Part shown: in pieces, positions 1 through 26,755 of the stretch | Numbering within the stretch: the first letter of the stretch is position 1 | Layout of the letters: every line of letters starts with the position of its first letter | DNA from: a virus | Virus genome (UHGV): UHGV-0229226 | DNA: 26,755 bases | Strand: one strand, 5' to 3' | Notes under the pieces: model-generated | What the model saw: the letters and a program-made list of their open reading frames with translations, nothing else | What the model was told of the DNA's origin: nothing | Databases searched by the model: none | Position numbers and translations under genes: made by a program

Positions 1-391
1 CCTCCTGCTCTGGATCGGCTTCGCTGTTTCCGTTGACGAAGTTCACCACATCCAGAAAACGGGCGTAAACCTTACGCCTGACCACCGTTCCGCCGACCAG
101 ACTCTGCAGGTCTTCCGCCATCCCGGTGACCATGCCGTGCAGATTAGAGACTTTCAGCGTTGGCCTTGCACTGGCTCCTTTGCCGTTCATCTCAAATCCA
201 CTTCCCTGAATGGGATAGGCCTGATACTGCCGCCCCTGCCAGGTGACTGGTTCACCTTTTTCGTTCTGCTCATTACAGAAGAAATAACGATCTCCGCCGA
301 CCTCTGTCAGATCAATTTCCCAGAGCACGACCAGCGCGGATTGCTCCGTTTTAGTGCACTCATTGAGTGTTTCCTGCTGTATATCCTGCAT
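1..391 (-). CDS. L: Minor tail protein L (lambda gpL-like); partial, 3' end lies beyond the window start
   Basis: Not in the ORF track because it has no stop inside the window. Reading the minus strand from the ATG at 391..389 gives MQDIQQETLNECTKTEQSALVVLWEIDLTEVGG..., which closely matches my memory of lambda gpL. Its ATG overlaps the stop of the upstream M gene (ATGA). Confidence 0.85.
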   Translation of the reverse strand, partial: MQDIQQETLNECTKTEQSALVVLWEIDLTEVGGDRYFFCNEQNEKGEPVTWQGRQYQAYPIQGSGFEMNGKGASARPTLKVSNLHGMVTGMAEDLQSLVGGTVVRRKVYARFLDVVNFVNGNSEADPEQE

Positions 392-690
392 CAGTGAGTG
401 ACCTCTTCAAAGGTACAGTTAAAATCGGTATACATGGCATTATCCGAAATGCTCCACTCCCTGCAGACAACCCGGACAGTCCTGTTGTGTTTTGGCGGAC
501 GCCACAAAAAAGCACGAACCCCGGCATGACGGGATAAAAAACTGTCCAGCGCGGCACGGGAATATTCATCCGTGACACGAAATACCGGTTTAAACGTTTT
601 CAGATCTGCATTCAGACCACCAGCCCGTCGCTGTTCATATCCGTCACCGAACTTTACCGTAATAACAGATGGCTTTCGTGTCGTCTCCAT
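391..690 (-). CDS. M: Minor tail protein M (lambda gpM-like)
   Basis: From the internal ATG at 690: METTRKPSVITVKFGDGYEQRRAGGLNADLKTF..., matching the lambda gpM pattern (VRFGDGYSQRAPAGLNANLKTY) as I recall it. The ORF-track ORF 391..777 extends upstream into the tape measure 3' end; 690 is the likely true start. Confidence 0.85.
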   Translation of the reverse strand: METTRKPSVITVKFGDGYEQRRAGGLNADLKTFKPVFRVTDEYSRAALDSFLSRHAGVRAFLWRPPKHNRTVRVVCREWSISDNAMYTDFNCTFEEVTH

Positions 691-724
691 CCCCTCGCGG
701 GGGATCCAGTTAAAAACTTCAGAT

Positions 725-3700
725 TCAGGCACTGCATAATCCTCCGTCCCGACGTGATGACTGCATAATTGACACAACCCTGCTGTCGATCAGATCCACC
801 AGTCCCCTGGCTGACTGCGTATCTATCTCGCCATTGCTCCCTTTATTCTGAATACTGATGTGATATACGGGAGAATAAACAAATCCACCGCCACCATTCA
901 CATTGCCAATGGCTCTGACTCCAAGAGAGCCGTCCGCTGCCCGAGTCAGTGGCATGATAGCTTCAGGCCCGGCCTCGCCCATCAGCCCGGCACCTTTCGC
1001 AAAAGCAAAATACGTCGGGGTATCCACAATGGTGTTACTGTAAGCACTCAGATTTGCCGATGTATAAACACCACCTTTTGCGTTTGCCACTGCACCGGAA
1101 AGCCAGTCGCCGACTGTACCAAGCCATCCTCCGGCACCGGACATGCTTTTGGAAAGTGACTTCAGCCCGTTAACGATGGCAGCGTTCATCAGAATTTTTG
1201 AAACTTCCTGGAGAATTGAACTCCCCCAGTTTCTCCAGTCCACAACATTTCCGGCCAGTGCATCGGAAATATTTGATACCAGCCCGTCCATAGTGGAAAC
1301 GACAGCATCTGCCGCCTGCGAAGCATAATCGGTGGCACTGTCTGCCCAGTTCGTCAGTCCCTCCTGGAGTCCGGCATTCCAGTTACTGCGTAAAGCATCA
1401 GCCTTTGCATAATAATCCTGCTGATCGCTGAGACGCTCTTCCAGATATTTTTCATTCAGAGATTTTTCCTGTTTCCACAGGGCTTCTTCAATTTCTCCGG
1501 CCTGATACTGTCTCAGTAGCTCGTTATTTTTCTGCTCAAACTCCTGCCGGATGCTCCACATTTCCTGAAGTCGTTCACGCATCCGTGAGCCTTCACCATA
1601 TCCCAGTAACTGAGCCTCATTTGATGCTCTGACACTGGCATTACTGGCCGCCAGACTGCTCTCATACGCAGCAAGCTGCTCACGAATCTTTTTCTGGTCG
1701 ATGAGTGCTGCATTCTGCAAAAGCGTTTTTTTCTGCGCTTCTGACAGGGTTGATAATTCGCCCTGGCTGACCTGATATTTCATCTTAGCCAGTTCAGTAT
1801 TCTGCCCTGCCAGTGCTATTTGCTCTTTTTGCTGTTTAATCAGTCGCTTATAAGTATCTTCTATTTTTTCCGCTTCGGTCTTTTTATGCGCTTTGGGTTT
1901 ATTTGCCTGGTTATTTCGCCATGCATCCAGTGAGTTATTTATATAATTCAGTCTTGCTGTCTGATACGCCTCTCCCACAAAGCCGAGATCATCCGCAGCA
2001 TAACCCAGGCGGGCACGCTCACGGGCTTCCCCCTTCAGGCGGGACAGAGCCAGTTCGCGCTCGCTGTTATTCAGTGCGGTCTGCTGTTTATCATCCAGGG
2101 TTGCCTGTGGTAGCCGTAACGGTACATTCACCAGCCCCTGTCGCTGCTGAAGTAATTCATTACCGAGCCCGAGAAGGCGATTAAACTCGGTATGCTGCCC
2201 ATTCATGATCAACAGGGACTGATACGCTTTGTTTTGTTCCGCTGCCTGTTGACGGATCAACGCCACCCGTCGCTCCTCCAGCCCGGCAAGCACATCCTGA
2301 ATGGATTGCGCTTTGCCCTGCATTTGAGTGAGGCGAGACTGTTCAACTGCCAGTTGATTTGTTGCTTCTGCAAGCCCTTCTGTGACAGTTTTTACCGACG
2401 TCATGTGGTTAATCATAAAACCGTTATCGGTTGTCCAACCCGGATTTGCCAGCACATACTGATAGCCAGCAATTTTTTCCTGTAAGGATTTAATCTTACT
2501 TTTCTGCTCGTCAATTAACCTGTTTTGCTCCTTCAGTGCCTGTCGCGTCTTTTCCTCATTATCTGACGCTTCAGGAAGCGACATTGCCGACGTTTTCTGG
2601 CGAATTTCGTCGATTGTTGCGGCATACTGGCGTGCAGATTCTCTGGCCTGCTCCTGATTCTGATACATCGTGTACCAGGCCGCAGCCCCCAGCATGACGA
2701 GTCCCGGCACACCACCAACCAGCCCCAGCGCGCCACTTAATAAACGACTCCCCACTGACGTAACATTATTCAGCGTTGTCTGTGCCGCTGTTCTGGCCGC
2801 AATATTACGGGTAAGTGACGCCTGGGCAGCTGTCAGCTTCGCTTCTGCTGCGGCCTGCCTTTCGGTACCGCGAGCAGCAACAACCGCCTGTTGCGCACGA
2901 TAAACCGCCGCACGCGCCCTGGCGGTTGCTATCTGTGTCCCCCGAAGTTGCACTTCAGCAAGAGCCACTTCGTTTCTGGCTGCAGTAATTAATCCGGCAG
3001 TTGCAGATCCAGCAGACGACGCCATATTGCCAAAATATCGGGCTACCCCGACGGCAACCAGAGCACCGGCAGCGGTTGCCACGGTGTCAATATTGCCTGC
3101 AATACCATTCAGCACACCGGAGAGCGTCTTCGTCACTCCGCTTGCCTCGTTCGCACCACCAACCCAGGCCATAAAGGCGTTTTCAACTTTGGTTGCAGAG
3201 GATGAAACCGTATCAGGCATTGCCGCATATTCATCACGTAATGCCCCAAGCTGACTAATCAGTGCAGGAACAACCTTATCGGCGGTCAACTTTCCGTTAT
3301 CCGCCATGGCCTTCAGATCCTTACGGGCAACTCCCATTCCCGCAGCCAGAGCACGAATAACACGATCGCCGTTCTCATTCACCGAGTTAAACTCTTCACC
3401 GCGCAGCACTCCCTGCGCCAGAGCCTGACTGAACTGCGTGATCACCGAACTGGCTTCTGCTGTACTGGCACCGGATAATTTCAGGCCCGTGGAGATCGCC
3501 TCGGTGACTTTCAATACCTCCTCAGAACTGTAACCATACTCCCGCATGGAAGCTGCAGAGCGGGCAAAAAGGCTGGCGTTATCAGAAAAAGCCGTCCCCG
3601 TTCTCTGGCTGATCGCCATTAATTCACGCTGTGATGACTGAAAATCATCACTGGACTGTGAGGCCTGCTTCAGACGGGCATTTACTGAATTCCACTCATC

Positions 3701-3970
3701 GGCGAGAGAAATAAGATGACCGGTAGCAAAAGCCCCGGCAAATGCCCCCGCCATGTTCAGTGCCGAAGATTTAGCTGTATTTATCTGATCCGTCACTTCT
3801 GCCAGTGCACGCCGCATTTCACGGGATGCAGCAGCGGACTGTCGGCCTCCGTTCTGCATGGTACGGTAGTAATCCTGCCCCATACGCGAAGCCCGGGAGA
3901 TCTCTGACTGGAATGACCGGGAATTTGCCGAGATTTTAATAATCAGTTCACGTAATGTCGCCACACTCAT
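725..3970 (-). CDS. H: Tail tape measure protein (lambda gpH-like)
   Basis: 1081-aa ORF, Ala/Gln-rich with long predicted helical and coiled-coil stretches and glycine-rich hydrophobic segments, sitting between the chaperone pair and M/L as in lambda. Confidence 0.9.
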   Translation of the reverse strand: MSVATLRELIIKISANSRSFQSEISRASRMGQDYYRTMQNGGRQSAAASREMRRALAEVTDQINTAKSSALNMAGAFAGAFATGHLISLADEWNSVNARLKQASQSSDDFQSSQRELMAISQRTGTAFSDNASLFARSAASMREYGYSSEEVLKVTEAISTGLKLSGASTAEASSVITQFSQALAQGVLRGEEFNSVNENGDRVIRALAAGMGVARKDLKAMADNGKLTADKVVPALISQLGALRDEYAAMPDTVSSSATKVENAFMAWVGGANEASGVTKTLSGVLNGIAGNIDTVATAAGALVAVGVARYFGNMASSAGSATAGLITAARNEVALAEVQLRGTQIATARARAAVYRAQQAVVAARGTERQAAAEAKLTAAQASLTRNIAARTAAQTTLNNVTSVGSRLLSGALGLVGGVPGLVMLGAAAWYTMYQNQEQARESARQYAATIDEIRQKTSAMSLPEASDNEEKTRQALKEQNRLIDEQKSKIKSLQEKIAGYQYVLANPGWTTDNGFMINHMTSVKTVTEGLAEATNQLAVEQSRLTQMQGKAQSIQDVLAGLEERRVALIRQQAAEQNKAYQSLLIMNGQHTEFNRLLGLGNELLQQRQGLVNVPLRLPQATLDDKQQTALNNSERELALSRLKGEARERARLGYAADDLGFVGEAYQTARLNYINNSLDAWRNNQANKPKAHKKTEAEKIEDTYKRLIKQQKEQIALAGQNTELAKMKYQVSQGELSTLSEAQKKTLLQNAALIDQKKIREQLAAYESSLAASNASVRASNEAQLLGYGEGSRMRERLQEMWSIRQEFEQKNNELLRQYQAGEIEEALWKQEKSLNEKYLEERLSDQQDYYAKADALRSNWNAGLQEGLTNWADSATDYASQAADAVVSTMDGLVSNISDALAGNVVDWRNWGSSILQEVSKILMNAAIVNGLKSLSKSMSGAGGWLGTVGDWLSGAVANAKGGVYTSANLSAYSNTIVDTPTYFAFAKGAGLMGEAGPEAIMPLTRAADGSLGVRAIGNVNGGGGFVYSPVYHISIQNKGSNGEIDTQSARGLVDLIDSRVVSIMQSSRRDGGLCSA

Positions 3971-3980
3971 TCTCCGGACG

Positions 3981-4002
3981 AAAAAAAACCGCCGAAGCGG
4001 TT
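3981..4002 (-). terminator. Stem-loop plus U-run between GT and tape measure genes (attenuator or terminator-like)
   Basis: Minus-strand reading: AACCGC-TTCG-GCGGTT hairpin followed by T8, lying in the 40-nt gap between the T stop (4011) and the H start (3970). Confidence 0.35.
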
Positions 4003-4010
4003 ATGTTGAC

Positions 4011-4699
4011 TCACTGAGACACTATTAAAAGCGCGTTTTCCAGTCCAGCAAATGGATCTGATACGCCTTCTGTCTGCTCCTTCTCCCACTGAAGAAGCGC
4101 ATCATTCAGTGGCACTTTGACCCCCTGCGCACCGTAAACAGCTGAAACAATCTGGGCAGCCCGGATATCAGCCCGTTCGTCCCCCAGCGGGCTGAACCTG
4201 TCAAATTCTGCCCACATCATGATTTCTGATGCGGACATTTCCCGGCGTAACTCTGACAATGTGCGCCCCATCCTGAGCGCCAGCATCATCAGAAAACGCA
4301 TCCCCGGAAGCGCTACTTTTTTTTAACCTCGCCGGCATCACTGATCAGTTCCAGAGACTGCCGAAGAAGCCGCGCATGCACCGGGCCATACACGGCAATC
4401 ACCTGTTCACGATCATCCTCTGAAAATACAGGTTGCAGTCCGGTATCACACAGAACATCGATGAACAGTTCAACATCCGCTTCCAGATTTCGGCGGGCGC
4501 GCTCCGCAACGGATAACGGTGTCTCATCATCTTTTGCTTTAACGATCTCCTGCCAGCGCAACCAGGCTTCTGCAGAAGGTTCCCGTAATACAACCGTTGC
4601 CCCTTCCCATTCAGGCACATCAACAGTTTTATGGCGAAACCCCGACATCGTTGCCAGTGCCAGATTACGGATATTTTTAGTCATCACATCTATCCTCAT
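4011..4699 (-). CDS. GT: Tail assembly chaperone GT fusion made by programmed -1 ribosomal frameshift
   Basis: The -1 frame ORF 4011..4301 (continuing upstream to 4322) overlaps the G 3' end. The mRNA reads GTT AAA AAA AAG TAG, i.e. an A-AAA-AAG heptamer; after a -1 slip translation continues ...KK-VALPGMRFLMM.... Confidence 0.7.
4313..4699 (-). CDS. G: Tail assembly chaperone (lambda gpG-like)
   Basis: 128-aa ORF directly downstream of the major tail gene (stop/start overlap TAATG at 4699). It ends ...GEVKKK on a poly-A slippery run and is followed by a -1 frame ORF, the classic G/GT arrangement. Confidence 0.8.
   Translation of the reverse strand: MRIDVMTKNIRNLALATMSGFRHKTVDVPEWEGATVVLREPSAEAWLRWQEIVKAKDDETPLSVAERARRNLEADVELFIDVLCDTGLQPVFSEDDREQVIAVYGPVHARLLRQSLELISDAGEVKKK
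4316..4322 (-). other. Slippery heptamer A-AAA-AAG for the G/GT -1 frameshift
   Basis: Run of 8 A on the mRNA at the very end of G. The heptamer is the same X-XXY-YYZ type as the E. coli dnaX frameshift site. The -1 frame is open from this point. Confidence 0.65.
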
Positions 4700-5403
4700 T
4701 AACTGACGGTAACAGTGCAGGAAGTAGAGGTCACCTTGTTAACAGGGCTTGCTGAATCAGAAATCTCGCAGGTATACGCACCGGCATCACCGGATGCTGC
4801 TGATGCCTTACTGAACGTTGCCGCCGTCTGTCCGGAAACAGGAGAACCACCTTTTTTCCAGGCATAAGAATAAGGCGGCACACCACCCGCAGCCTCAACC
4901 GCCATTTCAAGTTTCGCTCCAGAAGAAACCCGCAGCGTGCTTTTTAAATCGACCTTCACTTTCAGCGGCTCTGTCGTCAGCACAGGTTTACCTTTCAGGC
5001 GCAGAGAAAACGTTGCAGCCACAACACCATTGGTTCCTGCAGACCAGGTATGCTGACGCACCTCTGCCATAAAGGTAAATCCGTTGCCTGACGGAAAAAT
5101 AACTTTAAAGCCATACGTGGTGTCATTGTCATAGGCACTGCGCAACGCGTTCTGGGCAGCATTCAGATAAAAGTTGCCTGACATGGAAATCTCTGAAGCA
5201 GCCCCAAGGCCGTTAATATTTTCCTGCTCAACAGAACACAGCGTGGTGACATCAATATCCTGCTTTTGTCCTGCGGTAAACTGCACCTCTTTGATTGTAC
5301 AGCTCAGGCCAAGATAGCTGGCAGAATCCAGGGTTTCTGCTGTTACCGGTGCAGACGAAATCATAATTTTCGTCAGTTGCGAACGCTCAAAATTAGAGGA
5401 CAT
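4699..5403 (-). CDS. Major tail protein with C-terminal Ig-like (Big_2-type) domain
   Basis: 234-aa ORF directly upstream of the G/GT pair. The C-terminal segment (GGVPPYSYAWKKGGSPVSGQTAATF...YTCEISD...TVTVS) looks like a bacterial Ig-like domain, as on lambda gpV. Confidence 0.8.
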   Translation of the reverse strand: MSSNFERSQLTKIMISSAPVTAETLDSASYLGLSCTIKEVQFTAGQKQDIDVTTLCSVEQENINGLGAASEISMSGNFYLNAAQNALRSAYDNDTTYGFKVIFPSGNGFTFMAEVRQHTWSAGTNGVVAATFSLRLKGKPVLTTEPLKVKVDLKSTLRVSSGAKLEMAVEAAGGVPPYSYAWKKGGSPVSGQTAATFSKASAASGDAGAYTCEISDSASPVNKVTSTSCTVTVS

Positions 5404-5414
5404 ACTCGTCTCCT

Positions 5415-5442
5415 GAAAATAATAAAACCCGCCAGCGGCGGG
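5415..5442 (-). terminator. Hairpin plus U-rich tract upstream of the major tail gene
   Basis: CCCGCC-GCT-GGCGGG stem-loop followed on the minus strand by TTTTATTATTTT, between the stop at 5464 and the major tail start at 5403. Confidence 0.4.
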
Positions 5443-5463
5443 TGGGTAAAATCATTAATGACC

Positions 5464-5808
5464 TCAGGCTATTACCTGGAATTCAAGCGTGGCTCTGCTC
5501 AGACGGGAGTCAGGATCATAACCCTGCGTTTTAGAAATAACGGAGGGTGCCAGTTTTCTTACCGCATCAAGCGCCTGCTCACGAATATTATCTGCGTCAT
5601 CAGGTACTGTCGCCCAGACATCGATCTGCACGGTAATTCTGGATTCAGCCTGCCCATCAAGCACATCAGATGCCGTGTCAGACACCACAGAAAACACCAG
5701 CCACGGCGGAGATACCGCAGGCTTTCCCTCCGTCAGCGGGACCACATAAGGATAAACCTGTCCTCCGGCCAGCTGAGACAACAGGGAATACAGTGTGCCC
5801 TCCCTCAT
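5464..5808 (-). CDS. Tail component, probable tail terminator or completion protein
   Basis: 114-aa ORF translationally coupled between the HK97 gp10-like gene and the major tail gene. Assigned by position only. Confidence 0.45.
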   Translation of the reverse strand: MREGTLYSLLSQLAGGQVYPYVVPLTEGKPAVSPPWLVFSVVSDTASDVLDGQAESRITVQIDVWATVPDDADNIREQALDAVRKLAPSVISKTQGYDPDSRLSRATLEFQVIA

Positions 5809-6254
5809 TTACTTAAGACCTCATCAATAGCCTGATTCATTCGCTGTATGGCAACCTGCGCCGCCAGCTCCTCTGTCGTATCGAAAGCCGGGCGAATGAA
5901 TGGATGCGCGGGCATGTTTATCGTTCCCAGCTCCACAAAGCGCCAGTAAAATGCATTTCGGGGATCGCTGGCTTTCATGCTGTTATCACTGTTTCCGGTT
6001 CGCAGGTTCCGTCCGCGAATGTGGACACCCGAGATAATTTCCCCCCGACGCTTTGAACGCTGAGTGAGAACAACCACATTTTTCTTCAGTTTCCCGGTTC
6101 GCTCCGGCGCACGTTCAACAACTGCATCCCGCATAACTTCAGCACCGGCACGGGTGGCATCGCGCAGAACCTTATTGTTTTCTGCCCTGCTGAGCGTCTC
6201 CAAATCCCGTGCAATATCCGCCAGGCCGGAAAAATCAAGACTGAAATCCATCAC
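5805..6254 (-). CDS. HK97 gp10-family head-tail joining protein
   Basis: 149-aa ORF; the FVELGTINMPAHPFIRPA motif is typical of the HK97 gp10 family as I remember it. Lies in the head-tail connector module. Confidence 0.6.
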   Translation of the reverse strand: MMDFSLDFSGLADIARDLETLSRAENNKVLRDATRAGAEVMRDAVVERAPERTGKLKKNVVVLTQRSKRRGEIISGVHIRGRNLRTGNSDNSMKASDPRNAFYWRFVELGTINMPAHPFIRPAFDTTEELAAQVAIQRMNQAIDEVLSK

Positions 6255-6589
6255 ACATTCCCCTTCAGGCTGCAGAGTATTTCAAGCCGGGTAGCGCGTG
6301 CATCCGGTATTGGTGGACCTTCTATACCCAGAATGGCCCCTTTAAATGCACCGGTCAGCACTTTCAGACGTGAAGTCGCTGTCACATCGCGCCGGAATCT
6401 CATCCAGACTCTGACCGTAGCCTGAGCGGTTTCTGCTCCGCCTGAGATTATCTCCCTCCCGCTGATACCCTTAACTTCTGCCCATACGGTAGCTCCCTCC
6501 GTCACCGTCTCCACCGGATGCCCTGACGGAGACCGAACGGTGGTGGCATTCAGAATAACCACACGATCACGTAATCTTCCTGCCTGCAT
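6251..6589 (-). CDS. Head-tail adaptor / head closure protein
   Basis: 112-aa ORF with 4-nt overlaps to its neighbours, in the conserved position after the gp6-like connector. Confidence 0.6.
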   Translation of the reverse strand: MQAGRLRDRVVILNATTVRSPSGHPVETVTEGATVWAEVKGISGREIISGGAETAQATVRVWMRFRRDVTATSRLKVLTGAFKGAILGIEGPPIPDARATRLEILCSLKGNV

Positions 6590-6597
6590 GAATCCTC

Positions 6598-6903
6598 CTA
6601 TGTTCCGGGATGAAATCGATACATCCGCAGTCCGGTATAGAAAAAATCAGGCACTGCATCCTGCATTTCCCTGTTCTCGTACCAGTAGCCAACCAGTTGC
6701 ATAAGACGCAGTTTTATCAGAGGTGTTATTACAAGCCCGGTCGTATCCTGCTCAGAAACAGTTTCATCGTAAAGCGTCCGGTTTAAAAACTTTTCAGCCT
6801 CTTCCCTGGCAGCAGCCAGATACATCATAAGAAGAGAATTCTCCTGTTCATTGTCATCATCAATCCGGCACTGAACACGAAGCTCTTCCAGAGTGGGCAT
6901 CAT
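6598..6903 (-). CDS. gp6-like head-tail connector protein
   Basis: 101-aa acidic ORF (MMPTLEELRVQCRIDDDNEQ...) in the position of the HK97 gp6 family. Confidence 0.6.
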   Translation of the reverse strand: MMPTLEELRVQCRIDDDNEQENSLLMMYLAAAREEAEKFLNRTLYDETVSEQDTTGLVITPLIKLRLMQLVGYWYENREMQDAVPDFFYTGLRMYRFHPGT

Positions 6904-6914
6904 TTGGGCAACCT

Positions 6915-7103
6915 CTATGAATGCTGTTTTTTAGACTTATCAGCCCCCCGCGCAACAGGTGTTCTCTTATCAGAGACAATCCCAGCTGCAGTGGCAATTT
7001 CGCGTACCCGTTCGGGTAATTCTTTATCTTCATACTCACCGGCCCGAATAATCTCAACACGCATACCGTCCGGTGACCATTTCAGATCTTGTTTCAGGAT
7101 CAT
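6915..7103 (-). CDS. Hypothetical small protein between capsid and connector genes
   Basis: 62-aa ORF with ATG at 7103..7101 preceded by AGGTGA at good spacing. No family recognised. Confidence 0.35.
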   Translation of the reverse strand: MILKQDLKWSPDGMRVEIIRAGEYEDKELPERVREIATAAGIVSDKRTPVARGADKSKKQHS

Positions 7104-7125
7104 GATTCTTTCACCTGTCAGAACA

Positions 7126-7145
7126 GGGGCGCACTTCTGCGCCCC
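7126..7145 (-). terminator. GC-rich hairpin immediately after the major capsid gene
   Basis: GGGGCGCA-GAAG-TGCGCCCC, a perfect 8-bp stem 9 nt after the capsid stop. The U-run after it is weak, so it may stabilise or attenuate the mRNA rather than terminate efficiently. Confidence 0.4.
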
Positions 7146-7153
7146 CTGAATGA

Positions 7154-8359
7154 TTACGCTGCTGCAATCTTCAGCAGTTTGATGGCCTGCGAATCGACCA
7201 GCATCCCGCCGGTGCGCTTGGTGGTATAAAAACCGACAAACGGTTTATTGGTGTACGGGTCACGCAGAATGCGGGTGCCGATACGGTCAACGATGGTGTA
7301 ACCCCGTTTGAAGTTACCAAATGCAATGGCTTTCGCATCAGCGGCGATATCCGGCATCTGTTCGTTTTCAGCGATACCGTAACCCGCCAGAGAGGACGGC
7401 TGCCCCAGTTCCAGCCCTGGACGCCACAGATAGTTACCCTCGCTGTCTTTAAGCAGACGGATGGCAAACAGGCTGTTGTTGTTCATCATGAACTTCGCGC
7501 CAGTGCGGTGTGCCTTACGCAGCGTGTAAATCAGTTTGATAATGGCATCTGCGGTCACTGCCGTCGCTTCGCCGGATACAATATGCTGAAGTTTGCCGAA
7601 CGCCCGGACCTTGTCGGTTTCATCAGTGGACTCATACGCCAGGAACCCTTTCGGCTTCTTGGTACCATCGCCGGTGGTAAAGGCAATTTCTTCCTGTTCG
7701 GCAAATTCGGTTGCCAGCTCGCTGTTGATCCATGCTTCCACGTTGAAAAAGGCATCATCCAGCATTTTCTGGGTGGCCTGCGGGTTACCGTAGATTTCCC
7801 CCATGAAAGGTTCAATCAGGCCCAGTTTTGAGGTGGCAGTCTGGGAGCGCGCGTCAGTCTCGCCAACCCATCCGGAAGCCGTGCCGCCCAGATTCACCAG
7901 TTTTTTGTAGTCGGAACCGCCAACGGTGATCACCGTGGCTTCCTGGCGCATCACCACTTCATCTTTCAGCAGATTGAGAATGTTGCGATCCAGTTCTTCC
8001 GGCACGGCATAGCCGCCGTCTTCATCGGTGCCCACCTGTAATGCCTTACGCTCCAGATCGCGCAGACCATCTTCACGGCCTTTACGCAGGAAGCCCACAA
8101 ACGCTTCTTTATGCTCGGTGGTCAGTTTATTTTGCGCACCACCTGCCGGACGTTTCAGCTCAAGCAGCTCTTTTTCAAGATCGCTTTTGAGGTTTTCCAG
8201 CTCGCTGAGTTTTCCGTTCAGGGTTTCCACCTGCCCGGCAAGTTTGCCTTTTTCCTGCTCAATCGCATCCACGCGCTTGTCGTTCTTTGCTTTGAAGTCG
8301 TCAAACTTCTGCTGCAGCTCCTGCGCGACCTGTTCGACATCTTTAATATCAACCGCCAT
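7154..8359 (-). CDS. Major capsid protein, HK97 family, with N-terminal delta (scaffold) domain
   Basis: 401-aa ORF. The first ~100 aa are a charged coiled coil (the delta domain); the rest looks like an HK97-fold capsid protein. No separate scaffold gene is present. Confidence 0.9.
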   Translation of the reverse strand: MAVDIKDVEQVAQELQQKFDDFKAKNDKRVDAIEQEKGKLAGQVETLNGKLSELENLKSDLEKELLELKRPAGGAQNKLTTEHKEAFVGFLRKGREDGLRDLERKALQVGTDEDGGYAVPEELDRNILNLLKDEVVMRQEATVITVGGSDYKKLVNLGGTASGWVGETDARSQTATSKLGLIEPFMGEIYGNPQATQKMLDDAFFNVEAWINSELATEFAEQEEIAFTTGDGTKKPKGFLAYESTDETDKVRAFGKLQHIVSGEATAVTADAIIKLIYTLRKAHRTGAKFMMNNNSLFAIRLLKDSEGNYLWRPGLELGQPSSLAGYGIAENEQMPDIAADAKAIAFGNFKRGYTIVDRIGTRILRDPYTNKPFVGFYTTKRTGGMLVDSQAIKLLKIAAA

Positions 8360-8373
8360 CGTATTTCTCCTGA

Positions 8374-9060
8374 TTAGAAGTTCAGATTTTTCAGTGCATT
8401 CAGTGCAGAGCCCACATCCTCAGCGTCGCGCAGGGACAGTGCGCCATAGCCCCCGGCCATGAATGCTTTGGCCTGGGTACGGGAGAGTCCGACATCACGC
8501 AGGACTCTTTCGATTTTTTTCTGTTCGGGGATTTCCCCGCGGGCCAGTGCGTTCTTGACGTCGCTGATCCGCGCCTCGTCGTTAGACGGGAACGTCACCA
8601 GGCTGACTTCCCAGAGGTCGATTTCTTTCAGCAGAAAGGCTTCTTTGCTCCGGTCGTATTCCCAGTCTTTCAGGACGTACCCAATAGAAAGGCCGGTTAA
8701 CGAACCGGCCTTCATGTGTGCATGTGCGCGTTTTGCGAGGGGATCATCATCAATAAGCAACCGTCCCCTGACGTAAAGCCCGACATCGTCTTCCTTCATT
8801 TCGGTGTAAACACCGATGGGTTCATCCATGCGGTGCTGCCAGAGCAGCGCAGGTAACGCTTTTCTGTCACTCCACGCCCGCAGGGAAGCAGCAAATGCCC
8901 CGGACATCACCACATCATCGTGGCTGTCCTTTACACCAAAGACGGAGCCATACCCTTCAAACTCACCGGAGTCACTGACAGATTTCAGACTCAGCGGTAC
9001 ATCAAGACGTTGTTTCGTCTGCATTGGCGTTATCCTTCTGCTTACCGGCTTTACTGCCAT
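8374..9060 (-). CDS. Prohead protease, HK97 family
   Basis: 228-aa ORF between portal and capsid. Start is uncertain (9060 or the internal Met at 9024) because the ORF overlaps the portal 3' end. Confidence 0.85.
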   Translation of the reverse strand: MAVKPVSRRITPMQTKQRLDVPLSLKSVSDSGEFEGYGSVFGVKDSHDDVVMSGAFAASLRAWSDRKALPALLWQHRMDEPIGVYTEMKEDDVGLYVRGRLLIDDDPLAKRAHAHMKAGSLTGLSIGYVLKDWEYDRSKEAFLLKEIDLWEVSLVTFPSNDEARISDVKNALARGEIPEQKKIERVLRDVGLSRTQAKAFMAGGYGALSLRDAEDVGSALNALKNLNF

Positions 9061-10243
9061 CGGAGGGTTTCGTGGTCATGTTCATCGGTGTGAGATAGAC
9101 ATCCCCACCGGGACGCGGATTCATATCTTCCAGGTCGCGGCAGTCATTAGGAGAGTAAATTCCCCAGTTGATCCCGGTGGCGTAGGCTTCAAAACGGGAC
9201 TTCATATCCCCGCGCAGTAACGCCCCGGCGTTAAATTTGGCGTAATAAACGCCCTGCTTACTTTTTCGTACCAGTCCGGTGTTGATCCGCTGTTCGATGC
9301 GGGTCAGATACGGCACCAGTGAATAGTTGATAAATCCCAGCCCCAGCTCTTCGATATTGTTGAAGGTGGCGCGATCGGTGTTCTGCACCATGTGCAACGG
9401 CACCCGAAACAGACGACAGATTTCTTCAAGCTGAAACTTGCGGGTTTCCAGGAACTGGCTGTCCTCGGCGTTCAGCGCCATCGACTTCCAGTCCAGCCCC
9501 ATCTCAAGGATCATCGGGCGGTGAGCATTGCCAAGCCCGGTGTGACGCTCCTCAAAATCTTTCTTCAGGCGCTCGTAAGCCTGATCTGACAGCGTCTGCT
9601 CTGTACGCAACACACCCGACGTCACCGCGCCATTGCTGAACAGTCTGGCCCCGTGCTCTTCGGTCGCTGCCGCCAGCGATATTGCCTCGCGGGCATAGGC
9701 GATGGGATTCAGCCCCACCAGTCCGTCCAGCGTCAGCGTGCGCACATGCCAGATATCCTCCTGGCTCAGTACATCCGTGGAGCCATCCGGGAATGTGACC
9801 TGATAGACCGGCTCCCAGCTACTGTTAAGCTTCGGTACCACACAGCCGGGATCGACGGGCAGCAGTTCAGCCACTTCGCCAAATGCTTTCACTTTGTAGG
9901 CGTAAAAGTTTCCCCGCAGGCACAGACAGGTGACCACCAGCTCCCAGAACTCCTGCGGCGTCATATAGCCATTGGGATGCGTGGAGATCAGCTTATGCAG
10001 ACGTTCGCCGGTGGCTCTCTGTTTCAGGCTGCCGTTCAGGTGATACAGATTGCAGGGCAACATCCCGACCGACTCTGCCAGCACCCTGACGCAGGAAAAA
10101 ACCGCCGTCAGTCGCATGGCCCGCTGGCTGCTGATCTGCTTTCCGGTATAGGTGTCGTAGGACAACCCGATAGCATCCGCCAGCTCTGCTGGCGTGGTCA
10201 CCGGTGCGTCACTTTTTTGTTGAAATAATCCCGAAAAGAACAC
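9002..10243 (-). CDS. Portal protein, HK97 family
   Basis: 413-aa ORF downstream of the large terminase, of the size and position of an HK97-type portal. Confidence 0.9.
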   Translation of the reverse strand: MFFSGLFQQKSDAPVTTPAELADAIGLSYDTYTGKQISSQRAMRLTAVFSCVRVLAESVGMLPCNLYHLNGSLKQRATGERLHKLISTHPNGYMTPQEFWELVVTCLCLRGNFYAYKVKAFGEVAELLPVDPGCVVPKLNSSWEPVYQVTFPDGSTDVLSQEDIWHVRTLTLDGLVGLNPIAYAREAISLAAATEEHGARLFSNGAVTSGVLRTEQTLSDQAYERLKKDFEERHTGLGNAHRPMILEMGLDWKSMALNAEDSQFLETRKFQLEEICRLFRVPLHMVQNTDRATFNNIEELGLGFINYSLVPYLTRIEQRINTGLVRKSKQGVYYAKFNAGALLRGDMKSRFEAYATGINWGIYSPNDCRDLEDMNPRPGGDVYLTPMNMTTKPSDGSKAGKQKDNANADETTS

Positions 10244-10425
10244 TATTTACCTCCGCCGACAGACGACTGTGTACGGTCGAGATATCGCGCCACCAGCCAC
10301 GACCAGAACAGGCACAGCGCCCCGGCAACAACAAAACCCGCCGGGGGATAAATCAGCCAGGCACCATACGCCAGCAAAAGCGCACCCAGCACGCCCACCA
10401 GTGGCGCGAGAATTATCAGAAACAT
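10243..10425 (-). CDS. Hypothetical small membrane protein
   Basis: 60-aa ORF with two hydrophobic segments ([24 protein letters not shown] and [16 protein letters not shown]). Its stop overlaps the portal start. Confidence 0.35.
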
Positions 10426-10436
10426 AATGACCTCGG

Positions 10437-12194
10437 TTAAAGCGAGCGGATGCCCACGCTGACCAGATGTTCAGACAGATCCGGCTCCGGTTCACCACCA
10501 TTGACCAGCATCCGGCTCATCGCTGTAAACATCGCAACAGGGCCGTCGATTTTGGCTTCCAGCGTGGATTTATTCGGGAAGATATTGTCGTTTTTGTCCG
10601 GTTTTACCGTAACGTTAGACATCATCCAGTTCATGACCGGATGATTGCTGTGATGGAAACGCCCGGCATAGACCAGTGATTCCGTTTCCTTCATGGCCTC
10701 TGACAGATTGCGAACCGTCTGCGGAACCTCCACCAGCGGTATCCCTTCTTCAGCCAGTGCCAGGCTGAACTGCATCGCGCTCCACGGGTCAAATCCCAGT
10801 TCCCTGAGGTTTTCACCACCAATCCATTCCAGTAAGTCACTTTTTATCTGAGCATGATCGATAACATCACCATCCGTCAGAATCAGCTTATCCATCTCCG
10901 CCCACTTCCGGTAAAGTTCTGCCTGCTGCCGCGAGCATCGTTCCAGCCGTCCTTCCGGAAGCCAGAATTTAAAATCGGCATGAACATGCCCGTTATCCGT
11001 TCGCCAGAGTTTTGCCGCCGCACAGATATCAATCTTATGAGCAAGGTCAACGCCGACCCACATGGGATACGTTTTCAGCTCATGTCGTGGGGCAATGTAT
11101 TCGCACTTCTCCCACTTAATCATATCCATCCAGGCAGATTCGGCAGTGACCCACACATTCATGTGTTTGGTAAAAAAATTCACCCGCGCAGAGACCTGCT
11201 CCTTCGCTTTTTTCGCCAGACGACGCAGATCATCCCAGCGTTTACAGATGCCCAGGCCAGGATTCGCTTTCTGCCAGACCGTTTCATCAAACGGATCATC
11301 TCCCTCATCGAGCGTGTAAATGATCGCAAAGTAGGAGTCGTCTTTTACCGCGCCCTCCACGTCGCTGTTATAGCCTCGCAATACCTTAATGGCGTAATCG
11401 CGCTGCTCGTAGCAAATCCCTTCCTTGTTAAAGCCAGCCGTGGTGATGCCAAATAACAGAGACTGCAGACGGGCACCGGTTGCCGTTTCCAGAACGTCCC
11501 ACACGTCACGGGTTTTATGAGCATGCAGCTCATCAATAATGGCGCAGTGGATGTTCAGACCGTCCAGGTTGTTTGCATCCGAGGAAAGCGGTTCAAATTT
11601 TGATGCGCTCTGCTCCTGGTAAATCGCCAGCTTGTTGAAATCAAACAACCGCCCGAGTGTCGACCGGGCTTTTCTGACCATATTTTTGGCGTCTTCAAAC
11701 ACAATTCTGGCCTGGTCACGCGTGGTTGCGGCTGAATACACCTCAGCACCGCCTTCACCATCTGCCCCCGTCATATACAGACCGATACCCGATGACAGGG
11801 TTGATTTTGCGTTTTTACGGGCAACTTCGTTGTATGCTGTCCGGAACCGGCGCACCATCACCGGGCGTCCACTGCCATCGCTGCGCATGACAACTTCCCC
11901 GGTTTCTTCATTCACCAGCGGAATGACAAAACCAAAAATATTAATGAGGATAAACACATGCCAGTCCATCAACTCAATGGGCTGACCTGCCAGCGCCCCT
12001 TTCACATGGGGTACAAATTTGTAGAAATTAAGGATGTGCTGTGCACGAGGTTCACTGAAATAAATCCCCCGCTCTTCGCCGTACTTCAGATCATCAAGAA
12101 AACGCTGGCAGGCCAGACGGACAAATTCGCCAGCAACAATTTCTCCTGCAACAACACGTTCGGCGTAGCGGATCCCGTCAGCCACTTTTGCCAT
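10437..12194 (-). CDS. Terminase large subunit
   Basis: 585-aa ORF; size and position fit a large terminase. Start is coupled to the small-subunit stop. Confidence 0.9.
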
Positions 12195-12676
12195 CAGTCT
12201 CTCGCTTTTAAAAGCTCTGCCAGCGGATCAACATCATCCGGTCCGGCGGTATTTACTTTCGCCCGGCTTGCCGGTGACATACCAAACTCTGCAAGCATCG
12301 CCCGAATCCGCTTCCAGGCATCAGCCTTCATCGCAGCAGCCGGGTGTGCCTTGATCAGCACATCGCCATTCTGCGTTTCCGTGCGGTAGGTATAACCCTC
12401 AACATCGAGTATTTCGCAGTGATGCCGGTATTCGGTGTAGGCTTCCACCAGTAACTCGAGCGCACGTGCATCGAGCTGAGAAATGATCCCTTCCGCATTC
12501 AGCTCTTCCGCCATTCGCCTGAACCAGTACTTCCCCTGCGCCCCTAAATGTTGCGGAATTTTAGGGAGACCTTTTTCATCCTTTTTAGCGGTTTTTTTGG
12601 AGTCTTTAACTGGCCGCTTAGAGGGGTTACCTCGTATCAAATGCAGGCGTGGCGGGGTTTTCGGGGGTCCAGACAT
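12194..12676 (-). CDS. Terminase small subunit (P27-type)
   Basis: 160-aa ORF with a basic N-terminus, directly upstream of and overlapping the large subunit. Confidence 0.8.
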   Translation of the reverse strand: MSGPPKTPPRLHLIRGNPSKRPVKDSKKTAKKDEKGLPKIPQHLGAQGKYWFRRMAEELNAEGIISQLDARALELLVEAYTEYRHHCEILDVEGYTYRTETQNGDVLIKAHPAAAMKADAWKRIRAMLAEFGMSPASRAKVNTAGPDDVDPLAELLKARD

Positions 12677-12823
12677 AATCGGTTTTACCTATCAATCATT
12701 TAATCACATTCCAAAAAAAAGTTTTCGAACCTGCGGCGATGCGAGGAAAGGTCAGGCGGCGGTACTGAGCAGCCAGGGTTGCAGAGATTTGACCCGCCCC
12801 TCCCCTACAGATGGGAAATGTTA
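12677..12823. other. Probable cos / packaging-initiation region
   Basis: In HK97-like phages cos lies between the HNH gene and the small terminase gene; this 147-bp gap is in exactly that position. The cohesive-end sequence itself is not identifiable by eye. Confidence 0.3.
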
Positions 12824-13174
12824 TCAATTGATGCGTTCGCACGCTGTTTTTGCTTTATGACAGGGCCAGCACAGACTCTGCAGGTTACTGTCTGCATCCG
12901 TGCCACCATGAGCTTTCGGAATGATGTGGTCCACAGTTCTGGCTTCAACGGCTCTCCCATTGCGCAGGCAGTTCTGACACAGATGATTATCACGCTTCAT
13001 TATGCGCGCACGTATGGCATCCCATTTCGAGCCATAGCCACGCTGGTGGCGACTCAGTCCGCGCTGATGCTGTACCCATCCTTCGCCACGATGTTTATCG
13101 CAGTAACCAGAACTGTCTGTGGTTGTACCTGCGCATCCACGCTTACGGCAGGCTCGTGGGATTCGTGATGGCAT
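12824..13174 (-). CDS. HNH endonuclease (terminase-associated)
   Basis: 116-aa ORF with Cys-rich HNH motifs (CQNCLRNGR...VDHIIPKAHGGTDADSNLQSLCWPCH) just upstream of the terminase genes. Confidence 0.85.
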   Translation of the reverse strand: MPSRIPRACRKRGCAGTTTDSSGYCDKHRGEGWVQHQRGLSRHQRGYGSKWDAIRARIMKRDNHLCQNCLRNGRAVEARTVDHIIPKAHGGTDADSNLQSLCWPCHKAKTACERIN

Positions 13175-13181
13175 AAATACC

Positions 13182-13382
13182 TCATACCCTGTTCGGTTTA
13201 ATGACAGGCTGATTCTCGATATGTTCTGCTGTCAGTCTGAAAGTCACAGTGACTGTTGGTGGCTCGCCTCCGCGTGTCTCTGTCCTGGCGGAAAGCTGCC
13301 CTTCCAGTAACTCACCATTAACTGCAATCCCATACCCTGCGAAATGTTTACCACGATACAGTTTAGCGACCTGAAACTTCAT
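13182..13382 (-). CDS. Hypothetical protein
   Basis: 66-aa ORF directly upstream of the HNH gene on the same strand. No family recognised. Confidence 0.4.
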   Translation of the reverse strand: MKFQVAKLYRGKHFAGYGIAVNGELLEGQLSARTETRGGEPPTVTVTFRLTAEHIENQPVIKPNRV

Positions 13383-13626
13383 AACTCTTCCTTTTAGACA
13401 TGTTAGACGTGAACCTGTCGCACGGCAGAGTCGCCGAAAGTTTACGGTTTACCCAGGCTCACAGCTGAAAGCCTTTCTTAGATGTGCACATGCGATATGC
13501 TTTGAATGAATTATTAAAAACTTTGCTCTTTTTCAAAATTTCGTATCCTGGCTCGTTAATGTTAAAGAATTAAACGTAAGAAAGTAGTATGTTGAATCGC
13601 TTATATCAAAATACATAGGACTCAAA

Positions 13627-14112
13627 ATGCCAGAACTCGTTGATCCAACAGACTCATTAATTAGTTTTCAATACGCCTTTTCTAATGGTCTGATTAAGCC
13701 TTCACCATGCATAGTTCACCCAAATATGAAGGTGCTTTTGGATGATGCAGAGGGTACACCACGGTTTACTTATGCATTCTTTGAAGGAGAAAATGTTAAA
13801 GGTGTTGCTATATATGTCCCTGCAGAGTTTGTTGAAGGTAAACCATGCTTTGGCGTTGGCTATGCAGTAGCTGATGAATATAAAGCGCAAGGCATCGGTA
13901 CTCAACTTCTCATCGCCAGCATTGAAGAAATGCAATACGGATTTAGAAATTCCTTCAATGAATTCTATGTAGAGGCTATTGTCGGGGTTGGTAATCAAGC
14001 CTCCAACAAATTAGCTGCAAAAGTTTTATCTGATACTCCTGAGCCAGGGACAGATTCTTACTCAGGAAAACCTATCAATCAGTACATGAAACTTTTCAAA
14101 ACCACAAAATAA
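13627..14112 (+). CDS. GNAT-like acetyltransferase-fold protein (moron)
   Basis: 161-aa ORF on the strand opposite the late operon. ATG is preceded by AGGA; the segment AQGIGTQLL resembles the GNAT acetyl-CoA binding motif. AT-rich flanks and its own downstream terminator. Confidence 0.5.
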   Translation: MPELVDPTDSLISFQYAFSNGLIKPSPCIVHPNMKVLLDDAEGTPRFTYAFFEGENVKGVAIYVPAEFVEGKPCFGVGYAVADEYKAQGIGTQLLIASIEEMQYGFRNSFNEFYVEAIVGVGNQASNKLAAKVLSDTPEPGTDSYSGKPINQYMKLFKTTK

Positions 14113-14122
14113 CTACCATTCT

Positions 14123-14144
14123 GGCGCAGATTTTTGCGCCTTTT
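14123..14144 (+). terminator. Rho-independent terminator of the GNAT-like gene
   Basis: GGCGC stem / GCGCC stem with an AGATTTTT loop, followed by TTTT, about 10 nt after the stop. Confidence 0.45.
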
Positions 14145-14290
14145 CAGGTTTGCAGTTCACCTGCCACGCTTTGTTATGCGCCTGAATGTCCCGCTTCGTC
14201 TGTTGCATTATCATAAGTAATAGCGTAGGTTGACACCCTGGCTCTCTTTCGCCACCGGCGAATCTTTAGCGGATTATCCTTGGCCGGTTT

Positions 14291-14758
14291 TTATCTGAGA
14301 CATTGCTCACGAATGTATAGCTGTGCCCCTTCCAGTTGCTTCTGCATCGTCATCAACCGTTCTCTGAGGGTGAAATAATCCCGTTCAGCGGTGTCTGCCA
14401 GTCGGGGGCTGGTTGCATTATCCACGCTGGTGGGTCCGGTGGCTTCACGCACGGCTGCGGAGCAACTGGCATTGACCCGCAGGCGCTTACGACCAGCGGC
14501 AACATCAGCGCGCAGGGTTTCATTTTCAGCTTTCGCATTGGCTAATTCTCTCGAGTACTTTGCATCGAGCGCAGCAACATCACGCTGACGCATCTGTATG
14601 TCAGTAATTGCCGCGTTCGCCAGCGTCAGTTCTCTGGCATTTTTGTCGCGCTGGGCTTTGTAGGTAATGGCGTTATCACGGTAATGATTAACAGCCCATG
14701 ACAGGCAGACGATGATGCAGATAACCAGAGCGGAGATAATCGCGGTTACTCTGTTCAT
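14291..14758 (-). CDS. Rz: Rz i-spanin
   Basis: N-terminal transmembrane segment ([18 protein letters not shown]) followed by a charged coiled-coil periplasmic domain. Start taken as MNRV at 14758, overlapping the endolysin stop. Confidence 0.8.
14353..14538 (-). CDS. Rz1: Rz1 o-spanin (outer-membrane lipoprotein) embedded in Rz in another frame
   Basis: 61-aa ORF with a lipobox-type signal (LPLVVSAC) and a proline-rich mature part, lying wholly inside Rz. Confidence 0.75.
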
Positions 14759-15252
14759 TGCTGACCCCACAAACAGATTTCACGCTCAATCTCACGACGA
14801 GTCATGAGACCTTTCCATTGCTTACCGCCAGCATATGTCCAGCGACGTAGCTGATCACATGCGCCTTTGATATCGCCCTGGTTTATTTTGCGAAGAAGCG
14901 TCGATGTTCTGAAATTGCCAGCACCCACGTTGTAAACGAATGAGTAAAGAGCGCCGCGCATTGTTTCCGGTATATCGACTTTGATGTACGGGTTAATTTG
15001 TCTGGCGACCGTGGCAAGGTCTTTATTCAGGAGGGCTTTGCATTCTGCTTTGGTATACGTTTTACCGAGCATGATGTCTTTTCCTGTATGCCCGTGACAT
15101 ACAGTCCATACACCAACAATATCTTTGTATGGTATGTAGCTGACACCTTCCAGACCATCGTTACCACTTGGGCCAGTGATTAACACTGATGCTATAGCAA
15201 TTGCTCCGCCACCAATAGCAGCAGCAACGGCTTTTCGTAATGATGGAGGCAT
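14755..15252 (-). CDS. R: SAR endolysin (phage 21 R-type lysozyme)
   Basis: 165 aa with a Gly/Ala-rich signal-anchor-release segment at the N-terminus ([20 protein letters not shown]) and a T4-lysozyme-like catalytic region (LEGVSY...KD...T). Very close to phage 21 R as I recall it. Confidence 0.9.
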
Positions 15253-15467
15253 TATTCACCTCTCGCAGCCTTGCGCTTATCTTCTTTAATCTTGAAATAA
15301 AGGTTTGTCAGGTACGTCAGCAGGCCAAATACCAGGCTACCCAGCACACCTATTGCCGCCCACTGTGAGGGCGTGACTTTATCGAGCAACTGTAAAAACC
15401 AGTACCCGGCACTACCTGCTGAGGTACCATAGGCGACACCCGTTGTTAACTTATCCATGGATTTCAT
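15252..15467 (-). CDS. S: Class II holin (pinholin, S21-type) with dual-start motif
   Basis: 71 aa, [26 protein letters not shown]..., two transmembrane domains, Met1 and Met4 dual start, charged C-terminus. Matches phage 21 S. Confidence 0.85.
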
Positions 15468-15593
15468 AACCCCACCTCGCAGACAAAGCGGGTGTAAATT
15501 AAGGGGATACTACGTATCGCAATAAAGGCAGAAACGTAACAGATTCGGAGTCAGTGAATAACTCAGGTATTGGGTTATCAGCTAATATCGAGA

Positions 15594-15629
15594 CTCAAAA
15601 AATGGAAAAACCCGCTCGACGGCGGGTTT
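15594..15629 (-). terminator. Rho-independent terminator about 140 nt upstream of the holin
   Basis: CCCGC-CGTCGA-GCGGG hairpin followed on the minus strand by TTTTTCCATTTTTT. A candidate tR'-type late terminator, or a terminator shielding the late operon from upstream transcription. Confidence 0.45.
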
Positions 15630-16055
15630 AAGCTGTGTGACGAAGTAACCACTCTTAACAGCATAACCAATTTTTTACGTACGTAAACTACTAAATGATA
15701 TTTGTGAGAATGCCACCGAGTGTTCAAAACACCACCACAAATGCATAAGAAAACTTCAACAAATAACCAGTTAATAATTTCCGATGTTATTTTTAGTTTG
15801 TTTAAATTAAGCTAAAGAATTATAGAGCACTTATAAATAAGTGCCATTAATATAAATTAGCTAATAGATTTATTTTTGTTCAGACAAGAGCCATGAATAG
15901 GATTAGATAGAAAAGGTTCAGATAAAAATAGAGATCTACTTCACAAATTAAATGAGAAACTAAAACTTACATCTTGAAATAATCACATTGATTAGATGAA
16001 TATTTATCGCGCAGTGACATCATTTTTTAATAATAGTTCAAAAAAAGGGCGTACA

Positions 16056-17138
16056 ATGAAAAAATTAACAGTGGCAATTTCTGCTGTAGCTGCATCAGTA
16101 CTGATGGCGATGTCTGCTCAGGCAGCTGAAATTTATAATAAAGACAGTAACAAGCTGGATCTATACGGGAAAGTTAATGCCAAGCACTACTTCTCCTCTA
16201 ATGATGCAGATGATGGTGATACTACTTATGCCCGTCTTGGCTTCAAAGGTGAAACCCAAATCAACGATCAACTGACTGGTTTCGGTCAGTGGGAATATGA
16301 ATTCAAAGGCAACCGTGCTGAATCTCAAGGTTCTTCCAAAGACAAAACCCGTCTTGCATTTGCAGGCCTGAAATTTGGTGATTACGGCTCAATCGATTAC
16401 GGCCGTAACTACGGTGTAGCATACGACATCGGTGCGTGGACTGACGTTCTGCCAGAATTCGGTGGTGATACCTGGACCCAAACAGATGTGTTCATGACTG
16501 GTCGCACTACTGGTGTTGCAACTTATCGTAACAACGACTTCTTTGGTCTGGTCGATGGCCTGAACTTTGCTGCTCAGTATCAGGGTAAAAATGACCGCAC
16601 TGACGTAACTGAAGCCAATGGTGATGGTTTCGGTTTCTCCACTACTTATGAGTATGAAGGATTCGGCGTGGGTGCAACCTATGCTAAATCAGATCGCACT
16701 GACGGTCAGGTCGCCTATGGTAAGAGCAAATTCAATGCCTCCGGCAAAAATGCGGAAGTATGGGCTGCAGGCCTGAAATATGATGCGAACAATATCTATC
16801 TGGCTACCACATATTCTGAAACTCAGAATATGACCGTTTTTGGTAATAACCATATTGCAAACAAAGCACAAAACTTTGAAGCAGTAGCACAATATCAGTT
16901 TGACTTCGGTCTGCGTCCATCTGTTGCTTACCTTCAGTCAAAAGGTAAAGACCTTGGTGTTCATGGTGACCGAGACTTAGTCAAGTATGTCGATGTCGGT
17001 GCTACTTACTACTTTAATAAAAACATGTCCACTTTTGTTGATTACAAAATCAACTTAATTGACGATAGTAAGTTTACCAAAACAGCTGGTATTGATACCG
17101 ACGACATCGTCGCTGTAGGTCTGGTTTATCAGTTCTAA
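16056..17138 (+). CDS. nmpC: Outer-membrane general porin (OmpC/OmpF family; phage-borne NmpC/Lc-like)
   Basis: Signal peptide [23 protein letters not shown] then [23 protein letters not shown]..., ending in the aromatic ...VAVGLVYQF typical of porins. Start taken at the internal ATG 16056, which has a AAGGG Shine-Dalgarno. Confidence 0.9.
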
Positions 17139-17148
17139 TCTGACTTAC

Positions 17149-17189
17149 GAAAAAGATATGTTGCGGGAGGCTTTGCCTCCGCAACATAT
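17149..17189 (-). terminator. Long inverted-repeat hairpin with U-run on the minus strand (candidate tR'-type terminator)
   Basis: ATATGTTGCGG(G)AGGC ... GCCTCCGCAACATAT, a ~15-bp stem, followed on the minus strand by CTTTTTCG. Lies about 140 nt downstream of Q. Confidence 0.5.
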
Positions 17190-17275
17190 AAGTGGAGCCC
17201 TCAAGCCACTTCCTTTAGAAGCACTACCTTGCTTCTTACTATATAAACCTTCTGTTATATATTACCCTTTATTTT

Positions 17276-17300
17276 GGGGGCGTTTCCACGCCCCATTTTT
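17276..17300 (+). terminator. Plus-strand rho-independent terminator downstream of the porin gene
   Basis: GGGGCGT-TTCC-ACGCCCC followed by ATTTTT on the plus strand. Confidence 0.45.
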
Positions 17301-17326
17301 AATAACTTTTAGTAAACAATTGCATA

Positions 17327-17710
17327 TCAATTAGAATTATTAGCAACGATATCCATATCTAACCGGATATCTAATGCCATTAACATCCCTTCAATTATGC
17401 CCTCAGCCTTCTGTAACCTTTTCCCGATATAACCATCCGAGCAGCAATGCTTACTTGCCAGTGACATGAATGTCATACCACATACATAATAATCTACTAA
17501 TAAATCGTGTAAATCGCTGTTGTTCTTTTTCAGACGGGCCATGCACCCGCAAATGATCATCGCGTCATCGTCACAACATTGCGGGCGAGATTTTACTTTT
17601 GAAGGAATTAATCCCTTAAAACCGGCGGCAATGGACGACCAGGTCACATCTTCATGATTATTAGCCGCCCACGCACCCCAACGCTCAAGAACCATCTGAA
17701 TATCACGCAT
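17327..17710 (-). CDS. Q: Late-gene antiterminator Q (DLP12 QuuD-like)
   Basis: [26 protein letters not shown]...[16 protein letters not shown]... matches my memory of the DLP12 Q-like antiterminator. ATG at 17710 has a GGAG Shine-Dalgarno; the ORF-track start at 17725 is a TTG. Confidence 0.85.
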
Positions 17711-17795
17711 CAACTTACTCCACAAAAATCAGACCAGAACGCCAATTACAAGCAAAAATCAACAAAACAGTATTAGTTGATTGTTATCTCTGACT

Positions 17796-17918
17796 TCATA
17801 CTCCTGTTCCTGTCAGGGTTTTGGCGTAATTCTTCAGTATTCGGTAATCGGTCAAAACAGAACCGAGGAAACGATATAAGCGCAGACGCCCCCAGCGGTG
17901 GCGAAGAAGTTCTGCCAT
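17796..17918 (-). CDS. Small ORF (40 aa) between rusA and Q, ylcG-like
   Basis: ATG at 17918, MAELLRHRWGRLRLYRFLGSVLTDYRILKNYAKTLTGTGV. Below the ORF-track size cut-off. Same position as ylcG in DLP12. Weak Shine-Dalgarno. Confidence 0.35.
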   Translation of the reverse strand: MAELLRHRWGRLRLYRFLGSVLTDYRILKNYAKTLTGTGV

Positions 17919-17932
17919 ATTAAACTCAAACA

Positions 17933-18295
17933 TCATTCATTCCCCATTTCGGTGATGGTCAGTTCCAGCCTCCCACCTTTGGTAACAGGCATCTTCACAA
18001 CGCGGTAATCAACGACCTGAGCATCATCCAGCCAGAAACCTGCTTTAGTGAGTGCGTCAAAAGCGGCTTTTTGCAGATTATCCAGGTCACGGCGACGGCG
18101 ATCCGGCATGTGGCACTCAATGCGGATTTTCACAGGCATAGCCAGGCCGATATCCAGCATTGCGTTTTTAATGATTCGGGCGACGTTATCGCGGTATGCC
18201 TGCCCCTCTGCGCTGACGTGCGTGCGCCCGCGATTATGGCGGTAATAGCGATTATTGCTCGGAGGCCAGGGTAATGTGATGCTGTAGGTATTCAC
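17933..18295 (-). CDS. rusA: Holliday junction resolvase RusA
   Basis: 120 aa; the motifs [13 protein letters not shown] and ...[28 protein letters not shown] are typical of RusA. GTG start overlaps the stop of the upstream remnant (GTGA). Confidence 0.9.
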
Positions 18296-18420
18296 GCCTT
18301 AATAACCCCCTCTTTCAGCCACATAACCTGTGTTCTCGCCATACCTTCCAGCGCGCATTCTTTTGCATATGCAGCATCGACTTGCTTGGCATGCCCTTTA
18401 CCGGCAATCTTCTGTATGCG
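18292..18420 (-). pseudogene. 3' remnant of a ybcO-like (DUF1364-type) gene
   Basis: In the frame coupled to the rusA start, 42 codons read [42 protein letters not shown], resembling the C-terminus of prophage YbcO as I recall it. Two in-frame stops (TAG at 18421-18423 and 18427-18429) and no start codon precede it. Confidence 0.4.
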
Positions 18421-18501
18421 CTAAACCTAGATAGAATCCACTCTGTGCACATTGAAGCCCGCTCTATGCTTTCTTTCAGGTATTGAAGGGATTGAGATGG
18501 G

Positions 18502-18849
18502 CTAAGCATTATTGGCCTCCTGCATCAGGAGAAAGACAATCATGGCGGCGCGGAGAGGTCTGGTATCAAATATTGGGCTTACGCCTTTTGCATCCACACA
18601 CCATTCAGTTAACTGGTCTAAGATAGAAATCCTGTATTTCTCAATAATCGGCCATGAAGCGCTCGGATCATTGCAGTAGTCAGGCAAATGATTTAATGGC
18701 TCAAAAGTTGTATCAGCATTTCCGTAATACCATTTGTTGGTGTTATTCCCTGATGTTTCCGGTTTACTTGCCCAAAGGCCTTTAAAAATTATGTCTCCTA
18801 CCATTCTGTTAATTTCAAAATCACTTAACTGTGAATAATCCATTGTCAT
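18502..18849 (-). CDS. Hypothetical nin-region protein
   Basis: ORF 18502..18885; the likely start MTMDYSQL at 18849 overlaps the ninE stop (ATGA). No confident family assignment. Confidence 0.5.
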
Positions 18850-19022
18850 TTCCTCGCACGATATCTTAGCCACCGGATATCCCACAGGTGGGCTGTGTAA
18901 TTGAAGGTTTTTACGTCAGATTCTTTTGGGATTAGCTTGCGTTTATTTCTGGAGCGTTTCGTTGGAAGGTATTTGCAGTTTTCGCAGATTATGTCGGTGA
19001 TGCTTCGTCGCTGTCGTCTCAT
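18846..19022 (-). CDS. ninE: NinE-family protein
   Basis: 58 aa from the ATG at 19022 (overlapping the methylase stop): [58 protein letters not shown], matching what I recall of lambda NinE. Confidence 0.6.
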
Positions 19023-19546
19023 GCAGCCCTCCTGACGCCCTGCCCGATCGCCATCAATGCCGCTTTGGATACGGTAGTAAACATCCGTCGAGGACTGATG
19101 AACGGTCGCCAAATCAGCAGCATGGAGCCTTTGCTGTTTCCCTTCTTCTCCAGCCCTGTCGATGGTTCGATAAAATTAATCCGTCCATCAGTGATAATAC
19201 GAACTTCGTCAACACTCTCCAGAGCCTTGCTGAACCATCCGACAGACATATCCTCTGGCACAAGCATCACTACCGTCTGTCGCTGTTGTATACACTGCTC
19301 AGCGGCTTTTTCCACCCACGGCCTGATATTGCTGTACGGTGGGTTATTCCAGATTGCACCGTGGCTTACCCACTCAGAATTGAGCGCGTCGTCGTCCTCA
19401 GTTAGCCAGTGAGCGCACAGAGCATTTTTGTCGCTCGCTGCCGAATCCAGCCAGAATCCAAACTCAATATCCAGTGCATCAAAAAGCCAAAGCGGCGTTT
19501 GCCAGCAGTCCTTGTCGTGTGCTGGCGTATTTGATTTGATAGTCAT
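19019..19546 (-). CDS. Phage DNA N6-adenine methyltransferase (Dam-like)
   Basis: From the ATG at 19546 (ATGA overlap with the ninB stop): [26 protein letters not shown]...WNNPPYS..., with the NPPY catalytic motif of N6-adenine methyltransferases. Confidence 0.8.
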
Positions 19547-19983
19547 GCAGCCCGATCTCCCCATCGCGCTTTCCATTCGAGAGCCAGTCGCGCTTCGTCT
19601 GACCACTTAACGCCACGCTCTGTACCGAATGCCTGTATAAGCTCTAATAGCTCCGCAAATTCGCTTACACGCATCCTGCTGGTTGACTGGCCTATTACCA
19701 CAAAGCCATTCCCGGCAAGGTTAGGAACAACATCCTGCTGCTTTAATGCTGCGGTAAACACACACTTCCAGCTTTCTGCATCCAGCCAGCGACCATGCCA
19801 TTCAACCTGACGAGAGACGTCACCTAAGCAGGCCCATAGCTTCCTGTTTTGGTCTAAGCTGCGGTTGCGTTCCTGAATGGTTACTACGATTGGTTTGGTT
19901 GGGTCTGGAAGGATTTGCTGTACTGCGTGAATAGCGTTTTGCTGATGTGCCGGAGATCGAATTTCAAAGGTTAGTTTTTTCAT
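19543..19983 (-). CDS. ninB: Recombination protein NinB
   Basis: MKKLTFEIRSPAHQQNAIHAVQQILPDPTKPIVVTIQERNRSLDQNRKLWACLGDV... is essentially lambda NinB. ATG at 19983 has a GGGGAG Shine-Dalgarno. Confidence 0.85.
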   Translation of the reverse strand: MKKLTFEIRSPAHQQNAIHAVQQILPDPTKPIVVTIQERNRSLDQNRKLWACLGDVSRQVEWHGRWLDAESWKCVFTAALKQQDVVPNLAGNGFVVIGQSTSRMRVSEFAELLELIQAFGTERGVKWSDEARLALEWKARWGDRAA

Positions 19984-19999
19984 GACTTCCCTCTCCCCC

Positions 20000-20031
20000 A
20001 AATAAAAAGGCCTGCGATTACCTGCAGGCCT
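20000..20031 (-). terminator. Rho-independent terminator between ren and ninB (tR2-like)
   Basis: AGGCCTGC ... GCAGGCCT 8-bp stem followed on the minus strand by TTTTTATTT. This is the position of lambda tR2. Confidence 0.55.
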
Positions 20032-20056
20032 GTTATTAGCTCAGTGATGTAGATGG

Positions 20057-20347
20057 TCATCTTTTAACTCCATATACCGCCAATATCCGTTTCATCGTGG
20101 CACTCTGGCGACACTCCTTAAAAATCAGGTTCGTGCTCATCTTTCCTTCCCGTTCTTCCTTGGTAGCAAACCGGTAATACACCGTTCGCCAGACCTTACC
20201 TTCGATAACCAGAAGACCTGCCCGTGCCATTTTAGCCGCGGCCTGATTTATGCTGGTTACTGTTGCGCCTGTTAGCGCGGCAACGTCCGGCGCACAGAAG
20301 CTATTATGCGTCCCCAGGTAATGAATAATTGCCTCTTTGCCCGTCAT
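20057..20347 (-). CDS. ren: Ren protein
   Basis: 96 aa, MTGKEAIIHYLGTHNSFCAPDVAALTGATVTSINQAAAKMARAG..., near-identical to lambda Ren as I recall it. Confidence 0.85.
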   Translation of the reverse strand: MTGKEAIIHYLGTHNSFCAPDVAALTGATVTSINQAAAKMARAGLLVIEGKVWRTVYYRFATKEEREGKMSTNLIFKECRQSATMKRILAVYGVKR

Positions 20348-21045
20348 ACACTTGCTCCTTTCAGTCCTAACTTAGCTTTAATTTCTGCGATCTTCGCCAG
20401 CGCCTGAACACGATTTAGAGGTCTGCCGCCCATGACAGGAAGTTGTTTTACTGGTTCAGGTATCGTCTCACCACGGTTAATTCGCGCTGTCATACAGGTC
20501 AGTTCATCGGCAGCCTTGCGTCGTAATTCCGCGTCAGTCAGCGCATTGGCCCGCATGTTCTGGTACAGGTTGGTAACCAGCCAGTAGTGCGCGTTCGATT
20601 TCCACGGATAAGACTCTGCATCCGGATACAGGCCTCGCTTCCGGCAATACTCGTAAACCATATCAACCAGCTCGCTGAGGTTTGGCAGTCCGGCGATAAC
20701 GGATGCTTCTTCCCGGCACCATGCAACAAACTGCCCGGGTGATGGCAGAAATGGTCGATTCTGCCGACGGGCTACGCGCATTCCTGCGTTAACCTGTTCC
20801 ATTGTGGTGATCCCGTTTTCCCGGAAAGCCAGAACCCACTGGCGGCGGATTTCGTTCAGTTCGTTCTGGTCACGGTTAGCCAGACTCGCCGGGAAAGTTG
20901 CCAGTAACTGGCTGAACACACCGTTGATGATCTGCGCTACCTGCTGTACCTGCGGCTTTTCGTCGTACTGTTCCGGCATGTTGTTGGCGATCCGACGCAT
21001 CTGCTCACGGTCAAAATTAACCATCTGTGCGGCGATGTTTTTCAT
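20344..21045 (-). CDS. P: Replication protein P (DnaB helicase loader)
   Basis: 233 aa, MKNIAAQMVNFDREQMRRIANNMPEQYDEKPQVQQVAQIING..., near-identical to lambda P. Confidence 0.95.
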   Translation of the reverse strand: MKNIAAQMVNFDREQMRRIANNMPEQYDEKPQVQQVAQIINGVFSQLLATFPASLANRDQNELNEIRRQWVLAFRENGITTMEQVNAGMRVARRQNRPFLPSPGQFVAWCREEASVIAGLPNLSELVDMVYEYCRKRGLYPDAESYPWKSNAHYWLVTNLYQNMRANALTDAELRRKAADELTCMTARINRGETIPEPVKQLPVMGGRPLNRVQALAKIAEIKAKLGLKGASV

Positions 21046-21941
21046 AAATCCACCCCGTAAATCCAGTCAGTGTTTGTCAGGTCGAGTTTTGGTTTGCAGG
21101 CTGTCACACCTGCCTGTTGCTTGTTACGGTTGATTTCGAGCTGGGTCCACTTGTCGCGGAGTTTGGCCGGGCTCAGCACGTTACCGGACCAGAAGTTGTC
21201 CTGGCATGCCCAGCGGAACAGTACACACATGTCGCGATGGTTACGTCCGTCACGTTCACGCATCAGGCGGATATCGTTAGCCCACCCTGCAAAATTCGGT
21301 TTTCTGGCTGATGGCGCGATGGTCTTCACCATGTCAAACATCCATTCTGCGGCGGTCAGGTCTTCTGCTGTCCCCCACTTGCTGCCGCTCTGAATTGCAG
21401 CATCCGGTTTCACCACAGAAAGGTCGTTTTCTGGCTGGTCAGAGGATTCGCCAGAATTCTCTGACGAATAATCTTTTCTTTTTTCTTTTGTAATAGTGTC
21501 TTTTGTGTCCCCCTGTTTTGAGGGATAGCAATCCCCCAATTTGAGGGATGTTTTATCCCTCGTTTTAGGGGATTTTCCCTCGTTTTGAGGGATACACCAT
21601 TCTGAGATGTTTTTATTTGGTCCAAACATGCCGCCTTGCTGCTTGATAATATTCATTCTGACGAGTTCTAACTTGGCTTCATTGCACCGTTTGACGGGTA
21701 ACTTTGTAATCTCGCTAAGTTGAGAATCGGTGATTCTGTCCATTGGTTTATTCCATCCATAGGTTTTACGCAGAATGGCAAGCAGCACTTTAAACTGTCG
21801 CTTGGTCAGATCTGCGCCTGAATAAGCCTCAAGCAGCATATTTGATAGTCTGGCGTAACCATCATCGAGATCTGCCACATTACGCTCCTGTTTGGCAAAG
21901 TTACCTCTGCAGAAGTTGAGTATTTTTGCTGTATTTGTCAT
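21042..21941 (-). CDS. O: Replication initiator protein O
   Basis: 299 aa, MTNTAKILNF...GADLTKRQFKVLLAILRKTYGWNKPMDRITDSQLSEITKLPVKRCNEAKLELVRMNII..., near-identical to lambda O. Contains the ori iterons. Confidence 0.95.
   Translation of the reverse strand: MTNTAKILNFCRGNFAKQERNVADLDDGYARLSNMLLEAYSGADLTKRQFKVLLAILRKTYGWNKPMDRITDSQLSEITKLPVKRCNEAKLELVRMNIIKQQGGMFGPNKNISEWCIPQNEGKSPKTRDKTSLKLGDCYPSKQGDTKDTITKEKRKDYSSENSGESSDQPENDLSVVKPDAAIQSGSKWGTAEDLTAAEWMFDMVKTIAPSARKPNFAGWANDIRLMRERDGRNHRDMCVLFRWACQDNFWSGNVLSPAKLRDKWTQLEINRNKQQAGVTACKPKLDLTNTDWIYGVDL
21450..21595. repeat. Replication origin (ori-lambda type): four ~19-bp iterons plus adjacent AT-rich region, inside the O gene
   Basis: Four iterons of the lambda ori consensus type at about 21508-21526, 21531-21549, 21555-21573 and 21576-21594 (tccccctgttttgagggat, atcccccaatttgagggat, atccctcgttttaggggat, tccctcgttttgagggata). 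The AT-rich tract at 21450-21505 lies downstream in the O reading direction. Confidence 0.85.
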
Positions 21942-21973
21942 AATGACTCCTGTGGATTGATCCAGTAATGACC

Positions 21974-22270
21974 TCAGAATTCCATCTGGATTTGTTCAGA
22001 ACGCTCGGTTGCCGCCGGGCGTTTTTTATTGGTGAGTCCATCAAGCGCATACTTAAAAGCCCTGCTAATCGGACTGATGTCTGATGCCATTCCGAAAGCA
22101 CACAAGACCGAAGCAATAAATCTCCAGTCCGTTCTGCTTATCTTCGATTCATGACAGCCAATCATCTTTGCCAGACCGCGCTGGGTAATAGCTGACAGAT
22201 TGATAAGTAAATCTGTTTCTGCGCGATCAACGTCACGCTGTGATAGTTTGCTGTAACTTGTTCTTTCCAT
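21974..22270 (-). CDS. cII: Transcriptional activator CII
   Basis: 98 aa in the cro-cII-O order. The C-terminus ...TNKKRPAATERSEQIQMEF matches the lambda CII C-terminus; the N-terminal half diverges. Confidence 0.8.
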   Translation of the reverse strand: MERTSYSKLSQRDVDRAETDLLINLSAITQRGLAKMIGCHESKISRTDWRFIASVLCAFGMASDISPISRAFKYALDGLTNKKRPAATERSEQIQMEF

Positions 22271-22355
22271 TTCTTAAGATTTCCAATAGTGAATAGTTAG
22301 TTGAAAGGTATGCGTGGAAACGCATATGGCCTTAGTTGGTCAGATATCTTGGAAC

Positions 22356-22401
22356 TCGCTTTTCAGCGACGTAGGACGAATGTCCGTTGTTACAAAGAGC
22401 G
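22356..22401 (-). promoter_or_regulatory. nutR: boxA-like CGCTCTTTG plus boxB hairpin TCGCT-GAAA-AGCGA
   Basis: On the minus strand just after the cro stop: CGCTCTTTGTAA (plus 22390-22401), then about 20 nt on the hairpin TCGCTGAAAAGCGA (plus 22356-22369). Spacing and boxB loop match the nutL candidate at 25036-25081. Confidence 0.5.
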
Positions 22402-22411
22402 GATCCGCTTA

Positions 22412-22627
22412 TTAAGCGGCTTTGTGTTCCGGCGGGAACACGTCATCAAGACTGACTTTTGCGCCTAACTTGTTTAGGCACGCAACAAGAGCACGGCATG
22501 TTTTAAGGTCTGGGAAGCGACGACCAGATTCCCAATGTCCGATAGCTCCCTGTGTGCATCCAACTGCCTTAGCAAGTGTTGTTTGAGAGATATTCAGTGA
22601 CTCTCGATATTTTCGTAGGTTGCTCAT
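22412..22627 (-). CDS. cro: Cro repressor (HTH)
   Basis: 71 aa from the ATG at 22627, which has a GGAGG Shine-Dalgarno: MSNLRKYRESLNISQTTLAKAVGCTQGAIGHWESGRRFPD..., a helix-turn-helix. Divergent from cI. The longer ORF-track ORF would run across the operator region. Confidence 0.8.
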   Translation of the reverse strand: MSNLRKYRESLNISQTTLAKAVGCTQGAIGHWESGRRFPDLKTCRALVACLNKLGAKVSLDDVFPPEHKAA

Positions 22628-22744
22628 ATGCCCTCCATAGTAAACACGAATAAAAAAATACAATATGTACTTTGCGAATACAAGTAAAAATACACATTGT
22701 GCATGGATGGTTCCAGTACAGAGCGTAATAATAAGGACATGAAA
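22628..22744. promoter_or_regulatory. Immunity-region control region (OR operators with PR and PRM), inferred
   Basis: 117-bp AT-rich gap between divergent cro and cI. It contains the palindrome CACATTGTG and AGTAC-type half-sites like those near PL. Exact operators and promoters are not resolved by eye. Confidence 0.45.
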
Positions 22745-23398
22745 ATGAAATGGTATGAACTGGCTAGATCCAGAATGAAAGAGCTCGGCATAACTCAAGA
22801 GAAGTTAGCCGAAGAGCTAGGTATGACGCAGGGTGGGATTGGACACTGGTTGCGCGGATCTCGTCATCCATCTCTTAGTGATATTGGTGTGGTGTTTAAA
22901 TACCTTGGTATTGATAACATATCATTCAACCACGACGGGACATTTTCACCTGTTGGCGAATACTCATCGGCCCCAGTTAAAAAACAATATGAGTACCCTG
23001 TTTTTTCTCATGTTCAGGCTGGGATGTTCTCTCCAGAACTCAGAACCTTTACCAAAGGCGATGCGGAGAGATTGGTAAGCACAACCAAAAAAGCCAGTGA
23101 CTCTGCATTCTGGCTTGAGGTTGAAGGTAACTCAATGACCGCACCAACAGGTTCCAAACCCAGCTTTCCTGACGGGATGTTAATTCTGGTTGACCCTGAG
23201 CAAGCTGTTGAGCCCGGCGATTTCTGCATAGCCAGACTTGGTGGTGATGAATTTACCTTCAAGAAACTGATCAGGGATAGCGGTCAGGTGTTTCTACAGC
23301 CACTAAACCCACAATACCCAATGATCCCATGCAATGAGAGTTGTTCCGTTGTGGGGAAAGTTATCGCCAGCCAATGGCCTGAAGAGACGTTTGGGTGA
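22745..23398 (+). CDS. cI: CI-type prophage repressor (HTH plus S24 LexA-like autopeptidase domain)
   Basis: N-terminal HTH ([23 protein letters not shown]) and C-terminal S24 domain with the catalytic Ser in GNSM and the Lys in FKKL. Start is 22745 (best Shine-Dalgarno spacing) or 22739; the ORF-track start 22697 is a TTG inside the operator region. Confidence 0.85.
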
Positions 23399-23437
23399 TG
23401 AAACCACTTTTATCTACAATTTACAGGGCGGTAAACA

Positions 23438-23995
23438 TTGGCAAAAATAGATGATTATCAGCCAAGCCAAGTAGAAGTTGATAAAGTACTTTATTGTAAA
23501 AAAATAGTTAACTTTTCTGGCGTTAAATGGAAACAGAAACCAAGTCGCTCTGATATGTGGCTACAAGCCCATATCATCCCCTTGGATGAGGATTGTATAC
23601 CTATACAAGGGCTAAAGTTTGAACTGAAATGGAAACCAGATCAGGATTCAGAACCTGATGACCCGATTTCTTACCCTAAAATAAATATTATTGCTTTCTA
23701 TCATAACAAGAGGGTTTTCGCGGTAGATACCTATCACTTTGACAAACACACGAATAGTTACAAGGTCGATCATCCGAAGTACCAAGATATCATTTACGGT
23801 GCTCACTACCATGTATACTATGAAGAAGCTGGATACTATAGTGATAGAATAGCGTTTCCAATCGAAGATGACATAAACCCAGATGACCTGGTAGGGTATT
23901 GGAATTACTTCTGTAAACATCTGAACATAACTTACTCTGGGAGAATACCTTTACCGCTTGAAGATGAGTCGGGGCAAATGGGGTTTGGAATATGA
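23438..23995 (+). CDS. Hypothetical protein, first gene of the cassette in the rexAB position
   Basis: 185-aa ORF 40 nt after cI on the same strand. Soluble, rich in Tyr, Asp and His, with no motif I recognise. Low-GC codon usage. Its stop overlaps the next start (ATGA). Exact start codon is uncertain (see findings). Confidence 0.6.
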   Translation: MAKIDDYQPSQVEVDKVLYCKKIVNFSGVKWKQKPSRSDMWLQAHIIPLDEDCIPIQGLKFELKWKPDQDSEPDDPISYPKINIIAFYHNKRVFAVDTYHFDKHTNSYKVDHPKYQDIIYGAHYHVYYEEAGYYSDRIAFPIEDDINPDDLVGYWNYFCKHLNITYSGRIPLPLEDESGQMGFGI

Positions 23996-24744
23996 TGTGC
24001 TCAACAGTGATCTCACAACTAGGTTTCGAATGCCATCCAATAGGCAAGACCTTGAGAATTATCAGTCCATTCACTTACTGTGATGATGGAGAGCATGTCG
24101 GTGCCTTTATCCGTGAAGTCAATGGTAGGTATTTAGTTAGTGACAGATGCGATGCCTTAATGAATATGGAGGCAAGAGGGATCTCGCTTACCAAAAAACG
24201 ACTTGATGAGATACGACAATTACTGCTTAAAGAAGGCGCAGAACTCAATGCTCGAGGAGAAATCATTGCTTGGGCAACAGAAAAGGATGTCGGTGCGATT
24301 ACATCGAACATAATTAGAGCTGGTATACTCGCATCAACTTTGTCGTTAGACTGGTATCAGCCAGTTCAAGCTGAAAAGTTTGAAAGTATGGTTATTGATT
24401 ATCTATATCACACAGAGCTTAGAGACGCACTTTCTCTTCGTGAAAACGTATATGGCTTGAGTGGACATCAAATTACCGTCCCTGTAACAATAAAAACCGA
24501 CATACCTAAATACGTTTTTACATCAAGCGTGAAACACGGAGGAAGCTGGAATAGTGCTTACTCATTGCTTGGGAAACTAATTGATCTTAAAGCTTCAAGT
24601 GAGGAGTATAACAACAGATTTGTTGTTATAGACAGCGAAGCAATTGGTGATCAAATGCAACAACTCTCCTTACTCTTCCATGAATCAAGCCAAGTTCTAC
24701 CATTCTCCAAAAGAGAGACTTGGGTTAAGAGACTTGCAGCATAA
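23992..24744 (+). CDS. Hypothetical protein, second gene of the cassette in the rexAB position
   Basis: 250-aa ORF translationally coupled to the previous gene and followed by a strong terminator. No recognisable family. Low GC. Confidence 0.65.
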   Translation: MMCSTVISQLGFECHPIGKTLRIISPFTYCDDGEHVGAFIREVNGRYLVSDRCDALMNMEARGISLTKKRLDEIRQLLLKEGAELNARGEIIAWATEKDVGAITSNIIRAGILASTLSLDWYQPVQAEKFESMVIDYLYHTELRDALSLRENVYGLSGHQITVPVTIKTDIPKYVFTSSVKHGGSWNSAYSLLGKLIDLKASSEEYNNRFVVIDSEAIGDQMQQLSLLFHESSQVLPFSKRETWVKRLAA

Positions 24745-24748
24745 TACA

Positions 24749-24775
24749 ACCCGGCCTCAGCGCCGGGTTTTCTTT
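24749..24775 (+). terminator. Rho-independent terminator ending the cI-cassette operon
   Basis: ACCCGGC-CTCAGC-GCCGGGT, a 7-bp GC stem, followed by TTTTCTTT, 5 nt after the stop of the second cassette gene. Confidence 0.6.
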
Positions 24776-24948
24776 GCCTCACGTTCGCCCACCTAAAAAC
24801 ACATAACCAATTATATTTATTGAAAAATAAATAGATGCAACCCACTAAACCACGCAATTCTGATCTCTCCTTACATCGCCGAGGCAATACATCCACGCTA
24901 AAAAACAACACTATTAAATACAAAGCGTTATAAAAAACCACGCCAACT

Positions 24949-24991
24949 TACAACAAATTGTATTGATCTTGTAAAGTACATATCGTACTAT
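24949..24991 (+). promoter_or_regulatory. Candidate OL operators and PL promoter
   Basis: Palindromes TACAACAAATTGTA (24949-24962) and AGTACATATCGTACT (24975-24989) overlap a plausible promoter, TTGATC, 17 bp, TACTAT, pointing toward N. Confidence 0.4.
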
Positions 24992-25035
24992 TTAACCGTC
25001 AGCAGGACGCTGGAAGCCAAATGGAACAGACTGGC

Positions 25036-25081
25036 AGGCTCTTTAAACAACGTCGACTCTCGACTACGTGGCTGAAAAGCC
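25036..25081 (+). promoter_or_regulatory. nutL: boxA-like GGCTCTTTAA plus boxB hairpin TGGCT-GAAA-AGCCA
   Basis: boxA-like sequence at 25036-25045 and the hairpin TGGCTGAAAAGCCA at 25068-25081, about 100 nt upstream of N. Same architecture as the nutR candidate. Confidence 0.5.
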
Positions 25082-25180
25082 AGATCACCCAACCACATAA
25101 GCTGTGGGATGCAATGCCGAAGCAACCGTCTCAGGAGGAGCTTCGAGATTGCATCGCCAAAGTTTATTCGGGAGGAATCC

Positions 25181-25453
25181 ATGTCCAGAAAAACAGAATT
25201 TAAAGGCACCGCAGCTTCTCGCCGTAGAGCTCGTCGCGCAAATCTGCAAAGTCAGGAGGCGATCAGCTCCGACAAGCTACACAGGCCAACCCCTTCACGA
25301 GTGGTCTTGCAATGCAAGCTCAAACCAGCAATGAGAGCAGAAGTGATAACTCTGACAACGTTGACCAGAAAATATGAAGGTTCAACTTGTCTTCCGAACG
25401 TAGCTCTTTACGCGGCAGGCTACCGGAAATCAAAACAACTGACGGCGAGATGA
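25181..25453 (+). CDS. N: Early antiterminator N (arginine-rich motif)
   Basis: 90 aa from the ATG at 25181, which has a GGAGGA Shine-Dalgarno. N-terminal arginine-rich motif GTAASRRRARRANLQ. Sits downstream of PL/nutL, in the lambda position relative to cI. Confidence 0.75.
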   Translation: MSRKTEFKGTAASRRRARRANLQSQEAISSDKLHRPTPSRVVLQCKLKPAMRAEVITLTTLTRKYEGSTCLPNVALYAAGYRKSKQLTAR

Positions 25454-25469
25454 TAAATTCATTTGCTAA

Positions 25470-26051
25470 TTACTTGTTTTTGCCATGCTTATCCTGAGCG
25501 ATAAGTTCATCCATAAGGCTGTCTGCCTTCCCGGCAAACCTAATGTAGCACTCATGTCTATAGCTTTCAGGGATAACGAAACGGTCGGTATCAGGATATC
25601 CAACAGCAGGAGGCCTTCGAACGAGGAGTCCTTTTTTGAGCAATGAAATTGATTCATGAGCGCCCTTTTCCGTTTGTAGCTGGTTATTAGCGGCTACAGC
25701 GAATGCCAAATACGCTCTTTCTCCAAGAGTTAACGAATCAAACAAATCTTGCACATATTTTTCTTCTTTAGATTTGCGCTTCTGAGCAGCGAATACCTCA
25801 ATTCTTTCAGTCACAGCGTGATAAGCGGAATTAACAACGCCGTTAAGCACATAGCTAACGCAAAACAACAGGATGTAATACATCCAGTAATGAGGAAGGA
25901 TTTCTGGACTATGCAGGTTTATCCATTCTTTTACGCTTACCGGCATAACAATAATCAATATGATCAGGATGATTAGCATATGAATCAACTGTTTAAGTGT
26001 CATTCCTTGCAGGAAAAAATGCATTAGTTCCTGCCACCATGAGTTGTTCAT
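25470..26051 (-). CDS. sieB: Superinfection exclusion protein B-like membrane protein
   Basis: 193 aa with an N-terminal hydrophobic segment (LIHMLIILIILIIVMPV), a second hydrophobic segment, and a C-terminal soluble domain. Convergent with N and located between N and ral, exactly as sieB is in lambda. Confidence 0.55.
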   Translation of the reverse strand: MNNSWWQELMHFFLQGMTLKQLIHMLIILIILIIVMPVSVKEWINLHSPEILPHYWMYYILLFCVSYVLNGVVNSAYHAVTERIEVFAAQKRKSKEEKYVQDLFDSLTLGERAYLAFAVAANNQLQTEKGAHESISLLKKGLLVRRPPAVGYPDTDRFVIPESYRHECYIRFAGKADSLMDELIAQDKHGKNK

Positions 26052-26194
26052 CGGCGTTTCTCTTTTGCTCTCTGTAGGGGTGAATAGAGTTTATCCGATT
26101 TCTCGTTGTAGGGGTACACGAGAACCACCGAGCCTGATGTGGTTAAAAGACAGGCACAATCTTTACTACCGCAATCCACTATTTAAGGTGATAT

Positions 26195-26281
26195 ATGGAA
26201 GAAGAATTTGAAGAGTTCGAAGAGCATCCTCAAGATGTGATGGAACAATACCAGGACTATCCGTATGACTACGACTATTGA
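26195..26281 (+). CDS. Small acidic protein (lambda orf28-like)
   Basis: 28 codons, MEEEFEEFEEHPQDVMEQYQDYPYDYDY, with an AAGGTG Shine-Dalgarno; overlaps the ral start. Below the ORF-track cut-off. Confidence 0.5.
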   Translation: MEEEFEEFEEHPQDVMEQYQDYPYDYDY

Positions 26282-26465
26282 TACAAATCAATGGTGTGGA
26301 CAATTCAAACGATGCAATGGATGCAAGCTGCAATCGGAATGCATGGTTAAGCCTGAAGAAATGTTTCCTGTAATGGAAGATGGGAAATATGTCGATAAAT
26401 GGGCAATACGAACGACGGCAATGATTGCCAGAGAACTTGGTAAACAGAACAACAAAGCTGCCTGA
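26265..26465 (+). CDS. ral: Restriction alleviation protein Ral
   Basis: 66 aa, MTTTIDTNQWCGQFKRCNGCKLQSECMVKPEEMFPVMEDGKYVDKWAIRTTAMIARELGKQNNKAA, near-identical to lambda Ral as I recall it. Confidence 0.85.
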   Translation: MTTTIDTNQWCGQFKRCNGCKLQSECMVKPEEMFPVMEDGKYVDKWAIRTTAMIARELGKQNNKAA

Positions 26466-26511
26466 TAGTGGCCTTTATTTTTGGCATAAATAACAGAATA
26501 AACACTGCACT

Positions 26512-26539
26512 GTGTATTCATTCCAACGAGTGAATACAC
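26512..26539 (+). repeat. Perfect 9-bp inverted repeat GTGTATTCA ... TGAATACAC
   Basis: Arms at 26512-26520 and 26531-26539 with a 10-nt spacer, in the gap downstream of ral. Could be an RNA hairpin or a protein-binding palindrome. Confidence 0.5.
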
Positions 26540-26601
26540 GGAGCAATGTCGCTCGTAACTAAACAGGAGCCGACTTGTTCTGATTATTGGAAATCTTCTT
26601 T

Positions 26602-26629
26602 GCCCTCCAGTGTGAGGGCGATTTTTTAT
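26602..26629 (+). terminator. Rho-independent terminator downstream of ral
   Basis: GCCCTC-CAGTGT-GAGGGC hairpin followed by GATTTTTTAT. Confidence 0.5.
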
Positions 26630-26647
26630 CTATGAGGATATGAATAG

Positions 26648-26755
26648 ATGTCAAACATCAAAAAATACATCATTGATTACGACTGGAAAGCATCAATAGA
26701 AATTGAAATTGACCATGACGTAATGACAGAGGAAAAACTTCACCAGATTAATAAT
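26648..26755 (+). CDS. Hypothetical protein, partial (continues beyond the window end)
   Basis: ATG at 26648 preceded by GAGGA; reads MSNIKKYIIDYDWKASIEIEIDHDVMTEEKLHQINN... and is open to the window end. AT-rich. Not lambda cIII. Confidence 0.4.
   Translation, partial: MSNIKKYIIDYDWKASIEIEIDHDVMTEEKLHQINN

Follow-up and report, generated by a model that had tools for sequence, protein, structure and literature searches.

The minus strand of the stretch analysed here (UHGV virus genome UHGV-0229226, 26,755 nt in all, hereafter the window) carries a site that we interpret, with a probability of about 0.9, as a programmed -1 ribosomal frameshift site serving the G/GT pair of tail assembly chaperones in an HK97-like E. 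coli prophage. Direct observation covered the anatomy, reading phase and conservation of the site, as well as gene order and family membership. G/GT sites of this kind have already been described and measured and are a textbook case of recoding; the present one adds one more case to an established rule, with nothing unexpected on tail assembly or frameshifting, and its main value lies in annotation.

Slip site and gene pair

The features of the region are the following, with coordinates referring to the window:

4316-4322, minus strand: slippery heptamer A_AAA_AAG, in phase with G, with AAA in the P site and AAG in the A site
4317-4324, minus strand: homopolymeric run of 8 A enclosing the heptamer
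4313-4315, minus strand: zero-frame stop UAG, followed by C, directly 3' of the heptamer; it ends G
4323-4325, minus strand: -1-frame TAA just 5' of the heptamer, where the -1 frame reads ...RRG-stop-KKVALPG
4313-4684, minus strand: predicted tail assembly chaperone gene G, of the HK97 gp13 type, 123 aa plus TAG
4011-4316, minus strand: T segment in the -1 frame after the slip, 101 codons (VALPGMRFLMM...LIVSQ), with its stop at 4011-4013
4299-4301, minus strand: ATG of the 96-aa T-like ORF, 11 nt after the UAG
4284-4289, minus strand: ATG ATG of the conserved F-L-M motif; 4289 is the PGAP start for a 92-aa "tail assembly protein T"
4699-5403, minus strand: major tail protein with a C-terminal Ig-like domain, whose stop TAA overlaps ATG 4699 as TAATG
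725-3970, minus strand: tail tape-measure protein, 1081-aa ORF (Pfam Phage_HK97_TLTM, 2.1e-93; also TMP_3 and Tape_meas_lam_C)

The minus-strand mRNA reads ...GGC GAG GTT AAA AAA AAG TAG CGC TTC CGG GGA TGC GTT TTC TGA TGA TG..., in agreement with the ending GTT AAA AAA AAG TAG that a preliminary description of this DNA had given for the G-like ORF. Two more of its statements held on inspection: the -1 frame is open from the heptamer into a 96-aa T-like ORF (an ATG-started ORF is present at 4011-4301), and A-AAA-AAG is a -1 slippery site of the dnaX type, the heptamer being in phase and identical to that of dnaX. It is in phase because a zero-frame codon has its third base at position 4322. 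The -1-frame TAA at 4323-4325 shuts that frame upstream, and therefore the G and T frames overlap by only 7 nt; any productive shift is limited to this overlap, which is filled exactly by the in-phase A_AAA_AAG. After a -1 slip, the sequence continues as GTA GCG CTT CCG GGG ATG... (VALPGMRFLMM...) for 101 codons up to the stop at 4011-4013. The junction peptide, proposed earlier as GEVKK-VALPGMRF, had to be corrected to GEVKKK-VALPGMRF, with three Lys, because AAA, AAA, and AAG are all decoded before the GTA codon.

The motif AAAAAAG was found in 10 copies in the window, with 7.4 ± 2.7 expected and 24 of 100 shuffles reaching 10. Since this count is near chance, the motif alone is not significant, and the argument rests instead on phase, position, and conservation. 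Of the 10 copies, only the one at 4316-4322 combines the phase of a long upstream ORF (139 open codons) with a position two codons from the stop of that ORF and a 101-codon -1 frame behind it.

The longest version of the G ORF (4313-4699, 128 aa, C-terminal end ...SDAGEVKKK) starts at ATG 4699. However, the start is most likely ATG 4684, as PGAP places it at the equivalent position, a GAGGA is present 8 nt upstream, and the alignment with PDB 2OB9 begins at MTKN.... The G product matched the full profile (1-124) of Pfam PF06222, Phage_TAC_1, over residues 6-128 of the 128-aa ORF (195.7 bits, E=2.8e-58, gathering threshold 25 bits), as well as the HK97 tail assembly chaperone structure 2OB9 (E=4.6e-49), and by sequence it would belong to the HK97 gp13 family, not to the lambda gpG family. 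In the T segment, positions 1-69 of the 73 in PF06223, Phage_tail_T (lambda minor tail protein T), were matched with 69.4 bits (E=3.5e-19, gathering threshold 25.9 bits). The predicted GT fusion is 224 aa long, and phrog_14766 (224 positions) covers both halves, matching G over its positions 1-121 and T over 129-220; no NCBIfam model matched the G ORF or the T ORF. The pair is flanked by the major tail and tape-measure genes, all of them on the minus strand, and this gene order, together with the Phage_TAC_1 and Phage_tail_T matches, bears out its previous designation as a tail assembly chaperone pair. The location of the ORF pair, the conserved arrangement, and the slippery motif that serve to recognise the G/GT class (Xu, Hendrix & Duda 2004) were all found.

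Conservation of the site among relatives

The survey covered nine named phage or prophage lineages and about 300 IMG/VR loci, the latter gathered with G-only queries. When contigs were scanned with the 224-aa fusion as query, 73 pattern stretches matched, but tblastn confirmed none of them, probably because of the frame break. Nearly all the lineages and loci surveyed carried, at the homologous position, an in-phase motif with A_AAG as its end; the Met codon of the conserved F-L-M motif follows 26 nt (up to 32 nt) further on. Among the window-type IMG/VR loci, the two-frame arrangement was present in 66 out of 68, and the heptamer was unchanged in these 66, with variation in the flanking codons. 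The combination of A_AAA_AAG and TAG was found in 78 of the 80 loci of the BP-4795/Stx type and in 16 loci of the Proteus type, and A_AAA_AAG was also found in Burkholderia-type loci (40/43) and Bordetella relatives, which are just 34-37% identical. Other lineages presented G_GGA_AAG, G_GAA_AAG, or x_GCA_AAG in place of A_AAA_AAG, with A_GCA_AAG_TAA or G_GCA_AAG_TAA in the Klebsiella type (79/80 loci) and other enterobacterial lineages. In the window, BP-4795, Proteus, and Klebsiella types and in further enterobacterial lineages, AAG is immediately followed by a stop.

In addition to the motif, the linker from the slip site to F-L-M is kept as a -1-frame protein of the form V/A-x-x-P-x-x-x-F-L-M, with the Pro present in all 10 lineages read, and several lineages showed no start codon at all within it.

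Possible alternative origins of the T and GT products

That T is produced separately, through independent initiation or termination-reinitiation at ATG 4301 or 4289, and that the heptamer is incidental, seems distinctly improbable. ATG-started ORFs of 96 and 92 aa do exist, but ATG 4301 is changed to ATT, ATA, or GTG in seven window-type IMG/VR loci and in an E. coli ST648 prophage, and its equivalent in BP-4795 is ATT; ATG 4301 is probably an internal Met codon of GT and not a start. A GGGG abuts ATG 4301 without a spacer and lies 12 nt from ATG 4289, and therefore neither start has a well-placed SD. The Met codon of F-L-M is found in every lineage and could act as a start, and Klebsiella-type relatives have an ATG 2 nt past the G stop; against this, the -1-frame peptide before the Met codons is conserved, including its invariant Pro, even beyond the G stop. 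Thus, conservation of the upstream peptide was found without a conserved T start or RBS, the F-L-M Met being universal nonetheless. Although RefSeq and most GenBank phage records show two genes, a separate start would leave unexplained the fixed in-phase A_AAG across relatives of 34-37% identity, and the Phage_TAC cluster yielded a fusion and was not among the clusters reported with frameshifting plus downstream initiation (PMC3711429).

Synthesis of GT mainly through transcriptional slippage, in which RNA polymerase would add one A on A8 to give an A9 mRNA with both genes in one frame, is likewise improbable. Such an mRNA would encode the identical 224-aa protein, and the presence in public assemblies of A9 DNA alleles encoding exactly this protein indicates that the fused reading is viable. 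The run of 8 A is near the length at which RNA polymerase slips, and A runs of n>7 figure in lists of sequences linked to programmed transcriptional realignment, but efficient slippage is documented for 9 A/T, not for 8. Moreover, an in-phase A_AAG is still kept in homologues with 6 A (BP-4795, Burkholderia) or 7 A (Proteus), and even in those without any run (G_GGA_AAG, A_GCA_AAG), and a 6-A cassette gave 7% product. Instead of the 9 or more A/T free of phase constraint among homologues that would be expected from polymerase slippage, the window shows 8 A and a phase conserved family-wide, which is a signature of ribosomal and not polymerase slippage. The length of the run varies among assemblies (A7 in 2 of 80 IMG/VR loci, A9 in about 19 contigs), as could also be the case if a fused GT gene had decayed by losing 1 nt in a homopolymer of a cryptic prophage, with nothing programmed. 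This last explanation is effectively refuted by the conservation of the -1 layout across the family: two frames are the norm, as in the 66 window-type loci mentioned above; at least 80% of the 851-nt G-T region is carried by 874 of 5,426 complete E. coli genomes, the 96-aa T ORF was found on 778 contigs versus 12-19 for the fusion, and the layout is common to all the divergent lineages, including the sequenced phages HK446, BP-4795, ECP1, and Pm34.

Proposed mechanism of the slip and comparison with known systems

The minimum free energy fold of 108 nt at the site gave z=-1.98. Folds of the individual lineages showed a weak hairpin (CGGGGA/UUUCUG) 9 nt downstream of the heptamer, with a counterpart in BP-4795 (CGGAAA/UUUCUG) and none in the Proteus type, and RNAalifold on 11 lineages produced as its sole consensus a hairpin 36 nt downstream, invariant, devoid of covariation, and encoding a conserved A-L-R-x-G-R. 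A downstream hairpin was rejected as a family-wide stimulator, since the near one is missing in the Proteus type and the one at 36 nt lacks covariation; the preliminary description had suggested looking there for a stem-loop or pseudoknot, and no conserved stimulatory hairpin came out of these folds. The upstream GAGG was also rejected as an SD-like stimulator, as only 4 nt separate its end from the heptamer and relatives lack it. A search in Rfam at E<=10 returned only noise, with no dnaX or IS frameshift element. In terms of the criteria of Sharma et al. (an SD-like sequence 6-17 nt upstream and a hairpin 5-9 nt downstream), the site has the heptamer of a dnaX-type element and neither the spaced SD nor the nearby stable hairpin. 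Given that no conserved hairpin or well-spaced SD was found, the adjacent UAG at 4313-4315 is the likely helper of the slip, probably acting as a "shifty stop".

According to the programmed frameshift reading, most ribosomes would read G to this UAG and release the 123-aa chaperone, and a small fraction (a few per cent, judging from the measured homologue) would slip back one base on A_AAA_AAG, where the only tRNA-Lys of E. coli (anticodon mnm5s2UUU) would pair weakly with AAG and re-pair perfectly with AAA. The slipped ribosomes would then read GUA GCG CUU... and produce the 224-aa fusion (...GEVKKK-VALPGMRFLMM...) with a C-terminal domain of the lambda T family; the Glu-C peptide VKKKVALPGMRFLMMLALRMGRTLSE of this predicted fusion would span the three-Lys junction. 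The slip could take place as a classical tandem slip in the P and A sites or, through the "shifty stop" route, once translocation has brought tRNA-Lys and AAG into the P site and the slowly decoded UAG-C into the A site, and both routes would lead to the same protein. The putative chaperone function of G and GT follows that of lambda: by analogy, many G and few GT would coat the tape-measure protein, and the T domain would recruit the major tail protein, upon which the tail tube would polymerise to the right length.

The expectation of a few per cent at the window site derives from a BP-4795-type cassette, with the same heptamer and TAG, for which 7% of -1 frameshifting was measured in E. coli (Antonov et al. 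2013, PMC3711429, Supplementary Table S2), and from a G_GGA_AAG member of the same cluster that gave 6% (PMC3711429). In E. coli, A_AA.A_AA.G ranks in the top three heptamers for efficiency, and A_AA.G clearly outperforms all other tetramers (PMC4066793). With a different reporter, the yield from bare heptamers was just 2-10 times the background of 0.055% (PMC4066793), and therefore the few-per-cent level relies on further context.

A broader and rather doubtful possibility is that the ancestral sufficient signal of the HK97-type family was a single tRNA-Lys slip on A_AAG, often with a stop in the A site, and that the lineage of the window extended it to A8, with GT arising via ribosomal slippage, RNA-polymerase slippage, and heritable A8/A9 changes. 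A single-tRNA slip is considered because the P-site tRNA-Ala cannot re-pair in A_GCA_AAG_TAA or G_GCA_AAG_TAA. If these three levels did operate, the G:GT ratio would be both tunable and mutable.

Among the known systems, the BP-4795-type Phage_TAC cassette (GeneTack cluster 862991913, PMC3711429) resembles the window in its Phage_TAC_1 and Phage_tail_T domains (about 63% identity over GT), in A_AAA_AAG followed by TAG-C, and in the 26 nt to the F-L-M Met codon, and differs from it in having 6 A (AGA AAA AAG) instead of 8, a -1 overlap of 22 nt instead of 7 nt, and the linker VARPEIRF instead of VALPGMRF. The HK97 gp13/gp14 pair includes a clear homologue of the window G (about 64% identity), with the same gene order and a -1 fusion to a T domain; unlike in the window, the HK97/HK446 type shows G_GAA_AAG five codons before the stop, an overlap of 49 nt, and a further small ORF separating T from the tape-measure gene.

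Lambda G/GT coincides with the window in logic, gene position, the -1 shift on a heptamer ending in A_AAG, and the homologous T domain (PF06223). The lambda G/T slip site is reportedly G_GGA_AAG, as Levin and colleagues are said to have described in 1993, and it lies some codons before the G stop, whereas the heptamer of the window is directly at the stop. The difference from lambda had been pointed out in the preliminary description, and the two heptamers are indeed distinct. Lambda gpG is filed in a Pfam family other than PF06222, the only one matched by the window G. A separate account also treats G_GGA_AAG as a shift-prone heptamer distinct from A_AAA_AAG (PMC5009743), and in lambda the G:GT ratio is about 30:1, the T domain binds the major tail protein, and low-level fusion is needed for tail assembly, a requirement demonstrated in lambda only (Atkins et al. 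2016, PMC5009743).

The dnaX gamma/tau system shares with the window both A_AAA_AAG and the shift-prone tRNA-Lys(UUU), but its heptamer is also flanked by two stimulators, an SD-like sequence some 10 nt upstream and, a few nt downstream, a strong hairpin, neither of which was found in the window; its shift is of about 50% and gives the shorter product, whereas a few per cent and a longer product are expected here. The transposase OrfAB of the IS3/IS911 family most often relies on A_AAA_AAG, and its fusion protein is produced in a low, fixed proportion (PMC4066793), as predicted for the window, although these elements have downstream hairpins or pseudoknots and encode unrelated proteins.

Regarding annotation, RefSeq/PGAP and most GenBank phage records split the locus into a "phage tail assembly chaperone" and a "phage tail assembly protein T" or "DUF4035" protein, the start of T being an arbitrary internal one. 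Given these split annotations and the wide spread of the region in E. coli genomes, the 224-aa GT product is missing from most annotations; in the Hendrix-lab record for phage HK446, the homologous pair is annotated as a joined CDS.

Slip site and the G–T gene pair

The frameshift observation at positions 4316–4322 was confirmed. The site lies in the tail part of the window, where every gene is on the minus strand, with the following features:

4699–5403, minus: ORF for the major tail protein (C-terminal Ig domain)
4313–4699, minus: 128-aa ORF (G, longest form)
4323–4325, minus: −1-frame TAA, directly 5′ of the heptamer
4316–4322, minus: heptamer A_AAA_AAG, with 4322 as the third base of a zero-frame codon
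4313–4315, minus: zero-frame stop UAG, directly 3′ of the heptamer
4011–4301, minus: 96-aa ORF (T-like)
725–3970, minus: 1081-aa tape-measure ORF (Pfam Phage_HK97_TLTM, TMP_3, and Tape_meas_lam_C)

The 3′ end of the G-like ORF reads on the mRNA ...GGC GAG GTT AAA AAA AAG TAG CGC TTC CGG GGA TGC... Given the codon position of 4322, the heptamer has the phase X_XXY_YYZ that −1 slippage requires and, as TAA and UAG flank it, the overlap of the two frames is exactly its 7 nt. After a −1 slip, GUA would be read next, and then VALPGMRFLMM..., for 101 codons up to the stop at 4011–4013. The preliminary description was right about the coordinates, heptamer, and open −1 frame of this site; the junction it proposed, GEVKK-VALPGMRF, has the wrong number of lysines, as three are needed (GEVKKK-VALPGMRF), one for each of the codons AAA, AAA, and AAG read ahead of the shift.

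G matched the full Pfam profile Phage_TAC_1 (E = 2.8e-58) from ORF residue 6 onward, as well as the solved HK97 chaperone (PDB 2OB9, E = 4.6e-49) in an alignment beginning MTKN..., and is by homology an HK97 gp13-type tail assembly chaperone. Because both alignments, the PGAP start (the equivalent of ATG 4684), and an SD-like GAGGA 8 nt upstream of that codon favour ATG 4684, the true start is most likely this one, giving a protein of 123 aa (4313–4684) and not 128. ATG 4699, where the longest ORF starts, overlaps the stop of the major tail gene as TAATG (window 4682–4701, minus). Annotations disagree on where the major tail protein begins, giving 234 aa (PGAP, ATG 5403) or, with an upstream start used by several gene calls and phage records, 251 aa (window 4699–5454, minus; compared loci L001 and L321). 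The T ORF matched the lambda 'minor tail protein T' domain (PF06223, E = 3.5e-19), and phrog_14766 spans both proteins (of its 224 positions, 1–121 match G and 129–220 match T); the fused protein is therefore already a recognised family.

Position, phase, and conservation of the site

No enrichment of AAAAAAG was detected in the window (10 copies versus 7.4 ± 2.7 expected). When these copies were checked in slippage phase, only that at 4316–4322 combined an open upstream frame of 139 codons, 2 codons to that frame's stop, and a −1 frame of 101 codons behind. The case for a programmed site rests on position, phase, and conservation, not on motif counts. A second AAAAAAG, inside the major tail protein gene (4851–4857), does not lie in the phase required for a −1 slip.

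Junctions were read in nine named relatives and in about 300 IMG/VR loci that had been retrieved using G proteins from five lineages. The second ORF was in the −1 frame in all lineages examined, with an in-phase motif ending in A_AAG at a fixed distance, mostly 26 nt and up to 32 nt, before the Met codon of F-L-M, a conserved motif early in T.

Table. Junction motifs and zero-frame stops in lineages of related G–T loci.
Window type: (G/A)TT AAA AAA AAG in 66/68 loci; TAG immediate
BP-4795/Stx-phage type, about 63% identical: AGA AAA AAG in 78/80 loci; TAG immediate
Proteus Pm34 type, about 50%: GAA AAA AAG in 16 loci; TAG immediate
Burkholderia phi1026b type and Bordetella PHB09, 34–37%: GCA AAA AAG in 40/43 loci; stop 10 codons later
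ECP1: G_GGA_AAG in the single locus read; stop 1 codon later
HK97/HK446: G_GAA_AAG; stop 5 codons later
Cronobacter ENT39118: G_GAA_AAG; stop 1 codon later
Klebsiella type: A_GCA_AAG in 79/80 loci; TAA immediate
Further enterobacterial contigs: G_GCA_AAG in 6, G_GAA_AAG in 3; TAA immediate

Among window-type loci, motif and stop were constant and the adjoining codons varied (GGC, GGA, GGT, or GTA before; CGC, AGC, or CAC after). Bases around the motif also differed between lineages, and retention of the in-phase A_AAG in all of them despite such changing surroundings is the signature that would be expected of a programmed site.

By these results the site belongs to the G/GT recoding system that long-tailed phages conserve, within the HK97-type chaperone family. 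The G/GT frameshift is widely conserved among such phages, and in lambda, with a G:GT ratio of about 30:1, the tape-measure protein is bound by G and the G part of GT, and the major tail protein by the T part (Atkins et al. 2016 review, PMC5009743). The signal formed by heptamer and UAG was already known from a close homologue, in which it had been both predicted and measured. In the GeneTack cluster 'Phage_TAC', which groups 41 genes resembling an HK97 protein, two members were assayed in E. coli with a GST-MBP reporter, the one with G_GGA_AAG yielding 6% ± 0.61; the BP-4795-type cassette (A_AAA_AAG and TAG) was measured at 7% (Antonov et al. 2013, PMC3711429). The in-phase conserved heptamer, the chaperone and T domains, and this measured homologue support the −1 frameshift initially proposed for the pair.

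Slippage mechanism and expression of T

Efficient slippage by E. coli RNA polymerase takes 9 A/T, one more than the A8 run at the site has (window 4317–4324, minus), although runs with n > 7 have been named among possible slippage sites and a minor contribution of transcriptional slippage is possible. However, homologues keep the phase with 6–7 A or no run, which argues that ribosomal slippage is the mechanism shared in the family. Run length varies among assemblies, A8 being the norm. With A7, present in 2/80 IMG/VR loci (L052, L072), T moves to the +1 frame and the arrangement is broken. With A9, found in about 19 contigs (L321–L327 among the loci; NCBI GCA_001676985.1, GCA_001630975.1, and several Logan runs) versus 778 carrying the 96-aa ORF sequence, G and T are fused in frame into exactly the predicted 224-aa GT with three Lys, which explains the presence of this protein in public sets (CDK90654.1, KZP42445.1, STQ49536.1). 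Replication slippage may have produced these variants as real alleles, or they may be assembly errors in the homopolymer.

The downstream stem-loop suggested in the preliminary description did not emerge: no conserved stimulatory RNA was found by local fold, per-lineage folds, RNAalifold over 11 lineages, or Rfam, where no frameshift element matched the site. The local fold was marginal (z = −1.98), and a weak hairpin 9 nt past the heptamer, common to the window and BP-4795, was absent in the Proteus type. RNAalifold retained a sole hairpin, GCGCUC-N6-GGGCGC (4263–4280, minus), invariant in 11/11 lineages with zero covariation; lying 36 nt downstream of the heptamer, it is too distant for a classical stimulator, and the conserved A-L-R-x-G-R codons of T account for it. 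An SD-like GAGG was also rejected, since it is not conserved and leaves only 4 nt before the heptamer, less than a −1 stimulator requires. In E. coli, A_AA.A_AA.G is among the three best heptamers and A_AA.G is by far the best tetramer, a ranking attributed to the shifty tRNA-Lys(UUU), with heptamers lacking stimulators reaching only 2–10 times the 0.055% background (Sharma et al. 2014, PMC4066793).

A stop codon directly follows AAG in five lineage groups, including those with GCA in the P site, which cannot re-pair, and this recurrence suggests a contribution from single tRNA-Lys slippage (AAG to AAA) assisted by the stop. This proposal uses the 'shifty stop' concept, said to come from Weiss et al. 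in 1987; a C after the stop codon makes a poor termination context. At the window site, a tandem or a stop-assisted slip could operate, and either would give the identical protein. In the Klebsiella type (L007, L216–L295) and loci L313, L315, L316, and L318, which have A_GCA_AAG_TAA or G_GCA_AAG_TAA at the homologous position, the P-site tRNA-Ala is unable to re-pair in the −1 frame, so T would be expressed only by a single tRNA-Lys slip on A_AAG beside the stop or by reinitiation; an ATG 2 nt past the stop would permit the latter in the Klebsiella type, and the G_GCA_AAG type has no such ATG.

Regarding a start of its own for T, ATG 4301, which opens the 96-aa ORF, is directly abutted by GGGG without a spacer and is replaced by ATT in five window-type IMG/VR loci, the E. 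coli ST648 prophage, and BP-4795 (homologous codon), and by ATA and GTG in one window-type IMG/VR locus each. In contrast, the −1-frame peptide from the slip site to F-L-M is conserved (VALPGMRF, VARPEIRF, VAQPDTFF, VSTPGVKF, VKMPGMQF; AVSQPGTFF, AVKQPLTFF; AFEETPDLRF, AFCRTPGLRF), with an invariant Pro, and in several lineages it is placed after the G stop without any start codon. Such a pattern indicates that the linker is translated in the −1 frame, for which fusion would be the sole explanation. Some separate initiation could occur at the universal F-L-M Met (ATG 4289, the PGAP start), although Phage_TAC is absent from the clusters listed with both frameshifting and downstream initiation (PMC3711429).

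Distribution, annotation, and neighbouring elements

The window is an E. coli prophage. Its 851-nt G–T region matches NZ_AP022105.1 at 100% identity, 874/5,426 complete E. coli genomes contain at least 80% of it, and it also occurs in 11 sequenced Escherichia phages (97–99.6% identity). The HK446 record (Hendrix-lab annotation) presents the pair as a joined CDS, whereas PGAP and most other records give two separate genes, and correcting annotations that split GT in this way is the practical value of the site.

Two terminator-like hairpins were observed, one (AACCGCTTCGGCGGTT then TTTTTTTT; window 3979–4002, minus) in the gap separating the T stop (4011) from the tape-measure start (3970), and the other at 5427–5443, upstream of the major tail gene. 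HK446 has annotated terminators at comparable places, and partial termination at these hairpins may set the product ratios of the tail genes. Between T and the tape-measure gene, the window holds only its hairpin, the ST648 prophage an additional small gene for a zinc-ribbon protein (L004, 2299–2640), and HK446 a gp15-like ORF (L005, 1132–1320).

Follow-up and report, generated by a model that had tools for sequence, protein, structure and literature searches.

Cargo genes (morons) in the slot that carries bor or iss in lambdoid prophages are a classic source of lysogen-altering traits. The gene bor is expressed from the lambda prophage and lies there at the position equivalent to the one analyzed here; at the present locus the slot holds an enzyme and not a surface protein. 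Genes for GNAT acetyltransferases are common in prophages and plasmids, and several described systems could serve as models: TacT, AtaT, KacT and ItaT are toxins of type II toxin–antitoxin modules that acetylate aminoacyl-tRNA, the C-terminal domain of MccE and RimL detoxify aminoacyl-nucleotides, and AcrVA5 is a GNAT anti-CRISPR protein that acetylates Cas12a. The acetyltransferase Rac of phage phiKMV is reported to act on the alpha subunit of RNA polymerase (PMC7552054). The GNAT gene investigated here belongs to none of the characterized subfamilies tested.

We analyzed a stretch of 26 755 nt (in the following the window), which contains the late genes of a lambdoid, HK97-like (lambda-like) E. 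coli prophage on the minus strand. The lysis genes comprise those for holin (15252-15467) and lysozyme (14755-15252) and the Rz gene (14291-14770; Pfam Phage_lysis, E=4e-50), within which an Rz1-like lipoprotein ORF is embedded. They are followed by a 66-aa ORF (13182-13382), which corresponds to phrog_10235, a PHROG entry with no assigned function, an HNH endonuclease gene (12824-13174; PF01844, E=4e-16), the gene for the P27-type small terminase TerS (12194-12676) and that for the large terminase TerL (10437-12194). Beyond TerL the ORFs match the portal, protease, capsid and tail genes of a sister prophage (L001) by size and order only. As reported in the preliminary description, a 161-aa ORF with an ATG start (13627..14112 including the stop codon, plus strand) lies antisense to this late operon, between Rz and the 66-aa ORF, HNH and terminase genes. 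A Shine–Dalgarno motif AGGA (13617..13620, plus strand) can be read directly from the sequence 6 nt 5' of the ATG, and the alignment of upstream regions has (A/G)GGA at equal spacing in most orthologues. The protein is 100% identical (tblastn) to the product of the RefSeq gene WP_001114684.1, which carries the label ‘GNAT family N-acetyltransferase’ and occupies the corresponding site of an HK97-like prophage. The GC content is 0.37-0.41 over 13400-14150 compared to 0.49-0.55 (about 0.52) on either side, which bears out the AT-rich composition proposed earlier.

For the slot comparison the whole stretch from HNH to Rz served as the query, and otherwise homologous prophages differed in the content of the slot. 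We observed the GNAT gene in the window and in L001, iss in the orientation of the GNAT gene in a further sister prophage (L007), yfbU plus an 88-aa gene in L006, and in L008 an empty slot with a 42-bp spacer, which we regard as a deletion derivative because the spacer keeps remnants of the 66-aa ORF. As these relatives have iss, yfbU or nothing in the slot, the GNAT gene is a moron in the bor position of lambda. The interpretation as a moron, made before any database was searched, is thus upheld: the gene is present or absent at one place among homologous phages, its base composition is unlike that of the flanks, and the cassette recurs beside other lysis and packaging modules. The DNA to the right of 14150 is common to prophages without the GNAT gene, and the GNAT-specific segment comprises 13383-14150, almost exactly the extent first assigned to it. 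The whole cargo cassette (13383..14150, plus strand) is therefore bounded by the 66-aa late gene at its left and by shared prophage DNA from 14151 at its right. With the bor/iss locus of lambda it shares the slot just after Rz and the orientation, L007 carrying iss exactly there, and like a bor/iss-type moron it is solitary, unlike its flanks in composition and variably present among homologous prophages. In contrast to bor and iss, its product is a cytoplasmic GNAT enzyme and not an outer-membrane lipoprotein, there is no sequence relationship, and its expression from the prophage, unlike that of bor, is something that we only infer. Of 5426 complete E. coli genomes, 63 (1.2%) carry the 908 bp from 13383 to 14290 at ≥99% identity and always on the chromosome, one example being strain 20Ec-P-124 (NZ_AP017610.1, 2139977-2140462); a further 208 E. 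coli genomes matched the last 140 bp only. Neither the DNA of the gene nor its protein gave a match in 50 697 sequenced phage records, and its known occurrences are restricted to prophages and IMG/VR contigs. The gene is a genuine addition, self-contained and horizontally exchanged; we call this uncharacterized cargo ordinary because RefSeq already annotates it as GNAT.

Outside E. coli, orthologues with 54-92% identity were found in prophages of Enterobacter, Leclercia, Cronobacter, Klebsiella and Dryocola as well as on 30 IMG/VR viral contigs. Throughout about 15 distinct enterobacterial prophage contexts the gene opposes the late genes in direction and immediately follows the lysis cassette, and it keeps this position although the lysis genes vary (endolysins of the GH19 or GH24 type, different holins) and the large terminase can be of at least three types. 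A Yersinia homologue (46% identity) is likewise antisense; it adjoins the large terminase gene, with either the small terminase gene or a DUF2280 gene on its other side. Pairwise dN/dS values of 0.05-0.2 among eight orthologues, with dS up to and past 1, show that the reading frame is under strong purifying selection.

The gene had been credited with an upstream region and a terminator of its own. Downstream, a G+C-rich hairpin with a 7-bp stem (14123-14140) begins eleven bases past the stop codon and, together with the U-tract that follows it, forms a terminator-like element (GGCGCAG-AUUU-UUGCGCC, then UUUUCAGGUUU; 14123..14151, plus strand) at the right end of the GNAT-specific DNA. The 61-nt stretch containing the hairpin folds with -16.7 kcal/mol (z = -2.5 compared to shuffled sequences). 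A simple terminator scan made no call at 14123-14140, since the U-run comprises four U and not five. Upstream, about 250 bp 5' of the ATG are conserved along with the GNAT gene in eleven loci, always at the same distance from it, and the left edge of this conservation is sharp and coincides with the start codon of the adjoining minus-strand gene, whose product has 66, 96, 265, 210 or 496 aa and is unrelated in all cases. The distal part is a non-coding block (13395..13500) that is G+C-richer than its surroundings and travels with the gene at fixed spacing, its core CCCAGGCTCACAGCTGAAAG being located 175-177 bp 5' of the ATG. The block shares 66-89% identity with the other loci, the pattern being mosaic when compared to that of the coding sequence, and its minus-strand neighbours are unrelated among loci. 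The proximal, AT-rich part of the upstream region (13501..13616, plus strand) is the presumed promoter region. The promoter scan of the window called no consensus sigma-70 promoter on the plus strand, and a PWM scan of eleven aligned orthologous upstream regions returned weak candidates only, the best of which in the window, TTAAAG (13562-13567) and TAGTAT (13585-13590) separated by 17 bp, is not above chance. The AT-rich upstream region and the hairpin agree with the preliminary description, while a promoter of its own is weak or undetected. We conclude that the mobile unit consists of upstream region, GNAT gene and hairpin. A cos site in the upstream block was rejected because the block occurs with three different terminase types. 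A structured RNA in this block was not supported either: Rfam gave no match, neither strand showed a significant fold, and RNAalifold returned no net covariation on either strand.

We searched the same region for a partner gene of a toxin, a function that the preliminary description had listed among its options together with the suggestion of a small upstream ORF in 13383-13626. The plus strand of this interval contains no ORF of 30 aa or more; four ORFs of at least 20 aa are present in the interval, but these have 22-30 aa and are not conserved in orthologous loci, and no conserved small ORF was found in the upstream block across these loci. An adjacent antitoxin gene of the RHH or DUF1778 type was not found at the locus, which agrees with the earlier remark that no partner is visible, and neighbour clustering of all ORFs within 5 kb in 35 non-redundant loci revealed none either. 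The window protein resembles TacT, AtaT, KacT and ItaT in being a small single-domain GNAT encoded on a mobile element, but it differs from them in lacking an antitoxin gene and any detectable sequence similarity, and it is solitary in all loci. No GNAT toxin appeared among its sequence matches in the PDB, and it is not nearer to these four proteins than to other GNATs in either sequence or structure. A type II toxin that acetylates aminoacyl-tRNA in their manner also fits poorly with the lack of an adjoining small same-strand gene and of any neighbour conserved in the 35 loci, with the apparent absence of the alpha4 Tyr (judged from the sequence pattern, see below), and with the implausibility of a solitary toxin gene held under strong purifying selection in many hosts. 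Because there is neither a conserved partner gene nor a resemblance to TacT or AtaT, we disfavour the toxin option and regard it as highly improbable.

The assignment to the GNAT superfamily itself was confirmed by several approaches. Pfam Acetyltransf_1 (PF00583) matched with 27.4 bits compared to a curated cut-off of 20.7 (E=4.4e-6), 31 of 37 family members match this model at E<0.01, and the acetyl-CoA signature QGIGTQLL noticed at the outset corresponds to residues 88-95 within canonical motif A, generally the Q/R-x-x-G-x-G/A pyrophosphate-binding loop between beta4 and alpha3. This motif is intact (K86-A-Q-G89-I-G91; family pattern R/K-x-x-G-x-G/A with G89 invariant). The fold check proposed in the preliminary description came out positive for GNAT: an AlphaFold2 model built with the family alignment (pLDDT 92, pTM 0.87) has the mixed beta-sheet with a beta4-alpha3-beta5-alpha4 core, and Foldseek searches of the PDB returned GNAT acetyltransferases only, with a probability of 1.00 but with TM values of about 0.5. 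A word-indexed search yielded 39 relatives at E≤1e-3. We aligned the window protein with 36 full-length relatives (37 sequences, the relatives being 38-92% identical to the window protein) and observed 18 invariant columns, with motif A kept throughout. With the profile of this alignment we retrieved representatives of 593 clusters (50% identity) at E≤1e-3 and of 452 at E≤1e-10, almost all being stand-alone proteins of about 160 aa. The product of the cassette is a cytoplasmic enzyme of the GNAT fold that stands alone, has its acetyl-CoA-binding motif intact and has a predicted acetyl-CoA-dependent transferase activity. A fusion of GNAT with an Mrr-nSTAND1 NTPase (P0097) was set aside as a singleton on one metagenomic contig, its ~950 relatives being without the GNAT part.

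The profile search of PDB sequences gave the archaeal N-alpha-acetyltransferase SSO0209/Ard1 as the best match (E=6e-4, spanning beta4-alpha3-beta5), in which the invariant Glu116 aligns with the Glu of the Ard1 YLE motif. This Glu is a catalytic residue of Ard1, and E116 is a putative general base. The family has two uncommon features. In its atypical N-terminal third, one helix and a loop carrying the invariant Cys28 replace the usual beta1-alpha1-alpha2, and the near-invariant Ala130 stands where many GNATs have the alpha4 Tyr that serves them as general acid (N-x-x-A/S...L-Y pattern, assigned from the sequence and not by superposition). As the Tyr is apparently replaced by Ala130, the chemistry may differ or the enzyme may be weak. 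With Ard1 (SSO0209), RimL, RimJ and RimI the window protein shares ~18% identity, and about 125 of its 161 residues superpose; it differs from them in its N-terminal third and in the apparent Ala for the alpha4 Tyr, and it matches no NCBIfam equivalog. Full-length homology to a characterized member of the RimI, RimJ, RimL or Ard1 families was not found, the enzyme is outside these families, and its nearest relatives (Ard1, RimL, RimJ) are distant, so that the nearest characterized protein is not a close one. Close structures are also missing among viral proteins (TM ≤ 0.58), and our literature search returned nothing on WP_001114684 or its family. PHROGs gave a generic ‘acetyltransferase’ at E=0.002. 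Candidates from named collections were rejected as well: PADLOC models for known defence proteins gave no match at E≤0.1, and no NCBIfam model identified a known resistance enzyme or named GNAT family, the sole match having E=0.09 and 11.6 bits compared to a cut-off of 460.

These comparisons bear on whether the protein could be a resistance or detoxification enzyme that acts on a small molecule for the benefit of the lysogen, possible targets being an aminoacyl-nucleotide antibiotic (processed microcin C), a toxic amino-acid analogue, an aminoglycoside or a polyamine. RimL, MccE and the phosphinothricin, bleomycin and aminoglycoside acetyltransferases are among the structural neighbours, 31 of the 37 family members also touch Pfam Acetyltransf_3 (the RimJ/RimL type), the slot is used by genes of benefit to the host, and relatives of the gene are carried on plasmids of plant- and soil-associated bacteria. 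However, no NCBIfam match was better than E=0.09, and the gene is rare in E. coli and shows no link to resistance cassettes. The likeness to the MccE C-terminal domain and RimL holds at the superfamily level only, and no microcin genes are located nearby. We therefore consider detoxification of a small molecule unlikely as the specific role, although it is one of the candidates that we retain.

Next to the enterobacterial prophages, more distant relatives were observed on other elements. By tblastn, 34 plasmids carry homologues with 25-50% identity, half of these plasmids being conjugative, in Pseudomonas, Stutzerimonas, Agrobacterium, Aeromonas, Vibrio and other hosts; the plasmid homologues on which we rely for the mobile-element reading have 37-50% identity. 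Species-representative genomes contributed further loci in Acidobacteriota, Alphaproteobacteria, Janthinobacterium, Thermomonas and one Saccharimonadales genome. On four Pseudomonas or Stutzerimonas plasmids the gene is found inside a co-directional run of small unannotated ORFs, 3' of a short tyrosine recombinase gene; in P. syringae HS191 it lies between par genes and type IV secretion genes; the other plasmid contexts are not clearly leading regions. Two acidobacterial loci have an ArdC-N anti-restriction gene within 3 kb (L055 and L065), the latter together with an SSB gene. The gene context outside enterobacteria is heterogeneous: apart from enterobacterial phage late genes, no neighbour family recurred within 5 kb among the 35 loci, and the 146 neighbours scanned at 20 non-enterobacterial loci comprised scattered mobile-element and defence genes only (integrase four times, reverse transcriptase three times, PycTIR, SSB, ArdC and ParA-like twice each). 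The GNAT gene is a solitary cargo of mobile elements, and the enzymes form a distinct, uncharacterized clade that is almost confined to such elements and has members on phages, plasmids and integrative elements in hosts ranging from E. coli to Acidobacteria.

This distribution, common to temperate phages and conjugative elements that both face host defences, would suit a counter-defence enzyme made soon after the DNA of the element enters the cell, which would acetylate and thereby disable an immunity protein or signal of the host. AcrVA5 offers a precedent, and the ArdC-N genes at the two acidobacterial loci with the SSB gene at one of them, the co-directional strings of small ORFs on the four plasmids, and the PycTIR, TIR, Abi and reverse-transcriptase genes near several loci point in the same direction. 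On the other hand, the phage copy is located outside the early region, antisense in the late region and in the slot of the lysogen-expressed bor and iss; there is no PADLOC match and no informative PHROG match; no leading-region position was established for the plasmid copies, the one in HS191 lying between par and type IV secretion genes with no oriT located; and the word acetyltransferase is absent from the paper on leading-region anti-defence genes. AcrVA5 and Rac (PMC7552054) are comparable in being small acetyltransferases of mobile elements with a protein of the opposing side as their target, which is the kind of mechanism proposed here, but neither is among the best structural matches of the window protein, and their genes belong to lytic or early programmes, in contrast to an antisense insert in a late operon. 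We thus judge a counter-defence role to be rather unlikely, but worth keeping in view. A further candidate, for which Rac is the precedent, is a modulator of host physiology that would acetylate proteins at lysines or N-termini and so retune, to the advantage of the prophage, a conserved host protein of the ribosome, of RNA polymerase or of metabolism; this we hold to be doubtful. The likelihoods given for counter-defence, detoxification and host retuning overlap with one another and with that of the general protective function discussed below, so they do not sum to one.

In our view, the best explanation overall is that of a self-contained, exchanged moron encoding a solitary GNAT enzyme, for which we propose a protective acetylation, and we consider this explanation probable. 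Against it count the lack of a convincing sigma-70 promoter, the apparent Ala130 in place of the alpha4 Tyr and the heterogeneous gene context outside enterobacteria. The gene would be transcribed alone and, its direction being opposed to that of the late operon, chiefly while the prophage is repressed in the lysogen, with transcription stopping at its own hairpin; during lytic growth the antiterminated late transcription would collide with that of the GNAT gene. Acetyl-CoA would be bound at motif A, and Glu116 on strand beta5 would act as the base for the transfer of the acetyl group to a primary amine. The predicted acceptor site would be lined by C28, R46, Y49, C74, F75, Y79, S146 and G147, which are invariant from E. 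coli to Acidobacteria, and because of this invariance the target should be widely conserved or widely encountered. That the acetylation is protective and neutralizing and helps the element or its host, its target being either an amine of a protein or peptide or a small molecule that does harm, appears to us about evenly balanced between right and wrong. Within this protective reading we slightly favour the protein or peptide amine, given that N-alpha-acetyltransferases are the nearest relatives; a growth-arresting toxin is disfavoured as part of this mechanism. A more far-reaching idea is that the family (~450-600 clusters at 50% identity, invariant Cys28 and Cys74, no canonical alpha4 Tyr) constitutes an unrecognized, phylum-spanning set of solitary acetyltransferases that temperate phages and conjugative elements share as a tool for counter-defence or for neutralizing competitors, which would acetylate a widely conserved immunity protein or signalling molecule and be controlled via the conserved 250-bp upstream region; we rate it as a long shot.

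The points of note at this locus are a clade limited to mobile elements across phyla, a fixed antisense site after the lysis genes and a conserved upstream region. If the target is one whose acetylation protects, by resistance or counter-defence, a new protective acetylation would join the tools common to mobile elements; if it is a host protein, a protein retuned by a prophage would be identified; and if the gene is silent or without phenotype, it would be one more anonymous GNAT. Direct testing is feasible, since the family is small and the E. coli copy is accessible in 63 sequenced strains, including ST131 and APEC.

Upstream of the GNAT gene we observed a conserved non-coding block (window 13395-13500) that travels with the gene and lies 127-232 bp before its ATG in window coordinates. 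The block is found at an equal distance from the GNAT start in the loci L009, L031, L033, L034, L036, L040, L042, L045, L050 and L051, and its identity amounts to 66-89% between loci whose coding sequences show a dS of ~1. Its core reads CCCAGGCTCACAGCTGAAAG. In most loci the block contains a 9-bp inverted repeat, GTGAGCCTG...CAGGCTCAC; the corresponding position in the window's own block reads GTGAACCTG. A search of Rfam gave no match for the block, and neither a significant fold nor net covariation nor a conserved ORF was detected within it. It could serve as an operator, act as a promoter element or belong to a long leader. A short sequence at the left edge of the block, present once in the orthologous loci, is tandemly duplicated in the window: TTAGACATG TTAGACGTG (13395-13412). 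This duplication creates a 22-aa ORF (13400-13468), which is specific to the window.

The GNAT and HNH genes are separated by an uncharacterised ORF of the late operon that encodes 66 aa (13182-13382, minus strand; phrog_10235, E=8e-28); other prophages show no linkage between this ORF and the GNAT gene. We compared window 13175-13361 with the ‘empty’ Rz|HNH slot of the sister prophage L008 and observed that the 42-bp spacer filling this slot (L008:852-893) is built from two residual pieces of the region that holds the 66-aa ORF, TACCCTGCGAAATGTTTACCACGATA included. From this composition we infer that empty slots arise through deletion of earlier cargo.

A second antisense, AT-rich cargo gene adjoins the holin gene: it encodes a porin of the OmpC/NmpC/Lc type that has a signal peptide (15996-17138, plus strand), is accompanied by AT-rich DNA at 15500-16100 (GC 0.28) and probably represents a further moron of this prophage. 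Embedded in Rz is a 61-aa ORF (14353-14538, minus strand) whose signal is of the lipoprotein type (…LVVSAC…), in keeping with an Rz1 o-spanin.

On one metagenomic contig, a domain of the window's GNAT family forms the C-terminus of a 1098-aa protein (P0097, L074:1444-4740) that combines an Mrr nuclease with an nSTAND1 NTPase and is preceded by a SIR2_2 gene. As ~950 relatives of its NTPase lack the GNAT part, P0097 is either a fusion that occurs as a singleton or an artefact arising from assembly or a stop codon. Among the distant GNAT homologues, two in unrelated elements (L002, P. aeruginosa p382; L057, a Hyphomicrobiaceae MAG) lie 1.4-3.7 kb from a gene for PycTIR, the Pycsar TIR effector (E=3e-139). 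The homologue on Agrobacterium pAt2 (L005) is adjoined by a TIR-domain gene and a second GNAT gene (320-aa). In four Pseudomonas/Stutzerimonas plasmids (L002, L003, L071 and L073) the homologue lies in a series of small, unannotated ORFs that all point the same way. The first gene of this series encodes a short tyrosine recombinase (180-225 aa), and the series may represent an operon conserved among plasmids.

Follow-up and report, generated by a model that had tools for sequence, protein, structure and literature searches.

The nmpC/lc porin locus of lambdoid prophages has been known since the 1970s–80s. The exclusion logic invoked for phage PA-2 is that its receptor is OmpC, and bor and lom of lambda are further morons of the Q–S junction. 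PA-2 carries lc and ipeX, a phage-borne general porin made in lysogens and a 3′UTR RNA; according to the PA-2/DLP12 literature, as relayed by citing papers (Schnaitman 1975; Castillo-Keller 2006), this RNA lowers OmpC and OmpF. In the prophage DLP12 (qsr′) of E. coli K-12 the gene order is quuD-nmpC-essD-rrrD-rzpD/rzoD, and an IS5 interrupts nmpC close to its 3′-end. The junction between Q and S is a common insertion hot spot at which the cargo differs: phage phi467, whose structural and lysis modules are common to the genome studied here (96.5%), holds stx2 and tRNAs at the Q–holin site, and Lambda_2E9 has an antisense lipocalin gene (blc) there. In Stx phages (Sakai Sp5/Sp15, BP-4795, 933W-type Q) PR′ and the end of Q overlap; tRNAs and stx, the cargo of these phages, lie downstream of tR′ in the sense orientation and are Q-dependent.

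The locus examined here belongs to a viral genome of 26,755 nucleotides (UHGV-0229226), the whole of which is referred to as the window. Its gene order and orientation are those of DLP12, and its lysis genes are the same as essD-rrrD-rzpD-rzoD; however, the porin gene is intact, and the element bears a complete HK97-like structural module whereas DLP12 is defective. The window shares with the Stx phages a homologous Q, promoter, initial transcribed region and first hairpin, but a 1.65-kb antisense cassette separates Q from PR′, and its cargo, the porin gene, is antisense and apparently autonomous rather than sense and Q-dependent. The window lacks the 258-nt StxS leader, second terminator included, and its holin gene starts at +187. 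The feature is a porin moron of the NmpC/Lc type in a lambdoid prophage, already known and, although intact here, ordinary. The finding is not novel: earlier work has documented the nmpC/lc moron, its position in lambdoid prophages, its IpeX RNA and the fact that ExPEC lysogens express it. The features of the locus are as follows:

14291–15467, minus strand: lysis cassette, S21-type holin–endolysin–spanin (PF04971, PF00959, PF03245, PF06085)
14291–14770, minus strand: Rz open reading frame; the equivalent of the annotated rzpD starts later, at 14752
14353–14538, minus strand: Rz1 (Pfam search)
14755–15252, minus strand: lysozyme (Pfam search)
15252–15467, minus strand: S21-type holin (PF04971), its ATG at +187 of the predicted late transcript
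15597–15629, minus strand: tR′-like element of the leader that links PR′ to holin, with its hairpin at +25 to +46 and its U-tract reaching +57 (scan, folding)
15653–15687, minus strand: PR′-like late promoter (−35 TTTACG at 15687–15682, 16-nt spacer, −10 TATGCT at 15665–15660)
15691–16055, plus strand: AT-rich porin upstream region, a candidate promoter region (GC content, conservation)
16056–17138, plus strand: porin CDS (NmpC/Lc/OmpD type), 360 aa, signal peptide at 16056–16124
17139–17305, plus strand: porin 3′UTR of 167 nt, running from the stop codon through the U-tract of the terminator; a match to the published IpeX RNA
17149–17189, both strands: 15-bp hairpin, 21 nt past the porin stop (folding)
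17277–17300, plus strand: intrinsic terminator of the porin/IpeX transcript, GGGGCGTTTCCACGCCCC plus ATTTTT (terminator scan)
17327–17710, minus strand: Q antiterminator gene (QuuD type, Q21 family), 127 aa from MRDIQ (PF06530, E = 7.7e-54)

The initial annotation had described a complete general porin with a signal peptide, encoded antisense to Q and to the lysis genes. Both points held. Gene calls placed the porin on the strand opposite to Q, holin, lysozyme, Rz and Rz1, and its product matched Pfam Porin_1 (PF00267) over the whole model (profile 1–337 of 337; E = 2.2e-151). When it was used as a query, solved OmpC, OmpK36, PhoE and OmpF chains in the PDB aligned end to end (E from 1e-137 to 1e-111), residues 24–360 corresponding to mature residue 1 through to the last. 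Family, length, signal peptide, the PEFGGD motif in L3 and the C-terminal Phe (the protein ends in GLVYQF) are common to Salmonella OmpD and to E. coli OmpC, OmpF and PhoE; unlike these, the window porin is borne by a mobile prophage, where Q and the lysis genes flank it. It is thus a general bacterial porin by its full-length profile match and its alignment to solved 16-strand trimeric porins, and it would be predicted to form a trimeric diffusion channel in the outer membrane. Disruption of the gene, named beforehand as grounds for rejecting the conversion claim, was checked for against full-length homologues, and the porin proved to be intact.

The open reading frame at 15996–17138 (+) was confirmed, with its stop at 17138, but the start had to be moved. 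To judge from the homologues, the ATG at 15996 is simply a mechanical in-frame upstream start and the true one is at 16056: the identical gene in RefSeq (PGAP) begins at the equivalent of 16056 (MKKLTV..., 360 aa), and precursor OmpF chains in the PDB align from residue ∼8–9. Since the mature PDB chains begin at porin residue 24, a 23-aa signal peptide ending at AQA|AEIYNK is predicted. Compared with DLP12 NmpC, once the latter is repaired of its IS5, the porin is identical at 331 of 365 aligned positions (90.7%); the differences fall in five short clusters, which are probably surface loops, and two small indels. This high identity, the Q–holin position on the opposite strand and the conserved 3′UTR are those of an NmpC/Lc moron.

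The Q product belongs to PF06530, the Q21 family (PMC9388147), and is accordingly Q21-related; it also matched the Q21 structure 6P18 in the PDB (E = 4e-8) and is 96% identical to K-12 QuuD. Its identity to the Q proteins of BP-4795 and Sakai Sp5 is 80% and 76%, respectively, up to residue 120, beyond which the C-termini diverge, the final seven codons (IVANNSN) being unlike those of Stx-phage Q. By this alignment, the cassette appears wedged at Q codon 120, with the last ∼24 codons of a Stx-phage-type Q exchanged for seven new ones.

A candidate for the late promoter was recognized on the far side of the porin. An 85-nt segment (15690 to 15606, minus strand) is homologous to the stretch that BP-4795 and Sakai Sp5 carry immediately past Q (E = 1.5e-10, 79%), and in Sp5 this post-Q segment is the PR′ mapped by dRNA-seq (PMC7547250). 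The PR′ transcription start, the tR′ 3′-end and the RNase E site reported for Sp5 (PMC7547250) all agree with the register used here: with the Term-seq 3′-end aligned to the tR′ U-tract, the start falls 7 nt past TATCAT, and the GU|AUU site reported for RNase E falls at +173. The predicted +1 in the window is the A at 15653, with the conserved TAAGAGTGGTTAC at 15657–15645, and the exact start should lie near 15653. The DLP12 lysis operon is reported to be under its Q-type antiterminator, and the numbering of the regulatory fragment used to study it (−121 to +650; PMC7918800) agrees with a start ∼187 nt upstream of essD. The PR′-like unit is 98.9% identical to that of DLP12, versus 85–89% in its flanks, and no other non-coding block of the locus is as well conserved, positions 15580–15679 being ∼100% conserved across 46 unique loci. 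The unit and the Q family of the window co-occur (363 vs 362 phage records, with identity bands alike); in four IMG/VR loci the unit keeps company with Q and the porin while the holin module downstream has been swapped. In L046, the one of these loci with its ORFs listed, those of at least 90 aa between the unit and holin are sense-oriented, bar one: a 98-aa minus-strand ORF overlapping the 3′-end of a 653-aa gene, taken as spurious.

Because the 15690–15606 segment is homologous to a mapped Stx-phage PR′, the late promoter most likely lies downstream of the porin, and late transcription therefore need not cross the porin antisense. The initial annotation had left two courses for late transcription, a start downstream of the porin or read-through of it; this homology favours the first and disfavours the second. 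As for the usual make-up of a Q21 cassette, a promoter homologous to a mapped PR′ and an intrinsic terminator precede the late genes, but the promoter lies 1.64 kb from the Q stop codon instead of directly adjoining Q. Its hexamers are weak (8/12) and were missed by the standard scan. In the Q21 family, antitermination calls for a pair of 8-bp direct repeats between −40 and −1 as well as a sigma-dependent pause element (bioRxiv 10.1101/651190); a search of 15693–15654 for a Q-binding element of direct repeats returned none that was convincing, and the conserved TGGTTAC(T/A)T found at +3 to +11 offers no more than a candidate pause element. The literature on sigma-factor SELEX and on DLP12 R-loops yielded nothing usable.

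Downstream of this promoter, an 8-bp GC-rich hairpin (15629 to 15608; −12.2 kcal/mol, z = −2.2) is followed by an interrupted U-tract, UUUUUCCAUUUUUU, reaching 15597 (terminator scan). The PR′ leader of Stx phages contains a homologous hairpin, although the mapped 3′-end in those phages is at +258 and not at this hairpin, and in ∼16 related loci an uncompensated G>T in its 3′ arm leaves a stem mismatch.

This hairpin and that at 17149–17189 had both been proposed as minus-strand terminators (the former as 15594–15629) bracketing the insert. The hairpins are real but do not bracket it: 15629–15597 is the tR′-like element of the late operon, while 17189–17149 falls inside the porin 3′UTR (IpeX), and the terminator of the porin transcript itself is the plus-strand hairpin 17277–17294, followed by AUUUUU (−13.8 kcal/mol, z = −2.95), which had been overlooked. 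This terminator ends ∼27 nt short of the Q stop codon, porin and Q being convergent. The minus-strand hairpin running from 17189 to 17156, followed by CUUUUU (to 17149), is very stable (−21.9 kcal/mol, z = −6.1; none of 200 shuffles was as stable). On the plus strand the same stem (−22.5 kcal/mol, z = −5.0) is the first stem of IpeX, and K-12 retains it with its bulge shifted. The 3′UTR is 94% identical to its DLP12 counterpart, and at 167 nt it is as long as the DLP12 ipeX listed in PMC12197685. The whole region, 17139–17305, folds at −53.6 kcal/mol (z = −6.5). RNAalifold, run on 22 unique IpeX sequences, found no compensatory changes; variable columns were depleted in predicted stems, and since this depletion was all that it gave, the predicted fold stands without covariation support. 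Rfam searches (gathering and E-value modes) of the window and of 15400–17400 returned no relevant family, IpeX being without an Rfam model, and tRNA scans of the same two stretches found nothing relevant. The svsR RNA of prophage NC-SV was considered and rejected: it is a different RNA, near cI, and its source paper makes no mention of a porin. As a discovery the window porin matters little and its practical value is one of annotation; neither the 167-nt IpeX 3′UTR nor the PR′/tR′ unit upstream of holin is annotated in the phage and RefSeq records inspected.

These observations are very probably explained by an autonomous NmpC/Lc porin moron with its IpeX RNA, wedged between Q and a downstream PR′ in such a way that late transcription avoids the porin. 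The explanation draws gene identity, intactness, layout and the homology and conservation of PR′ from the present analysis, and takes from the literature that lysogens express the porin, that IpeX is active and that Q controls the DLP12 lysis cassette. The self-contained cassette spans ∼15691–17350 and comprises the AT-rich, presumed promoter region, the porin with its Sec signal peptide, the 167-nt structured 3′UTR and its own terminator. Its transcription (+) in the lysogen would not depend on the lytic programme of the phage, and the porin would be inserted in the host outer membrane as an extra channel of the OmpC/OmpF class; the porin set of the lysogen would thereby be altered, and with it receptor display (lysogenic conversion). 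The cassette ends just upstream of the PR′-like −35, the promoter occupying 15687–15660, and late transcription would begin at ∼15653 (−), downstream of the porin. Without Q the late transcript would stop at the hairpin 15629–15597; with Q acting in trans from 1.7 kb away, it would read through into the holin–endolysin–spanin and structural genes. The hairpin 17189–17149 may serve to halt un-antiterminated transcripts leaving Q before they reach the porin. The architectural insight is modest: in this widespread family of prophages a cassette parts the Q gene from the promoter on which Q acts, and this accounts for the coexistence of an antisense conversion gene with late transcription that depends on Q.

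A more speculative extension, which seems unlikely, makes the location itself functional: placed between Q and PR′, the cassette would be insulated from late transcription and exposed to early transcription, antisense early transcripts would switch conversion off, and placement would follow a rule. On induction, N-antiterminated early transcripts would cross Q, the 17189–17149 hairpin and then IpeX and the porin antisense, and OmpC/OmpF would be restored or NmpC removed as lysis nears. Phages of the Q21 family would then tolerate antisense morons solely upstream of PR′ and sense ones solely downstream of tR′, the junction at Q codon ∼120 being a recombination hot spot. The placement rule fits four of the layouts examined (window/DLP12, mEp460_4F5, SfIV and L046); in a fifth, Lambda_2E9, which has a related Q and the antisense blc, no recognizable PR′ unit was found.

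The moron explanation has to be weighed against a classical layout in which PR′ sits just past Q (∼17290–17235, minus strand) with tR′ at 17189–17149, Q-modified RNA polymerase then crossing the whole porin cassette (∼1.7 kb) antisense and the second terminator, 15629–15597, on its way to the lysis genes. Two sigma-70-like minus-strand matches beside Q (17288–17259 and 17265–17238, each 8/12) could yield a transcript ending at the 17189–17149 terminator, and a very stable hairpin with a U-run 60–100 nt downstream of them would give a short 6S-like transcript, as in lambda. A similar arrangement is seen in Lambda_2E9, where the related Q is followed within ∼130 nt by a Stx-tR′-like terminator and then by the antisense lipocalin gene, with no recognizable PR′-like unit before holin. 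The consensus promoter scan cannot tell the rival positions apart, every candidate scoring 8/12. Nevertheless, the classical layout is improbable: the post-Q stretch is homologous to no mapped PR′, IpeX on the opposite strand already accounts for its conservation, and the homologue of the mapped Stx-phage PR′ was found downstream of the porin, in the best-conserved non-coding block. In addition, the three other genomes examined, mEp460_4F5, SfIV and L046, carry antisense cargo upstream of the PR′-like unit and sense cargo downstream.

That the cassette is an expressed moron, and not an intact but transcriptionally silent passenger (quiescent, with silencing of the H-NS type) that brings about no lysogenic conversion in this host, is argued by copies elsewhere. 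In the prophage Perceval of LF82, whose locus is 99.4% identical to that of the window, NmpC is expressed 10-fold above the prophage background and is classed as a moron (PMC9928086); the nmpC copies of CFT073 are induced at 37°C, as shown by published RNA and protein data, and published outer-membrane proteomics found NmpC in 89% of UPEC isolates. With near-identical copies transcribed in lysogens and present in outer-membrane proteomes, the proposal of a lysogenic-conversion moron is sustained. The cassette also shows its own terminator, a deviant base composition and presence/absence polymorphism among related phages, as morons do. However, nmpC expression is strain- and condition-dependent, because intact nmpC has been reported as 'quiescent' in E. 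coli B (in the title of a cited work), and repeated IS insertions in the locus suggest dispensability. The upstream region also speaks on both sides. Its GC content (27–30%, versus 47–55% in neighbouring phage genes) and the weakness of its best sigma-70 matches in the promoter scan (8/12, e.g. 15954–15983) would suit a silenced gene, but among 46 unique sequences of 15691–16055 the proximal 120 nt (15920–16039) are 96–100% conserved, compared with 79–92% for the distal part. Silence in this host is as improbable as the classical layout. The AT-rich region itself, first put at ∼590 bp, is confined to 15691–16055; the remainder consists of the holin leader (15468–15597) and the minus-strand PR′-like unit (15598–15690).

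The name given to the gene in databases needs attention. The exact porin sequence is a member of a 2741-member cluster whose entries are called 'porin OmpC', 'porin OmpD' or 'outer membrane porin protein LC'; the last name, used in some sources, and the published description are the grounds on which it is likened here to PA-2 Lc. It passed the NCBIfam 'porin OmpC' subfamily model alone (521 bits, against a cut-off of 484) and did not reach the PhoE and OmpF equivalog cut-offs. The gene should be annotated as starting at 16056 and as an NmpC/Lc-type prophage porin, not as 'OmpC'. A chromosomal ompC/ompD paralogue lying beside prophage remnants, to which the RefSeq name 'porin OmpC' and the NCBIfam subfamily might point, is refuted, since the identical locus sits inside isolated temperate phages (ev017, PhiR57_1, Perceval, 2G7b and others) and every IMG/VR viral contig of sufficient length to reveal the order (80 of 80) had the porin between Q and holin. 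The relatives retrieved with the Q protein were all 97–100% identical, so that they test the constancy of the layout and not its diversity. The 2601-bp locus is 100% identical to that of the isolated phages ev017 and PhiR57_1 and of many ExPEC chromosomes, and at least 80% of the 2.6-kb locus was found in 2392 of 5426 complete E. coli genomes.

ORF and profile searches placed the late-regulatory region of a lambdoid prophage at 14.3-18.3 kb, with minus-strand genes in the order RusA, Q, holin, lysozyme, and then Rz and Rz1.

Genes of the late-regulatory region
17933-18295, minus strand, RusA gene
17327-17710, minus strand, Q antiterminator gene
15252-15467, minus strand, S21-type holin gene
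14755-15252, minus strand, lysozyme gene

An ORF on the plus strand (15996-17138) has Q on one side and the holin on the other. It matches the full profile of the Gram-negative porin family (PF00267, E 2.2e-151), as well as the NCBIfam OmpC subfamily; together with strand and gene order, this confirms the initial annotation of a porin gene lying antisense between Q and the lysis cassette. Over its whole mature length, residue 1 through the C-terminus, the product aligns with solved chains of OmpC, OmpK36, PhoE and OmpF. The start originally proposed, 15996, was corrected: on sequence grounds, the biologically sensible one is 16056 (MKKLTV...; 360 aa), since RefSeq uses the equivalent start for the identical gene, residue 24 (directly after AQA) is then the first of the mature porin, and no porin has anything corresponding to the 20 residues that the 15996 ATG would add. 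The gene, with its L3 motif PEFGGD and a Phe as last residue, is intact.

The locus is already known as nmpC/lc. In DLP12, a cryptic prophage of K-12, the genes quuD-nmpC-essD-rrrD-rzpD/rzoD have the same order and orientation as their counterparts in the window, although the K-12 porin gene, described in the literature as lying within the qsr'/DLP12 prophage and silenced by an insertion element, is split by IS5, while that of the window is intact. With IS5 removed, K-12 NmpC is identical to the window porin at 331 of 365 residues; the differences form five short clusters and two small indels, which, judging from porin structures, would be placed in external loops. Region 15200-17800 (2601 bp) is 100% identical in phages ev017 and PhiR57_1 and in many B2/ExPEC chromosomes (e.g. 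ABU 83972, IHE3034 and APEC IMT5155), and at least 80% of it was found in 2392 of 5426 complete E. coli genomes. The exact protein belongs to a cluster of 2741 members labelled 'porin OmpC', 'porin OmpD' or 'outer membrane porin protein LC'. Across different strains, insertion sequences and deletions recur at the porin 3' end and IpeX region (IpeX being the RNA of the porin 3'UTR, 17139-17305, plus strand).

Insertions and gap at the porin 3' end/IpeX region
4592-5786 of compared locus L001, IS5
UPEC_U013 (matched genome H26), IS1
7562-8284 of compared locus L049, IS200-type tnpA
5430-5610 of compared locus L038, gap

In L049, the IS200/IS605-type transposase separates the porin stop codon from the remaining IpeX, and the porin CDS is intact.

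Going by the literature on near-identical loci, the porin would be expressed in lysogens. For the Perceval prophage of LF82, which is 99.4% identical over the locus, NmpC in LB was 10-fold above the prophage background, and its authors count it among the morons (PMC9928086). In CFT073 both nmpC copies are strongly induced at 37 °C (RNA and protein), and outer-membrane proteomics showed NmpC in 89% of UPEC isolates. Even so, an intact nmpC has been described as quiescent in E. coli B, so porin expression would depend on strain and condition.

According to the initial annotation, Q-dependent late transcription had either to start downstream of the porin or to read through it in antisense. When the locus was compared with Stx1 phage BP-4795 by local BLAST, the one match outside coding regions was 15606-15690 (79%, E 1.5e-10, same orientation), an alignment that extends to Sakai Sp5 and DLP12; the matching 85 nt of BP-4795 start within the last Q codons. 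In Sakai, dRNA-seq and Term-seq placed the start of PR', the late promoter controlled by Q, and the 3' end of its leader terminator tR' 258 nt apart, 'closely associated with Q' (PMC7547250). With this 3' end set on the last T of the tR' U-tract (NC_002695.2), the start lies 7 nt after the hexamer TATCAT and the reported RNase E site GU|AUU is at exactly +173; start, tR' 3' end and RNase E site are mutually consistent. The register was transferred to the window by homology.

Predicted elements of the PR'-like unit
15687-15682, minus strand, -35 TTTACG
15665-15660, minus strand, -10 TATGCT, 16-nt spacer to -35
15653, minus strand, +1 (A)
15629-15608, minus strand, tR'-like hairpin (+25 to +46), U-tract to +57 (15597)

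The conserved TAAGAGTGGTTAC spans the predicted +1, and the holin ATG would be +187 of the late transcript. According to a review (PMC7918800), the DLP12 lysis operon is under a Q-type antiterminator, and the numbering of the regulatory fragment cited there (-121 to +650) fits a start ~190 nt upstream of essD. Between window and DLP12 the unit is 98.9% identical, against 85% for the holin leader, 89% for the AT-rich region and 84% for the porin CDS; 15580-15679 is essentially invariant in 46 unique loci. Phage records number 363 for the unit and 362 for this Q type, with matching identity classes, and the 13-mer TAAGAGTGGTTAC occurs exactly once each in DLP12, ev017, ABU 83972, Kati, BP-4795 and Sp5. 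In four IMG/VR loci the unit remains with the Q-porin side and a different module follows. That of L046, inspected in detail, comprises a methylase fragment, a lipoprotein, a 653-aa NanS-like protein and another holin; its ORFs of at least 90 aa are all sense-oriented save one of 98 aa on the minus strand, which overlaps the 653-aa gene at the latter's 3' end and is taken as spurious.

The rival location, a late promoter adjoining Q, draws on two promoter matches there (17288-17259 and 17265-17238) that score 8/12, as does the PR'-like promoter; these candidates, however, are without homology support, and IpeX already accounts for the conservation there. Homology predicts that the late promoter and its terminator probably lie on the holin side of the porin, and the antisense read-through option loses ground. 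No recognisable Q-binding repeats, a requirement taken from bioRxiv 10.1101/651190, were found at the predicted promoter. The U-tract after hairpin 15629-15608 is interrupted, and in Stx phages the mapped 3' end is that of a second terminator, not the homologue of this hairpin (PMC7547250). In ~16 of 80 IMG/VR loci the 3' arm (15608-15612 equivalents) reads GCTGG for GCGGG, uncompensated, which predicts a weaker terminator in those prophages and possibly leakier lysis-gene expression.

Counted from the porin stop codon (17138) to where the U-tract of the plus-strand terminator ends (~17305), the 3'UTR is 167 nt long, the size listed for IpeX (PMC12197685). It is 94% identical to that of DLP12, and its predicted fold (-53.6 kcal/mol, z = -6.5) has four hairpins, the last being an intrinsic terminator found by terminator scan (GGGGCGTTTCCACGCCCC-AUUUUU, 17277-17294, plus strand). 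The first (17156-17189) is the one initially annotated as a minus-strand terminator at 17149-17189. It lacks a U-tract on the plus strand and is followed by CUUUUU on the minus strand, so it could stop transcripts leaving Q; its position is that of the first IpeX stem. Variable positions tend to lie outside the stems: of 34 such columns in 22 unique homologues, 6 fall within the 76 paired columns of 174, and no compensatory base pairs were found among these homologues.

The Q proteins of the window, DLP12, Lambda_2E9, BP-4795 and Sp5 are collinear up to residue 120 and diverge thereafter, ending in IVANNSN (window and DLP12), ADCLR (2E9) or a 24-aa tail (Stx phages). Because of this divergence, and because Stx-phage homology resumes on the holin side at the -35 region (~15690), ~15691-17350 is taken as the insert when the Stx phages serve as reference. 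Besides the AT-rich region, the porin and IpeX, it brings a new Q C-terminus and stop codon. With the insert between Q (PF06530, the Q21 family; PMC9388147) and the PR'-like unit, Q would have to work in trans, its promoter being 1.64 kb away. The initial observation thus holds with corrected coordinates and its interpretation is partly supported; added here are the probable late promoter and terminator and the cassette boundaries.

Sequence comparison identifies the window as a mosaic prophage: 1-15481 resembles the structural and lysis modules of Stx2 phage phi467 (96.5%), 14328-25000 is 99.6% identical to lambda-like phage ev017, and the two parts overlap at the lysis cassette. Where the window has the porin, phi467 carries stx2 and tRNA-Gly/Thr, so the Q-holin gap is a general cargo site. 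Among the cases examined, antisense cargo lies upstream of the PR'-like unit in the window/DLP12, mEp460_4F5 and SfIV, and sense cargo downstream in Stx phages, L046 and mEp460_4F5 (methylase).

Loci with the order Q, antisense cargo, PR'-like unit, sense cargo, holin
1510-2578 of mEp460_4F5 (L009)
974-2265 of SfIV (L010)
9020-13800 of IMG/VR locus L046

The recurrence of this layout hints that morons around PR' follow a placement rule. Within this set, antisense ORFs of 308 and 356 aa lie directly upstream of the unit, and methylase, lipoprotein and NanS-like genes are sense-oriented downstream. Lambda_2E9 differs (L004, 2802-3483): an 84% identical Q is followed by a Stx tR'-like terminator and then an antisense lipocalin (Blc) gene, and no TAAGAGTGGTTAC-type PR' unit was found before its holin.

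A GNAT-family acetyltransferase ORF (13627-14112, plus strand; PF00583, E 4e-6) lies within a 36-42% GC island (13200-14290), between an HNH endonuclease gene (12824-13174, minus strand) and Rz. At this spot phi467 has nothing, whereas ev017 and ABU 83972 have bor/iss; the ORF is probably a second, uncharacterised moron. A regulator may bind at 15825-15846 in the AT-rich region, where an 8-bp inverted repeat without mismatches (GCACTTAT-AA-ATAAGTGC) precedes the porin start by ~210 nt. Within what is presumably the porin 5'UTR, GCAGTGAC (16011-16018) complements 7 of 8 positions of the RybB 5' seed. The nmpC mRNA is a RybB target according to the literature.

Follow-up and report, generated by a model that had tools for sequence, protein, structure and literature searches.

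Recognition of the boxB hairpin by the phage N protein is the reference model for arginine-rich peptide-RNA recognition and for processive antitermination, and it is widely used as a tethering tool. The extra loop base of the lambda and P22 boxBs has been assigned roles in peptide or NusA contact, and to our knowledge the structurally studied boxBs (lambda, P22, and phage 21) all have loops of at least five bases. In Stx phages, early gene expression is controlled by N-dependent read-through, and the H-19B/933W N and its nutR-tR1 region form the Stx1-phage system on which the Friedman and Sen laboratories have worked. The H-19B nutR, used experimentally with the Rho-dependent terminator tR1 as nutR/tR1, supports N-dependent antitermination in vivo and in vitro; N and NusA protect the spacer and boxB, and footprinting puts N at the boxB loop and NusA and Rho at the spacer (PMC3526286). 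N-boxB binding and read-through with N and the Nus factors were shown for this same nutR (PMC3526286, PMC4499122), which is homologous to the one described below. In lambda, the loop adopts a GNRA tetraloop fold from which a single base is extruded (PMC12027372). In the epsilon34 genome paper, the divergence of the 27 N-terminal residues of N was taken to predict a novel BoxB specificity, in passages that make no mention of loop length (PMC2629481). Our literature searches on the VT2-Sa/Sakai nut sites or on natural tetraloop boxBs returned nothing specific.

The window analysed here is the whole 26,755-nt stretch of the virus genome UHGV-0229226. We were able to locate one nut site at each of the two places expected for a lambdoid phage, the pL-N interval and the stretch from cro to cII/tR1, and both lie on the strand that is transcribed (Table 1). 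Both consist of a consensus-type boxA, a spacer hairpin, and a 5-bp boxB stem closed by U-A and capped by GAAA. The pattern GCTCTTT-N24-GCTGAAAAGC is found exactly twice in the window, with 0 occurrences expected, and GCTCTTT-N(15-30)-GCTGAAAAGC gave 2 matches compared with 0 in 100 dinucleotide-preserving shuffles; both matches have the strand that their operon calls for (nutL +, nutR -). The 10-mer GCTGAAAAGC alone was not significant in a chance test within the window. Since both composites are exactly 43 nt long, boxB begins 24 nt past the GCTCTTT core at both sites, rather than the 20-22 nt given in the initial annotation. The shared GCTCTTT core and GAAA boxBs described there are indeed present on the correct strands. 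TCGCT-GAAA-AGCGA at nutR runs from 22369 to 22356 on the - strand, and TGGCT-GAAA-AGCCA at nutL was also found, its end having been placed one base short, at 25081 instead of 25082. The spacer hairpins at both nut sites had been overlooked. An Rfam scan of 21900-25700 at E <= 10 gave noise only, the nut sites being covered by no family.

Table 1. Features of the nut regions and flanking genes, in window coordinates.
Feature	Coordinates	Strand	Remarks
cII	21974..22270	-	Phage_CII E = 7e-34; downstream of nutR/tR1
Putative tR1-like hairpin	22307..22328	-	between nutR and cII
nutR	22356-22401	-	between cro and cII
nutR boxB	22356..22369	-	5-bp stem UCGCU/AGCGA with GAAA tetraloop; H-19B boxB minus loop C
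nutR spacer hairpin	22374..22385	-	GGAC-auuc-GUCC (DNA GGAC-attc-GTCC); identical to that of H-19B nutR
nutR boxA	22387..22401 (read 22401-22387)	-	CGCUCUUUGUAACAA (CGCTCTTTGTAACAA); starts 10 nt past the cro stop codon
cro	22412..22630	-	HTH_3 E = 4.3e-12; Cro in the PhiR57_1 annotation; upstream of nutR on the pR transcript
Putative pL promoter	24963..24991	+	TTGATC-17 nt-TACTAT, read from the sequence; overlaps operator-like palindromes
nutL	25038-25082	+	between pL and N
nutL boxA	25038-25050	+	GCUCUUUAAACAA (GCTCTTTAAACAA); direct sequence reading; kept in close relatives
nutL spacer hairpin	25052..25064	+	GUCGA-cuc-UCGAC (DNA GTCGA-ctc-TCGAC); predicted fold and covariation
nutL boxB	25069..25082	+	5-bp stem UGGCU/AGCCA with GAAA tetraloop; sequence, fold, and covariation
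N antitermination protein gene	25181..25453	+	90 aa; ATG 25181; Shine-Dalgarno GGAGG 25172-25176
Arginine-rich motif codons	25205..25258	+	residues 9-26 (GTAASRRRARRANLQSQE); short lambda-like class, no Trp
Putative intrinsic-terminator-like hairpin and T-run	26600..26621	+	pL operon, downstream of N

At both sites boxA lies 5' of boxB and resembles CGCUCUUA / UGCUCUUUA, with GGCUCUUUA at nutL and CGCUCUUUG at nutR; the nutL core GCUCUUUA matches the rrn-type boxA UGCUCUUUA (consensus: PMC2724277). The nutR boxA could be aligned with the nutR of H-19B, 933W, VT2-Sakai, POCJ13, and epsilon34. The pL score falls under the threshold of our consensus promoter scan, and the promoter is therefore classed as inferred. 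Transcription would be expected to begin near 24998, leaving about 40 nt before the nutL boxA, and the leader CGTCAGCAGGACGCTGGAAGCCAAA is homologous to the annotated 5' end of the P22 pL transcript. In alignment, the tR1-like stretch differs from its counterpart at the H-19B nutR by only a few bases, and the equivalent site in epsilon34 is annotated as a putative tR1.

The N protein matches Pfam N_peptide (PF25694, E = 1.5e-32) and PHROG 271 (E = 2.3e-24) and is 98.9% identical to the N of the Stx2 phage VT2-Sakai. The VT2-Sakai annotation has a 114-aa ORF, here starting at 25109; we rejected this start for ATG 25181 because of the Shine-Dalgarno sequence, the homologues, and the PhiR57_1 annotation, which carries an identical 90-aa N CDS. 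The SRRRARRANLQ motif noted in the initial annotation was recovered at residues 13-23 of the 90 aa; SRRRARR, at residues 13-19, agrees with membership of the N family. Comparing 26-residue strings of the arginine-rich motif without gaps gave 9 identities with lambda N residues 1-24; lambda K14 is replaced by L and lambda W18 by E. No similarity to the body of lambda N was detected, tblastn matches in lambda-named records being to the last 24 residues only, and a PDB sequence search with this N gave no match even at E <= 10.

The closest described system is that of H-19B, whose nutR is homologous base for base; the present site departs from it mainly in that its boxA is better and its loop is one base shorter (GACAA to GAAA). 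H-19B/933W have the spacer hairpin GGACAUUCGUCC, UACG linker, boxB stem UCGCU/AGCGA, and downstream tR1 region in common with this phage, and their N begins in the same way (M[ST]R[KR]T.FKG..RRR) and ends in the same 21 residues. The extended, hairpin-containing spacer and the two-hairpin nut architecture are also common to both phages; the long boxA-boxB distance corresponds to a spacer hairpin of a kind already known at the H-19B nutR (PMC3526286). In contrast to the GAAA found here, H-19B has GACAA (5 nt) at both sites; neither this loop nor the long motif RRRERLKAKALANG occurs in our locus. The H-19B motif RRRERLKAKALANGVLA is 7 residues longer, its N has 127 aa rather than 90, and it has a degenerate boxA at nutR (CGCUAUUU) and no obvious one at nutL, where both sites here are of the consensus type.

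By its arginine-rich motif, this N is closest to lambda (AxxRRRxRRAxxQxQ), and the lambda boxB also has a 5-bp stem closed by U-A and a purine-rich G...A loop. In the lambda record, however, the loops are GAAGA and GAAAA (5 nt), and the spacers measure 8-9 nt and contain no hairpin (PMC2724277), in line with the pentaloop and 8-nt spacer given in the initial annotation. Instead of the pentaloop with one extruded base of the lambda/P22 type, the 4-nt GAAA is found at both sites and in all short-motif relatives, with GCAA as a natural loop variant at the nutL boxB position of POCJ13. The P22 gp24 belongs to the same Pfam family and, like H-19B N, shares the C-terminus CLPNVALYAAGYRKSKQLTAR; P22 also has a homologous pL leader and a GCUCUUUAAC-type boxA, but differs by its GACAA pentaloop, its motif NAKTRRHERRRKLAIERD, and a short spacer devoid of a hairpin. 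Finally, in epsilon34, gp43 has a motif of the same short class (SAAGRRRERRAALQ) and both nut sites carry a GAAA tetraloop, the nutR boxB being annotated in GenBank as the 14-nt TCGCTGAAAAGCGA. Its N body is of the 120-aa H-19B/Oslo type and its nutL has no consensus boxA, both unlike the phage studied here.

Folding energies of the whole nut region were no better than those of shuffles (z about -1 at each site), and since these z-scores are uninformative we relied on comparative analysis. In a mixed alignment of both hairpins, 93.8% of cells are paired and 7 of the 8 pairs show double changes; the covariation score was 0.709, against 0.134 after shuffling and no more than 0.108 when slid. Because MAFFT placed the tetraloop/pentaloop gap inside the 3' stem, boxB contributed just its three outer pairs to this count. 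All five were counted in an alignment restricted to the tetraloop class, which gave 94.2% paired cells and a score of 0.483 against 0.111. The boxB stem appears to be kept by selection (99-100% of cells paired, double changes in 3/5 pairs). Similarly, 4 of the 5 nutL spacer stem pairs have double compensatory changes (40 distinct sites), and among 79 relatives the loop alone varies (CTC, ACAC, ACTC, ATC, GCAC). A competing fold in which boxA pairs with the 3' side of boxB has predicted energies of -14.1 vs -12.0 kcal/mol at nutL and -11.9 vs -11.7 at nutR. We do not regard this fold as conserved, since the flanking pair shows no covariation and the nutL sites of epsilon34 and H-19B lack the boxA that it needs.

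In the loci examined, the short motif class always occurs with a 4-nt GNRA loop. Among 160 loci, the nutR loop is GAAA in all 115 with a short motif and GACAA in all 45 with a long one, leaving 0 discordant, and the nutL loop follows the motif class likewise without exception. Because the motif and the nut sites lie within 3 kb of each other in physical linkage, and because near-clonal loci are numerous, these large counts are not independent and the real support comes from about 15 variants and three swaps. The 15 distinct N variants are split cleanly: the short motif (RRRxxRAxLQ, no Trp) goes with a tetraloop in 10/10, and the long or P22 motif with a 5-base loop in 5/5. GAAA and GCAA, both obeying GNRA, are the only tetraloops seen. 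N proteins whose C-termini diverge (loci L124 and L174) escaped the search pattern for N and were read by hand. In three mosaic pairs with near-identical flanks (epsilon34 vs sal5/Oslo, L208 vs L212, and VT2-Sakai vs H-19B) the motif and both boxB loops switch together. For L212, in which a 90-aa-type body carries a long motif, we predicted GACAA at nutL and nutR before look-up, and this is what was found.

On the grounds of placement, architecture, hairpin covariation, motif-loop co-switching, and homology, the two sites are very probably the real nutL and nutR of a lambdoid N system with a GNRA tetraloop boxB and a matching short-motif N. It is barely conceivable that they are chance hairpins or terminator remnants without a role in antitermination. 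The unexceptional whole-region energies would fit this, as would one spacer hairpin flagged as terminator-like on the opposite strand, but a composite motif with no expected occurrence would then have arisen twice at the correct position and strand. The compensatory changes and the conservation over Escherichia, Shigella, Salmonella, Cronobacter, and Pantoea-type loci also speak against chance, and the absence of a U-tract downstream of boxB speaks against a terminator. It is also very improbable that N binds a different element, be it the spacer hairpin or a boxB with 4 bp in the stem and UGAAAA as a 6-nt loop. The closing U-A hardly varies, its covariation in the tetraloop-only alignment amounting to one C-G (L124) and one C.C case, and the position of the spacer hairpin is conserved as well. 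Against an open U/A, the closing pair becomes C-G in L124 and L212 and U.G in Oslo, so that pairing is kept. As for the spacer hairpin, both its sequence and its loop change freely among sites that belong to one N type, and the same hairpin is found in phages with different motifs and therefore does not track N; moreover, in H-19B N was footprinted at the boxB loop, and NusA and Rho at the spacer (PMC3526286).

How far loop length matters is a separate issue, and a neutral loop seems unlikely to us. Under this explanation the nut sites are real, N cross-reacts with N of the H-19B/P22 type, and the 4-nt loop is drift. The nutR boxB stem, spacer hairpin, and flanks are indeed common to both loop classes. 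According to Legault et al. 1998, the lambda N peptide reportedly also accepts a boxB with a GNRA tetraloop, in which case strict discrimination need not follow from loop length alone. A GNRA-like fold is possible for both loop types (PMC12027372, summarising Legault 1998). However, mixed nutL/nutR states, which drift should leave behind, number 0 in ~160 loci, and the co-switching of motif and both loops took place in three independent mosaic backgrounds with near-identical intervening sequence. Loop length (4 vs 5) together with motif type most likely sets the specificity by which this system and the co-circulating H-19B/933W one are kept apart. A stricter version, which we put forward only tentatively, is that loop length is the switch making two N/nut systems orthogonal: the short Trp-less motif would accept the tetraloop but not the pentaloop, the long H-19B motif the pentaloop but not the tetraloop, and the complex would assemble with no extruded base. 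The paired nut sites of the initial annotation thus stand; the distinct specificity it claimed is suggested by covariation, and "unusual" applies only in comparison with lambda, P22, and phage 21.

The tetraloop boxB is an apparently undescribed variant of the ordinary textbook N/nut system and not a new mechanism. RNA polymerase coming from pL (rightward) or pR (leftward) would transcribe the nut site, and boxA in the nascent RNA (GCUCUUU, consensus-type) would be bound by NusB-NusE. The spacer is predicted to fold into the small hairpin at which NusA and Rho act in H-19B, and the N-terminal arginine-rich helix of the 90-aa N would bind the boxB hairpin. This boxB is a true GNRA tetraloop (GAAA; GCAA in relatives), equal to the lambda/P22 pentaloop minus its extra base, paired with a short lambda-like RRRxxRAxLQ motif without the lambda N Trp. 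The shared C-terminus of N would then modify RNA polymerase, leading to read-through of tR1 and downstream terminators; the tR1-like hairpin would be the first barrier met by the modified enzyme past nutR, and the terminator-like hairpin downstream of N is a candidate target for N-dependent read-through in the pL operon.

A natural plain-GNRA class combined with a lambda-like motif lacking Trp18 offers a direct test of which contacts are essential, and the three natural motif/boxB swaps are ready-made constructs for it. Prophage cross-activation also depends on N/boxB specificities. If the orthogonal-switch reading were true, the proposed contact between the extruded base and NusA would be dispensable in a common natural system (Stx2 phage Sp5/VT2-Sakai), and a third orthogonal peptide-RNA tethering pair would be at hand.

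The N/nut type described here is that of VT2-Sakai and of many other phages. The immunity region of the window is 100% identical to that of the isolated phages ev017, ev207, and PhiR57_1, and the nutL/N type is found in 763 of 5,426 complete E. coli genomes, so the phage is active and common. The tetraloop class is thus carried by about 14% of complete E. coli genomes, as well as by the Stx2 phage of O157:H7 Sakai.

Both nut sites proposed in the initial annotation are present exactly as it described them. The motif GCTCTTT-N-GCTGAAAAGC, 43 nt long at both nutL and nutR, occurs twice in the window, and shuffled sequences predict no occurrence. RNA polymerase starting from the inferred pL would reach nutL after about 40 nt, with the N start codon some 100 nt downstream of the site; nutR begins 10 nt past the cro stop codon, and a tR1-like hairpin and cII come next. 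Both boxA cores, GGCUCUUUA and CGCUCUUUG, belong to the rrn consensus type UGCUCUUUA and not to the lambda type CGCUCUUA (PMC2724277). The 24 nt from the boxA core to boxB contain a second hairpin that the initial annotation overlooked, flanked by conserved ACAAC and UACG. The sites belong to a reverse-oriented lambdoid immunity region, the gene strands placing pL rightward and pR leftward. Coordinates are listed in the table.

Features of the immunity region and early operons (window coordinates)
Feature	Coordinates	Strand	Remarks
cI	ATG ~22703 or 22745 to 23398	+	
N	25181-25453	+	90 aa
cro	22412-22630	-	
cII	21974-22270	-	
O and P		-	
nutL	25038-25080 (composite motif)	+	boxB UGGCU-GAAA-AGCCA; spacer hairpin GUCGA-cuc-UCGAC
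nutR	22358-22400 (composite motif)	-	boxB UCGCU-GAAA-AGCGA; spacer hairpin GGAC-auuc-GUCC
Alternative boxA:boxB fold, nutL	25036-25084	+	predicted
Alternative boxA:boxB fold, nutR	22354-22402	-	predicted
tR1-like hairpin	22307-22328	-	
Putative pL-operon terminator (example)	26600-26621	+	
Two-gene cassette	23438-24769	+	
Intrinsic terminator after cassette	24748-24769		strong
Hairpin and T-run in cII 3' end	21998-22025	+	antisense

The two-hairpin architecture is that of the H-19B nutR (PMC3526286), in which the spacer is protected by NusA and Rho and the boxB loop by N (PMC3526286). The H-19B record reads CGCUAUUUUCACAAU-GGACAUUCGUCC-UACG-UCGCU-GACAA-AGCGA, and the alignment of this sequence with the window nutR runs base for base on through the downstream tR1 region, which makes the window site homologous to one whose function has been tested. 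The sole class-consistent difference is that the window lacks the H-19B loop C (GACAA to GAAA); the H-19B nutL boxB is GCGCU-GACAA-AGCGC. The two N proteins (127 aa in H-19B) have a common N-terminus and identical C-terminal 21 residues, but the H-19B arginine-rich motif is longer and different. NusB/E would use the consensus-type boxA of the window; the H-19B boxA, by contrast, is degenerate.

Both helices are under selection. Across 40 distinct nut sites, drawn from all fetched loci, pairing in the spacer helix plus the three outer boxB pairs reaches 93.8%, with both-sided changes in 7 of 8 pairs and a covariation score of 0.709, against 0.134 in shuffles (0/500 reach 0.709) and at most 0.108 with slid partners. 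The tetraloop class alone (31 distinct sites, all ten pairs) is 94.2% paired and scores 0.483 versus 0.111. The spacer stems are GUCGA/UCGAC, GGUGA/UCACC, GAUUC(A)/(U)GAAUC and GGAC/GUCC, and boxB pair 1 is U-A, C-G, A-U or G-C, pair 2 G-C or C-G. Two loci, L124 and the pentaloop-bearing L212, have C-G in place of the loop-closing U-A. In 79 close relatives, nutL variation is confined to the spacer loop. Tetraloops are restricted to GAAA or GCAA, in agreement with GNRA, GCAA being found at the POCJ13 nutL, the Cronobacter-type nutR and both L124 sites. A predicted alternative fold, in which boxA (GCUCUUU) pairs with the boxB loop and 3' half (AAAAGC) around the spacer hairpin, has an energy equal to or better than that of the two-hairpin form (-14.1 vs -12.0 kcal/mol at nutL; -11.9 vs -11.7 at nutR), but it is probably incidental, because it is not kept in relatives without a consensus boxA. 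Replacement of the closing pair by C.C with the loop kept recurs in both loop-length classes: UCGC-C-GAAA-C-GCGA in the nutR of locus L217 (78-116, -), CCGC-C-GACAA-C-GCGG in the P22 nutR (L088) and GCUC-C-GUCAA-C-GAGC at the Oslo nutL.

The loop is inherited, and switches, together with the arginine-rich motif of N. Among the fetched IMG/VR and GenBank loci, the nutR loop is GAAA in 115/115 with a short, Trp-less motif (TAASRRRARRANLQ, TSASRRRARRANLQ, TAASRRRAHRAELQ or SAAGRRRERRAALQ) and GACAA in 45/45 with the long motif (..RRRERLKAKALANG..), with no discordant combination; nutL loops show the same association. As clonality inflates these counts, independent cases were sought, and a search at the protein level added a dozen or so motif variants. 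Two predictions recorded before the contigs were fetched, U-A-closed GNRA tetraloops for short-motif variants and pentaloops for P0027 (97 aa, a 90-aa-type body with the long motif), were both borne out. GAAA or GCAA was found with the N variants P0010, P0012, P0013, P0017 (Cronobacter), P0037 and P0042 (105 aa), whereas the P0027 locus, L212, has UGGCC-GACAA-GGCCA and UCGCC-GACAA-GGCGA within flanks almost matching those of the tetraloop locus L208. The P0053 loop is GACAA, and GCAA occupies both sites in a further variant, with motif TADSRRREARKHLQ (L124). A comparable case is the pair epsilon34 and sal5, near-identical from the nutL spacer to past the N start apart from two patches, boxB (CGGCU-GAAA-AGCCG vs GCUC-CGUCAAC-GAGC) and the motif codons; their nutR sites differ in the loop. 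With the long motif, N is exactly 7 residues longer in both body types (127 vs 120 aa, 97 vs 90 aa). N proteins with other motifs, used as controls, are paired with other boxBs: CUAACC-type loops for phage-21-like motifs and GACAA for P22. An E. coli prophage (L221, N motif DDNARNRRRARRQAQREQ) has the nutR boxB CCCGC-CGAAAU-GCGGG, with GAAA between C and U (4369-4476, -), which could be another tetraloop-like class with a different motif.

The contrast with lambda drawn initially is real, since the lambda record shows loops GAAGA and GAAAA and spacers of 8-9 nt. By sequence, the short motif is nearer to lambda N (9-10 ungapped identities over residues 1-24) than to H-19B or P22 (6-7); it shares A..RRR.RRA..Q.Q with lambda N, whose K14 and W18 are replaced by L and E in the window N. 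The five-base loop of lambda reportedly adopts a GNRA tetraloop fold from which one base is extruded, the key contacts being the closing U-A and the loop G (PMC12027372), and in the cryo-EM complex the NusA KH domains also contact boxB (PMC8632103). The window boxB therefore corresponds to the GNRA core of the lambda/P22 loop minus the extra base. The extruded base is said to have been proposed (Legault 1998, Chattopadhyay 1995) to serve NusA, not N; if so, the natural system of the window would work without that contact. We infer that N binds the window boxB, and read-through of tR1 and of pL-operon terminators would be N-dependent. On balance, we favor the view that loop length discriminates between N/nut systems.

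N and nut sites are textbook. In the largely non-subscription literature searched, no paper was found that notes the tetraloop, a lambda-like motif lacking Trp, or the co-switching of motif and loop; all three are apparently undescribed, and an earlier description may exist. The epsilon34 record marks a 14-nt nutR boxB, and the authors of the epsilon34 paper predicted that its BoxB specificity would be novel (PMC2629481).

Escherichia phages ev017, ev207, PhiR57_1 and PhiR63_2 share the stretch 22300-25500 with 100% identity, and the part with N and the nut sites has ~96.5% identity to many Stx-converting phages. The window N is 98.9% identical to that of VT2-Sakai (the Stx2 phage of O157:H7 Sakai), and the nutL-N segment is carried by 763 of 5,426 complete E. 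coli genomes, among them the type strain and Nissle 1917. Several records already label this protein N; RefSeq E. coli genomes label the region only 'hypothetical protein'. The VT2-Sakai GenBank record gives a 114-aa N from the ATG equivalent to 25109, a start we rejected, as the ATG at 25181 is favored by the Shine-Dalgarno GGAGG (25172-25176), by homologues and by the PhiR57_1 annotation.

The window is mosaic when 1-14327 and 14328-26755 are compared: the latter (early region, Q, lysis) is 99.6% identical to PhiR57_1, while for 1-13191 the matching head/tail genes (97%) come from phi467 and vB_EcoM-606R7 rather than from PhiR57_1. Between cI and pL, at the rexAB position, lies a cassette of two genes, encoding 185 aa (DUF6978-like, phrog_2017, PADLOC PDC-M24A E = 4.8e-4) and 250 aa (DUF1828, phrog_1960, PADLOC PDC-M24B E = 4.7e-10), a pair that the prophage might express for defence or exclusion. 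Finally, the strong terminator-like hairpin antisense to the cII 3' end sits where the lambda/P22 oop RNA terminator lies.

What the first reader, a model, noticed from the sequence alone, without database searches (positions are those of the whole stretch)
23438..24775. Uncharacterised two-gene cassette in the rexAB position, co-transcribed with the cI repressor
Two translationally coupled ORFs (185 aa and 250 aa, ATGA overlap at 23992-23995) start 40 nt after cI on the same strand and end at a strong terminator just before PL/OL. This is the slot that lambda uses for the rexA-rexB exclusion genes, i.e. genes expressed in the lysogen together with the repressor. The cassette is visibly lower in GC than the flanking cI, N and replication genes, which points to separate acquisition. 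Neither protein shows a motif I can assign to Rex or to any named family by eye. Position, lysogen expression and cargo-like composition make this the best candidate in the window for a previously undescribed phage-exclusion or defence module.
Basis: partly seen in the sequence, partly recalled or inferred. Interest (0 to 1): 0.85.

Follow-up and report, generated by a model that had tools for sequence, protein, structure and literature searches.

The report
Two-gene cargo replacing rexAB after cI
A pair of overlapping genes of unknown function sits exactly where phage lambda keeps its rexAB exclusion genes, travels between prophages as a unit, and has been predicted but never tested as an anti-phage defence system; it is present in E. 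coli CFT073 and Nissle 1917.

Summary
Genes A (23438-23995, 185 aa, TTG start) and B (23992-24744, 250 aa) overlap by ATGA. They start 39 nt after cI and end 3 nt before a strong terminator upstream of OL/PL. They form a 1347-bp low-GC cargo block (23401-24747). In four other phages with the same flanks, this block is swapped for unrelated genes. In IMG/VR phages carrying lambda's own cI, the same cassette replaces rexA-rexB to the nucleotide.

A and B were adjacent in all 94 related loci analysed (Enterobacterales, Aeromonas, metagenomes) and in a Pseudomonas phage, nearly always just downstream of a prophage repressor. At least 13 repressor types are involved.

B is DUF1828 (secretion-chaperone-like fold) plus a restriction-endonuclease-like domain that lacks a conserved catalytic motif. 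A has no recognisable fold but carries an invariant Asp/His/Asn cluster. Neither is Rex-like.

The pair is a distant relative of the untested PADLOC candidate PDC-M24. Both exact proteins are listed as "predicted novel defense gene" in DefensePredictor (2026), where they were not screened.

Best reading: a lysogen-expressed two-protein defence module whose mechanism is unknown. It is a good, testable candidate, but others have already flagged it.

The parts
22703..23398 (+). cI repressor (HTH_3 + Peptidase_S24). This is the upstream gene of the presumed operon. Its 3' half (22988-23398) is the conserved left flank used for cassette exchange.
   Evidence: Pfam; annotation of the identical phage PhiR57_1; 94-98% nucleotide identity of 22988-23398 to lambda-immunity contigs.
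23401..24747 (+). Exchangeable cargo block (1347 bp) between the cI stop codon and the terminator.
   Evidence: Homology to PhiR11_1, 2B8, HK542 and VT2-Sakai breaks at 23396-23401 and resumes at 24742-24748. GC is 0.38-0.41 against 0.47-0.50 in the flanks.
23438..23995 (+). Gene A, 185 aa (WP_001062368.1). Soluble, beta-rich, with no fold match. Invariant residues across the family are R92 D97 H104 N106 G121 H123 H125 and Q180. The C-terminal tail (SGQxGxxx) is conserved but predicted disordered. The start codon is non-ATG.
23992..23995 (+). ATGA stop/start overlap between A and B (translational coupling).
   Evidence: ATGATG or another stop/start overlap is kept in the 48 distinct cassette variants.
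23992..24744 (+). Gene B, 250 aa (WP_000968518.1). The N-terminal domain is DUF1828 (aa ~10-115) with a secretion-chaperone/DUF2170/XisI-like fold. The C-terminal domain (aa ~125-250) has a restriction-endonuclease-like fold (DUF1829, PD-(D/E)xK clan) without a conserved D...(D/E)xK motif. The C-terminus is ...RLAA.
24748..24779 (+). Intrinsic terminator closing the cI-A-B unit. It belongs to the conserved right flank, not to the cargo.
   Evidence: This region is shared with 215 phage records at 87-99% identity.
24945..24995 (.). OL/PL region. It holds operator-like palindromes (TACAAcaaaTTGTA, AAGTACATAT) that are shared with OR at 22656-22674.

Best explanation
The cassette is a mobile accessory module of temperate phages. 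It is expressed in the lysogen from the repressor's promoter, in the same way as lambda rexAB, and most likely protects the lysogen against other phages.

Shown:
- It is a discrete 1347-bp cargo block between the cI stop codon and the operon terminator.
- It is exchanged by recombination in the conserved flanks. Those flanks are the 3' half of cI and the terminator region.
- It substitutes exactly for rexAB behind lambda's own cI.
- A and B are strictly co-inherited, overlap at stop/start, and are under purifying selection.
- Both proteins are soluble and cytoplasmic.

Inferred:
- cI-A-B is a single transcript from PRM.
- A and B work as a complex.
- A is the effector. It has an invariant D97/H104/N106/H123/H125 cluster that looks like a metal or catalytic site. 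Its start codon is kept weak (GTG or TTG in 45 of 48 variants), which suggests it is dosage-sensitive.
- B is the restraining or sensing partner. Its chaperone-like DUF1828 domain would bind a peptide, possibly A's conserved C-terminal tail or a phage protein. Its degenerate nuclease-fold domain would bind nucleic acid rather than cut it. Its conserved ssrA-like ...LAA C-terminus would make it a ClpXP substrate.
- Infection would upset the A:B balance or B's ligand state and release A. That would stop the infected cell or the incoming phage (abortive infection in the style of a toxin-antitoxin pair).

My confidence that it is a lysogen-expressed anti-phage module is about 0.6. My confidence in the specific roles of A and B is about 0.25.
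For: Position and cargo nature:
- Flank breakpoints against four phages.
- Exact rexAB replacement in L048.
- Alternative cargoes in the same slot.
- Low GC.
- No terminator between cI and A, and a terminator directly after B.

Linkage to repressors:
- The pair lies downstream of HTH/S24 or short HTH repressors in Aeromonas, Salmonella, Yersinia, Providencia, Xenorhabdus, Pantoea, Thorsellia, Izhakiella, metagenomic relatives and a Pseudomonas phage.
- At least 13 repressor clusters are involved.
- The cI-N region is a known hotspot that holds rexAB and bstA (Owen et al. 2021, PMC8585504).

Obligate pair:
- A and B were adjacent in 94/94 loci.

Defence prediction:
- B matches PDC-M24B over its full length (E 5e-10).
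- A matches the core of PDC-M24A (E 5e-4).
- Other A-family members hit further PDC-M24A models.
- PDC-M24 is a two-gene candidate found embedded in BREX, DISARM or type I RM loci.
- DefensePredictor Tables S5 and S10 list both exact proteins as one operon of 'predicted novel defense genes'.

Roles of A and B:
- Invariant residues in A.
- Non-ATG start codons for A.
- B's nuclease-fold domain lacks a conserved D...(D/E)xK motif.
- B ends in xLAA in 34/41 clusters.
- A's tail is conserved but predicted disordered.
Against: - No experiment exists. The pair was not among the units screened in DefensePredictor (Table S6), and PDC-M24 is itself untested.
- The A match to PDC-M24A and to DUF6978 is weak and partial, below Pfam's gathering score.
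- The cassette here is not embedded in an RM or BREX locus, which was the basis on which PDC-M24 was proposed.
- Expression in lysogens is inferred from the layout only.
- The effector/regulator assignment could be the reverse. B's N-terminal domain is the most conserved part of the system and has invariant D32, E34, D51 and E90, which could form an active site.
- A evolves faster than B, which would suit a sensor as well as an effector.
- The LAA-degron idea rests on three residues.
- Direct comparison with the only validated DUF1829-labelled protein (DS-6B of HipAD) found no similarity.
Confidence: 0.6

Rival explanations
1. It is a defence module with the opposite division of labour. B is an active, non-canonical nuclease that attacks incoming phage DNA, using either its restriction-endonuclease-like domain or the acidic cluster in its DUF1828 domain. 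A is a fast-evolving specificity or sensor subunit.
Against: The window's own B has I-P-K, not E-x-K. The usual Asp position is Gly-His. H159 and K173 are not kept in distant relatives. A's invariant Asp/His/Asn cluster would have no explanation if A were only a sensor.
Confidence: 0.17
2. It is a toxin-antitoxin-like addiction module. Its selected role is to stabilise the prophage, or to kill cells that lose it, and it has no meaningful anti-phage activity.
For: The operon is compact and overlapping. The first gene has a weak start codon. The second protein may carry a degron. The pair is strictly co-inherited and horizontally mobile.
Against: The proteins are larger than typical type II pairs. 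Neither has an HTH or RHH antitoxin domain or a known toxin family. The cassette is tied to the repressor operon slot that holds exclusion genes in lambda and BTP1. Relatives are embedded in RM/BREX loci. TA function and defence are not mutually exclusive.
Confidence: 0.12
3. It is a lysogenic-conversion or regulatory cargo unrelated to phage exclusion. For example, it could modulate host physiology or virulence, or tune the prophage's own induction.
For: The function is untested. The slot also carries cargoes of unknown function. The cassette is common in uropathogenic and commensal B2 strains such as CFT073 and Nissle 1917. It is always linked to the lysis-lysogeny switch.
Against: It occurs behind both cleavable S24 repressors and short non-S24 Gifsy-type repressors, so it is not tied to one induction mechanism. 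Both proteins are cytoplasmic, with no signal peptide or TM segment. Two defence predictors flag it.
Confidence: 0.1

Closest known systems
Lambda RexA/RexB
   Same: The genomic slot is identical, shown by nucleotide-exact replacement behind lambda cI. Both are two genes on the repressor strand that end at the immunity-region terminator, and both are presumably made in the lysogen.
   Different: There is no sequence or family similarity: no Pfam RexA/RexB hit and no PADLOC Rex hit. RexB is a multi-pass membrane protein, whereas A and B have no hydrophobic segment (maximum 19-residue Kyte-Doolittle mean 0.45 and 1.19). A membrane-depolarisation mechanism is therefore unlikely.
PADLOC phage defence candidate PDC-M24 (Payne et al. 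2024, bioRxiv 10.1101/2024.01.29.577857; cassette CAS_00098, FAM_00129>>FAM_00065)
   Same: The order is the same: a small protein followed by a roughly 250-aa protein. B aligns end to end with PDC-M24B (E 5e-10). A aligns over its conserved His/Asn core with PDC-M24A (E 5e-4).
   Different: The relationship is distant. The A match is partial and weak. PDC-M24 was defined from genes embedded in BREX, DISARM or type I RM loci, while this cassette lies in prophage immunity regions. PDC-M24 has no experimental support or known mechanism.
BstA of Salmonella prophage BTP1 (Owen et al. 2021, PMC8585504)
   Same: It is a defence gene encoded directly downstream of the prophage repressor. That synteny is conserved across diverse prophages, and it presumably shares the repressor promoter.
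   Different: BstA is a single protein with an unrelated sequence, and its self-immunity comes from a DNA element (aba). No homology was found here.
DS-6 / HipAD (DefensePredictor, PMC13092281)
   Same: It is a validated two-protein system whose second protein carries a DUF1829 label and is proposed to be the antitoxin-like partner.
   Different: Its effector is a HipA-family kinase, which is absent here. The DUF1829 call in DS-6B is weak (HHpred 78%), and hhalign between B and DS-6B finds nothing (probability 0.1%).

Membership tests
RexAB | RexA-family protein (Pfam RexA; PADLOC Rex models) | tested here: not met
   No hit for A or B at E<=1 in Pfam or PADLOC.
RexAB | RexB-type polytopic membrane protein | tested here: not met
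   No TM-like segment in either protein; no Pfam RexB hit.
RexAB | Location between cI and the immunity terminator, on the same strand as cI | tested here: met
   exact replacement of rexAB in L048.
PADLOC PDC-M24 | PDC-M24B-type protein | tested here: met
   PDLC04540, E 4.7e-10, aa 2-249 aligned to profile positions 4-254 of 256.
PADLOC PDC-M24 | PDC-M24A-type protein immediately upstream | tested here: inconclusive
   PDLC04536, E 4.8e-4, covering only aa 104-163 against 79-134 of 148. Other A-family members hit PDLC04533/04536/04538 at 2e-4 to 7e-3. PADLOC's own thresholds could not be applied.
PADLOC PDC-M24 | Embedded in or next to BREX, DISARM or type I RM loci (the basis of the candidate) | tested here: not met
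   All loci examined lie in prophage immunity regions or other mobile-element contexts.
Pfam DUF1828 | Score above the gathering threshold | tested here: met
   B aa 26-110 scores 33.5 bits against a cut-off of 22.
Pfam DUF1829 / PD-(D/E)xK clan | Profile match to DUF1829 | tested here: inconclusive
   hmmscan finds no hit for the C-terminal domain at E<=0.1. HHpred in DefensePredictor Table S5 gives 98.8% for aa 155-241.
Pfam DUF1829 / PD-(D/E)xK clan | Restriction-endonuclease-like alpha-beta-beta-beta-alpha-beta fold | tested here: met
Pfam DUF1829 / PD-(D/E)xK clan | Conserved catalytic D...(D/E)xK residues | tested here: not met
   The expected positions hold G158-H159 and I171-P-K173 in the window protein. 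Only S157, G158, T177 and D198 are invariant across the family.
Pfam DUF6978 | Score above the gathering threshold | tested here: not met
   A scores 22.0 bits against a cut-off of 29.6, over aa 104-164 only. Eleven of 19 family members give similarly weak hits.
Type II toxin-antitoxin system | Two small co-transcribed, translationally coupled genes | tested here: met
Type II toxin-antitoxin system | Toxicity of one product that is neutralised by the labile other product | not testable with these tools
   Only indirect hints: a weak start codon on A and a C-terminal LAA on B.
HipAD (DS-6) | HipA-family kinase plus a DUF3037/DUF1829 partner | tested here: not met
   No kinase domain. hhalign of B against DS-6B gives probability 0.1%.

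The most novel reading that the evidence does not exclude
A-B is a mechanistically new, repressor-linked anti-phage system that is functionally interchangeable with RexAB. A is a small enzyme with a previously unseen fold. It is held in check by a DUF1828-DUF1829 partner that combines a secretion-chaperone-like peptide-binding domain with a catalytically dead nuclease fold. Infection, or loss of the labile partner, releases the enzyme. If so, this would give the first function to DUF1828, to the DUF6978-like family and to the PDC-M24 candidate family, and it would explain part of the phage resistance of Nissle 1917 and CFT073 lysogens.
Probability: 0.3. Interest if true: 0.75.

Novelty: new variant of a known kind. 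Interest (0 to 1): 0.58.

Why it matters
The region between cI and PL is the classic home of prophage-encoded exclusion genes (rexAB, bstA). This cassette is a natural, nucleotide-exact substitute for rexAB, built from two protein families with no known function.

It is carried by 241 of 5426 complete E. coli genomes, including the model uropathogen CFT073 and the probiotic Nissle 1917. In Nissle 1917, 'other genes of prophage 3' have been suspected of contributing to resistance against lambdoid and Stx phages (Bury et al. 2018, PMC5987069).

Showing that it defends would validate a PADLOC candidate family and a DefensePredictor prediction. It would assign a role to DUF1828/DUF1829. It would also provide an isogenic system (lambda rexAB versus A-B) for comparing exclusion mechanisms.

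If it does not defend, that would be an informative false positive for two defence-prediction approaches.

Tried and rejected
- Rex homology: no Pfam or PADLOC hit and no membrane segment.
- NCBIfam: nothing for either protein. PHROGs gives only unknown-function families 2017 and 1960.
- Sequence search of solved structures with four profiles found only noise. The apparent E 5e-12 hit of the A profile to a designed Kelch propeller (8pjr) is six repeats of a short 'RIYAV..HxN' resemblance. Each repeat has an individual E-value of 30-120, so I discount it.
- HipAD analogy: hhalign was negative.
- Bury et al. 2018 'phage repressor' phenotype in Nissle 1917: their primers map to the cII ORF (21956-22316), not to cI or the cassette. 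That phenotype therefore says nothing about A-B.
- Rfam scan of 21500-26755: no RNA family.
- Promoter scan: no more promoter-like sites than in shuffled sequence (5 found, 6.4 expected), so there is no evidence for a promoter within the cassette.
- Plasmids: no homologue of B.
- Brenes & Laub 2025 (Cell Host Microbe), which may have isolated the PhiR phages, could not be read. I cannot exclude that the cassette was tested there.

Full report
WHAT IS THERE

The window is a lambdoid prophage or phage in reverse orientation. The order is P, O, cII and cro on the minus strand, then cI, two ORFs, a terminator, OL/PL and N on the plus strand, followed by sieB. Over 23300-24900 it is 100% identical to Escherichia phages ev207, ev017, PhiR57_1 and PhiR63_2.

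- Gene A is 23438-23995: 185 aa, TTG start, with the conserved N-terminus MAK.
- Gene B is 23992-24744: 250 aa.
- The two overlap in ATGA.
- cI ends at 23398, and no terminator-like site lies between cI and A.
- A strong hairpin followed by a T-run starts 3 nt after the stop of B (24748-24779).
- Operator-like palindromes shared with the cI/cro intergenic region lie at about 24945-24990.
- GC is 0.38 (A) and 0.41 (B), against 0.465 for cI and 0.495 for N.

A DISCRETE, EXCHANGEABLE CARGO IN THE rexAB SLOT

Four phages share the flanking DNA at 93-99% identity: PhiR11_1, 2B8, HK542 and VT2-Sakai. Their homology stops at window 23396-23401 and resumes at 24742-24748. Between those points they carry unrelated genes:

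- PhiR11_1: a 283-aa plus 163-aa pair.
- 2B8: a NYN-domain protein.
- HK542: a 144-aa plus 206-aa pair.
- VT2-Sakai: orf22.

The cargo block is therefore 23401-24747. The terminator belongs to the conserved backbone.

The clearest result comes from IMG/VR contigs L048-L051 and L107, which encode lambda's own cI (97-99% aa identity). In L048, homology to lambda runs from 38700 to 37226, which is the cI stop. It resumes at 35826, one base after the rexB stop. The A-B cassette fills the gap. The cassette is thus a natural allelic replacement of rexA-rexB.

The left recombination flank is the 3' half of cI, which is 94-98% identical between the window and the lambda-immunity contigs. The right flank is the terminator region. 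The cI-N interval is already described as a mosaic hotspot that holds rexAB and bstA (Owen et al. 2021, PMC8585504).

DISTRIBUTION AND LINKAGE

- E. coli genomes: the cassette is in 241 of 5426 complete genomes, always single-copy, chromosomal and at least 99% identical. These include CFT073, Nissle 1917 and ATCC 11775.
- Other collections: it is in five GenBank coliphages including one Stx1a phage, in 114 IMG/VR contigs, and in no PLSDB plasmid.
- Protein families: both are small. A profile of A found only 20 representatives among 1.84 billion proteins. B has 47 clusters in the 5.8-billion-protein set.
- Pairing: in all 94 related loci analysed, A and B are adjacent with overlapping stop and start. 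This holds for relatives at about 22-32% identity.
- Pseudomonas: in phage phPA-G the A homologue is unannotated.
- Upstream gene: the same-strand upstream gene is a prophage repressor in nearly all cases. At least 13 sequence clusters are represented. Nine of ten representatives have HTH plus Peptidase_S24 or a cI-type HTH. The non-cleavable Gifsy-type repressors of Salmonella are among them.
- Selection: dN/dS is 0.03-0.14 with synonymous sites saturated. A diverges faster than B in 97% of pairwise comparisons.

THE PROTEINS

Both are acidic and soluble, with no membrane segment.

Protein B:
- It matches Pfam DUF1828 over aa 26-110, above the gathering score.
- Its AlphaFold model (pLDDT 83) has two domains.
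- The strand and helix order of aa 129-213 is the canonical alpha-beta-beta-beta-alpha-beta core.
- An HHpred annotation published with DefensePredictor assigns aa 155-241 to DUF1829, PD-(D/E)xK clan, at 98.8%.
- The catalytic signature is not conserved. The expected positions hold Gly-His and Ile-Pro-Lys in this protein. Only S157, G158, T177 and D198 are invariant across the family.
- The most conserved part of B is the N-terminal domain (C3, C14, D32, E34, D51, E90).
- B ends in xLAA in 34 of 41 clusters. This resembles the ClpX-recognised end of the ssrA tag. That link is my inference from established knowledge of ClpXP C-motif 1.

Protein A:
- It is beta-rich, with a confident model (pTM 0.80).
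- It has only weak, sub-threshold similarity to DUF6978.
- Across the whole family R92, D97, H104, N106, G121, H123, H125 and Q180 are invariant. This suggests a metal or catalytic site.
- A conserved C-terminal peptide (SGQxGxxx) is predicted to be disordered.
- A starts with GTG or TTG in 45 of 48 distinct variants.

WHAT IS KNOWN ABOUT IT

- PADLOC's library gives B a full-length match to PDC-M24B (E 5e-10) and A a partial match to PDC-M24A (E 5e-4). Nothing else in PADLOC matches.
- PDC-M24 is one of 145 untested 'phage defence candidates'. They were proposed because the genes are embedded in BREX, DISARM or type I RM loci (Payne et al. 2024).
- The exact proteins are WP_001062368.1 and WP_000968518.1. 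They appear in DefensePredictor Tables S5 and S10 as one operon of 'predicted novel defense genes', with mean log-odds of 4.9-6.3.
- They are absent from the tables of units selected for screening, plaque assays and validated systems.
- Full-text searches found no paper that discusses DUF1828 or DUF6978 functionally.
- The Nissle 1917 'phage repressor' that reduced lambda and Stx phage plating (Bury et al. 2018) maps to the cII ORF of this same prophage, not to the cassette.
- I could not read Brenes & Laub 2025, which may be the source of the PhiR phages.

INTERPRETATION

The positional, compositional and comparative evidence makes a strong case for a lysogen-expressed accessory module of the same kind as rexAB and bstA. 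Two independent computational predictors point to defence.

I put the probability of an anti-phage role at about 0.6. A pure addiction module and a non-defence conversion function are the main rivals.

For the mechanism, I favour A as a dosage-sensitive effector and B as a labile restraining or sensing partner. The reasons are these:
- B's nuclease fold is degenerate.
- A carries the cleaner active-site signature.
- A's start codon is kept weak.
- B has a possible degron.

This is inference (about 0.25). The reverse assignment is a live alternative, in which B is a non-canonical nuclease and A is the sensor. The analogy with HipAD, where a DUF1829-labelled protein is the antitoxin-like partner, did not survive a direct profile comparison.

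VERDICT

It is a well-delimited, experimentally tractable candidate, not an unnoticed novelty. I score interest at 0.58 and novelty as a new variant of a known kind.

Noticed in passing
window 21956-22316 (cII ORF 21974-22270, minus strand): The primers used by Bury et al. 2018 (PMC5987069) to clone and quantify the 'phage repressor pr' (EcN_1294) of Nissle 1917 prophage 3 map here, on the cII-family gene, not on cI. The reported 215- to 243-fold drop in lambda and Stx phage plating therefore came from a high-copy cII clone.
   Followed up: partly
L026 2122-3502 (PhiR11_1); L011 2650-3701 (HK542); L010 2727-3584 (2B8); L027 2179-2700 (VT2-Sakai): The same cI-to-terminator slot holds other cargoes with no assigned function: a 283+163 aa pair, a 144+206 aa overlapping pair, a NYN-domain protein with weak PADLOC HEC-09/NYN hits, and orf22. 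These are further untested candidates for lysogen-expressed functions.
   Followed up: partly
L109 2920-3504 (Pseudomonas phage VB_PaD_phPA-G, PP083311.1): An unannotated ORF here is a clear homologue of gene A (E 2e-25). It overlaps the annotated B homologue by ATGA and lies downstream of the CI-like repressor. This extends the pair to Pseudomonas D3-like phages.
   Followed up: yes
L018 4044-4385, L020 4053-4394, L021 4052-4393: In Izhakiella and Providencia prophages a 113-aa DUF3024 protein (Pfam E 3e-27) is inserted between the repressor and gene A. It could be a third component or a separate piece of cargo.
   Followed up: no
window 25470-26051 (minus strand): A SieB superinfection-exclusion homologue (Pfam E 9e-22; PHROG 1301) lies just past N, so this prophage carries a second exclusion function next to the cassette.
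   Followed up: no
window 25021-25203 (plus strand): A 60-aa ORF in the PL-N leader region is annotated as a hypothetical protein in CFT073 (HW370_RS14340) but not in PhiR57_1. It is probably not a gene, because it covers the expected nutL/leader region.
   Followed up: no
window 22988-23398: The part of cI that encodes the C-terminal (S24) half is 94-98% identical at the DNA level to that of lambda-immunity phages, while the N-terminal DNA-binding half is unrelated. This is a mosaic junction inside cI, and it doubles as the left recombination flank for cargo exchange.
   Followed up: partly

What the first reader, a model, noticed from the sequence alone, without database searches (positions are those of the whole stretch)
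25470..26465. Host-interaction accessory cluster next to N: sieB, orf28 and ral
The window carries a SieB-like membrane protein (superinfection exclusion, convergent with N) and a Ral restriction-alleviation protein preceded by a 28-codon acidic ORF that overlaps the ral start. Together with the cassette after cI and the Dam-like methylase in the nin region, this prophage encodes several layers of exclusion and anti-restriction functions within 8 kb.
Basis: partly seen in the sequence, partly recalled or inferred. Interest (0 to 1): 0.4.

Follow-up and report, generated by a model that had tools for sequence, protein, structure and literature searches.

The report
Known sieB, orf28 and ral genes
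This stretch holds three accessory genes already known from phages lambda and P22: a superinfection-exclusion gene, a tiny acidic gene, and an anti-restriction gene. The stretch is identical to sequenced E. coli phages and prophages, so it is correct but ordinary.

Summary

- **sieB:** window 25470-26051 (-) encodes a 193-aa SieB (Pfam PF14163, 77.7 bits). It is convergent with N (25181-25453, +).
- **orf28:** 26195-26281 (+) is 28/28 residues identical to lambda orf28. It overlaps ral by 17 nt.
- **ral:** 26265-26465 (+) is 65/66 identical to lambda Ral.

The segment 25000-26755 is 100% identical to Escherichia phages ev017 and PhiR57_1. The sieB-to-ral module is present in 288 of 5,426 complete E. 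coli genomes, including CFT073. It is therefore already known.

- **SieB type:** it is P22-type (81.7% identical to P22 SieB, 21% to lambda SieB). It keeps the in-frame Esc start at Met25.
- **sas RNA:** the spacer between sieB and orf28 (26047-26172, +) is 122/127 identical to the P22 antisense RNA sas and covers the P22-homologous sieB promoter.
- **Cassette behaviour:** sieB, its promoter and sas occur together or not at all.
- **orf28 is a real gene:** it is conserved at a fixed length and position upstream of ral in about 150 of 163 Ral-encoding loci, with pN/pS about 0.10. Deposited annotations usually omit it, and its function is unknown.

All functions are inferred by homology. Interest is low.

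The parts
25181..25453 (+). N antiterminator gene (context). It is the first gene of the pL operon, and transcription from it runs on through the antisense strand of sieB into orf28-ral.
   Evidence: Pfam PF25694 N_peptide at 112.5 bits and phrog_271. Annotated as N in PhiR57_1. A GGAGG Shine-Dalgarno sequence precedes the ATG.
25470..26051 (-). sieB, a P22-type superinfection exclusion protein B of 193 aa. It has a strongly hydrophobic N-terminal segment at about residues 20-42.
   Evidence: PF14163 at 77.7 bits (cut-off 26). phrog_1301 at E = 1.2e-121, full length. 81.7% identical to P22 SieB and 21% identical over 82 aligned residues to lambda SieB. Hydropathy. 100% identical to ev017 and PhiR57_1.
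25470..25979 (-). esc, the in-frame N-terminally truncated product of sieB that starts at Met25. [quoted passage not shown]
   Evidence: P22 record BK000583 annotates esc starting 72 nt into sieB, at codon 25. The DNA around that ATG is identical in the window (alignment A1). Met25 is present in 16 of 16 distinct P22-type SieB peptides.
26088..26118 (-). sieB promoter (PsieB), placed by homology to the mapped P22 promoter. The inferred transcription start is near 26081, which gives a 5' UTR of about 30 nt.
   Evidence: P22 promoter 29690-29720 and RNA start site 29727 were projected through alignment A1, with one mismatch in the promoter stretch. Not tested experimentally here, and the consensus sigma-70 scan does not call it.
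26047..26172 (+). sas-like antisense RNA region. It is complementary to the sieB start codon, the 5' UTR and the promoter.
   Evidence: 122 of 127 positions are identical to the P22A-sas RNA sequenced in infected cells (sequence from PMC13397905; alignment). It is present in 34/34 P22-type and 12/12 lambda-type sieB loci and in 4/117 others.
26195..26281 (+). orf28, a 28-codon highly acidic ORF that overlaps the ral start by 17 nt. It is a genuine conserved coding gene of unknown function.
   Evidence: 28/28 identical to lambda orf28. phrog_16060 at E = 7e-19. A 28-codon ORF sits at -70..+17 relative to ral in about 150 of 163 Ral-encoding loci. pN/pS = 0.10, and polymorphic sites fall 19/6/6 at codon positions 3/1/2. 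An AAGGTGA Shine-Dalgarno sequence lies at 26185-26191.
26265..26465 (+). ral, the restriction-alleviation protein of 66 aa. It carries a conserved W-C-x5-C-x-G-C-x5-C motif.
   Evidence: PF11058 at 162.5 bits, covering 1-66 of the 66-residue model. 65/66 identical to lambda Ral. W10, C11, C17, G19 and C20 are invariant and C26 is at least 80% conserved in 43 distinct Ral peptides.
26600..26621 (+). Terminator-like hairpin followed by a T-run, between ral and ea10 (context).
   Evidence: Consensus scan: 8-bp stem with 5 GC pairs, then TTTTTTAT. Function not tested.

Best explanation
This is the standard lambdoid pL-operon accessory region, read here in reverse orientation. It combines two modules that are each known from model phages.

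**Module 1: a P22-type sieB cassette.**
- sieB is transcribed from its own promoter, on the opposite strand to pL, so it can be expressed in the lysogen.
- Full-length SieB is a membrane-anchored protein that aborts the lytic growth of superinfecting heteroimmune lambdoid phages. Macromolecular synthesis stops midway through the cycle.
- The same reading frame also yields Esc from Met25. Esc is a truncated form that inhibits SieB.
- The antisense RNA sas covers the sieB start codon and 5' UTR but not the Esc start. During the phage's own lytic growth, sas therefore switches translation from SieB to Esc and prevents self-exclusion.

**Module 2: orf28-ral.**
- This pair is transcribed from pL under N antitermination.
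- Ral makes type IA restriction-modification enzymes (EcoKI/EcoBI class) methylate unmodified DNA faster, so phage genomes are modified rather than cut.
- orf28 is a conserved 28-residue acidic protein whose stop codon lies 17 nt inside ral. It is most likely translated and translationally coupled to ral. Its own function is unknown.

**What is shown here:** gene identities, their arrangement, conservation of the regulatory elements, and purifying selection on orf28.

**What is inferred from the lambda and P22 literature:** every functional step.
For: **Identity**
- Family matches from Pfam and PHROGs.
- Ral is 65/66 and orf28 is 28/28 identical to lambda.
- SieB is 81.7% identical to P22 SieB.
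- The DNA of 25000-26755 is 100% identical to phages ev017 and PhiR57_1.
- The module 25454-26650 is found at 80% coverage or more in 288 of 5,426 complete E. coli genomes, where PGAP annotates it as SieB and Ral.

**Layout**
- The order N, sieB (opposite strand), orf28, ral, ea10 matches lambda. P22 has the same N-homologue (gene 24), sieB, ral order, though its records do not annotate orf28 and other genes follow ral instead of ea10.

**Regulatory elements**
- The window aligns to P22 at 93% identity across the promoter, RNA start, sieB start and esc start.
- The sas region is 122/127 identical to sequenced P22 sas.
- The sas region co-occurs strictly with sieB.

**Function from the literature**
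- SieB stops macromolecular synthesis midway through the lytic cycle (PMC10883804).
- sas switches translation between the SieB and Esc peptides (PMC12197685; PMC7067206).
- Esc inhibits SieB (PMC3224144).
- Ral speeds first-strand methylation by type IA enzymes through the HsdM N-terminal domain (PMC12707154).
- ral is conditionally essential on hosts with an active type I system (PMC10695390).

**orf28 as a coding gene**
- 38 haplotypes give pN/pS = 0.10. Stops occur in the other two frames in 36-38 of 38 haplotypes. ORF length and the overlap with ral stay constant as Ral identity falls to 66%.
Against: - No function was tested here.
- The origin of sas is unresolved. The consensus scan found no sigma-70-like promoter on the + strand upstream of 26047, so sas could be a processed piece of the pL transcript rather than a primary transcript.
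- The sas region does not fold more stably than shuffled sequence (z = -0.47), and no Rfam family matches it.
- The exclusion spectrum of a P22-type SieB in an E. coli host is not documented in the papers I could read.
- The pN/pS estimate uses non-independent haplotype pairs from recombining phages.
Confidence: 0.93

Rival explanations
1. orf28 is not a protein-coding gene. On this view it is a chance small ORF, or a nucleotide-level regulatory leader for ral (for example mRNA structure or the 3' flank of sas) that happens to be open.
For: It is only 28 codons long and of low complexity. Pfam, NCBIfam and PADLOC have no model for it. The ev017, PhiR57_1, P22 and PGAP annotations omit it. Knockdown in lambda gave no plaque phenotype (PMC10695390).
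Against: The ORF keeps exactly 28 codons and the same -70..+17 position in about 150 of 163 loci, while Ral diverges to 66% identity. Substitutions are mostly conservative (E/D, F/I/L, Y/F/H). pN/pS = 0.10, with 19 of 31 polymorphic sites at codon position 3. The other two frames are closed. A strong AAGGTGA Shine-Dalgarno sequence precedes the ATG.
Confidence: 0.1
2. The sieB copy here is a non-functional passenger: a Salmonella-phage gene carried by recombination into an E. coli phage where it no longer excludes anything.
For: The closest characterised relative is from Salmonella phage P22. sieB is absent from most Ral-carrying relatives (44-49 of the 80 closest loci), so it is dispensable.
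Against: The ORF is intact, and the Met1 and Met25 starts, promoter and sas region are all conserved. 34 full-length copies at 80-100% identity were found, with stops in only 2 of 16 distinct peptides. The exact module is maintained in 288 complete E. coli genomes and in isolated phages.
Confidence: 0.08
3. Ral is the short 40-aa product annotated in the ev017 and PhiR57_1 records, starting at the internal Met27. On that model orf28 would not overlap it.
For: The deposited annotations give a 123-nt ral CDS.
Against: The Pfam Ral model aligns to residues 1-66 of 66. The N-terminal 26 residues carry the invariant W10, C11, C17, G19 and C20. Lambda and P22 records annotate the full-length form from the same ATG. 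An AGGA sequence lies 8 nt upstream of the 26265 ATG.
Confidence: 0.04

Closest known systems
Salmonella phage P22 sieB/esc/sas locus (Ranade & Poteete 1993; record BK000583)
   Same: SieB is 81.7% identical over 191 aa, and the DNA is 93% identical across promoter, 5' UTR and gene. The Esc start is at the same codon 25. The sas region is 122/127 identical. The position between the N homologue (gene 24) and ral, on the opposite strand, is the same.
   Different: The host is Escherichia rather than Salmonella. The protein is 193 aa rather than 192 aa, with divergence concentrated in the middle and C-terminal parts of the protein. The neighbouring N gene and immunity region are of a different type.
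Phage lambda sieB (lambdap48)
   Same: Same Pfam family, same genomic slot and orientation. The upstream promoter and sas-like DNA are shared from window position 26072 onward.
   Different: The protein is only 21% identical over 82 aligned residues. The homology breakpoint lies inside the sieB 5' UTR, so the coding cassette has been swapped.
Phage lambda orf28-ral (lambdap47 and lambdap46)
   Same: orf28 is 28/28 and Ral is 65/66 identical. The 17-nt overlap is the same, and ea10 follows as in lambda.
   Different: One Ral substitution (K7T). Nothing else of note.
Escherichia phages ev017 and PhiR57_1, and the CFT073 / ABU 83972 prophages
   Same: 100% nucleotide identity over 25000-26755 to the two phages, and over 25454-26650 to the prophages.
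   Different: The window joins this early region to a phi467-like structural module. No phage record holds 80% or more of window 1-25000, and no complete E. coli genome holds 80% or more of the stretch 11500-17500 that spans the junction.

Membership tests
SieB (Pfam PF14163; P22/lambda superinfection exclusion B) | Sequence match to the family model above the curated threshold | tested here: met
   77.7 bits against a cut-off of 26, E = 9e-22. phrog_1301 at E = 1.2e-121. 81.7% identity to P22 SieB.
SieB (Pfam PF14163; P22/lambda superinfection exclusion B) | N-terminal hydrophobic membrane segment | tested here: met
   Kyte-Doolittle 19-residue windows reach 3.03 around residues 22-40. A second, weaker hydrophobic stretch at about 54-74 did not pass the 1.6 threshold.
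SieB (Pfam PF14163; P22/lambda superinfection exclusion B) | Located between N and ral on the strand opposite to pL, with its own promoter | tested here: met
   The gene order and strands match lambda and P22. The P22 promoter and RNA start align with one mismatch. Promoter activity was not tested.
SieB (Pfam PF14163; P22/lambda superinfection exclusion B) | Nested in-frame Esc start and the sas antisense RNA (P22-type self-immunity) | tested here: met
   Met25 is conserved. The sas region is 122/127 identical to sequenced P22 sas. Expression was not tested.
SieB (Pfam PF14163; P22/lambda superinfection exclusion B) | Abortive exclusion of superinfecting heteroimmune phages | not testable with these tools
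   This needs plating or burst assays with a sieB clone or lysogen.
Ral (Pfam PF11058; lambda restriction alleviation) | Full-length match to the family model and to lambda Ral | tested here: met
   162.5 bits against a cut-off of 25, covering 1-66 of 66. 65/66 identical to lambda Ral.
Ral (Pfam PF11058; lambda restriction alleviation) | pL-operon position downstream of N and upstream of ea10/cIII | tested here: met
   The ea10 start lies at 26649.
Ral (Pfam PF11058; lambda restriction alleviation) | Alleviates restriction and enhances modification by type IA R-M enzymes | not testable with these tools
   Known for lambda Ral (PMC12707154; PMC10695390). Inferred here from 98% identity.
lambda orf28 (phrog_16060) | 28-codon acidic ORF overlapping the ral start | tested here: met
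   28/28 identity to lambda orf28. The 17-nt overlap is visible in the sequence.

The most novel reading that the evidence does not exclude
orf28 is a translated acidic microprotein that works together with Ral. Possible roles include tuning Ral synthesis through translational coupling, acting as a Ral chaperone or partner, or contacting the HsdM or DNA-binding surface of type I enzymes itself. On this reading the real anti-restriction unit of lambdoid phages is a two-gene orf28-ral pair, not ral alone. The evidence supports only that orf28 is under purifying selection and is almost always linked to ral. It stays intact in 9 loci where ral has an internal deletion, which could instead point to an independent role.
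Probability: 0.25. Interest if true: 0.4.

Novelty: already known. Interest (0 to 1): 0.1.

Why it matters
Very little is at stake. These are textbook lambda and P22 accessory genes in a sequence identical to published phages and to common E. coli prophages.

Three points have practical value:
1. **Annotation.** Public records of the identical phages truncate Ral, omit orf28, and do not mark esc or sas.
2. **Cassette swapping.** An E. coli lambdoid phage carries the P22-type sieB/esc/sas unit. The homology breakpoints lie at window 26072 (against lambda-type loci) and 26171 (against loci with no sieB), which shows cassette-level swapping.
3. **orf28.** It has gone uncharacterised since the lambda sequence was published, yet it is clearly under purifying selection and linked to ral. 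That makes it a cheap target for a follow-up experiment.

Tried and rejected
- **Rfam scan of 24700-26755 at E <= 1.** The only hit was a chance snoR126 match (24 bits against a gathering score of 39, E = 0.19). No family exists for sas.
- **Folding the sas region.** MFE -32.6 kcal/mol, z = -0.47 against shuffles, so there is no evidence for unusual stability.
- **Promoter and terminator consensus scan.** It found no sigma-70-like site that could drive sas and did not call PsieB. The single promoter-like hit lies inside sieB on the - strand (26003-25975) and overlaps the Esc ATG, so I treat it as chance.
- **PADLOC.** No hits for SieB, Ral or orf28.
- **NCBIfam.** No hits for any of seven proteins tested.
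- **PDB sequence search.** Nothing for Ral or SieB at E <= 1.
- **Primary papers not held.** Ranade & Poteete 1993 (J Bacteriol and Genes Dev) and the lambda ribosome-profiling paper could not be read. Details of sas biogenesis and the SieB target range therefore rest on reviews and my memory.
- **Literature searches.** Searches for work on orf28 found only strain lists and an essentiality table, and one spelling variant returned nothing. A separate search for the DUF1828/DUF6978 cassette found nothing relevant.
- **A faulty first pass on orf28 conservation.** It assumed ungapped offsets and produced frame-shifted nonsense. It was redone correctly.
- **Not run.** I did not run the large protein-database searches or structure prediction, because identity was already settled.

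Full report
**Observation**

- A 193-aa ORF lies on the - strand at 25470-26051.
- A 28-codon ORF lies at 26195-26281 (+). Its product is MEEEFEEFEEHPQDVMEQYQDYPYDYDY.
- A 66-codon ORF lies at 26265-26465 (+). Its ATG sits 17 nt before the stop of the 28-codon ORF.
- The N gene (25181-25453, +) ends 16 nt from the stop codon of the 193-aa ORF, so the two are convergent.

**Identity of the genes**

- **SieB.** The 193-aa protein matches Pfam SieB (PF14163, 77.7 bits, cut-off 26). It matches phrog_1301 over its full length (E = 1.2e-121).
- **Ral.** The 66-aa protein matches Pfam Ral over all 66 model positions (162.5 bits).
- **orf28.** The 28-aa peptide matches phrog_16060 (E = 7e-19).
- **Comparison with lambda.** Ral is 65/66 identical and orf28 is 28/28 identical. 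SieB is only 21% identical over 82 aligned residues.
- **Comparison with P22.** A tblastn search of phage records shows the SieB here is the P22 type. It is 81.7% identical to P22 SieB and 91% identical to the VT1-Sakai copy.

**How common the sequence is**

- DNA of 25000-26755 is 100% identical to Escherichia phages ev017 and PhiR57_1.
- The module 25454-26650 is found at 80% coverage or more in 288 of 5,426 complete E. coli genomes, including CFT073 and ABU 83972. PGAP names the genes there 'super-infection exclusion protein B' and 'antirestriction Ral family protein'.
- The finding is therefore a correct reading of known genes.

The P22 record BK000583 annotates four features: a sieB promoter, an RNA start site 31 nt upstream of the ATG, sieB itself, and an in-frame esc CDS starting at codon 25. 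The window aligns to this P22 stretch at 93% identity, with near-complete identity from ral through the first 250 nt of sieB. Projecting the P22 features onto the window gives:
- PsieB at about 26088-26118 (-).
- A transcription start near 26081.
- esc at 25470-25979 (-).

Met25 is present in all 16 distinct P22-type SieB peptides I collected.

A 2026 small-RNA study gives the sequence of the P22 antisense RNA sas (127 nt) (PMC13397905). Window 26047-26172 (+) matches it at 122 of 127 positions. This RNA is complementary to the sieB start codon, 5' UTR and promoter, but not to the Esc start.

Reviews state three relevant points:
- sas switches translation between the two sieB-encoded peptides (PMC12197685; PMC7067206).
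- Esc inhibits SieB (PMC3224144).
- SieB stops macromolecular synthesis midway through the lytic cycle of superinfecting P22-like phages but not of P22 itself (PMC10883804).

I could not read the primary Ranade & Poteete papers. Whether sas has its own promoter or is processed from the pL transcript is left open. The consensus scan finds no sigma-70-like site upstream of 26047 on the + strand.

**sieB behaves as a swappable cassette**

I classified the 80 IMG/VR loci whose Ral is closest to the window's.
- 18-20 carry the P22-type sieB.
- 11-12 carry the lambda type.
- 44-49 carry neither. In one of these, L008, a lambda-type N and a 47-codon ORF directly precede orf28.

Homology to the window begins at 26045 in P22-type loci. 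It begins at 26072 in lambda-type loci, which is inside the sieB 5' UTR, so the promoter and most of sas are shared. It begins at 26171 in loci without sieB.

Across all 163 loci, sas-like DNA is present in 34/34 P22-type loci, 12/12 lambda-type loci and 4/117 others. So sieB, its promoter and sas travel as one unit.

**orf28 is a real gene**

I used 163 Ral-encoding loci: two IMG/VR scans seeded with the window's Ral and with P22 Ral, plus lambda, P22 and the window itself.
- About 150 loci have a 28-codon ORF at exactly -70 to +17 relative to the ral ATG, even where Ral identity has fallen to 66%.
- Substitutions are mostly conservative (E/D, F/I/L, Y/F/H).
- For the 23 codons that do not overlap ral, 38 distinct haplotypes give pS = 0.467 and pN = 0.072, a ratio of 0.10.
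- Polymorphic sites fall 19, 6 and 6 at codon positions 3, 1 and 2.
- The two other frames contain stops in 36-38 of 38 haplotypes and give ratios above 1.
- Ral itself gives ratios of 0.11-0.18 on the same loci.
- P22 encodes an orf28 peptide identical to the window's, with three synonymous differences (read from alignment A1). The P22 records do not annotate it.

Caveats: the haplotype pairs are not independent, and these phages recombine.

A reverse search with a degenerate orf28 DNA pattern found a Ral motif downstream in 107 of 117 assessable loci. Of the 10 exceptions, nine carry the same internal ral deletion and one has nonsense mutations in ral. orf28 remains open in these (28 codons in nine loci, 26 in one).

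In lambda, knockdown of orf28 gave no plaque defect (PMC10695390). I found no functional study.

**Ral**

Among 43 distinct Ral peptides, W10, C11, C17, G19 and C20 are invariant, and C26 is conserved in at least 80%. This pattern suggests a small metal-binding knuckle, but that is inference. No solved structure matches by sequence.

The mechanism is taken from the literature. Ral accelerates methylation of unmodified sites by type IA enzymes, and sensitivity maps to the HsdM N-terminal domain (PMC12707154). ral becomes important for plating only on hosts with an active type I system (PMC10695390).

The 40-aa Ral annotated in the ev017 and PhiR57_1 records is almost certainly a truncated gene call.

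**The wider claim of layered defences within 8 kb**

- The Dam methylase is real (PF05869, 218.6 bits, 19019-19606).
- A Ren-like gene is annotated at the equivalent of 20057-20347.
- The two-gene cassette after cI (23438-23995 and 23992-24744) matches DUF6978 below the Pfam threshold and DUF1828 above it. It gives only weak hits to the PADLOC candidate models PDC-M24A and PDC-M24B (E = 4.8e-4 and 4.7e-10). Its defence role is a hypothesis only.
- The window contains no attachment site or host flank, so 'prophage' is not shown. The same module occurs both in isolated phages and in chromosomes.

**Verdict**

Novelty is 'already known'. Interest is low at 0.1.

The only open thread is the function of orf28. 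The most novel reading not excluded is that orf28 and ral form a two-gene anti-restriction unit. I give that a probability of about 0.25 and moderate interest if true.

Noticed in passing
window 23438-24744 (+), with a hairpin at 24748-24769: A two-gene cassette sits directly after cI, in the position rexAB occupies in lambda. It consists of a 185-aa DUF6978-like protein (below the Pfam cut-off) and a 250-aa DUF1828 protein, joined by an ATGA overlap and followed by a terminator-like hairpin. It gives only weak hits to the PADLOC candidate models PDC-M24A and PDC-M24B. I found no literature on it.
   Followed up: partly
window 15996-17138 (+): A full-length OmpC/NmpC-type porin gene (PF00267, 504 bits) lies between Q (17327-17725, -) and the lysis genes. 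It is on the opposite strand, like a lysogenic-conversion moron.
   Followed up: no
window 19019-19606 (-) and 20057-20347 (-): A phage Dam methyltransferase (PF05869) lies in the nin region. A Ren-like gene is also present (annotation of ev017), even though this phage has no rexAB for Ren to counter.
   Followed up: partly
window 1-14300 versus 14328-26755: The window is a mosaic. The structural and terminase module is about 96.5% identical to phi467-type phages, while the early and lysis region is 99.6-100% identical to ev017 and PhiR57_1. No phage record holds 80% or more of window 1-25000, and no complete E. coli genome holds 80% or more of the stretch 11500-17500 that spans the junction.
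   Followed up: partly
L001 (PhiR57_1), L086 (ev017), L003/L084/L085 (P22): Public annotations of identical or near-identical sequence are inconsistent. Ral is called as a 40-aa fragment in ev017 and PhiR57_1. N is truncated to 40 aa in ev017. orf28 is omitted in all of these records, and sas is not annotated in any P22 record I viewed.
   Followed up: yes
L178, L181, L182, L186, L230, L234, L272, L274, L281 (IMG/VR loci): A recurrent internal deletion of ral joins about codon 13 to the 3' end out of frame, while orf28 upstream stays open. The same variant probably explains the 'Lambda_ev...' phage records that matched only 59% of the query.
   Followed up: partly
window 25038-25064 (+): A putative nutL lies upstream of N. 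It has a boxA-like GCTCTTTAA (25038-25046) followed by a short hairpin GTCGACTCTCGAC (25052-25064). This was identified by eye and from the hairpin scan only.
   Followed up: no
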